DNA of 64,000 nucleotides from assembly GCF_000143415.4 (NCBI RefSeq), contig NW_003314384.1, positions 372,001-436,000 on the forward strand, given 5' to 3'. Source of the stretch: Selaginella moellendorffii. Lineage: Eukaryota; Plantae; Lycopodiophyta. The notes beneath the pieces are model-generated. The model did no database searches. It was given only the letters and a program-made list of their open reading frames with translations, and was not told the origin of the DNA. Positions 1-64,000 of this stretch are shown here, piece after piece. How positions within the stretch are numbered: position 1 is the first letter of the stretch; every line of letters starts with the position of its first letter. The translations under genes were made by a program, and so were the position numbers.

Positions 1-660
1 TCTTGGAGTTGGGGTAGCAGATGACTGCGGAAGGTTGTAGGGCTGTTGTAGGAGCAAGGACGGTCTATGGTCGTGCATTGCCGCGTCCGCGACGGGGACC
101 GAGGTCAGAACCGGAGGCAGATTGGGCCTGTCGTGCATCCCTTCAACCAATGCAGAAGGCCTTCTTTGGTCGGGCATTCCAAAACTGTCGTGGAACTGCG
201 ACGACGCCCGCCTGCCAGCACCGGGAGTTTGCTCCACCTGATCAAACTGGGATGCTCTTCGTAGGAGGTCCATAACCGGCACCTGGTCATACTGTGGAGC
301 TGCTCTCGAGAAATTCAGCATATCAATCTGTTGCGAGGAACCCCTTCGCTCTGGCGCTGGGGGAGGGCTAAAGTCGTAGAGAGCAGCAGGCCTCTGCTCG
401 TCAGGCACTGGCGGCGGGAACCTTTGGGGCGTGGGCGGGGGTGGCAACTCCTGTATCATGCTCGATGGTGGCGCTACCGGTGGGGGCTTGAATGCATCCT
501 CGGCCACGCTCGAGTTGTTGGAGGTGATATCGTCGACGTGCTGTTGCTGCATCATCTGTTGCTGTTGCCTGGGAGATAACATTTGCAATCCCGTGGGCCT
601 GGGGGACGCCTGGTGTGCCGGAATGCGGTCTTGGTGATCGTCAACGTCCATGTCTCCCAT
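1..660 (-). CDS. N-terminal part of a Pro/Gln/Ser-rich low-complexity protein (continues beyond the window start)
   Basis: Manual translation from ATG at 660 gives 220 open codons to position 1 (MGDMDVDDHQDRIPAHQASPRPTGLQMLSPRQQQQMMQQQ...PPPVAPPSS...). Absent from the ORF track because there is no stop inside the window. Confidence 0.75.
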   Translation of the reverse strand, partial: MGDMDVDDHQDRIPAHQASPRPTGLQMLSPRQQQQMMQQQHVDDITSNNSSVAEDAFKPPPVAPPSSMIQELPPPPTPQRFPPPVPDEQRPAALYDFSPPPAPERRGSSQQIDMLNFSRAAPQYDQVPVMDLLRRASQFDQVEQTPGAGRRASSQFHDSFGMPDQRRPSALVEGMHDRPNLPPVLTSVPVADAAMHDHRPSLLLQQPYNLPQSSATPTPR

Positions 661-743
661 CGTCACCAGTCCCCGGGCACGCGAGGAAGGAGACGAAACC
701 AACTCCATAGAAACCAACTGACCAAGATTCAGCCGAAGGCTCA

Positions 744-769
744 CACGTGGCAGCCACGTGCCTAGGGTT
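744..769. promoter_or_regulatory. Bidirectional promoter core: two G-boxes in a palindrome plus a telo-box-like TAGGGTT
   Basis: CACGTGGCAGCCACGTG (744-760) then TAGGGTT (763-769), within the 156 bp separating divergent ATGs at 660 and 817. Confidence 0.55.
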
Positions 770-816
770 GTCTTTTCTCGCCCTAATCTGAGAGGCAGAG
801 GCAAAGCAAGCAAGCA

Positions 817-1647
817 ATGCCGAGCTTCGTTGTGAATCCGCTGTCTCTGTGCATCCCCCAGTCGAGCTTCGAAGCTTGGCTCAAGGATAAGGGGTTTCTG
901 GAGATTCTGGAAAAGTGTACGCTGGACAACGCCATCATCGCCGGGCAGGGATCGTTCGTTGCGCTGTGTAAGCTGCTCAAGCTCAACCCCTTTGAGAGCC
1001 TCACGGTGGAGGACCTGGGTAAGAAGCCGGTGCCGTGGACGGCAGAATTTCTGGATTGCGGCAAGGGACCGGCCGAGACCTACTCGTGGCCGATGAGTGT
1101 CACCCAAGTCAAGTTCAGGATGGACGAGAATTTGAAGCGCTACACGGGCAACTATCTCGTCCTCATCGCGATCACCTTCGCCTGCGTCTTGTGAGTCATC
1201 TCCCTTCTCCCTGCCGAGGTCTCATTGCTCTCTTGTGCTGCCTAGCCAGGTATAAAATGCCTCTGGCTTTGCTGGGCGTGGTGTCCTTGTTTGGCCTGTG
1301 GGATGGGCTGAGGATCCTCATCAACAAGTTCAAGATACAGAGGCACGGCGTGTTGTTCCGCTTGCTGGTGGCGCTCGGGAATGTTGGTATGCTTCTCTTC
1401 TCCGTTCACTCATGCCAGAGATTTGTGCTTTGCTCACTATAGCACTCGTACTTCCATGTCAGGCACAATGCTCCTTCTCATGTACTGCAGGGTGGCACTG
1501 GCCTTGATCTGCGCAGCAGCTCTAAGCTTTACAGGTGAGGTCCTCGGCTGAGAAAAGCTCTCTCTTTTCTAAACTCTTTGTTTCCTCGGTGCCGCAGTGT
1601 TGGTGTTGCACAGCTCCATGAGGAAGATCACACCACCAAATACGTGA
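817..1647 (+). CDS. PRA1.H: PRA1 family protein H (prenylated Rab acceptor); exons 817-1190, 1250-1386, 1463-1534, 1598-1647
   Basis: NPLSL..FEAWL.D.G.LE, ENLKRYTGNY, YKMPLALLG and LHSSMRKITP match plant PRA1.H. Three in-frame GT-AG introns. Confidence 0.88.
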
Positions 1648-1717
1648 GAGAGATTTCGAAGTTTTATTTTAGTAGTACCTAGGGTTGTGGGGCTGGACGC
1701 AAGGCGGTGGAGTCGCC

Positions 1718-2039
1718 ATGGTTCACAAGAAGGAGATGCTCAAGGTAAATCCCAAGATGTTCGGGCCCAAGGCACAGCCGTGCATGAACGAGATGATGGC
1801 ATTTCTGGCCTGCCTCAAGAGGACCAATTTCAACGACGATCTGTGCATCAAGGAGAAAGAAGCCCTGAATGCTTGCGTTGAGTTCCAGGTGCGTCCTTGT
1901 GCTCGTTTTGCTGCTACCTACAGCTAGATTGCCGCTCCCTCACGCCTTCCCTTCCTCGTTGTGACAGGCCAGGGCGCCCAAAGTGAAGACCACCATCAAC
2001 TATCACCTGCAGCGGCTTGGGAAATACTTCAAAAAGTGA
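1718..2039 (+). CDS. CHCH (twin Cx9C) protein, mitochondrial ribosomal protein mS37/CHCHD1-like; exons 1718-1888, 1968-2039
   Basis: MVHKKEMLKVNPKMFG..PCMNEMMAFLAC..LCIKEKEALNAC..TINYHLQRLGK: twin Cx9C plus the INYHLQRL motif of the mS37/Mrp10 family. Confidence 0.8.
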
Positions 2040-2206
2040 GAGCTGCAAACGGACCCTCTTTTCTTTCTTGGCTCCGGTTTCGAGCACACAAGATCTGGCA
2101 TTTTGTCATTTGTTAAGTAACTGAAAGGTAACGCGCCCTTGCGCGATTCCGGCCATAACGCTCTGCCACAGAACAAGCATGAGAAGGCCTCCAGGCCCCC
2201 GGGAGA

Positions 2207-3567
2207 ATGAAACCGATGGTGCGCCGGCGAGCTTTGGCACCCATAGCGGCACTTGCACTGGTAGTCCTCGCATGGATTGTGTTGATCCACAGTTCCATTC
2301 TCCAAAACAATGCCTTCACATTCCTCCGAGGTGAGCGGTCGAAAGCAGCACGTTCCCTGCGCTTTCACCCCGTCAAGGATTCCAAGAATGGTACCAGCTA
2401 CGTGTTCATGTCCCAGATCCAAGACACAAATCGGACAGGGGTCCCCGAATTCTTCTACTTCAACACCTCCGCCTCGTCCAGAGTCTTGTGCTTTAGAGGC
2501 AACAGCACCCGAGATGGCACCAAGAACCTGTACGCATTTGCTGAGCAGCATGTGCCAGGGGACGCGCTGCTTCTGCCGGGAACAACCCTCGTCTCGGATT
2601 CTCATTTTGATTTCGTCAACCCCTGGCATTCTATGTATAACCTCATCCAATTCGTCCACTGGAGGATGGACAGCCGCTGCCAACGGAGCGATAGAATGTT
2701 AATCTTCCACCGGGGGGAGATACGTCACGATCTGGGAGCTTGGATCCGGAGCGTCTTGGATTCCAACGGTGTCACCACAGGCGTGGACACACTGAGGTAC
2801 CATCCAGAAGGCAGGGTGGTGTGCTTCCAAAGAGCAGTTGTGAGCAGGAGAGGTATTGGGGGCGTTTCAGGGGCTGTGTTGAGGGACTTGTTCGAGCAGG
2901 TTCGGTGCCGGACCCGACAATGGTGCGGAGTAGGCAGTGGGGTTAACGATGACGACACGACCGTCCGTGTCGCGCTTGTGGCCCGAGAACGAGGGCGTGC
3001 CTTTGTCAACCTGAGTGATTGGAAGCATGCCGTCAAGCTCGTGTGTGAGGTGCGGCCCCATTGCCAGTGGTCCGTCGTCTGGTTTTCAGCGCTTGATTTC
3101 TGCTCCCAGGTAAAAATATGTCCATGACACCGACTCAATATTTAACGTTGATCCAGGTAAAGCTGATGAGCACAACCGATATTCTTGTATCTGTTCACGG
3201 TGCTCAGCTCACCAACATGATTTTCATGAATCCTGGGAGCAGAATTCTTGAGGCATTTCCCCAGGGCTGGTTGCAGCTTGCAGGGAACGGTCAATTCATC
3301 TACAAGCACCTGGCTGACTGGGCCGGCCTTGGGCATGAAGGCTATTGGAGAGACGGAGGGACGGCCAAATGCCCCATGGATTCTTCCAGTCCAGGACAAT
3401 GCTTCAGCCTTCATTACAAAAACAAGCCTGTGGGAATCAACTCGACATTTATTGTAAAGTGGCTGGCAGAAGTCCTGTCAAACTTTTCTTGCACAGCCCG
3501 GGCATCTTTGACAAAACAGGAATGCAAATGTAGCGTCGAGCCTGGGGCTGATGATAGGCTAAGCTAA
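2207..3567 (+). CDS. Glycosyltransferase family 61 (DUF563) type II membrane protein; exons 2207-3109, 3157-3567
   Basis: N-terminal TM helix, NPWHSM, FCSQV and VHGAQLTNMIFM motifs. A 47-bp GT-AG intron (3110-3156) joins the two track ORFs in frame. Confidence 0.85.
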
Positions 3568-3770
3568 ATAATAAGGCCCATTCTCCATTGGAACCAATGC
3601 TAATACACTAAGTTAGTAATATTTATAAACTTAATCAACAGCAACAAAAATAAAACCAAATTGAAGCTAACTCCTTAAGATCTAACAAAATCCCCCAAAA
3701 ACACAACCAATATTCCACTAGCCACTCTAAAGGGCAGAAACCCTAGCCATGTGGAGGAAGCTTGATTTGG

Positions 3771-5340
3771 TGAACGTATGTACATTCCTTAATGTCTCAG
3801 TGGGATTAATACAAAAACTGGGCATGCCGCCCTATCACCAAGCTACTTTACGTGATACTCTCATGTCTCAAGTGGATCTAATCTTGAAGTAGAAGTGGAC
3901 ATGGTCATATCTTTCAGATTATGTCGATGTCCAAGTCCCCTCCCAAAACCAAACAAAGAATAGTGTTAGAAGGGTGCCACTGCAAATGGATCTCATCATC
4001 AATCACCCTGCTAAAACATGGGAGCCATCTGGTTCGCCACTTCCCCAAATGATCAGGCTTTGCCCATTCCTTTAGGATGACATAGTGGAGGTGAATAGGT
4101 GCCAGAGTAAATCTCCACCATGTGGCCACAATAGCAAATACTCTTGCTTGTTACCCATCAAAGTGGTGGTGGTTACACACCTCCTAGATTGTTTGTAATC
4201 TTGTTGCTCTCCATACTGGCCAGCATTTATGGCCCATTGCCTCCTAGACCAATGTTCCGACCTCAACACCAATCTCATCCCATTGGACTCACATCTTCCA
4301 ACCATGTCATCCATGACATATGACGTGCCTCCAAGCTGGACTTTGTGGCTGGGCCACGTGCTCCTTTGAACCAGTGGAGCATATTGCCACACCTTGCTTC
4401 AAACTCTTGAATGTCCCCTATCTCATGAGCTACCTTGAGAATTTATTGCCATACTTACTTTCCCATGTCACATTCCCACAGTGCGTGCTCGGCTTGCATC
4501 GTCCTAGAACTGTTGTCCTATTGGAGCCAAAAGTGATTTTGACTTTCTTTTGAATTGGCAGCTTCTAGAAATCTAACATATTGTCCACCATCTGGTTTGT
4601 GTCAACTCCTTGCTTGATTCATTTTCTCCATAACTTTAGGATCTCTCCACATGCCTCCTCTCTATTCATCAACAAACCATCCCATGCCTCCACCTCAAAG
4701 GAGAAGAAACTGTTCAAACTTCACCTCCATTCTGTAGGATCCCAATCCAAGTCTTTGATCAGTTGCTGATGCCACCACTTGAGTGTGCCATTCCCCTCAA
4801 GTGGGTTGGTGATTGCATAATGACTAGCTATTTTGGTGCCTAGTGAAGCACTCAAATCCTCCCCTTGACCTTGTCATTAGTCACCATCAGCATGTACTAC
4901 TCTTCTCCCATTGGTAACAACATATCCTCCCTTGTCACCTAGAAGGGGCAACCTACATAGAGAGACTATGAACTAAACTTCCACATCGCCATCTCCCCAT
5001 GCTAGTGATGGGGCCATGAACACTTGAGTCCACGTGCAGCTTAACTCGTTCTCCATCTGGCTCAATCTCCCATTGCAGCATTACAAAGTCCCTGGGTTTA
5101 AAGCACCTTCTCGGCCAAGGTTGTTCCCTCTTTGCCTCAACCATGGAGGATTTTAGATCTACATGAACTTTGCAACTCTTGCTTGGGTTGAAGACTTGCA
5201 TCCTCTTTGTGGTCTTCCTGCAGACCTTGTCCAACACTCCCATAAGCTGTTTCAGTGTCCAAAAGCCCCCTATGTGCAGCTTCTTCAATATCGTGTAGTG
5301 GTCCTCTCTAACCAGCATTTGGTTACCAGCCCTGAACAAT
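3771..5340 (-). mobile_element. 5'-truncated degenerate LINE (3' part of ORF2, zinc-finger region and 3' end)
   Basis: Shares its 3' terminal motif (plus strand GTATGTACATTCC...TAATACAAAAAC) and ORF2 C-terminal motifs with the long LINE at 53-59 kb. Many stops. Confidence 0.7.
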
Positions 5341-6417
5341 TCGTTAAAGAATAATGGCTGGTTCAGTCAATCCTCCAAATTTGAGCTTGCATTCCTCGTC
5401 CATATATGGAGGCTAACACTAAAAAGAAAAACTCGCTGAACGAGTGTAGCTTATTGCCCCCTTTTCCATTTCTTCAGATTTTTCTTCAGCTCTTCTATAG
5501 CTTCTAGTAATTCATCATTCATGGTACCAGCTAGCCTTTCACCGGCCCAAACAGTTGACAAAGGTGGAACCTACAGAACAAACCACATAACATATGACTT
5601 TCAAAGCTTACCATAGCTTTTTCTTTGGAATGTTCACTCAGGCTTACTTCTTTGAAGGCCAGCTCTCCTGCTCATGGGCATGGTTGGTCCCAACCACGTT
5701 CAGCCAGAATCCTGACCGCCACCGAATGTGGTCAGCCGAATGCAGTCGGACAGTTCCGTTCGGTGATTCCGTTCGGCGAAAAAATGGTGATCGCACTCAC
5801 AGGGGCTAGATTTCTGATGCTGCTACAACTATCGCCATTGCCACTGCATCTCCACTGCTTTGCTGTTCTCCTGCTGCTATGTATGGAGCGATCCATCCAT
5901 CCACAAATGCCCAGCCCAGCAAGCCTACATAGAATCTGATGAAGAGGGCTATAGCCTATAGGAGCTGCATGCATACCAAGCTCTACAGGGCAACACTCTC
6001 CAGTCGGTCAGCCTTTGCTTTCGATTGAGCATGGAGCAGCTTGCTGAGGCCTCGCAAATCACCTAGTCCACAACGCTTGAAATTTTTGCCCTAAAATGGA
6101 AATTACGATTCCAGTGATTTCAAAGATTTGATTCTAGCAATTCTGGCACAATTGAGCAATGGTGCCCGATTGGGCATGGTCCCATGTTACCAAGTTCACT
6201 CCTTATGCTTCCAGCAAAGGAGTTGGGTGTTGGAAATGTAATTATTGTGGAAAAATGTATGGTGGTCTGCCAAAACGAATTAAGGCACATTTTGCTAATA
6301 CCCCTTTGTCTTTAGTTTCTACAACAAATCTATAGAGTAGGCATTTTGATGGAGCATTTGTTAGTTTATGGTGTATGTAGAAGTTGGTTTATGTACACAG
6401 TAACACCAGAGTGGTGG

Positions 6418-8116
6418 TGTGAGACACAAAATCCCTAGGCCCCAAAGTGGAGCCGGAAAGGATGCCATGTGGTAGTGGCCGAAGCGAAAGCCCAAACGAG
6501 TGTAACACGTTTGGACTAAAAGCTCTGACTTGGAAGGTTGAGAGCGGAAGTGGAACTCCCAACAAAGTGCTCAAGGAGCGAGCACGAAGCGAGCAATAAG
6601 CAAGGCTCCAAAAAGGGACCCAAAAAGGACCAACACATGACATGTGGAAGTGTCCGAGATGGAGTCCGAGGCGGACCCTAGTTGGAGTCCGATATGGAGT
6701 CCGAGATGGACCCGAAGTGGAGTCCGAGATGGAGTCCGATATGGAGTCCGAGATGGACCCGAAGTGGAGTCCGAGGTGGACCGAGACGGAGTCCGAGATG
6801 GAGTTCGAGATGGAATCCGAGATGGAGTCCGAGATGGACCCAAGATGGACCCGAGATGGAGTCCGAGATGGAGTCCGAGGTGGACCGAGACGGAGTCCGA
6901 GATGGACCCGAGATGGAGTCCGAGGTGGACCAAGACGGAGTCCGAGATGGAGTCCGAAATGGACCAAGACGGAGTCTGAGATGGAGTCCGAGAAGGACCC
7001 GAGATGGAGTCCGAGGTCGAGACCGAGACTGGGACCGAGATCGACCGAGACCAAGACCGGGACCGGGACTGAGACCGAGCCCGAGCCCGAGTCCGAGTCC
7101 GAGTCCGAGTTCGAGTTTGAGAGGGTGAAAGCCCAAAGCGTTCATCTCCCAGACCCTGGGGGGTTTGGTGAGCTCCAAAAGTATAGTAGGGGGAGGACTG
7201 CAGTGGAGCTAGTTTGGCTAGGAAAGGCCAGTTTGGCCCAAGAAGGCCAGACCCAGTGTTGGGTGATGAATTGACCACTGGGAAGTCCAAGACTAGAGTG
7301 AATACGGACCGACAAGCGGGGTAGCTTGGTGAAGTGTTCAAGAGCCGGCTCTAGTTCCCCCGGGAGATCGACTGGCCGATGCTCCCAGTCCAAGTGTGGG
7401 TGGCACTACCTACTTGGATACCAGGCGTGGCTCAACGGAACCTCGCTCTAAGCCCATGGCTAGAGCACCTAAAGGCGAAAGGTGGGGAGAGTACCCAGGT
7501 GGCTTGCATAAGGCCACGGTGTTCCGAAATGTTGTCCCAAAGGCCCAGACTGTGGAAAGGAAGAGGAGCAGTCCTCTGGGCTAGTGACCAAGGACACAGT
7601 CGTGTGGTGAGGAAGTCCCAGAGGACCGTGGGACTTAGTGGTCGGGCCGGTGGGCCTCGATCCAGTGGTAGTGTTGGTGAATACAGCCGTGGGCAGAAAG
7701 GGACTTGGTGGGGACCAGAAAAGGGATATTGGGGAAGGCTATTCCCCACATCTGTGGGCATCCTAAGGATGCTAAGGAGGGGATCTGGAATGATCACTCA
7801 TGGACAGATGGTCCAGTCCTTGAGAGACAGGATTGTGATGCAGGTGGTGTTAGATCACCGGTATGACCAAGGTAAAGGGGCATGGCCTTAGCGTAACGGG
7901 CTAGTATGTCGGTGGTACCTTGGGGTGTCGGTCTTGGGACCGGACACGTGGAGCACTTGGACTAAGTGCAAGGGATGAGTGGCATGGATGCCATTCTCGG
8001 GGCTAGCAAGTCCCAAGTCCTGAATTGGACTTAAGGAGGTGGTGAGTGAGACCCCTCCAAGTGGTCGAAGGCGTGGTTAAGTGACTAAAGTAGAATGGAA
8101 AAATTAATCGCTTACA
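6418..8116 (+). mobile_element. Solo LTR (TG...CA) with internal minisatellite
   Basis: TGTGAGAC...GCTTACA flanked by 5-bp TSD GGTGG. Homologous to the LTRs at 42106 and 47901. Confidence 0.93.
6655..7120 (+). repeat. LTR minisatellite of ~12-bp GAGATGGAGTCC/GAGATGGACCC units, then 6-bp GAGACC/GAGTCC units
   Basis: Directly visible. Present at variable length in every full LTR copy; it explains the many low-complexity ORFs. Confidence 0.92.
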
Positions 8117-8777
8117 GGTGGATTATGTTGAAAGTGAAGAAATGAAATTTCTAGAGATTAATTTCGACACAATTGCAATCAAACCACAATGGATGAGGAT
8201 TATAGAGATGCAAGCTAGACTTGAATCTCTTGGTATAGAAGATTTAGAGGATTATAGAGATGCAAGCTAGACTTGAATCTCTTGGTATAGAAGATTTAGC
8301 TGAAGAAGATCTTCCAAATGAGGATGTGATTGTTGAGGAAGATGCATGAGATGTCGAGGAACTTGCTGGTGATGTTGAAGAAGATGAGTAGTAGATGGTT
8401 TGGTTTGGTCTAATGCTTTGGTTTGGTTTGGTTTCATGCTTTGGTTTTCTTACTTTTATTAATGTGGTTTTACTAAAAAGGTATTTTTTTTATCAAAAAA
8501 AATTTGTGAACCATTTAGCCATTTGGCATTTCACAGCCGGTCGATAACCACAGTCGGCCGGTCGGCCAGTCGGCGTTTGGAACGGTCGGGACCAACCATG
8601 CTCATGGGTGTGGGTGTGGGTGTGGGTGTGTTGTCACAACCAGCCTTATGTACCCAGTGGAACACCACTCTTTAAGTTTGTGAGAGCCTTCTGAATTCAC
8701 TTTCTTGTCCAGCTTCATGATGTCCAGCATTGCAAATGGGGGAGTTGCTCCTAGCACATGTCCATTTTGAACTGGAC

Positions 8778-9354
8778 ACACAAACCGGTGCTTGTCCGAG
8801 ATGCGCACACGGAGCTTGTCTGGAGGAGTAGTATGGTGTTGGGTGGTGTGTGAGGAAACTAGCGGCAGCAAAAGCACTGGAAGGAGGAGATAGTGTGGCA
8901 TGACGAGGGTGGCGACGAGGAAGGTGTCCACGGATGAGAAACCCCAGGAAGAGGAGGAGGAGCTCTTGACAGATTGGAGCAAATCCATCAAGGCGGCGGC
9001 TTCTCCCGGTGGCCGGAACCAAAGGGCATGTACATTCTTCTTTTACAAGAGCTTATGGAGAGAAGCGATTCTTCACTCTTCTTCAGGAAGCCCGGCCGTG
9101 TCCAAGGATGGGAGAGGAATGCATGGAGCTCTTGCTGGGATGGTGCCGTGGACAGCACTAGCAACAAGCTCGGGTGGGTGATGGGTAGCAGCATTGACTT
9201 CCCACGATCACCATTGTCATCGAGGAGCAGCGGATCCCACGAGTAAGCAGTGAAGCAGCAGCAACGCATTTGCGATGTGGAATTCTCAGCCATGGCGAGG
9301 AGCAGCAGCAGCGTGATCTTCCTGAGCATCTCCCAGTAATAGCTTGTCCACGCA
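8778..9354. repeat. Dispersed ~570-bp GC-rich gene-like segment; copies at ~25807-26383 and inverted at ~50990-51563
   Basis: Shared translations such as MDLLQxVKSSSSSSWGFSSVDTFL and KPQEEEEELLTxWSKSIKA appear in opposite orientation near 51 kb. Confidence 0.85.
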
Positions 9355-10006
9355 AGCCGATTGTGAACTCATCTTCTAGTGAGGCCTCCATGTTGATCTT
9401 GCAGGACAGAAGTGCATCCACACTAGGGCCCTATTCCTCTCTGTTTTTTGTCGTTCTGGGTGGGGCAGACTTGAGTTCTCTTGTCCCATGCCCTAGCTCT
9501 GCTGCTGCTGCACATGCTGCTGCTCTGGTGGTGACTCCTGATCTGATCCTAGTGTACCACTCCTGCACTTCTGTGAGACATCCATCCCTGTGAACCCCCT
9601 CAGCTGCAAAAGTATTTGGGATGATTCCCCGCAAGCCTTTCTGACTTGTGACTGGCCTGAGACTCTCATGAAGTTCTTGCACTCCAGCCAGTGACCATGC
9701 AAGTGGATGAAGGGAGGTAGCTTCATCCTCTTCTCCACTCTCAGTGGACACTTCACCTTTGGCATGGCTTACACTTTCAGCTTTTTCCAAGACCTGGCCA
9801 TCTCCCAACCTAGAAACGTCCACCACTTCTATCCCATGGTTCTCATCCTATTGGGCTGCTGCTTTGCATGGCTCACTTGCTGCCTTGCACAACAGTGTTC
9901 TAGCCATTGATATAGAGGGCCCTTTCCCGTCCTGGCTTGTTTCCGTATGTGTTCCAGGACCCCGACCTTGTAACAGTCTTCCTCGTGGGAGGACCCGGCG
10001 AGATCG

Positions 10007-10560
10007 CTGAACATGTATGTACATTCCCCATGTCCCAATGGGACTAATACAAAAACTGGGCATGCCACCCTCTCAATGAGTTACTCTACATGAAGGACCT
10101 GGCGAGATCGCTGAACGTGTATGTACATTCCCCATGTTCCAATGGGACTAATACAAAAACTGGGCGTGCCGCCCTCTCAATGAGCTACTCTACGTGATCC
10201 TCTTGTCACAGCTGGACCTAGTCCTAGAGTAGAAGTGGACGTGGTCGTCTCGATTGAATCATGTCGATGTCCAAGTCTCCCCCATGAGCTGAACGTAGAA
10301 CAGAGTCCAAGAGGGACCATTGCCAGCAAATCTCGCCACCTACCATTCTGCCGAAGTATGGGAGCCACCTGGACTGCCACTCCTCTAGCTGCCTTGGTTT
10401 CACCCGCTCCTTTAGGATGGTGTAATGAAGCCGCACTGCTGCAAGAGTGAGTCTCCACCACGATGCCACCACTGTTGATATCCTCGCTTGTTTCCCATCA
10501 AAGAGACCTAGCGAGATCGTGGCACCACTTTGTGCAATCCACATTCTCTATGTGCCGTTG
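10007..10560 (-). mobile_element. Short LINE 3'-end fragment with a 104-bp tandem duplication of the terminus (9990-10093, 10094-10197)
   Basis: WWRLTLAAVRLHYTILKE..WLPYF is homologous to the other LINE copies. The terminal motif occurs twice. Confidence 0.75.
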
Positions 10561-10639
10561 TCAAAACAGTGTGATTGGGAGCAAGTAAAGGAGGTAAGAG
10601 AATGAATTTTCATTTATTCGTGATGAGGGAGAGGACAAA

Positions 10640-10697
10640 AGACAACCTGAGACCGGTTTCGTCCTTTTTGGGACTCATCAGCCAGATGTAGTTGTCT
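10640..10697 (-). ncRNA. Minimal type I hammerhead ribozyme (Penelope-like-element type)
   Basis: Minus strand reads AGACAAC-UACAU-CUGG-CUGAUGA-GUCC-CAAAAA-GGAC-GAAA-CCG-GUC^UCAG-GUUGUCU. It has an intact catalytic core, stem II, bulged stem I, palindromic ACCGGU at stem III and a GUC cleavage triplet. Confidence 0.85.
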
Positions 10698-11004
10698 AGC
10701 ATCCACCCTAACCCTAGCTTGGCGTTGACTCTAATTATATTCTGGCTCTGTTACTTGGCACAAGTCCATGTGGCGGCCATGCTAAGTGGCATCGCAGCGT
10801 TGGCTCGCGAAGATGTGAATATAGCAAAACTAAAGTTGGTTACTTAGCAACAATAGTAGTTGCAGAGAATGTCTTCAGCAGATCACTGAAGAGAGTAAGT
10901 GTTTGTCTGGTGGATGACGTACCTTTGATGCAAGATAACTTGTAAATGTGGCATGATATAGTGTATGCATTATGTCCACAATGCTTGTGTCAGTTGTACA
11001 TAAG

Positions 11005-22675: not shown

Positions 22676-25629
22676 CATGGTTGGTCCCAACCACGTTCAG
22701 CCAGAATCCTGACCGCCGCCGAATATGGTCAGCCGAATGCAGTCGGACAGTTCCGTTCGGCAAAAAAAATGGTGATCGCACTCACAGGGGCTAGATTTCT
22801 GATGCTGCTACAGCTATCGCCATTGCCACTGCATCTCCACTGCTTTGCTGTTCTCCTGCTGCTATGTATGGAGCGATCCATCCATCCACAAATGCCCAGC
22901 CCAGCAAGCCTATATAGAATCTGATGAAGAGGGCTATAGCCTATAGGAGCTGCATGCATACCAAGCTCTACAGGGCAACACTCTCCAGTCGGTCAGCCTT
23001 TGCTTTCGATTGAGCATGGAGCAGCTTGCTGAGGCCTCGCAAATCACCTAGTCCACAACGCTTGAAATTTTTGCCCTAAAATGGAAATTACGATTCCAGT
23101 GATTTCAGAGATTTGATTCTAGCAATTCTGGCACAATTGAGCAATGGTGCCCGATTGGGCATGGTCCCATGTTACCAAGTTCACTCCTTATGCTTCCAGC
23201 AAAGGAGTTGGGTGTTGGAAATGTAATTATTGTGGAAAAATGTATGGTGGTCTGCCAAAACGAATTAAGGCACATTTTGCTAAAATTTCTGGGCATGATA
23301 TTGAAGCATGTAGTGCTTCAAATGTGTCTCTTCATGTTCAGAACCAAATTCACCAAATGTTTATGGAGAAAATTGCAAATACCCCTTTGTCTTTAGTTTC
23401 TACAACAAATCTATAGAGTAGGCATTTTGATGGAGCATTTGTTGGTTTATGGTGTATGTAGAAGTTGGTTTATGTACACAGTAACACCAGAGTGGTGGTG
23501 TGAGACACAAAATCCCTAGGCCCCAAAGTGGAGCCGGAAAGGGTGCCATGTGGTAGTGGCCGAAGCGAAAGCCCAAACGAGTGTAACACGTTTGGACTAA
23601 AAGCTCTGACTTGGAAGGTTGAGAGCGGAAGTGGAACTCCCAACAAAGTGCTCAAGGAGCGAGCACGAAGCGAGCAATAAGCAAGGCTCCAAAAAGGGAC
23701 CCAAAAAGGACCAACACATGACATGTGGAAGTGTCCGAGATGGAGTCCGAGGCGGACCCTAGTTGGAGTCCGATATGGAGTCCGAGATGGACCCGAAGTG
23801 GAGTCCGAGATGGAGTCCGATATGGAGTCCGAGATGGACCCGAAGTGGAGTCCGAGGTGGACCGAGACGGAGTCCGAGATGGAGTTCGAGATGGAATCCG
23901 AGATGGAGTCCGAGATGGACCCAAGATGGACCCGAGATGGAGTCCGAGATGGAGTCCGAGGTGGACCGAGACGGAGTCCGAGATGGACCCGAGATGGAGT
24001 CCGAGGTGGACCAAGACGGAGTCCGAGATGGAGTCCGAAATGGACCAAGACGGAGTCTGAGATGGAGTCCGAGAAGGACCCGAGATGGAGTCCGAGGTCG
24101 AGACCGAGACTGGGACCGAGATCGACCGAGACCAAGACCGGGACCGGGACTGAGACCGAGCCCGAGCCCGAGTCCGAGTCCGAGTCCGAGTTCGAGTTTG
24201 AGAGGGTGAAAGCCCAAAGCGTTCATCTCCCAGACCCTGGGGGGTTTGGTGAGCTCCAAAAGTATAGTAGGGGGAGGACTGTAGTGGAGCTAGTTTGGCT
24301 AGGAAAGGCCAGTTTGGCCCAAGAAGGCCAGACCCAGTGTTGGGTGATGAATTGACCACTGGGAAGTCCAAGACTAGAGTGAATACTGACCGACAAGCGG
24401 GGTAGCTTGGTGAAGTGTTCAAGAGCCGGCTCTAGTTCCCCCGGGAGATCGACTGGCCGATGCTCCCAGTCCAAGTGTGGGTGGCACTACCTACTTGGAT
24501 ACCAAGCATGGCTCAACGGAACCTCGCTCTAAGCCCATGGCTAGAGCACCTAAAGGCGAAAGGTGGGGAGAGTACCCAGGTGACTTGCATAAGGCCACGG
24601 TGTTCCGAAATGTTGTCCCAAAGGCCCAGACTGTGGAAAGGAAGAGGAGCAGTCCTCTGGGCTAGTGACCAAGGACACAGTCGTGTGGTGAGGAAGTCCC
24701 AGAGGACCGTGGGACTTAGTGGTCGGGCCGGTGGGCCTCGATCCAGTGGTAGTGTTGGTGAATACGGCCGTGGGCAGAAAGGGACTTGGTGGGGACCAGA
24801 AAAGGGATATTGGGGAAGGATATTCCCCACATCTGTGGGCATCCTAAGGATGCTAAGGAGGGGATCTGGAATGATCACTCATGGACAGATGGTCCAGTCC
24901 TTGAGAGACAGGATTGTGATGCAGGTGGTGTTAGATCACCGGTATGACCAAGGTAAAGGGGCATGGCCTTAGCGTAACGGGCTAGTATGTCGGTGGTACC
25001 TTGGGGTGTCGGTCTTGGGACCGGACACGTGGAGCACTTGGACTAAGTGCAAGGGATGAGTGGCATGGATGCCATTCTCGGGGCTAGCAAGTCCCAAGTC
25101 CTGAATTGGACTTAAGGAGGTGGTGAGTGAGACCCCTCCAAGTGGTCGAAGGCGTGGTTAAGTGACTAAAGTAGAATGGAAAAATTAATCGCTTACAGGT
25201 GGATTATGTTGAAAGTGAAGAAATGAAATTTCTAGAGATTAATTTCGACACAATTGCAATCAAACCACAATGGATGAGGATTATAGAGATGCAAGCTAGA
25301 CTTGAATCTCTTGGTATAGAAGATTTAGCTGAAGAAGATCTTCCAAATGAGGATGTGATTGTTGAGGAAGATGCCAGAGATGTCGAGGAACTTGCTGAGG
25401 ATGTTGAAGAAGATGAGTAGTAGATGGTTTGGTTTGGTCTAATGCTTTGGTTTGGTTTGGTTTCATGCTTTGGTTTTCTTACTTTTATTAATGTGGTTTT
25501 ACTAAAAAGGTATTTTTTTTATCAAAAAAAATTTGTGAACCATTTAGCCATTTGGCATTTCACAGCCGGTCGATAACCACAGTCGGCCGGTCGGCCAGTC
25601 GGCGTTTGGAACGGTCGGGACCAACCATG
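22676..25629 (+). mobile_element. hAT element copy 2 with solo LTR 23499-25197
   Basis: Same TIRs and TSD CTCATGGG. The BED ORF (23144-23416) is longer than in copy 1. LTR TSD is GGTGG. Confidence 0.9.
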
Positions 25630-27668
25630 CTCATGGGTGTGGGTGTGGGTGTGGGTGTGTTGTCACAACCAGCCTTATGTACCCAGTGGAACACCACTCT
25701 TTAAGTTTGTGAGAGCCTTCTGAATTCACTTTCTTGTCCAGCTTCATGATGTCCAGCATTGCAAATGGGGGAGTTGCTCCTAGCACATGTCCATTTTGAA
25801 CTGGACACACAAACCGGTGCTTGTCCGAGATGCGCACACGGAGCTTGTCTGGAGGAGTAGTATGGTGTTGGGTGGTGTGTGAGGAAACTAGCGGCAGCAA
25901 AAGCACTGGAAGGAGGAGATAGTGTGGCATGACGAGGGTGGCGACGAGGAAGGTGTCCACGGATGAGAAACCCCAGGAAGAGGAGGAGGAGCTCTTGACA
26001 GATTGGAGCAAATCCATCAAGGCGGCGGCTTCTCCCGGTGGCCGGAACCAAAGGGCATGTACATTCTTCTTTTACAAGAGCTTATGGAGAGAAGCGATTC
26101 TTCGCTCTTCTTCAGGAAGCCCGGCCGTGTCCAAGGATGGGAGAGGAATGCATGGAGCTCTTGCTGGGATGGTGCCGTGGACAGCACTAGCAACAAGCTT
26201 GGGTGGGTGATGGGTAGCAGCATTGACTTCCCACGATCACCATTGTCATCGAGGAGCAGCGGATCCCACGAGTAAGCAGTGAAGCAGCAGCAACGCATTT
26301 GCGATGTGGAATTCTCAGCCATGGCGAGGAGCAGCAGCAGCGTGATCTTCCTGAGCATCTCCCAGTAATAGCTTGTCCACGCAAGCCGATTGTGAACTCA
26401 TCTTCTAGTGAGGCCTCCATGTTGATCTTGCAGGACAGAAGTGCATCCACACTAGGGCCCTATTCCTCTCTGTTTTTTGTCGTTCCGGGTGGGGCAGACT
26501 TGAGTTCTCTTGTCCCATGCCCTAGCTCTGCTGCTGCTGCACATGCTGCTGCTCTGGTGGTGACTCCTGATCTGATCCTAGTGTACCACTCCTGCACTTC
26601 TGTGAGACATCCATCCCTGTGAACCCCCTCAGCTGCAAAAGTATTTGGGATGATTCCCCGCAAGCCTTTCTGACTTGTGACTGGCCTGAGACTCTCATGA
26701 AGTTCTTGCACTCTAGCCAGTGACCATGCAAGTGGATGAAGGGAGGTATCTTCATCCTCTTCTCCACTCTCAGTGGACACTTCACCTTTGGCATGGCTTA
26801 CACTTTCAGCTTTTTCCAAGACCTGGCCATCTCCCAACCTAGAAACGTCCACCTCTTCTATCCCATGGTTCTCATCCTATTGGGCTGCTTCTTTGCATGG
26901 CTCACTTGCTGCCTTGCACAACAGTGTTCTAGCCATTGATATAGAGGGCCCTTTCCCGTTCTGGCTTGTTTCCGTATGTGTTCCAGGACCCCGACCTTGT
27001 AACAGTCTTCCTCGTGGGAGGACCCGGCGAGATCGCTGAACATGTATGTACATTCCCCATGTCCCAATGGGACTAATACAAAAACTGGGCATGCCACCCT
27101 CTCAATGAGTTACTCTACATGAAGGACCTGGCGAGATCGCTGAACGTGTATGTACATTCCCCATGTTCCAATGGGACTAATACAAAAACTGGGCGTGCCG
27201 CCCTCTCAATGAGCTACTCTACGTGATCCTCTTGTCACAGCTGGACCTAGTCCTAGAGTAGAAGTGGACGTGGTCGTCTCGATTGAATCATGTCGATGTC
27301 CAAGTCTCCCCCATGAGCTGAACGTAGAACAGAGTCCAAGAGGGACCATTGCCAGCAAATCTCGCCACCTACCATTCTGCCGAAGTATGGGAGCCACCTG
27401 GACTGCCACTCCTCTAGCTGCCTTGGTTTCACCCGCTCCTTTAGGATGGTGTAATGAAGCCGCACTGCTGCAAGAGTGAGTCTCCACCACGATGCCACCA
27501 CTGTTGATATCCTCGCTTGTTTCCCATCAAAGAGACCTAGCGAGATCATGGCACCACTTTGTGCAATCCACATTCTCTGTGTGCCGTTGTCAAAACAGTG
27601 TGATTGAGAGCAAGTAAAGGAGGTAAGAGAATGAATTTTCATTTATTCGTGATGAGGGAGAGGACAAA

Positions 27669-27726
27669 AGACAACCTGAGACCGGTTTCGTCCTTTTTGG
27701 GACTCATCAGCCAGATGTAGTTGTCT
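27669..27726 (-). ncRNA. Hammerhead ribozyme, copy 2
   Basis: Identical to 10640-10697. Confidence 0.85.
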
Positions 27727-28812
27727 AGCATCTACCCTAACCCTAGCTTGGCATTGACTCTAATTATATTCTGGCTCTGTTACTTGGCACAAGTCCATGT
27801 GGCGGCCATGCTAAGTGGCATCGCAGCGTTGGCTCGCGAAGATGTGAATATAGCAAAACTAAAGTTGGTTACTTAGCAACAATAGTAGTTGCAGAGAATG
27901 TCTTCAGCAGATCACTGAAGAGAGTAAGTGTTTGTCTGGTGGATGACGTACCTTTGATGCAAGATAACTTGTAAATGTGGCATGATATAGTGTATGCATT
28001 ATGTCCACAATGCTTGTGTCAGTTGTACATAAGTTAAACGCTCATCTAGATTACATCCTCAACTCTATAAAGAAAACTTTATATTGTTCCCAAGATCCCA
28101 AAGTCATTCTCTTATTAACCCCTTTCTATCCACTGCATTGTGCACAAGTTCAAGCATGAACTAGAGTGGAGAGCCATGTCCTCTCGACATACTACTCCTC
28201 AAGGACAGATCCATATCTAGGATCTTCCAATTCCAATACAAGTGGTGATATACTTGGCCACGAATAAGAGTTGCATTAAGGAATAGCTCTAATACCAAAT
28301 TGTAAACAACTAAATTTTCCATTCTACTTTAATTACTTAACCACACTTCCGACCACTTAGAGGAGTCTCACTCACAACCTCCATAAATCCTATTCCGGAC
28401 TTAGAGCTTGCTAGCCTCGAGAATGGCATCCCTACCACTCAACCTTTACATTTGGTCCAAGTGCTCCACATGTTTAATCCCATGATCAACACCCAAAAAC
28501 ACCACCAACATATCAGCCCGTTATTGCCCTTTTATCTTTACCACACTAGTGGTCCAACACCACTTGCATCACAGTCCCATCTCTCAAAGACTAGACGATC
28601 CGTCCATCAATGGTCATCCAAGATGCACTCCTTAGCATCTTTAGGATGCCTACAAAAATGGGGAATAGCCTTCTCCAATATCCCTTTTTTAGACTCCACC
28701 AAATCCTTTTCTATCCATGGGTGTGTTCATCAACACTGCCATTGGGTCAAGGCCCACAACTCCGACCACTAAGTCCTATTGTCCTTTAGGACTTCCTCAC
28801 CATATAACCATA

Positions 28813-30337
28813 TGTGAGACACAAAATCCCTAGGCCCCAAAGTGGAGCCGGAAGGGTGCCACGTGGTAGTGGCCGAAACGAAAGCCAAACGAGCGTAACA
28901 CGTTTGGACTAAAAGATTCAACTTGATAGGTTGAGAGTGGGAGTGGAACTCCCAACAAAGTGCTTGAGGAATGAGCATGAAGCGAGCAACAAGCGAGGCT
29001 CTAAAAAAGGACCCAAAAAGGACTAACACATGACACGTGGAAGTGTCCAAGATGGACCCAAGATGGAGTCCGAGATGGAGTCCGAGGTGGACCTGAGGTG
29101 GAGTCTGAGATGGAGTCCGAGAAGGACCTGAGATGGAGTCCAAGATGGACCCGAGATGGAGACCGAGGTCGAGACCAAGACCAGAACCGAGACTGAGACC
29201 GAGACCGAGACCAAGACCGAGACGGAGACTGAGACCGAGACTGAGACCGAGACCGAGACCGGGACTGGGACCGGGACCGGGACCAAGCCCAAAACCAAGC
29301 TCGAGCTCGAGCCCGAGTCCGAGTTCAAGTCCGAGTCCGAGTCCGAGTTCGAGTCTGAGAGGGTGAAAGCCCAAAGCGTTCGTCTCCTAGACCCTAGGGG
29401 GTTTGGTGAGCTCCAAAAGTATAGTAAGGGGGAGGACTGCAGTGGAGCTAGTTTGGCCCAGGAAGGCCAGACCCAGTGTTGGGTGATGAACTAACCACTG
29501 GGAAGTCCAAAATTAAAGTGAATACGGACCGACAAACGGGGTAGCTTGGTGAAGTGTTCAAGAGCTAGCTCTAGTTCCCCCGAGAGATCGACTGGCCAAT
29601 GCTCCCAGTCCAAGTGTGGGTGGCACTACCTACTTGGATACTAGGCGTGGCTCAATGGAACCTCGCTCTAAGCCCATGGCTAGAGCACCTAAAGGCAAAA
29701 GGTGGGGAGAGTACCCACGGGGCTCACGTAAGTCCACGGTGTTCCGAAATGTTGTCCCGAAGTCCCAAATGGGGGAAAAGAGGAGGAGCAATCCCCGACC
29801 ACTAAGTCCCATGGTCCTCTGGGGCTTCCTCACCATATGCTTGTATCCTTAGTCACTACACTAGAGCCTGTGGGCCTTGATTTAGTGGCAGTGTCGGCGA
29901 ACATGGCCATGGACAGAAAAGGGACTTGGTGGGGACCGGAAAAGGGACATTGGGGGAAGGTTATTCCCCATGTCTGTGGGCATCCTAAGGATGCTAAGGA
30001 GTGGATCTGGGATGATCACTCATGAACGGATGGCCCACTCTTTGAGAGACGGGACTGTGATGGAGGTGGTGTCAGACCACTGGTGTGACCAAGGTGAATG
30101 GGCATGGCCATAGCGTAACGGGCTAATATGTTAGTGGTACCTTGGAGTGTCGGTCATGGGATCGGTCACGTGGAGCACTTGGACCAAGTGCAAAGGTTGA
30201 GTGGCGGGGATGCCATTCTCGGGGCTAGCAAGCCCAAATCTGAAATAGGACTTATGGAGGTTGTGAGTGAAACTCGTCCAAGTGGTCAGAGGTGTGGTTA
30301 AGTGACTAAAGTAGAATGGAAAAATTAGTCGCTTACA
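28813..30337 (+). mobile_element. Solo LTR, copy of 11784-13468 with a 160-bp shorter minisatellite
   Basis: TG...CA termini and TSD CCATA. Confidence 0.92.
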
Positions 30338-32893
30338 CCATATCCTTGATCACTACACCAAAGAATTGCCCCTCTTCCTTTCCACAATCTAGGATTTTGG
30401 GATAACATTTTGGAACACTGTGGCCCTATGCAAGCCTCATGGGTACTCTCCCCACTTTCTACCTTTGGGTGTTCTAGCCATAGAGCTAGAGCAAGGTTCT
30501 ATTGAGCCATGCCAAATTGGCTTTTCTTTATTGAGAGTCAATGACTATTGAAAAATGAATGTCCTTATATTCCAAACCATCACCATACCCTAGTGAGTTG
30601 GGACTTGAACCCAAACACTAAAAAGTTAGGACTTGAACCCAACCTCCGCATATGCATCTATGGGCGGCATCACCTAGGATTCCTAGCATGACTCCTAACA
30701 TCAATGCACCAACTTATACCCAAAGCAAGTTACAAATCACAATTTAGGAACTTAGTTCCTCCAAACTGTCAAGTCCTCTCACTTGATAAGTCTGTGATCA
30801 TGCATAGACTCCTCTATACTTGGCCCTATAGGCCACCCTTTTTGAAGTTAGCACCTTTAACTAGGGTCATTGTTCCCTTGACTTGCCAATCTCACTTAGT
30901 AAGTCATTTGACTAGCATAACATGGTTTTATATATAAGCATGAAACTTCTCAACCATTGACTTTCGTTCAAAGCTATCTTTTTTAACATTGATCCTTTAG
31001 GACTATTCCTTGATTCCAATGTCGTTTGCTAATTGTAATTATATTTTGTAGTTTAACATTTTTATTGGATGAAACTGGAAAGAATGCAAACTTAACATGA
31101 GCTGGAGTTGGTTTATCTGGATCTTTTATAAAATAGATATTAATTACATTAATACATTGACGTGTGGAACAATTGCTAGACAAAGTGACTTTTGTCAATA
31201 CACCAGTGTGAAATGGTTGCACATATTCTAAGCATCTTTCCAACTAACACCATAATTGTTTGATACAAGTGATACAAAATGATGCTATGTCACAATTAAT
31301 GTTTTTTATGGGAAGGGGAGGTTCTAGCTTAGGATAGTATAATATGTGGAAGTAAATAAAACTTATAATATAAAATATATTTATAATTTTTGTTTATTGT
31401 TTCCACATAAATGTGAAGCTTGGGCTTTTTTTCACAAAGAAAAAAATCATAAGACACTCATTTAAGTATTTAAATTTAAATTTTTAATATTAAAATTATT
31501 TTTTTTAAATTTTTTTTACAATGATGCAACTTAAAAAAATTTATGTTTGTGCTTGCAAACACAATAACATATGAGTGAATTGTTTTTAAAGATTTGCTCA
31601 AATTTAGATCTGAAATTTTTAAATATGATTATATTTACTTACAGAATGCTAAAATAAGGGAGCTAATTGATTAGAATTTAGAACATATGAGACAAAAAAA
31701 TAAATGTAAATTAATTTTTCAACTACATAAATAAGTTTTCATATATATTTCTTTCATCATGAAAGGCATACACAAAAAAAAACCTTTAAAAAAAACTATA
31801 AACCTTCGCAAATGTAACTATTAAATTGTTAAAAACTCATTTGTTATATCAATTTTAAGAATTTTTAGCATTGAAACTTTTTTTAAAAATTCAAATAAAC
31901 TAATGTGTTTTATGTTCACAAGATTATGAAAATATTTATAGGCCGTAAATTTTGAGCATATAATTACTAGGAAATGCAAACTAAGCACTTAGGTTTTAAG
32001 TGCTACATGAAAAACATAATATTATGTTTTGTAGCACAAAAACAAAAATCATAATATAATTTCACTATTAGGAACCTAACAAATTCTAAAAATATTTTAA
32101 AAGATTCTAGAAGGTTCTAAAAGTTTCGTGGATTATTCTAAAATATTCTTAAAAGCTAGATTCTAAAGAAATATTCCTAGAATATTTCTAATAAAAGTTA
32201 GAAGAAAATATTCCTAAAAGAATGCAACATGGGGATTAGAAACAAGCAGCATGCGCACCAGCTAGTTTGAAGTATGATTGCGTTATTGCAACAAGTATCA
32301 TGATCAATCCATCTAGGTTGTTTGAGTGTGCTTCCCATACCTGGAAATCTCTGCAATTCCACCCAAAACGCTTCCAATACAGGCTTCTGAGCTCCCCCGT
32401 TCGCTTAGACTTGTTCATTTTTGCATGTCTGTAGACATGTTGGTTCTTGTTTGTTGCGGCAACTAAAAACTTTCCAATTTCCAAGACACATTTGTACAAA
32501 TCCAATTCTTCCAACATCCTAACCAGTCCGAAGGCAGCACCTTGGTGGAATCTTCATGCGGCTTTATTCCTCCCCACCATATACTCAAAATCATCCTCAT
32601 TGAATTCCATGGTGTAGCAATGTCACTAGCTGAAACCTTATGTGCCTGCGCATTTCAAATTCGCCCAAAGCGAAATCCATGTAAGTCAGCCTATATTGAA
32701 GTTGAGTTAGTATTGCTCCTTGTGGATAACACTCTGATGAAGCTCATTTTAAGTTTAACAAAGCTTCACAATTGCATCTTTTTATTGAAATCAAGTACAA
32801 GCGCACCACACAATTATTCCCATGATCAATCATCCTTGTCAAGTTAGACCAGCAAGACAAGGCATGATTATACATACGACTGCTATATATATA

Positions 32894-34708
32894 TCATGTA
32901 GGACATGAACAAGCGTTGACGCTCATGTTGACATCACCACCAGCTGCAGCAACAATACTTGTTGGAGCATCCGCAACAGCTTCAGCCTGGTTCCACATGA
33001 CCACCCAGCCGCCTCTGCAATCCTTGTCATCGTCGTAACCTTTGCATGAACATGATGCCGAGTCATATTTGCAGCTGTTGTTCACACCATCCCAGGTGCC
33101 TCCCTGTGAGGTGGTACGAGTTGTAGCCCGACCATTGGAATCCAGCACAATACAAGAATCTCCGTAGCAGTAGCAAGTGAAGCCAATTCCTCCAACATGA
33201 CAGTCGTCGTCGTTCTTGCACCCCTCACAAGCCCTGTGGCACTCAAAGTGCTTCGAGTCCCCAGAAATGTCCTTGACAGCTACAAACTGCTGCAGGATCA
33301 CACTACCGCGCGGAGTGCTCTTGGTCAGGCACTGGAATCCCCAGTAGCCCTGGTAGTAAGCCTGTAAGTTCCTGCCCACTTGCCACTGGCTACTCCCAAC
33401 AGGGAAACGCCTGAGCACAACTTCCCATATGGGAGTGAACTTGTACTGCACAGCCAAGCTGCTGGTTGCTCCCTCCTCCATGAACGTGAACATCAGTTCC
33501 TTGCTCCGGTCCTGAGTGAGTTTTGCTCGAGTCTCGGGAGTACCACCTTTCACAAACAGCTTGTTGTGCATTTCCAAGTTCGCCGACTCCCGCTTGCTCT
33601 CCTGGCTTACACCCGCACAGCCTTCCACCCCGGACTGAAGCCCCTCCAGCTTTAGGCACGCCTGGGCCTTGAACTGCTGCTGCGAGTAGGATTTGGAAGA
33701 CTTGGCGCTGCTCCATTGCTGCAGCAAGGAGCCCGTGTAGATGGTCGAGATGTAGTGCGAGCCCCACTTTGACAAAAACTGTTGGAAAGGTGTCCAGCTG
33801 CTGCTTACTCCTGGCTCAGCCACCTCCACAGGCAACGTCTGCAGCTCCTCGAAAAACTTGGGATTCAGAGGCAGGTGGTCCACCTTGTTGCTGTTAAGGG
33901 TCTTCATCTTGGAAATAGAGACCGCGTCCAAGGACAGTGCTGAGATCTCTTGCTCCCCGGCACTGATTGAGTTGAAGGTGCTCTGTAGTGTTGCAGAAAC
34001 TGCTTGATAGTTCCCAGAGATGCTGGCTTCCGCACCAAGCTGCACCCCCCAATTGCAAATTGTCATTAATGACATACACTGTCACATCTCAGCAAAGACT
34101 TCTTGTTGAGTTTTGCAACATACGTACCGACATGTAGAACCTCTCTGTGCTCTCATAGAAGCTCGTCTGGTAGTCAACTTTGTTCACATCCAAGATGATC
34201 ACTGCATCTTCATTCAGGTTGGAAAAGATGTTGAGACCGCCAGCTTGGGTTTCCAGAATGTTGGCTCTGGGGAGGTAGACCCCGGTCCCCAGAGAACCCT
34301 CTGTTCAAAATGTTCAAAATGCAAGTTGGTCAACTACAGTGCTACCTACCAATTCAGGCTTACCTTGCTCTCCAAGCAGTTGGAGTAGCTCCCCAGCCGA
34401 AAGCACCAGCCCGCCTTGCTGAGGAACGGTGGTAGCCTTGGACAGGGAAACACTCATGTCTGTCTTGTTAACCGTCGACCACTCCAGGCCTCTGTTGTCC
34501 AGAGCATCCAGCAGCACATTGTTTGGCTGCACCAGCACCAGGAGGCCTCCCTTGGGAATGGGAGTTTCCGCACTTTTGCTGCTGGCGAAGAACGCCAATA
34601 TGCAAAAGAGAAAGAACAGTGCTGCTAGCTCGTGATACCTGGAAAACTGGTTAGTGGCAACACAATGGCACTGGAGAGAGTGCATAGCTACCTTTTAAGA
34701 AATGCCAT
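32894..34708 (-). CDS. Secreted MACPF protein, copy 2; exons 34708-34692, 34638-34364, 34300-34128, 34039-32894
   Basis: ORF translations are identical to copy 1 (offset 16869). Confidence 0.88.
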
Positions 34709-36176
34709 GGTTGAGATTGAACTTGATGAATTTGCTGAATATGCTGAATACATGAATGCCTTGTGTCCATCATCCAATTTATACTGCCTCTGCTACGGTT
34801 CAAACCCCACTGTACCTTTTTCTAAAATCACTGTACCCTTTTCGCCTTGGGTCATGGCAAGCATGCTTCTAATTTTCAAGCTTGATTTAATCACGTGCCT
34901 GAACATACGGAGGCATCCATCCCTCGTGTTGATCAGGCTAAATGCGCTGGTGTTAGTTTTGTAAGTGAATCCCCAAGCCACATAAAGAATATGGAAGCAA
35001 CTGTAGCCTTCTCACCTGTGTCCATTAATCGTTGAAGCTATTTGATATAGTCGAGTAGTTGTACTTGCACCAAGAACTAATGGACGCCCGTAGTCCTGGA
35101 AACGTATTATTTTTACAGATCTCACTGCTTGTCCTTCAACACAAAAGTGGAACAAAGTCAGAATCACTAACAGACTAAAACAAAAGGGCGTATAAACCTT
35201 ATTTCAGGTACCTGGATTGGCATGCAAAAGACTCTTAACACACGCACAACTTGAGCTCCCGCTTCCAAACTACGCTAGTCGGTCTGTCATTGCCTCTCAC
35301 TGTGCAGTGTCCTGTCCAGAATGATCCCCCGATTCTCAGGACCGTTTCCAGCGGAAGCTGGAATGTCAGATATAATCAGGACACTTTATCTGTCTGCTAA
35401 CCTCGCAGAGAATCTCAGCAGCATTAATTTGCGCCAGTGGATCATCTGCCTTTCGAAGTTCCTTTTCTAAGACAGAGAAAATGCCGGGACTGCGTACTTT
35501 CTCAGCAGCTAGTTGTGGTGCAGATGCAGAGTCATTTGCTACATACTTGAGGAGAGGTTCCTGGGATAGAAATTCAAGACATACTAGTTCAACGGGTGAC
35601 TTAGCCAAAATGCACCAGCTGCTTGCGCCACAGTAGAGTCCCTGGCAAAGCGAAACTATTGAGCTCGATTTGTTAATTAGAATATGTATGTACTCATTAG
35701 ATAAAGTGCCTCACTAAAGGATGAACAATGCCAAAAGCTGCTTAGGCAATGCAGTTTCGGCAGAGCTTGGATTGCCATTTTAATGTCAAGGAATTTGGCT
35801 ATCTGTATGAGTAGACACAGAAAAATCAGCTAATGAACCCACTAGAAAAAGAGAAAAGCTGTCTCACTGAGTTGCACTTGCACGTAAGCTTTCGTCTCGG
35901 GGTGGTCACTCTTTATAAGCATTATATATCATCTGCATTCTGGAAGTTTAGAATAGGGCCTAGTATACTTTTCTTGTTGTTCATAATTTGCCCCATACAT
36001 ATATGCATTTTTTCAAATCTTAAATAAACCCCCAATTCTTATATATATGTGGAATATTCTGGTTATTTTTGTATAAAGCATATATATATTTCCATTAATA
36101 TAAAAAAATTATTTCACCCTTCTATGACAATTGATATTCTTGCTTTTATCTTTGATGAAATTATCAAAAACTTCCC

Positions 36177-36276
36177 NNNNNNNNNNNNNNNNNNNNNNNN
36201 NNNNNNNNNNNNNNNNNNNNNNNNNNNNNNNNNNNNNNNNNNNNNNNNNNNNNNNNNNNNNNNNNNNNNNNNNNNN
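36177..36276. other. Assembly gap (100 N)
   Basis: Run of N. Confidence 1.
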
Positions 36277-39200
36277 GATTTTGACTTTCTTTTGAATTGG
36301 CAGCTTCTAGAAATCTAACATATTGTCCACCATCTGGTTTGTGTCAACTCCTTGCTTGATTCATTTTCTCCATAACTTTAGGATCTCTCCACATGCCTCC
36401 TCTCTATTCATCAACAAACCATCCCATGCCTCCACCTCAAAGGAGAAGAAACTGTTCAAACTTCACCTCCATTCTGTAGGATCCCAATCCAAGTCTTTGA
36501 TCAGTTGCTGATGCCACCACTTGAGTGTGCCATTCCCCTCAAGTGGGTTGGTGATTGCATAATGACTAGCTATTTTGGTGCCTAGTGAAGCACTCAAATC
36601 CTCCCCTTGACCTTGTCATTAGTCACCATCAGCATGTACTACTCTTCTCCCATTGGTAGCAGCATATCCTCCCTTGTCACCTAGAAGGGGCAACCTACAT
36701 AGAGAGACTATGAACTAAACTTCCACATCGCCATCTCCCCATGCTAGTGATGGGGCCATGAACACTTGAGTCCACGTGCAGCTTAACTCGTTCTCCATCT
36801 GGCTCAATCTCCCATTGCAGCATTACAAAGTCCCTGGGTTTAAAGCACCTTCTCGGCCAAGGTTGTTCCCTCTTTGCCTCAACCATGGAGGATTTTAGAT
36901 CTACATGAACTTTGCAACTCTTGCTTGGGTTGAAGACTTGCATCCTCTTTGTGGTCTTCCTGCAGACCTTGTCCAACACTCCCATAAGCTGTTTCAGTGT
37001 CCAAAAGCCCCCTATGTGCAGCTTCTTCAATATCGTGTAGTGGTCCTCTCTAACCAGCATTTGGTTACCAGCCCTGAACAATTCGTTAAAGAATAATGGC
37101 TGGTTCAGTCAATCCTCCAAATTTGAGCTTGCATTCCTCGTCCATATATGGAGGCTAACACTAAAAAGAAAAACTCGCTGAACGAGTGTAGCTTATTGCC
37201 CCCTTTTCCATTTCTTCAGATTTTTCTTCAGCTCTTCTATAGCTTCTAGTAATTCATCATTCATAGTACCAGCTAGCCTTTCACCGGCCCAAACAGTTGA
37301 CAAAGGTGGAACCTACAGAACAAACCACATAACATATGACTTTCAAAGCTTACCATAGCTTTTTCTTTGGAATGTTCACTCAGGCTTACTTCTTTGAAGG
37401 CCAGCTCTCCTGCTCATGGGCATGGTTGGTCCCAACCACGTTCAGCCAGAATCCTGACCGCCGCCGAATGTGGTCAGCCGAATGCAGTCGGACAGTTCCG
37501 TTCGGCAAAAAAAATGGTGATCGCACTCATAGGGGCTAGATTTCTGATGCTGCTACAGCTATCGCCATTGCCACTGCATCTCCACTGCTTTGCTGTTCTC
37601 CTGCTGCTATGTATGGAGCGATCCATCCATCCACAAATGCCCAGCCCAGCAAGCCTATATAGAATCTGATGAAGAGGGCTATAGCCTATAGGAGCTGCAT
37701 GCATACCAAGCTCTACAGGGCAACACTCTCCAGTCGGTCAGCCTTTGCTTTCGATTGAGCATGGAGCAGCTTGCTGAGGCCTCGCAAATCACCTAGTCCA
37801 CAACGCTTGAAATTTTTGCCCTAAAATGGAAATTACGATTCCAGTGATTTCAGAGATTTGATTCTAGCAATTCTGGCACAATTGAGCAATGGTGCCCGAT
37901 TGGGCATGGTCCCATGTTACCAAGTTCACTCCTTATGCTTCCAGCAAAGGAGTTGGGTGTTGGAAATGTAATTATTGTGGAAAAATGTATGGTGGTCTGC
38001 CAAAACGAATTAAGGCACATTTTGCTAAAATTTCTGGGCATGATATTGAAGCATGTAGTGCTTCAAATGTGTCTCTTCATGTTCAGAACCAAATTCACCA
38101 AATGTTTATGGAGAAAATTGCAAATACCCCTTTGTCTTTAGTTTCTACAACAAATCTATAGAGTAGGCATTTTGATGGAGCATTTGTTGGTTTATGGTGT
38201 ATGTAGAAGTTGGTTTATGTACACAGTAACACCAGAGTGGTGGTGTGAGACACAAAATCCCTAGGCCCCAAAGTGGAGCCGGAAAGGGTGCCATGTGGTA
38301 GTGGCCAAAGCGAAAGCCCAAACGAGTGTAACACGTTTGGACTAAAAGCTCTGACTTGGAAGGTTGAGAGCGGGAGTGGAACTCCCAACAAAGTGCTCAA
38401 GGAGCGAGCACGAAGCGAGCAATAAGCAAGGCTCCAAAAAGGGACCCAAAAAGGACCAACACATATATCTCTCGACTTCTGGATGATATGATAATGATGC
38501 CAAAGCAATCAAACTTGTCAGTTCCACTAGCATATTATCAGGAAGGTTGTATGTATATCATGAATTCCCTTCATCATCAGCTTCTGGAGCATCACATTCC
38601 TTGTAGTAGCATAGGTTCATTTGAAAATCAGCAGAATCAACTGGAAGATTAGTTAATTCAAGCACTTCCCTTGTGTCCCTCTAGGTATTGTTCACTTTTT
38701 TCCTCATGGAAAGAATTCGACCAACATATTAAACAAACTTCAAATGACTTCCTTCCAAACCACAATGCACAATCACTCCCAATGCCAAGAGCTGTTTGTG
38801 CACTAAGATTTCTTCCTGGTTCATAAACTGTCAAGTTATTCTTCACCCGTGTGAGCCGGTCTTTGGAGAGAAATGGATTTCCATTTAGCTGAGAAACGAT
38901 GGTTGACTTGCAGATTTTCTTCCTGTCAACCAAAACTGTTGCTTCCACTTTTAATGACTCAGAATCTTCAATATGATGCAGAACAGCATCAAAAGTATGC
39001 CTCAGTTCACTTGCTGCTTCAGTAGCTTCTTCAGTAGCTTCTTCTCCTACTATATGTTCCTCTTCAAACTAATCGACTATATCATCCTCTCTGGAATTTT
39101 CTGAAACCTTGTGAAAATCCTCAAAATCTTCAGGTTTATCCCACCAATCTCTTCCAGATATGCCAAGGCCATGAAGAAGTTCTTGTGCTTTGGCTTTACC

Positions 39201-40067
39201 CTGAATCAGCTCATTAACTATCAGAGCATCTGTCTCTACCGAACTGTAATCCCCTAAGTCCGCTACTACTCTCTTCCCATCATGCTCTATCTTTTCCCAA
39301 ATATTTTCCTGTTTCCTGTGAGCTTTAGAGAAAAGCAATGTACCTGCTGCCTTGCATTCTGCTAGCATGTTCATATTAGTCACACTATGAACAACATCAG
39401 CTCCGTCATAACACCATTCATTCCCGATCATTCCTCCTATTTTGGAGAAAAAGTTCTTGCAAATGTCAGAACCAGTTCTATTAATTGGGACTGGCAAATG
39501 TGAATGGTGATCCCAAAAATATCTATCTCAAAAGCAAAATTAACAAAAGAAAAATATATATGAAACATACCTGATTAGAAGGATGACAAAGTGATATGAT
39601 AATTGAATGTCCAAGAAGGTTTCCTTGCTGATGAAGTTGTGTTCCAAGTTCCACTTGCTTTCCTTCAGAATCCACAACCTCCATAAACAAAAGAAGAAGG
39701 ACACCATTGATGCAGCTCTCACTCGCTCTCCAAGGCTCAAGTACGGGTGCAAAAAGATATCAATATATGATGCCACCACAGCAAGATAAGTTTCGGTCCC
39801 CAGCGTACGTGAAGGTTTTCTATATGTTGTTTCTCGCATAATTGAAAGACAAACTTGCACTGGCCTGCTACAAAGTCACTGAGCAGCACCCCAGTTTTGT
39901 TTATCAGAGTGCCTGACATCCCCAAGTGGCAGTCTGTGTTTACCATGAAACTTTTCAAAAACTTCCCAAATGTCATTCAAATGCACAAACTCATCCCCTA
40001 GAAACAGTTGTCTTATTGCACTATGCAATGGACTTCTTCCCATTATGCACATGTATCAAAAGGTTCC
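36277..40067 (+). repeat. Duplication unit 3, internally deleted: LINE piece, hAT left part (from 37421) and LTR start (38244-38464) fused to the P-like transposase 3' part
   Basis: 36277-38464 corresponds to 4535-6638 and 38465-40067 to 19327-20929. Confidence 0.92.
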
Positions 40068-42105
40068 CTATTGAGTTCCACTTTCCAGAGAATAGCCACC
40101 CTGACCAAGGTATAGAGTAAGTTCCTGTTGTTGTATCTCCTAGACTCATGTCTTCAAGCATTAGTCTATGGCTTCTCTAATCTCCATCTGATGAATGGCC
40201 AATTAGGGGGCCAACAACATTGTGAAGGTGCTGCTCCCATATTTGATGGATTGAGTTCCATTGTTGTCGAACATCTGGAGCTGCAAACTGATTACAAGTA
40301 AGTTAAATAGAGAGAACCAAGCACAACAACTGTCTGTGCAATGGATTAACCATCAACACTCGTGCATAGTGAGCTTTCTCGTTGTCCAGAAAAGCCTGAG
40401 TGATCTGTTCATAACCTGCTTCTCCATTCCCAACCTTCACGACAAAACTGTTCACACACTTGTGACCCTCCCCCTTCTTTCCACAAAACCCAAGCAAAGC
40501 ATCATCACGAGCAATCCATTTAATCATCCTTTTAATAACTGTTTTGCCTTTTGCAATCAAAACAGGCACACTCCCTAGCTTGAGCTGTAAATTCTCCATC
40601 TTGAACTTGTAAACCTTAGAAAGGTTTTAAAATATCTCAGATTGCAAACCGATTATGTATCTAAAGTTTGTTCTCATGTCATGCTTTGTTGTCGACAAAC
40701 TCAGCAATCCAAGGTTCAAGTGAAGGAAGTTGTTAAGCCTGCTCCCCCCCCTCCCCCCCCCCCATTTTTCTTACTCGCAAAATCCATTTTGTGGTTTCAT
40801 GGTACCTGTTAAGAGTGTAAGGAAAAAACTTTGAATAAATAAAAAAATACCTCATTCCTTTTTTTTTCCTAGTTATTCCCTGCAGAAAACCCTGCATCAC
40901 ATGAAGAACCATCTCCTTGCCCTTGAATTTGCCTTGTTGCCAAGCTTCTTTGAGGTCAGAGTTAAATTTTCTGATATCCTTGCGAATGGCGCTTTCCTTC
41001 AAAGTTTCTTTTAAGCTCCGGCAATGAATTGAAAGAGCTGCTATCCTGCATCTTGTGGTTGATAGTTCCAATGCTAGCCTTCTATTCTCTGCTTGCACTA
41101 GCCTGCTGCTATCTATGTGCTCAGCTGTAGTCATGTAATCAAGTCTCATTCCATGCCTCTTCAATCTTTGTCCTTGTGGTATTGTTGCTTTGCTTTCCCG
41201 TAAAGCACGTCCTTTGAAGTCACTACAAGCTGGTATTGTCATATAAAACTTGCACTGCTTGTTCTTGAATCCACAGATGTTGTTTGTCACTCTTAGACAT
41301 TGTTTTGATTTGAATGTTTTGTTGACAACAACACCATCTGCTACTGCTTTGAAGTTTGGATCATAGAACCAACAACCTCCTTCTTTTACATCTTGGAGAA
41401 GAAGATGAAAATTCATAGAACTCAAGCCATATTTGTAATCGTTTGCCAGTATCCAAAGCAAAGTCTTTCAATTCCTATCAACATACAACAAATTATACTA
41501 TACAAGAAATGACACTATGTAAAGCATATGAAATGCTACTTACTTGAAGACTCATCTGAAGATGCTATGAAGTTCTGAGAAGAACTGCTTGATGAGGCTC
41601 CTTTTCCTAAAAAAATTTAAACAACACATATTATTAACTTTACAAAAACTAGAATGCAATTTTTTACCTTGTGTGAAATAGCTAAGGAGGTTTCCTTGTT
41701 TATTGTCAGTGTTTGCAACTTTAGTTGGCCGACCTCCAGTGCTTCTTTCTTGGCCAGCATTCTTGTGCTTATTCCTAGAAATGTGAACCATCAGATTGTT
41801 TAGGAGACTCCCAACAGGAGGAAAAAGCATTAACGTCTTCTCACAATGCTTGCAATAAACCCAACTGTTATTCCTCCTCTCATAATTTCCTACACTTGGT
41901 TCGTCGAGACTGATGCAAATGTTAGTTCTCATCGCAAAACCTTTCCACGGTTGCATTCATCAACTTCTCCACTTAGTTTTTTATTTCCTCATGACTAGTA
42001 AGTTCAGCAGCTTCATTAACACCCTCAATAGAACTTTCCACATTATCTTTTTCCTGATCATTTTTCTCCTGCTGCAGCTGCTTTTTCGTGTAGTTTGCTT
42101 CATGC

Positions 42106-45100
42106 TGTGAGACATAAATCCCTAAACCCCAAAGTGGAGCCGCAAGGGTGCCGACGTGGTAGTGGCCAAAACAAAAGCCAAACAAGCGTAACACGTTTGG
42201 ACTAAAAGGCTCCGACTTGAAAAGTCGAGAGCGGGAGTGGAACTCCCAACGGAGTGCTCAAGGAATGAGAATGAAGCGAGCAATAAGCAAGGCTCCAAAA
42301 GGGGGCCCAAAAGGACCAACACATGACACGTGGAAGTGTCCGAGATGGAGTCCGAGATGGACCCGAGTTGGAGTTCGAGATGGAGTTCAAGGTGGACCCG
42401 AGATGGAGTCCGAGGTGGAGCCTGAGATGGAGTCTGAGGTGGAGCTCGAGATGGACCCGAGTTGGAGTCCGAGGTGGAGTCCGAGATGGACCCGAGTTGG
42501 AGTCCGATGTGGAGTTCGAGATGGAGTCTGAGGTGGACCCAAGATGGAGTCCGAGAAGGACCCGAGATGGAGTCCAAGATGGACCCGAGATGGAGTCCGA
42601 GATGGACCCAAGATGGAGTCCGAGATGGAGTCCGAGATGGAGTCCGAGATGGACCGAGACAGAGTCCGAGATTGAGTCTGAGATGGAGTCTGAGGTCAAG
42701 ACCGAGACCGGGACCAAGACCGAGACTGAGACTAAGACCGAGACCAAGACCGGGACCGAGACCGAGACCGAGGCCGAGGCCGAGACCGAGCCTGGGCCTG
42801 AGGCCGAGTCCGAGTCCGAGTCCGAGTCCGAGTCCGAGTCTGAGTTCGAGTCTGAGAGGGTGAAAGCCCAAAGCATTCGTCTCCCAAACCCTAGGGGGTT
42901 TGGTGAGCTCCAAAAGTATAGTAAGGGGGAGGACTGCAGTGGGGCCAGTTTGGCTAGGAAAGGCCAGTTTGGCCCAGGAAGACTATACCCCGTGTTGGGT
43001 GATGAGCTGCCCACTGAGAAGTCCGAGACTAAAGTGAATATGGACCGACAAGCAGGGTAGCTTGGTGAAGTGTTCAAGAGCCGGCTCTAGTTCCCCCGGG
43101 AGATCGACTGGCCAATGCTCCCAGTCCAAGTGTGGGTGGCACTACCTACTTGGATACCAGGCGTGGCTCAACGGAACCTTGCTCTAAGCCCATGGTTAGA
43201 GCACCTAAAGGCGGAAGGTGGGGAGAGTACCCATGAGGCCCGCGTAGGGCCACAGTGTTCCGAAATGTCGTCCCAAACTCCCAGACTGTGGAAAGGAAGA
43301 AGAGCAGTCCTCTGGAGTAGAGACCAAGGATATAGTCGTGTGGCAAGGAAGTCCCAGAGGACCGTGGGATTTAGTGGTCGGGCCTGTGGGCCTCAATCCA
43401 GTGGCAGTGTTGGCAAACACGGCCATGAGCAGACAGGGACTTGGTGGGGACTAGAAAAAGGATATTGGGGAAGGCTATTCCCCATGTCTGTGGGCATCCT
43501 AAGGATGCTAAGGAGTGGATCTGGGATGATCACTCATGGATGGATGGCCCAGACTTGGAGAGACAGGATTGCAGTGCAGGTGGTGTTAGACCACCGATGT
43601 GACCAAAGTGAATGAGCGTGGCCTAGTGTAATGGGCTCATATATCGGTGGTACCTTGGGGTGTCGGTTATGGGATCGGACACGTGGAGCACTTGGACCAA
43701 GTGCAAAGGCTGAATGGCATGGATGCCATTCTCGGGGCTAGCAAGCCCCAAGTCTTGAATGGGACTTATGGAGGTTGTGAATGAAACTCCTCCAAGTGGT
43801 CAGAGGTGTAGTTAAGTGACTAAAGTAGAATGGAAAAATTAGTCGCTTACAACTTGGTATCGGAGCTATTCCTTAGTCCGACTCTTATTAGTGGCCAAGT
43901 ATATCACCACTTGTATTGGAACTAGAAGGTCCTAGATATGGACCTATCCTCGAGGAGTAGCATGTCGAGAGGACATGGCTCTCCACTGAAGTTCATGTGT
44001 GAACTTGTGCACGATATGGTGGATGGAAAAGGGCCAGTAAGGGAACGACTTTGGGATCTTGGGAACAGTATAAGGGTTTCTTTAGAGAGCTGAGGATGTG
44101 ATCCAGATGAGTGTTTGAGGCAACAAATGAGCTAATGTAGTTGTGGTAAACAACTATAGTTGGGATCACGGGAAAGATGCAGACTCCAAGACAATAACGG
44201 AGTCACAAGATTACCCTCATATAGTTAAGGCTGGTGCTCATAACTTTGAGACTGGAATTTGTGACCGTGGGAGGTCAAATACAGAAGAGGACACCAGTCC
44301 TTGAAATGGTAGCCGGGGCTATCTCTAATAAATGCTGGAACAACCCAAGGAGTTGGGGTTGTACTTAAAGATGAGTTGCTATTCTCATCACATGGACAAG
44401 TAGTCCTAAGGGGCAAAGGTTAGCCCCAAGAAAATCATCAAGTGTTGGAGTAACACTTGTAAAGATGGTCGTTATGAGTAGGACATGAATACAAGTTGTA
44501 TTCTAGCGAGTTGGCACCTCAAAAATTAAGACCTTGCAAGTTGTTGGATTTGCAAAGTCCAAAATGCTAGATGACTCAAGTGGAGTCATGGAATGGTCCT
44601 AATGGATTAGTTGAAGCATTTGGACTGAGGTGTATGGTGCCCTATGAGGTATGGGGAAGATCATAAGATCCAAGTATAAGAACAGTAGGTATCTCACTGA
44701 TGGCAGGATGTGCCATACTAAAGTTGTGGGAAAGATGTTCCCAGAAAAAAGCAACTTTGGCCCAGAGTTGGGTGTAAACACTATGGTGCGGTGCTAACGG
44801 ATAATTAGCATGAGGAACAACCATATTAGTTTTGGCAAAGACTTAGACATTAAAAGTAATGTCATAAGGATAGATTCGTGGAGCCAATGGTGTGGAGACA
44901 CCAAATGTGCCAAGGTGAGATACCCTGAGGTTATGTTGGTGGGTTCATAAGAACCCCTTGCCAAGGGAATCCCAACGGAAATGGGAATAGCATAGCCTAA
45001 ACTGGAATGCATGCAGTTAGAGTGTGGTGACCCAAATAATGATGGAGGTGTGGAAGCACCAGCAATGAGTTGTAGGACTTAATAACTATGAGGCAACTAA

Positions 45101-48100
45101 GCAAAAGGTGCGAAATAATTGGTTAAATTGGTAGAAGTTAACTACCTAAGACTTCTTATAGGGATAAGAAAGTTAGATATACCCTTATAGGGGAGAAATT
45201 GCTTATGTTGTGAAATAGTAAGTCAATGTTGTAAAGGGAATGCTCATTGCTAAAGAGGGCCATCATTGGGACACCCAAACACTCTAAAACACCAGGAAGT
45301 GATGTTTGGTGTCGCAAGGGCATTAGATAAGGCCCAAGGGACTAAGTCCCTAGCAAATTATGGATAGGAGGTGCTATCCAAATGTCCAAGGTTCTGGAAA
45401 TGGGAGAAATCTGTCTACCTGATTTGGACATAGCCAAAAATGGGATTTTGGCAAGGCTAGTGATAGGCATATCGAGTCCCATAAGTAGCAACGTTAATCC
45501 CGGTGTGTGGGATTATAAAGTGAGCATGCCCAGATTGAAGAACCACTCCCTAAGCTATTGGGTAAGTTCATCCCTATGAATATTTGCTAAGGCATGGTAA
45601 AAGGTGCAAAGCTATCCTCTTAGTCTTGAGGAGAATAACCAAGGGAAACATATGAGGCCAAAAGGCAAGTAGTATTGGGATGGAACGGAACCATAGAAAT
45701 CAAAGGGCATAACTAACGATGGTTATGCAAGTTGGGAGTGGAGAATCAAAAGGGTGCTCAAGGATGTTACTATTAGCAACCATAATGCCATGGAGAGTCT
45801 AAAATATGGAATTATCCATATTAGACCATGTGGTGAGTAGGGAGCTTGCAAAAGAGAAGCCTTAGCAAGCTAAGAATCAGAGTTCCTTGAAGGTTCCCAA
45901 AGACAATTCTGGGTAGATAAGTACCTAGAAAGCCAAGTGTAAATGGTTCCTAGAGCGCGTGAAATCAGAGTGGCGCAGCAGAAGCGTGGTCTTGAATCTG
46001 GCCATAAAGCGAGGCTATCAAGGCTGGGGAAGTAGTTCCCAAGTGTACAAAGAGAGGGCTTTGAACGAAAGTCGATGATTAAAAACTTTCAAGCTTATGC
46101 ATAAACCATGTTACGATGGCCGGATGACTTGCTAAGTGAAATTGGCAAGTTGGGGGAATGAATCCCCTAGTTGAAGGTGTTCACTTCAAAGGGGTGGCCC
46201 ATGGGGCCGAGCATGGAGGAGTCCATGCATGATCACAGACTTGTCAAGTGAGAGGACTTGGCAGTGCGGAGGAACTAGGTTCCTAAGTTGTGATCTATAG
46301 GGCGCTTTAAGTACATGTTGGTGCACCAGCGTGGGGAGTCACGCCAGGCATCCGGTGTGACGCCATCCGTAAATGCATATACGAAGATTGGGTTCGAGTC
46401 TCGACCCTCTAGTGCTTGGGTTCGAGTCCCAAATCATTAGGGCGTGGTGATGGTTTGGAATATGAGGACACTCATATTTCGGTGGTCATGGACTCTCAGT
46501 GAGGAGATTGATTTGGGCACACCGCCAAGCGAGGGATGCCTCAGAGTCGTGATGCAGGGTTAGATTGCTTAGAGTGAAAGCTCGGCATATATAACTTGAA
46601 CACTTCGGTGCAAAGGGCACCAAGGACATGGTGAATGAGATGGGGACACCCAATCTCAGTTGCTATGGATCCTTGGCCGGAAGGGCTGGCTTGGGCACAC
46701 CGCCAAGTGTGGGGGATGCCCCCGGGGTCATAGTCAACAATTTAAAAGGGTTTGGAAGACTTAGTTCCTATTGATAGACCTATTAAGGGGTCAAGATGAG
46801 ATCACTAGGTGATCTTGTGGCTAAACAAGAACAAGGTCTTTGTTTGGGTTAAGGAATGTGATTCCTAGTTCAAAGTGTTAATTTGAATTATTGATAAAGG
46901 TGCGGCTTGGTCAAGGTGACCAAGTGGGAAGAACACTTAAGGGAAATGAGCTATGTCAATGCTATGGCATAGAAAGTCCGAGGAAAGTAGTATCTATAAG
47001 AGATCCAAAGGAGGGTCTCAAAAAGTTGGGCCATGGATAGAGCCCACGATAAAAAATGTTAAAGAGACATACTAGGGGTGAACACCCTCTGGACTTGGCA
47101 AAGCAAAGTGTTTGTTATGGAACCAAAAGGAAACCTTGAAAATGGAAGTAGCGATTCTATGTTGTTGGGTGCAACAATCAAGGATAGGAGCGAAAGACTA
47201 GTGGCTAAGAAAAGAGCCATGGGAATCATGGGAAAGAATCCAAATGGCAAAGTTAGGCCGAGAACACTAATGTGTTGGGTGCTAACGGATTGTGGGAAAG
47301 GCAATGTTTTCCCAAGGGTGGATTCCCAACCGCTCCAATTCGGCGAAAGTGGATGCTCCAAAGGGGGGAGCGGTAAGGTAGCCAAATAATAGGCAGCCCT
47401 AGCACCAATTATGATAATTGGAACTTAGTGCCAAAGGTGGCACGATATCGAAGAGAGGATGATGGTACCCTCAAGTAAGAACTTCCTAAGATAAGGAAGT
47501 GGAGTTGCACCATGTGCAACGTAAGGTGTTGGAGACACCTAGGAAGTTGACTGTGAGAAGTCAAAATTAAAAGTTCCAAATGCAAAGGTTATGTCCATGG
47601 AATTTGAGACTACTCGAGAATGAGTAGTGGAATTGAGTTAGAGAGGGTGTCTCTAACAAGTTTAGCGGGAACTGAACCAATAAAAGCGAGCAAACCACCC
47701 TAAGTGGTCGAGTGAGTCTCTAGGTTGGAGAGACTATGCTCCTTAGAGGATGGACAAGGCATGGTGAGCCTTCGGGGTCAAACCATAGACAAATACTGGC
47801 TGGGTGCCAAGGATGGGAATGGTAATACCTACGGGTGTTACTTTATAAAAGGGTTTACCATTAGATGAGGACATCGAACTTCATCTATGGGTGGTGGAGT
47901 TGTGAGACACAAATCTCTAAGCCCCAAAGTGGAGCCGAAAGGGTGCCACGTGGTAGTGGCCGAAGCAAAAGCCAAACAAGCGTAACACATTTGGACTAAA
48001 AGGCTCTGACTTGAAAGGTCGAGAGCAGGAGTGGAACTCCCAGTGGAGTGCTCAAGGAATGAGAATGAAGCGAGCAATAAGCAAGGCTCCAAAAGGGGGC

Positions 48101-49638
48101 CCGAAAGGACCAACACATGACACGTGGAAGTGTCCGAGATGGAGTCCGAGATGGACCCGAGTTGGAGTCCAAGATGGAGTCCGAGGTGGACCCGAGATGG
48201 AGTCCGAGGTGGAGTCCGAGATGGACCCGAGTTGGAGTCCGAGGTGGAGTCCGAGATGGACCCGAGGTGGAGTCCGAGGTGGAGTCCGAGATGGAGTCCG
48301 AGGTGGACCCAAGATGGAGTCCGAGATGGAGTCCGAGGTGGACCCAAGATGGAGTCCGAGATGGAGTCCGAGAAGGACCCGAGATGGAGTCCAAGATGGA
48401 CCCGAGATGGAGTTCGAGATGGACCGAGACAGAGTCCGAGATTGAGTCCGAGATGGAATCCGAGATGGAGTCCAAGAAGGACCCGAGATGGAGTCCGAGG
48501 TCAAGACCGAGACCGGGACTGAGACCGAGACCGGGACCGAGACCGAGACCGGGACTGAGACCGAGGCCGAGACCAAGCCCGAGCCCGAGCTCGAGTCCGA
48601 GTTTGAGTCTGAGTCCGAGTTTGAGTCTGAGTTCAAGTCTGAGAGGGTGAAAGCCCAAAGCGTTCGTCTCCCAGACCCTAGGGGGTTTGGTGAGCTCCAA
48701 AAGTATAGTAAGGGGGAGGATTGTAGTGGAGCCAGTTTGGCTAGGAAAGGCTAGTTTGGTCAAGGAAGACTGTACCCCGTGTTGGGTGATGAGCTGCCCA
48801 CTGGGAAGTCCAAGACTAGAGTGAACACAGACTGACAAGCAGGGTAGCTTGGTGAAGTGTTCAAGAGCCGGCTCTAGTTCCCCCAGGAGATCGACTGGCC
48901 AATGCTCCCAGTCCAAGTGTGGGTGGCAATACCTACTTGGATACTAGGCGTGGCTCAACAGATCCTCTCTCTAAGCCCATGGCTAGAGCACCTAAAGGCA
49001 GAAGGCGGGGAGAGTACCCATGAGGCCTGCATAGGGCCACAATGTTCCAAAATGTCGTCCCAAAGTCCCAGACTGTGGAAAGGAAGAAGATTAGTCCTCT
49101 GGAGTAGAGACCAAGGATACATTCGTGTGGCGAGGAAGTCCCAGAGGACTGTGGGACTTAGTGGTCAGGCCTGTGGGCCTCAATCCAGTGGCAGTGTTGG
49201 CAAACACGGCCATGAGCAGACAGGGACTTGGTGGGGACCAGAAAAGGGATATTGGGGAAGGCTATTCCCCATGTCTGTGGGCATCCTAAGGATGCTAAGG
49301 AGTGGATCTGGGATGATCACTCATGGATGGATGGCCCAGTCTTGGAGAGATGGGATTGCAGTGCAGGTGGTGTTAGACCACCGATGTGACCAAGGTGAAT
49401 GAGCGTGGCCTAGCGTAACGGGCTCATATATCGATGGTACCTTGGGGTGTCGGTCATGGGATCGGACACGTGGAGCACTTGGACCAAGTGCAAAGGTTGA
49501 ATGGCATGGATGCCATTCTCGGGGCTAGCAAGCCCTAAGTCCTGAATGGGACTTATGGAGGTTGTGAATGAGACTCCTCTAAGTGGTCAGAGGTGCGGTT
49601 AAGTGACTAAAGTAGAATGGAAAAATTAGTCACTTACA
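42106..49638 (+). mobile_element. Complete LTR retrotransposon with degenerate internal region; LTRs 42106-43851 and 47901-49638
   Basis: TG..CA LTRs, TSD CATGC, tRNA-iMet-type PBS TGGTATCGGAGC (43855-43866) and a purine-rich tract before the 3' LTR. The ~4 kb interior has no long ORF; superfamily not determined (Ty3/gypsy suspected). Confidence 0.92.
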
Positions 49639-52600
49639 CATGCCTAGCTCCACTGCAGTGCTTTGAAACGAAATTGTAATAGGTGTCTTTCAGTTCTGCT
49701 CCATAAACAATTCCACACTCCTAACACATGATTTTGAAGTGAGTGCATCCACCCCGGTCATATGAAAACAATTCAAACTTGTCTTTCCTCCCTTTTGCTC
49801 TCATTTTTCTCTCATTCTGCTTGAACGATCTCTTCCAGTCATGTATCTCTCTAGCTGAAGCAAGTTTGGAATTCAAACTAGGTAAAAATCCAGTTGGACC
49901 TTCTTCATGAGCTTCACTAGTTGCTGCTGAAGATTGCCCCTCTTGAATTGGTTCTACTGCTGCAAGATTAAGCATATGAACCAGAACTTCAGCTCCAAAA
50001 AATGGATATCTCTCCTGCCTACATGTCATTGCAAGGGAAAGGGCACCCAAGAAGACAAAATCACTCTTAACAAGACCCTCAATCTCGTCTGAAACAATAG
50101 CTTGGCGAAGCTGATGATAAGAACACTCCCTTTGAACCCTGACAAAACCCACAGGCTTCTTTTGATCCCCATCCTTTACATACACAATAACATCATGCTC
50201 CATACCTACCACACCTGAGATATATTGCCCTCTACAGCCTGCTACTATAGAGAGCCCTAGAGGAGCTCTACCTCCTCCCCTACCCGTACGTATGAAATTT
50301 TTCAAATTAAACTCAACCCTAAGGCCTATATGTATACATATGGTTTGCACCCAAAATAACCCTAATCCATACATGCAGATGATATATACAGTTATATAAG
50401 AGTGACCACCCCGAGGCTTTTGTATGAGTGGAGAGCCTGTAGTTAGCCCACGGCTTGAAAGTATAACTGCTGATGAGGATAATTTAAATACCATGCTAAT
50501 CCTTGTGGTGGGTGCTATTTGCCTTATATATCTGACAGTGTTCTGGAATTATATGCTTTAACAATTTTGCTAGCTACCCTATCTTGAAACCCTAACAATA
50601 TTAGAACCAGAGGCGAACCCACAACCGCATTAGGGACCGCACAATCTTCATCTGACGGCCTAGTCTTTTAGAACTCAATTATAAACACAAGAGACAACTC
50701 AGCCACACTTTTGTTTGTTTAAGCGATTTTACAGTTTTGTATTGCTTGCTCCTTGGTGGAGTATGCTATGGAGCGAGTGGTGGTGATGGTGGACGTGTGA
50801 CATTTGATCGCGCAGCTATGGCTGTGCTCTGGAGAGCTTGGTGTGCAGGATCTTGGCCATGGTAAGCAGCAGCAACACAATGTGGGCATTCACCTTCCTT
50901 GATTTGCTCACGTCTGGGCATCGACGAGTGTGCTCGGGAGAGCTGGGATGCCGCCACAAGAAACAAGCATAGCATCAAGGCATTCTGGGATTGCATGGAC
51001 AAGCTATTACTGGGAGATGCTCAGGAAGATCACGCTGCTGCTGCTCCTCTCCATGGCTGGGAATTCCACATCGCGAATGCATTGCTACTGCTTCTCACTG
51101 CTTACTCGTAAGATCCGCTGCTCCTCGACGACAATGATGATCGCGGGAAGTTGATGCTGCTACCCATCACCCGCCCGAGCTTGTTGCTAGTGCTGTCCAC
51201 GGTGCCATCCCGGCAAGAGCTCCATGCATTCCTCTCACGTCCTCGGACACAGCTGGGCTTCCTGAAGAAGAGCAAAGAATTGCTTCTCTCCATAAGCTCT
51301 TGCAAAAGAAGAACGTACATGCCCTTTGGTTCCAGCCGCCGGGAGAAGCCACCGCCTTGATGGATTTGCTCCAAGCTGTCAAGAGCTCCTCCTCCTCTTC
51401 CTGGGGTTTCTCGTCCGTGGACACCTTCCTCATCGCCACCCTTGTCATGCCACACCGTCTCCTCCTTCCAGTGCTTTTGCTGCCACTAGTTTTCGCACGC
51501 ACCACCCATACTACTCCTCCGGCCAAGCTCTGTGTGTGCATCTCGGACAAGCACCGCTTTGTGTGTCACGTTGGCATCACATCACTGGGTGAGAGCACAA
51601 GTTTGGATGAGCACGGGTGTTCCAAGATTCATCTTGCTGTCACTGTCGTGCTTCCACACAGCAATCGAACTGTGGCCTCAGTGCAGCAGCAAAGAGTAGT
51701 TGAGACATATGTCATGTACCAGCATCGGCAAAGGAGCAGGGTCGGCAAGGAACTGGAAGCGCGAGATGCGAGTTGCTACAATGGCTTGAGCACTTGCCCG
51801 AGGAGCTCGTCTGCCGGCAGCAGCATGAGCTCAGCTTGACCCTGCTCTTCCTGGCATGTCAAGTTGCTGTTGCTCTCATGGATATGGAGGTTACACAGGG
51901 TGGGATGACGAGACAGGTGAAAGGATTTCTGGAGCCACTGTGCATCTCATCGGCCATGTTATGTATAGTCACAGGAAAACACGCTCTCACCAGCGCAAGA
52001 GTTTCAAATGCCTTGGACAATGCAAAGCAACCATCCACACGGCTGCTCTCAGGTAGCTGGAATGAGGCGTGGGGCTGGTGTATGAAGTTGCTGGTCCAGA
52101 ATGCAAGGATTGACTGGATGGACCCAGTATTCAAAGAGTCCATGTACCCAGGAGTTAGTTGATTCCAAGTACGGATGGGTCTTTAGATCTGTTGATAAAG
52201 CATCTCAGGAATGTACCTTTTGGCATGTGCTGCCACAATGCATCTACCACCAAGGGCTCTTGCAAGATTATATAGTGAATCTTTGTTGTAATTGACAAAC
52301 CGGGAGCTTGAGCTTCATTATCGGTGACTCCTCTAACTATTGGTGCAAAAGGTTTGGCTCCATCACTGCTCCCAAGGAAAGTTGCAATACCACAGTCTAC
52401 AAGAGTCATGCCCCTCTGAATCATGGTTCATGAAATATGCATGAAGGATGATCACTGAAACAGGCCGAGAACCTGGGGTCCATCACTTTTGAGAGATGAA
52501 GTAGGTTTCCTGTGGAACGATCCTGAGATGGCAAGCTTTATGGAAGATCTGATATTTACTTACTATCTCTTAGGTTAGACAGAATGATGTGATATTGTGA

Positions 52601-53096
52601 TATTTAGGTTCAATCTCCATAATGTACTCCTCAATAGCGGTTGAGAGAAGTCTTCTCCTTCCTGTGTAGGTGGAGATAACAGCTAGCATGTCTAGTCGAC
52701 TAACATCTATAAACCTTACCATGAATGCTTGGATATTGCTGCCATCAAACCCTCCCTCCCTGGGGCAGTCGGATGCTGAGGCTGCAGCCTCTAGCGCCTC
52801 TTCCAAGAGCGAATGGCTGAGGCTTGGTTCTTCCTCCACTGCTGCTAGGTGCTGGACGACGTTCCATCTTGGACACAGCAGTGTAAAACAACAAACAGAG
52901 AGATTTTGGAGTGATTCTTCCCTAAATCTCGCGGCGGATGCCCCCACCGTTGGTAGCAAGTGTGGGAAGATTGGGCACTCTCCCCTTTGTGCTCTCCCTC
53001 CTCTAGCTGCACCTCCAATCACGGCAGCCATGGTGCTGGACGCTGTGCTTCTCCACACCCTAACACGCCAATCATTTTTTAGCTCCCCAGGTTGAT

Positions 53097-56000
53097 GAAA
53101 CATGTATGTACATTCCCCAATGTCCCGTAGGGACTAATACAAAAACCATGCATGCTGCCTGAAGCTCGTGCTACCTAGTGGAGATCTCCCTCATCTAAAG
53201 TGAGACTAAGCCTGCAGTAGAAGCGGCTGCGGTCACCTCTGTCGTATCGTGTCCAGATCCAAGTCCCCCCTTCATGCTAACCGCAAGATCAACTCTAGGG
53301 GTTGCCATCTCCAACGAACTTTATTGTGGTCTCCTTCACCAAAACATGGTAGCCATGCTTTCTGCCACTCCTCAAGCCTCTCGAGCTTCCCCCTATCTCG
53401 GAGGATAGCATGGTGAATCCGTATTGCTGCCAGTGTTAGTCTTCACCACTCTACCAGTACCTGTGATACTCTGACTTGTGTCCCATCGAAGTGTGCCCAG
53501 CTACGTGCTTCCCAGTGGGCCTGGACTCCCGTCACACTCCATATCGCCCATCGAGCATGGCCAAGTGCCTCCCACACATGGACTCCTATCTCTGCCCCGG
53601 TTGCATCCCATCAGACTTGAATCCCCCAACCGTGTCGTCCTCTACACCTGATGTGTCGCAGGGCTGGGCCCTGGGCAGGACCCCTCGCTCCCTCGAACCA
53701 GTGGAGCACGTCCCCACAGTGGGCCTCAAAATCCTGTGTAACACCCAGCTCCTTCCCTACCTTAATGATCTGGCGCCACACCTCCTTTGCAATGTTGCAC
53801 TCCCACATCACATGCTTGACTGTCTTGATGTCGCCACACTCCTTGCACCTGTGACTCATGTCATCCTAGAATTGCTGTCCAACTAGGAGCCCATTGTTTG
53901 CTACCAACCATGAGGTGACTTTCACTTTTTCCTGCATGGGCAGCTTCCACCACCTACTCTGCATCCACCCCATGTGCTATCCACTTCTACCATAGCTTCA
54001 GAATCTCCTCTCTTGCCTCCTCTCATGATGTCAATAGTCCATTATGCTTCCTTGACCTCATAGGAGAAAAAGCTTCCTGTTCCTCGTTGCCATGCAGTAG
54101 GGTCCCAATCCAGATCTTCAAGTAGTTGCTGTTGCCACCATATTAGTGATCCATCACCCTCCAGGAGTTCATCTGATTCCACCATGTCCAGCCTCTTGGG
54201 TGACTGCCTAAGCACACAGATCCTCCCACATACCTCATCATCTGTGACATCTAGCATCACTTGTCTCTCACATGTCGGAAGAAGTGTATCTCCTCTCATG
54301 ACGCAAAAAGGCCATCCTATGTTGTGCTTTGGTGCAGCGATGAACCACACCTCGACGTCCCCTTCTTCCCATGCTGGTGTAGGTGTAGTGAATGCTAGAG
54401 TCCACGTCCCCAATGGACGTCACACTGCATCGTGCTCCTCCCACTCTATTTGCCGCTGGATCGCCACAACGTCCCTTGCTTTAAGGCATCTTCTTGGCCA
54501 CTTTGTCCCTGCTTTCTTTTCGTTCACCACTTGGAGGAGTCGCAGAACGTCCAGCAGGATGTTGCATCGCTTCCAAGGTCCAAACAGTTGAGTCCTTCTC
54601 ACTGTTTGCCACTAATCCTTGTCGATCACTCCTGCCAATTGTTTCATGGTCTAGAAGCGTTTGCATGCATTTTCCTCCAGATTGTGTGGTGTGTCTCTCG
54701 TCCTAGTGTCACACCTCCCACCTTGAATAGTGCATTGAAAAACAAAGGCTGGTTAAGCCACTCCTTGGCCCTGGTCAGTGGTGTTTGCTCCAGTGGAAAG
54801 GCTCTCCACAGTCAGTAAAGGCTTTGGATGAAGTTGCCCCCTTTCACTACTTGAGTTGGTCCTTCTGCAAAGAGCCACCGTGGGTCCTCCTCCCACGGTT
54901 TGGCTGCATTGTGTTTGGGGCATATGGCTAGGAGGCTTTGTTGGAACATGAGTCGCCATGGCTGTCTCCCTGTTGCAAGCCCATGAAGAAAATCTTGTAC
55001 CTCAACACCTTCACCATGTCGCTGGGGTCAATGATCTTGAGCCCCCCTAGGATGCACAATCTTGCTGTCGACTGCCATGCCACCTTAGCCATGGTTTGCC
55101 TTGTAGCCAATGCTCCATGCCATACGTAGGTTTGCACCATCTGTCTCACATTTTGCCACTGGCCAGATCGAGAGGTGGTACCAGATGCTGGGGAGGATCA
55201 CGCTCTTGACTATACTATGATCTGAGCTGGGAGCCCGAGTTTCCTTGGTGTCCATTTCTATACTGCAGTTCGGATCCTCCTGAGCAGCATATCATCCTGT
55301 GTGGCCGCATTGTACTGGACCCCAACCTGTATGCCAAGGTACTGAGTGTCTTCGTCAGGGCACAGCCACTGAAAGCCTATCTCCTGTCCCCAGGCCTCGA
55401 TGCCGGGCTTTCCCCAGTTCACTCCTACTGACTTGTTCCAGTTTATGGCTGCTCCTGCTGCCATATTGAAGATTTCCAGCTTGGACCTTGCTGCGTCTAG
55501 GTTCCCCAGGGTGGCAAGCAGGAAAAGTGCGGTGTCATCTACAAAGGCCCTGTCTTGCAGCTCTTGTGCCACGACTTGAGTTCCCTAGAGTTGTAGCTGT
55601 TCAGAAGGCAGCATCAGGCCTTTTATATCCCCTCCATGCGTGAGGAAAGAGCCCAACATCTCTGCTACTATCAGAAACAGGTAGGTGGCGAGTGGACATC
55701 CCTGCCTCACTAAGCATCCCAAGTGGAAGGTCAGGCCTATCTCTCCATTTAGTGTGACCTGGCTTGATGCTTCCCTATACAGAAGTGAGATACACGAGAC
55801 CATCCTTGCCGGGATCCCTATCCTCCGCATGCAATCCTCCAAGAAGTCCCAATTGACTCGATCATAGGCCTTCTCAAAGTCTAGTAGCCACACTACAATC
55901 TGTTGATTTGAGACATTTTCCCACCGTTGTGCAAGGAAGTACGTCCATATGTTTTCCATGATCTGTCGTCCCAGCACGAATCCCATCTATTGTTCTCTGA

Positions 56001-59000
56001 TGATGAGAGGCATGATTGGCTATAGCTTGAGTGCCATCGTCTTTGCATATACCTTGTACGATGTGTTGAGCATAGTTATAGGGTGCTAGTTCTTGAGCTC
56101 CTGGAGGTCTCCCTGTTTTGGAATCAATGCGATTTGTCCCTCTAGTATCTCTTCCGGCAGCACCCCTGTTTGCTGTGCACCTCGCCATGTCTTCAGGAGC
56201 ATCAGGCCAACGTCGTCCCAAAACTCCTCATAGAATGCCAGAAGGAGGCCGTCCATACTTGGCATCTTGTCATCGTTCAGCTGTTCCAGGGCTCGGTGGA
56301 GGTCTTCCAGTGAAAAGTCGGTCACCAGCATCTCCAGGTACTCATCAAGAACTCTGCGTGGAAGAAAGGACAGCACTCTATTTGTAGTGTGTCTCCTATC
56401 CTGGGACCAGGGCTGGGCAGTGTATAGCTTCTGGTAGAACTCTTGTCCCAGCCCCTGCATTCCCTATTGATCCTCAACCACTTCTCCATCGTCCTTCCTT
56501 AGTCCCAGGATTGGGGGGGAGTCGGTGACTGGACGGATCCCCTTGTAGAAAGCTTTGTTGAGAAGCCGCTCATTCATCGCCCAGCAATCCTCCATGGTAC
56601 GGAGTCCGGCACTCCAAGCCACATATTCTTTGTCCTGCAGCTCTACTTCCCTCTCATCCAGTGCTACTGTCCATCTGGCCTTGTCGTTTGTGTGTAGGAT
56701 CATTCTCTGTGCCACCGCCACCTTTTGTCTCACCAGTCTCACCTCCTTTAGGACTTCCCCTCTAAGCGCTGCCTACCTTTCCTAGAGCTTAGTGGAGCAA
56801 GTGCCCAGTGCCAGGACAAGTTCCCCTTTACTGCCGTCCAATGCTTCCTGGACGAGCTCCACTACTACCTGGTCAGCCATTGTGGCTTTGGTGATCTTCC
56901 TCTACACTACCATTCCTTTCTCCGCCTTTAGCTTGAGAATGCCTCGGAGTGGGTCGTGGTCTGAAAAGGTGGCAAACACAGGCCACGTTTTGAGTCCCCC
57001 TCCGTCTTGCTACAGCCTGGTAGAAGTGTAAATCCTGTCCAGTCAAGCTTGGCACCCCTTTGATTGATGTCTCATGAATGGATGGGAGTGTGCAGCGAAC
57101 CCTTCTACATGCTGGAGGTCCAGAACTCCCAGGGCTTTGACTAGCGCTGTCCAATTCTTTCTCTCTCTCCCCTAAATGGTTTCTAGTGAACCTCGCTGGT
57201 CACTCAAACCCTCCACCATGTTGAAGTCTCCTACCACAAGCCAGTCGTCCGCCACTCCTTGAGTGCTCTACTGGATGTCTATCCACATTTGTGTACGCTC
57301 TCTTCTTCAAGTGGGTGCATATACGTTGACAATCCCAACATGCCCAAAGTGTAGGTGTATGACCAACAGCTATGCTTTCCCTAGGACCAACACCCTATGG
57401 TCACGTACTTGCACTGACCACTTCGTAGAGACAATGATTGCTGCAAGGAGATCTGCCCAATGCTTCCCTCGACAAGCTCTCTTATCACCTCTTTGATTTT
57501 CATCTCCATTGGGATGTCCCACAATGCCACATTAAGTGGGACACTTCCCCCCTTCAGCCGTGCCTGGTCATCTGCCATGAACCTTGAAATCCACGGGTGA
57601 AAGGACACTGCCCAGCTATTGTCAATGAGTCCATGTAGCTCCTCTGCTCGAGCCTGTGCCTCCTCTGTCTCAAACACCACTGTGTAGCATCCATGTCCGT
57701 GTGGGAGTAGGTTCTTGATTGTAATCCCCTGCTCCAGCATAGCATTCAGCTAGTTCATGGCCATGTGGCCAGTGGGAAACTTCCCCCTGAATACTGCAAT
57801 CACTGCTCTATGTCATAGTTCTTCTTCTCTGGCTGCCACCACCTAGCTGAGTGCCTCGCCCAACTTGACTGCCTTTGCCGTCACCTTGTTTCCCTAACTC
57901 TCCGGAGTGAGGCTAAGTCTTAGAGGCTTCTGTGTGTGGGATTTCATTTACCACCTTTCCTTGTGCAGAGCAGCCTTCTTGTTCTCGCTCAACTCCCAAG
58001 TCACCTTGCTCCCCTGGGTCCTCCGGGTCTTGGTGTGGTGTGGTCCAACACTTGTCTTCCACCTTTTCCCACCCACGTCCTGCCAAGGCTGCCTGTGCTT
58101 TTCCTTTTGCTGTGCTATCCTTTTGTTGTTCCTGGTCCTCCTAAGAACGCATTTCCTCCTTGTGGAGGAACTCCTCCACCTCTTTTGCCATGCGAGGGCC
58201 TCCTTTGAGCTACTTTGGGTCTTTAACTTCCTGCGCACCACCTTGCGTTCTTTCTTTTTCTCCATCTTGTTCTTTTTGGCCTCTCTTTCCCTCTCCTGTC
58301 CCATTCGCTTCATCTCCTCCTCCTGTTCTTCCAGCAGTAGCACCAACGGCTTCACTCTTTTCCCCAGAATCAATTCCTCATTTCGTGTCTCCACCTTTTT
58401 GCTAGCTTCCGGGATCTCCTTGTCTTGGTCTCTTTGTTGTCCCACTTCCTACTCCTCTTGATCCTTCCACATGCTTGTCACTTCCTCTTGCACTTTAGTT
58501 TGTTGGGCCTCCTGGCTGTTTGTGTACTCTTGCTCTTTTGGTGTGACTAGTGCCTCTGTTGCAAGATCGAGGGCTTCTCTGAGAACAGGGCCAAGAGTTC
58601 GGTCTTCTCCCTTGGGGTGTGTCTCCTGGTGCCATACTTCAGCAGTGAGTATGTCTTGGTGGAGCTGTACTTCGTCCTAAGTGGCCTCCTGCAGAGTGTT
58701 CGCAAAGGTTCGGGGATCCCATTGCAGCAGTCCTCTCTCTGTCTGGTGTGGCATACATTGTTGCAGCACCGATAGCTGGGGCTCACAGTCAGGCTGATGA
58801 CTGGGAGACATCCTCCTCTTAAGTCAAGACAGTAGAGATGTTCTCACTTTGTTGGTCAGATCCGATATGCACCTGTGAGCAAACTTCTGGCTGAGTGACC
58901 CTCTCTTGGACTGGCCCTACCTTTCACTTGTGGCCCTGGTGAGGCAGCGGCTCACCTCTTCCCCTTGGACTTGCTCCTTTACCTCAGTCCTGTGTACCTC

Positions 59001-59440
59001 CGGTGTTTCCCTGTGCCTTCTCATCTGGTCATTTGGCGTCTCCAAGCCCTTCTCTTCTTCTGGATCCATCCTTAACTCTTGTGCATGATGACCTATTGGT
59101 ATCTCCACAACCGTGGCTGCCCTCATCGCTGCTGCCGCTGCCCTAGTGGTGACGCCCTGTTCTTACTTGGATTAGGGCATGTCCTGCCTTTGGTTTTTCC
59201 AAAGTCCGTCTTCCCCATGTTGAGAGCCACTCTAAGTCCCATGCACTTAGTGATGGGGGTGAGGAAGTTCAAGTCCAAAGTGCTGCTTGTGGAAACCTCT
59301 TCACGTGGTCCGTCACCACTGGCTAGATTACCTGAGCCTAGGAATCCACTTGCTTTCTGTACTTCCCTGTTAAGTGCATAGCTTTGCTGTAGAAGGCATC
59401 CATGCTGCGTGGGTGGTGAGGCTGGTTGAGACATCCCTGG
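53097..59440 (-). mobile_element. Near full-length degenerate L1-clade LINE (ORF1 with RRM-like part, APE endonuclease, RT, zf-RVT)
   Basis: VNVYAP and LVVGDFNMV (endonuclease); LDFEKAYDRVNW, RQGCPLA and FVDDT (RT); CKECGDIKTVKHVMWEC (zinc finger). Many stops. The 5' boundary is approximate. Confidence 0.9.
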
Positions 59441-59932
59441 CCCAGGTCCTTGTGCCCTTGAAGGCTCCTAAGCTCTATTTCGTTAAAGTGGGAATTGTCA
59501 TTATCCCACTTGTAAAATAAGGTTTCCAAACCTTTATATAGTATATAAATATAACAAAATTCAACTGCATTGAGGCACATGCCATTTTATTTTAAACAAG
59601 GAAATGTCTACTCAATCACTTCTCCTCCCCCTGCCACTGCTTCACCTCTCTCTTCTCCTTGTCATCGTCGTCCAATTTCTTTCCATCTTTTTAATATTGG
59701 CTCAGTTGCTCCGAGTCTAGGTGGAGCCCAAGTCCCCATTCAATCTTTACTTTCTCCTTATTAATAAAACAACTTCATAGACTTCCAATAACATGCTATA
59801 ACACTTCTAGTATAATGAAAATCCTCTCAAAGAATTGTCTTTTAATATTAAAACAATGGCATGGAACCCCATGCCATAATAAGTTACATTTTTAAATAAA
59901 TACATGCCATCTCAGACTGTTATTTTTTGCCT

Positions 59933-60772
59933 CTAACGCCTATACAATAATCTTGGAATTTCATCACTCTCCACACTATCAGGATTTAAACCCAATAGTA
60001 ATGCCATCTCTTCTCTAATACGTCCACGCTCATGTTCAGTGGTCGAAGAACCCATCCGGTTGAGCAGATTATGGAGATGCGGATAGTGCTTGGCTAGACA
60101 ATATATATGCCATAAATGATGACTGGTGTCTGTCCGATCAAATGGCTTCTGATATACCGTTCCATCTGCCATTTGGTTGATTTCTGCAACCACCTCCTGG
60201 ACTGGCCGGTTCTCTATCACCATCGCTCCAAGCCGTTTTGCAAGGTCCCCCAGAATATACGGTTTCTTCTCCCTAGTTTCCATACTGCAAGAGATGGGGT
60301 GCACTGCATATGTGTGCGTGTTCGCTGCAGTTTTAATCGGCGAGTCATCGATGATGAGGATTTCACTTGACCTAGCAGTCCGGTTCATCACTACAGCCTC
60401 TGGCTTGACGAAGATGGGCTTGCTACCCCTCACATGGACCATAGTCAAGCAATCCTCCTGCGTTAGGAGAAAGTCAAATGGTAATATTACTCGCGTCTGA
60501 TCATGCATCATCTGTAGCAACGTTAATGCATTATGGCGCATCATGGATGTCCAAACTCCCAATTGCAAATTGAACCTGGCCCTCTGTTTTAAGTGTCGCA
60601 TGGTCATTATTAGATCTCGCAGTTTCTCCCGTGTGATTAATGTGAATCTGTCTCTTTTGACCAACTTGCGACCGCAGGCTTTGGAGGGTGCAGTGACATT
60701 CGAGGACGAGCCACGCTCATGGGAGAAAAGGACATCATTCAGATCAAAAACGATACAGTACCTTCGCCGTGA
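59933..60772 (-). CDS. FCP1/NIF-homology HAD phosphatase-like domain, probably the last exon of a larger gene
   Basis: IVFDLNDVL (variant of DxDxT), VWTS, K and IIDDSPIK match HAD motifs I-IV. An acceptor CTGAC...TTTCAG precedes the domain. Confidence 0.75.
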   Translation of the reverse strand, partial: SRRRYCIVFDLNDVLFSHERGSSSNVTAPSKACGRKLVKRDRFTLITREKLRDLIMTMRHLKQRARFNLQLGVWTSMMRHNALTLLQMMHDQTRVILPFDFLLTQEDCLTMVHVRGSKPIFVKPEAVVMNRTARSSEILIIDDSPIKTAANTHTYAVHPISCSMETREKKPYILGDLAKRLGAMVIENRPVQEVVAEINQMADGTVYQKPFDRTDTSHHLWHIYCLAKHYPHLHNLLNRMGSSTTEHERGRIREEMALLLGLNPDSVESDEIPRLLYRR

Positions 60773-60819
60773 CTCTGAAATGAAATGTGTCAGCATAAAA
60801 AATGGCACAAGTCAATTTT

Positions 60820-64000: not shown

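Follow-up and report, generated by a model that had tools for sequence, protein, structure and literature searches.

Does a hammerhead motif that lies beside a telomere-like sequence in Selaginella moellendorffii mark a retroelement, and if it does, what is left of that element? The question is raised by a locus near 10.6 kb in a 64,000-nt stretch of contig NW_003314384.1 (positions 372,001 to 436,000 of the forward strand), which we call the window and which supplies all coordinates below. The explanation that we consider probable is that the locus preserves, at an interstitial site and in decayed form, a piece of the 3' non-coding (pseudo-LTR) module of an S. moellendorffii Penelope-like retroelement (PLE). 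The ribozyme itself is the already-known hammerhead of spikemoss PLEs, published in 2014 (PMC4209133).

Hammerhead motif and its predicted fold

A preliminary description of this DNA, made from the letters alone, had proposed a hammerhead with a complete core, helices I and II, a GUC triplet and a cut between 10651 and 10650. The Rfam Hammerhead_1 search that it suggested as a check gave a match above the threshold at both candidate loci. In an Rfam 15 scan of the 64-kb window, RF00163 scored 37.5 bits, compared with the gathering score of 34, at 10687–10645 and at 27716–27674, both on the minus strand, and each match covered the full model (positions 1–45; E = 7.5e-06 as computed for the 64-kb window). 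With permissive filters, the longer HH9 model (RF02275) matched 10699–10632 on the minus strand with 38.7 bits and E = 2.9e-06, which falls short of HH9 membership (gathering score 52), the helix III loop being absent. Across all 64 kb, these filters brought up no hammerheads other than those at the two loci. The features of the first locus are the following.

10645–10687, minus strand: core of a type I hammerhead (proximal helix I, CUGAUGA, helix II, GAAA, helix III ACCGGU, GUC), from the RF00163 match
10632–10699, minus strand: extended hammerhead of HH9-like architecture, adding the distal helix I AGACAAC/GUUGUCU and the UACAU internal loop, from the sub-threshold RF02275 alignment
10650–10651, minus strand: predicted self-cleavage site, after C17 at 10651, with N1.1 at 10650, from a count of positions along the Rfam alignment

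Read 5' to 3' on the minus strand, the parts follow each other as distal helix I, an asymmetric UACAU internal loop, proximal helix I, CUGAUGA, helix II, GAAA, ACCGGU, and C17. All core elements required of a hammerhead (CUGAnGA, GAAA, and an NUH triplet) are there, as CUGAUGA, GAAA, and GUC. Proximal helix I, CUGG/UCAG, consists of three Watson–Crick pairs and a G.U pair; the distal part of the helix is also present in the MFE fold. Helix II is GUCC/GGAC, closed by the loop CAAAAA. Helix III has two base pairs (A-U and C-G) and a 2-nt loop, and the minus-strand sequence confirms that the whole of it is the palindrome ACCGGU, as had been claimed. The topology is that of type I, helix I being open and the other two helices closed. 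The Rfam match and the alignment count thus bear out the core, both longer helices, the triplet and the position of the cut.

Could such a motif arise by chance? The core is short, and minimal descriptors yield many random matches in large genomes. However, the E values under both models are low, the match is full-length with distal helix I and tertiary-contact loops, and the species is known to carry the hammerhead (PMC4209133). A chance match to the consensus has a negligible probability in our view, and this reading is effectively refuted by the covariance-model scores.

The same loops refine the class of the ribozyme. It had been described as a minimal type I hammerhead as in PLEs; the PLE type stands, but the motif is not minimal, being canonical and metazoan-style with helix I/II tertiary-contact loops like those of HH9. 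Judged by its sequence, it is a 'canonical' type I hammerhead and not a 'min-HHR' in the terms of Cervera and De la Pena. When it is aligned with HH9, its helix I and II pairs deviate from the consensus in a compensated manner, in favour of a real ribozyme.

Similarity to HH9 also raises the possibility that the host has domesticated an HH9-like ribozyme for a cellular role unrelated to transposons, perhaps within an intron or UTR. In the HH9 alignment, loop II CCAAAAAG and the UAC bulge of helix I are common to the Selaginella hammerhead and HH9, close to the amniote consensus. Still, the score does not reach the gathering threshold of HH9, the loop of HH9 is missing from helix III, the locus lies among repeats (a LINE fragment, an inverted copy of repeat family Y, and tandem arrays), and there is no surrounding gene model or Pfam domain. 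We regard domestication as very improbable.

Energy predictions bear on how the ribozyme could work. For the 68-nt monomer RNA, the MFE structure (−18.7 kcal/mol) has the core GGCUG paired with CGGUC, while the active-like fold, with helices I and II formed and the core free, is predicted at −12.5 kcal/mol and takes an ensemble probability of about 1e-5. The homodimer co-fold reaches −46.9 kcal/mol and contains the ACCGGU:ACCGGU helix. According to these predictions, the monomer would misfold and cleavage would depend on a dimer. The dimer formation through the palindromic helix III envisaged in the preliminary description is matched both by the 2-bp helix III and by the co-fold. In the classic view such hammerheads cut as dimers, and the fold predictions agree with it (PMC4209133).

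The 17-kb duplication and the 5' side of the ribozyme

The second hammerhead belongs to a large duplication.

3930–36176, no strand assigned: tandem duplication of ∼17 kb with arms 3930–20929 and 20927–36176, from self-BLAST (98.6–99.8% identity)
27674–27716, minus strand: identical hammerhead in arm 2, from the Rfam match and self-BLAST

The two hammerheads occupy equivalent positions of the arms, with an offset of 17,029 bp. Five transitions separate the arms over the surrounding 1,017 bp, none of them inside the ribozyme. There is one hammerhead per arm, and the nearest partner of each is 17 kb away. Apart from the duplication arm, sensitive self-BLAST found no other copies of the module in the window. 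Arm 2 ends at a scaffold gap of 100 N (36177–36276). Past the gap, 36277–38464 repeats 21532–23719, and 38462–40067 repeats 19324–20929.

The public S. moellendorffii assembly contains both haplotypes; hence, the duplication, taken as 3930–40067, may be genuinely segmental or may result, at least in part, from a mis-join of haplotypes. Either way, the second hammerhead is a duplicate and not an independent insertion, and it provides no independent evidence; since the two copies are identical, the window also holds no covariation information. The second copy that had been reported at 27669–27726 thus exists, but self-BLAST identifies it as the other arm of the duplication and not as a copy in its own right.

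Both arms also carry a 393-aa ORF with a MACPF (MAC/perforin) domain (Pfam E = 4e-09), at 16025–17206 and 32894–34075 on the minus strand. Outside the duplication, the plus-strand ORF at 2207–3127, part of a glycosyltransferase 61 gene, has a product that matches an annotated S. moellendorffii protein exactly and clusters at ≥90% with SELMODRAFT_130433 and SELMODRAFT_134069 (glycosyltransferase 61). Near the other end of the window, the minus-strand ORF at 59933–60808 encodes an NLI-interacting-factor-like phosphatase.

Upstream of the ribozyme, on its sense strand, two short motifs stand out.

10706–10716, minus strand: telomere-like 11-mer, TAGGGTTAGGG in the sense-strand reading, 6 nt 5' of the extended hammerhead, with the orientation taken from the sequence
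10734–10739, minus strand: TATAAT, a TATA-like sequence of putative function, 36 nt 5' of distal helix I

The 11-mer, CCCTAACCCTA on the plus strand, is found in the window, as an exact match, at the two hammerhead loci and nowhere else. Its spacing is that of a hexamer, and the plant telomere repeat is a heptamer. It lies on the upstream side in G-strand sense relative to the ribozyme, and the order on the sense strand is TATAAT, the telomere-like motif, and the ribozyme. Tandem CCCTAAA (a dimer) occurs nowhere in the 64-kb window, nor were C-strand telomere repeats found after the hammerhead tail.

Under the terminal-addition model, an element has C-strand sequence at both flanks when read along its sense strand. 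In the published design of EN-deficient PLEs, reverse-complement C-strand repeats follow directly downstream of the hammerhead and are able to pair with a G-rich overhang (PMC6431247; PMC8557442). Since the 11-mer is on the wrong side and the wrong strand for this design, it is neither a priming tail nor a normal terminal joint. Telomere-like hexamers are indeed present by the ribozyme, but the telomeric link of EN-deficient PLEs that the preliminary description set beside them needs correction, as the motif is upstream and in G-strand sense. The 11-mer may be an intrinsic part of the module, placed between TATAAT and the ribozyme; it may be a short telomere-type scar at a rearrangement joint; or it may be there by chance, the probability of finding an exact 11-mer within 30 nt being roughly 1e-3 to 1e-4 by our estimate. 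Extended pairing of the G-rich motif with a C/U-rich stretch 3' of the ribozyme, which appears in the MFE fold, was no better than in shuffled sequences (z = −1.2) and was rejected.

Further upstream, the segment 10718–11006 has no other copy within the window, and at 11007 a different repeat begins. This is family Y, a 1.7–2 kb repeat with six direct copies at 82–91% identity (6411–8116, 11784–13469, 23492–25197, 29045–30338, 42103–44116, and 47894–49639) and with inverted partial copies at 11007–11773 and 28036–28802. Each copy of the family contains long (GTCCGAGATGGA)n and hexamer arrays, an ORF of 166–170 aa without a Pfam match, and a weak SCARNA18-like Rfam match far below the threshold. 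Between two of the direct copies, at 44000–48000, the plus strand has a strong purine skew (GC skew about +0.26, AT skew about +0.14).

The 3' tail and its joint with a LINE

On the 3' side, the ribozyme continues into a tail that ends abruptly at a LINE fragment.

10504–10644, minus strand: 3' tail of the hammerhead module, 141 nt, ending in copy 1 of a direct repeat (10504–10519), with the end placed at the alignment breakpoint 10503/10504
10007–10503, minus strand: part of the 3' UTR of an L1-type LINE of family X, truncated at its 5' end and recognized by the 3' end that it shares with other X copies
9990–10006, minus strand: copy 3 of the direct repeat, 17 nt, a candidate target-site duplication, lacking in the other two X copies at their 3' ends

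The breakpoint 10503/10504, which comes from the alignment with the two other copies of family X, is 147 nt past the cut site. The family has three copies in the window, at 3771–5366, 53099–54757, and 10007–10503, with 66–70% identity and all on the minus strand. The fragment at the hammerhead locus matches 3771–4163 and 53099–53491, and the matches have a common 3' end. Its length is ∼0.5 kb, compared with at least 1.6 kb for the copies elsewhere, so that the 5' extents vary and the 3' end is shared. Because the 53.1-kb copy is continued on the same strand by relics of an L1 ORF2, family X is the 3' end of that LINE family. The relics, at 55588–55986 and 56089–56463 on the minus strand, match residues 565–697 and 412–521 of LINE-1 ORF2p, respectively, and are collinear with it. 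Hence, 10007–10503 combines a common 3' end, variable 5' truncation, a flanking 16/17-nt repeat and, via the 53.1-kb copy, collinearity with ORF2, and by these sequence features it is a severely 5'-truncated L1-type insertion.

Searches with ORFs of the family added little. The minus-strand ORF at 4956–5366, inside family X, had no matches in a full HMMER search, which is what a poorly conserved C-terminal or UTR region would give, and three ORFs searched against PDB for the identity of the family gave nothing significant. The 53-kb copy is part of a degenerate L1-type LINE of ∼6.1 kb (53099–59212, minus strand), of which 3771–5366 is a 5'-truncated relative. As for target-site duplications of these two copies, nothing was found beyond a weak 12-nt candidate at the 53-kb LINE, TCCCCAGGTTGA / TCCCCATGTTGA at 53084 and 59212, of which ∼0.3 are expected by chance.

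The LINE fragment at the hammerhead locus consists of 393 nt, a 17-nt repeat (10094–10110), and then its last 87 nt repeated. Three copies of the 16/17-nt motif are present, with the plus-strand sequences AGACCTAGCGAGATCG at 10504–10519, AGGACCTGGCGAGATCG at 10094–10110, and AGGACCCGGCGAGATCG at 9990–10006, that is, at the joint between the tail and the LINE, after the 3' end of the LINE, and again after the repeated last 87 nt. Thus, 87 nt of the LINE end and the 17-nt motif together make up a 104-bp tandem repeat. The tandem units (9990–10197) were also considered as degenerate hammerheads, for which the alignment gave no support. Neither of the other two X copies ends with the motif, and it is most simply read as the target-site duplication of a site within the module tail. 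With the LINE removed in silico, this site is predicted to form a hairpin with 9989–9960. An inverted repeat pair of 0.58 kb with 91% identity has one arm (8775–9358) on the 3' side of the hammerhead, ∼0.6 kb past the stump of the LINE, and the other at 50988–51567.

The joint allows a different account of the module, namely, that it is a short non-autonomous non-coding element, retrozyme-like or SINE-like, moved by an L1-type LINE and not by a PLE. This would account for an interstitial copy without a telomere tract, and the LINE fragment does abut the tail in the same orientation. Moreover, the last ∼40–60 nt of the tail resemble the local LINE 3' unit. The identity is 73% over 40 nt without gaps, and the local alignment score of 39–40 compares with 18.7 ± 3.4 for shuffled sequences, none of 500 of which reached it. 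Putative retrozyme-like tandem hammerheads have been reported from S. moellendorffii by De la Pena and Cervera in 2017 (PMC5680766). However, much of the similarity score comes from a 15-nt core of the repeat, which can equally be read as a target-site duplication, and the other two LINE copies in the window have no such motif at their ends. A retrozyme has at least two hammerheads in direct repeats around a short non-coding unit, with type III motifs in the LTRs in plants or a tandem array of type I motifs in animals. This layout is not seen here either: the two hammerheads of the window are 17 kb apart in duplicate arms, one in each, and form no tandem array. Mobilization by a LINE therefore appears rather unlikely.

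Origin of the locus and comparison with known systems

We return to the reading of the locus as a PLE fragment. For 44 stop-to-stop ORFs from 8247–11800, Pfam scans gave no reverse transcriptase (RT) or other retroelement match at E ≤ 0.1, so no PLE RT was found near the hammerhead. Among 76 larger ORFs of the window, with the second duplication arm left out, there was one RVT_1 match, the L1-type relic at 55588–55986 (minus strand), 45 kb away. The preliminary description was therefore right to call the ribozyme an orphan. The lack of a PLE/TERT-like RT ORF upstream of the hammerhead fits a fragment and not a full member of the EN-deficient, telomere-associated PLEs of Coprina/Athena type.

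We infer the PLE origin of the module from the literature. The host is known to carry hammerhead-bearing PLEs (PMC4209133; PMC8557442). In particular, Cervera and De la Pena reported in 2014 that pseudo-LTRs of S. moellendorffii PLEs carry canonical type I hammerheads, with nucleotides for helix I/II tertiary contacts like those of the Schistosoma and human motifs (PMC4209133). The same likeness is seen in our HH9 alignment. In EN-deficient PLEs, the hammerhead is found together with telomere-complementary repeats (PMC8557442; PMC6431247), and telomere-associated PLEs of S. moellendorffii go back to Gladyshev and Arkhipova (2007), as cited in PMC4209133 and PMC8557442. A second hammerhead-bearing PLE lineage of spike mosses, PLE-X, in 28S rDNA, was described by Craig et al. 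in 2021 (PMC8557442), and the fragment may belong to either lineage.

On this basis, the history of the locus could be as follows. In the active element, the 3' module would have carried a canonical type I hammerhead; transcripts with two hammerheads would have paired through the palindromic ACCGGU to give a 6-bp helix III, and cleavage of the dimer after GUC would have produced the processed retrotransposition RNA. What remains at the locus would be the ribozyme, ≤0.3 kb of upstream sequence, and the 141-nt tail. The tail would then have been struck by an L1-type LINE, or retro-copied jointly with it, leaving ∼0.5 kb of the LINE 3' end between the 16/17-nt direct repeats. Afterwards, the region would have been duplicated, or mis-scaffolded, as a 17-kb unit. 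Lacking an RT, a telomere tract, and any partner ribozyme within 17 kb, the copy is most likely inert, a dead relic.

A more elaborate reading of the same features is that the G-strand motif is a conserved working part of the module, or that the L1-type LINE homes to the 17-nt site in the manner of R2. The motif could act at the transcription start behind the TATA-like box, or could have as its pairing partner either the C-rich priming tail or the C/U-rich stretch that follows the ribozyme. The LINE may home to the site ∼131–147 nt downstream of the cut and borrow the PLE promoter and hammerhead to free its RNA. The LINE joint is a single locus, too little to show targeting. We consider these two readings quite improbable.

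As a decayed PLE fragment, the locus is one more relic of a published ribozyme-bearing retroelement, and alone it matters little. It does suggest that telomere-associated hammerhead modules persist inside chromosomes too, and it documents letter by letter a joint of a module tail with an L1-type LINE and its 16/17-nt duplication. A telomere-like motif beside a hammerhead need not be a priming tail, and its side and strand need checking.

The locus shares with the hammerheads of S. moellendorffii PLEs the species, the type I topology, helices I–III, the loop nucleotides similar to Schistosoma and HH9, the short palindromic helix III, and the association with telomere-like sequence. Unlike the EN-deficient Coprina-type PLEs of the same species, it has no RT ORF, no pair of pseudo-LTRs, and no C-strand telomere repeats downstream. 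Its 11-mer is upstream, in G-strand sense and with hexamer spacing, its tail is interrupted by a LINE, and it is interstitial.

The core, the length of helix II, loop II CCAAAAAG, the UAC bulge, and the two-part helix I are all like those of the amniote HH9 and Schistosoma-type hammerheads (RF02275, RF00163). In contrast to amniote HH9, helix III is ACCGGU only, without the 5-nt loop, the score is below the HH9 threshold, and the hammerhead is in a plant genome in a transposon context.

Non-LTR retrozymes and newt satellite 2 (Cervera and De la Pena, 2020; bioRxiv 10.64898/2026.07.22.740005) are similar in having a type I hammerhead whose palindromic helix III is weak and requires dimerization, and in their proposed descent from PLE pseudo-LTRs. 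Compared with non-LTR retrozymes, the locus has no tandem array, with one motif per 17-kb arm, and no evidence of circular RNA.

The last parallel is with R2, for which Eickbush and Eickbush reportedly described in 2010 an HDV-like ribozyme and ribozyme-assisted 5' processing of site-specific LINEs. Unlike in R2, it is the target element that owns the ribozyme here, the LINE is reduced to a 5'-truncated stump of 0.5 kb, and the arrangement comes from a single locus. The feature in common is a self-cleaving ribozyme upstream of a LINE on the same strand, here ∼130–150 nt from the joint, and by analogy, co-transcription followed by cleavage could in principle release the LINE RNA at this joint.
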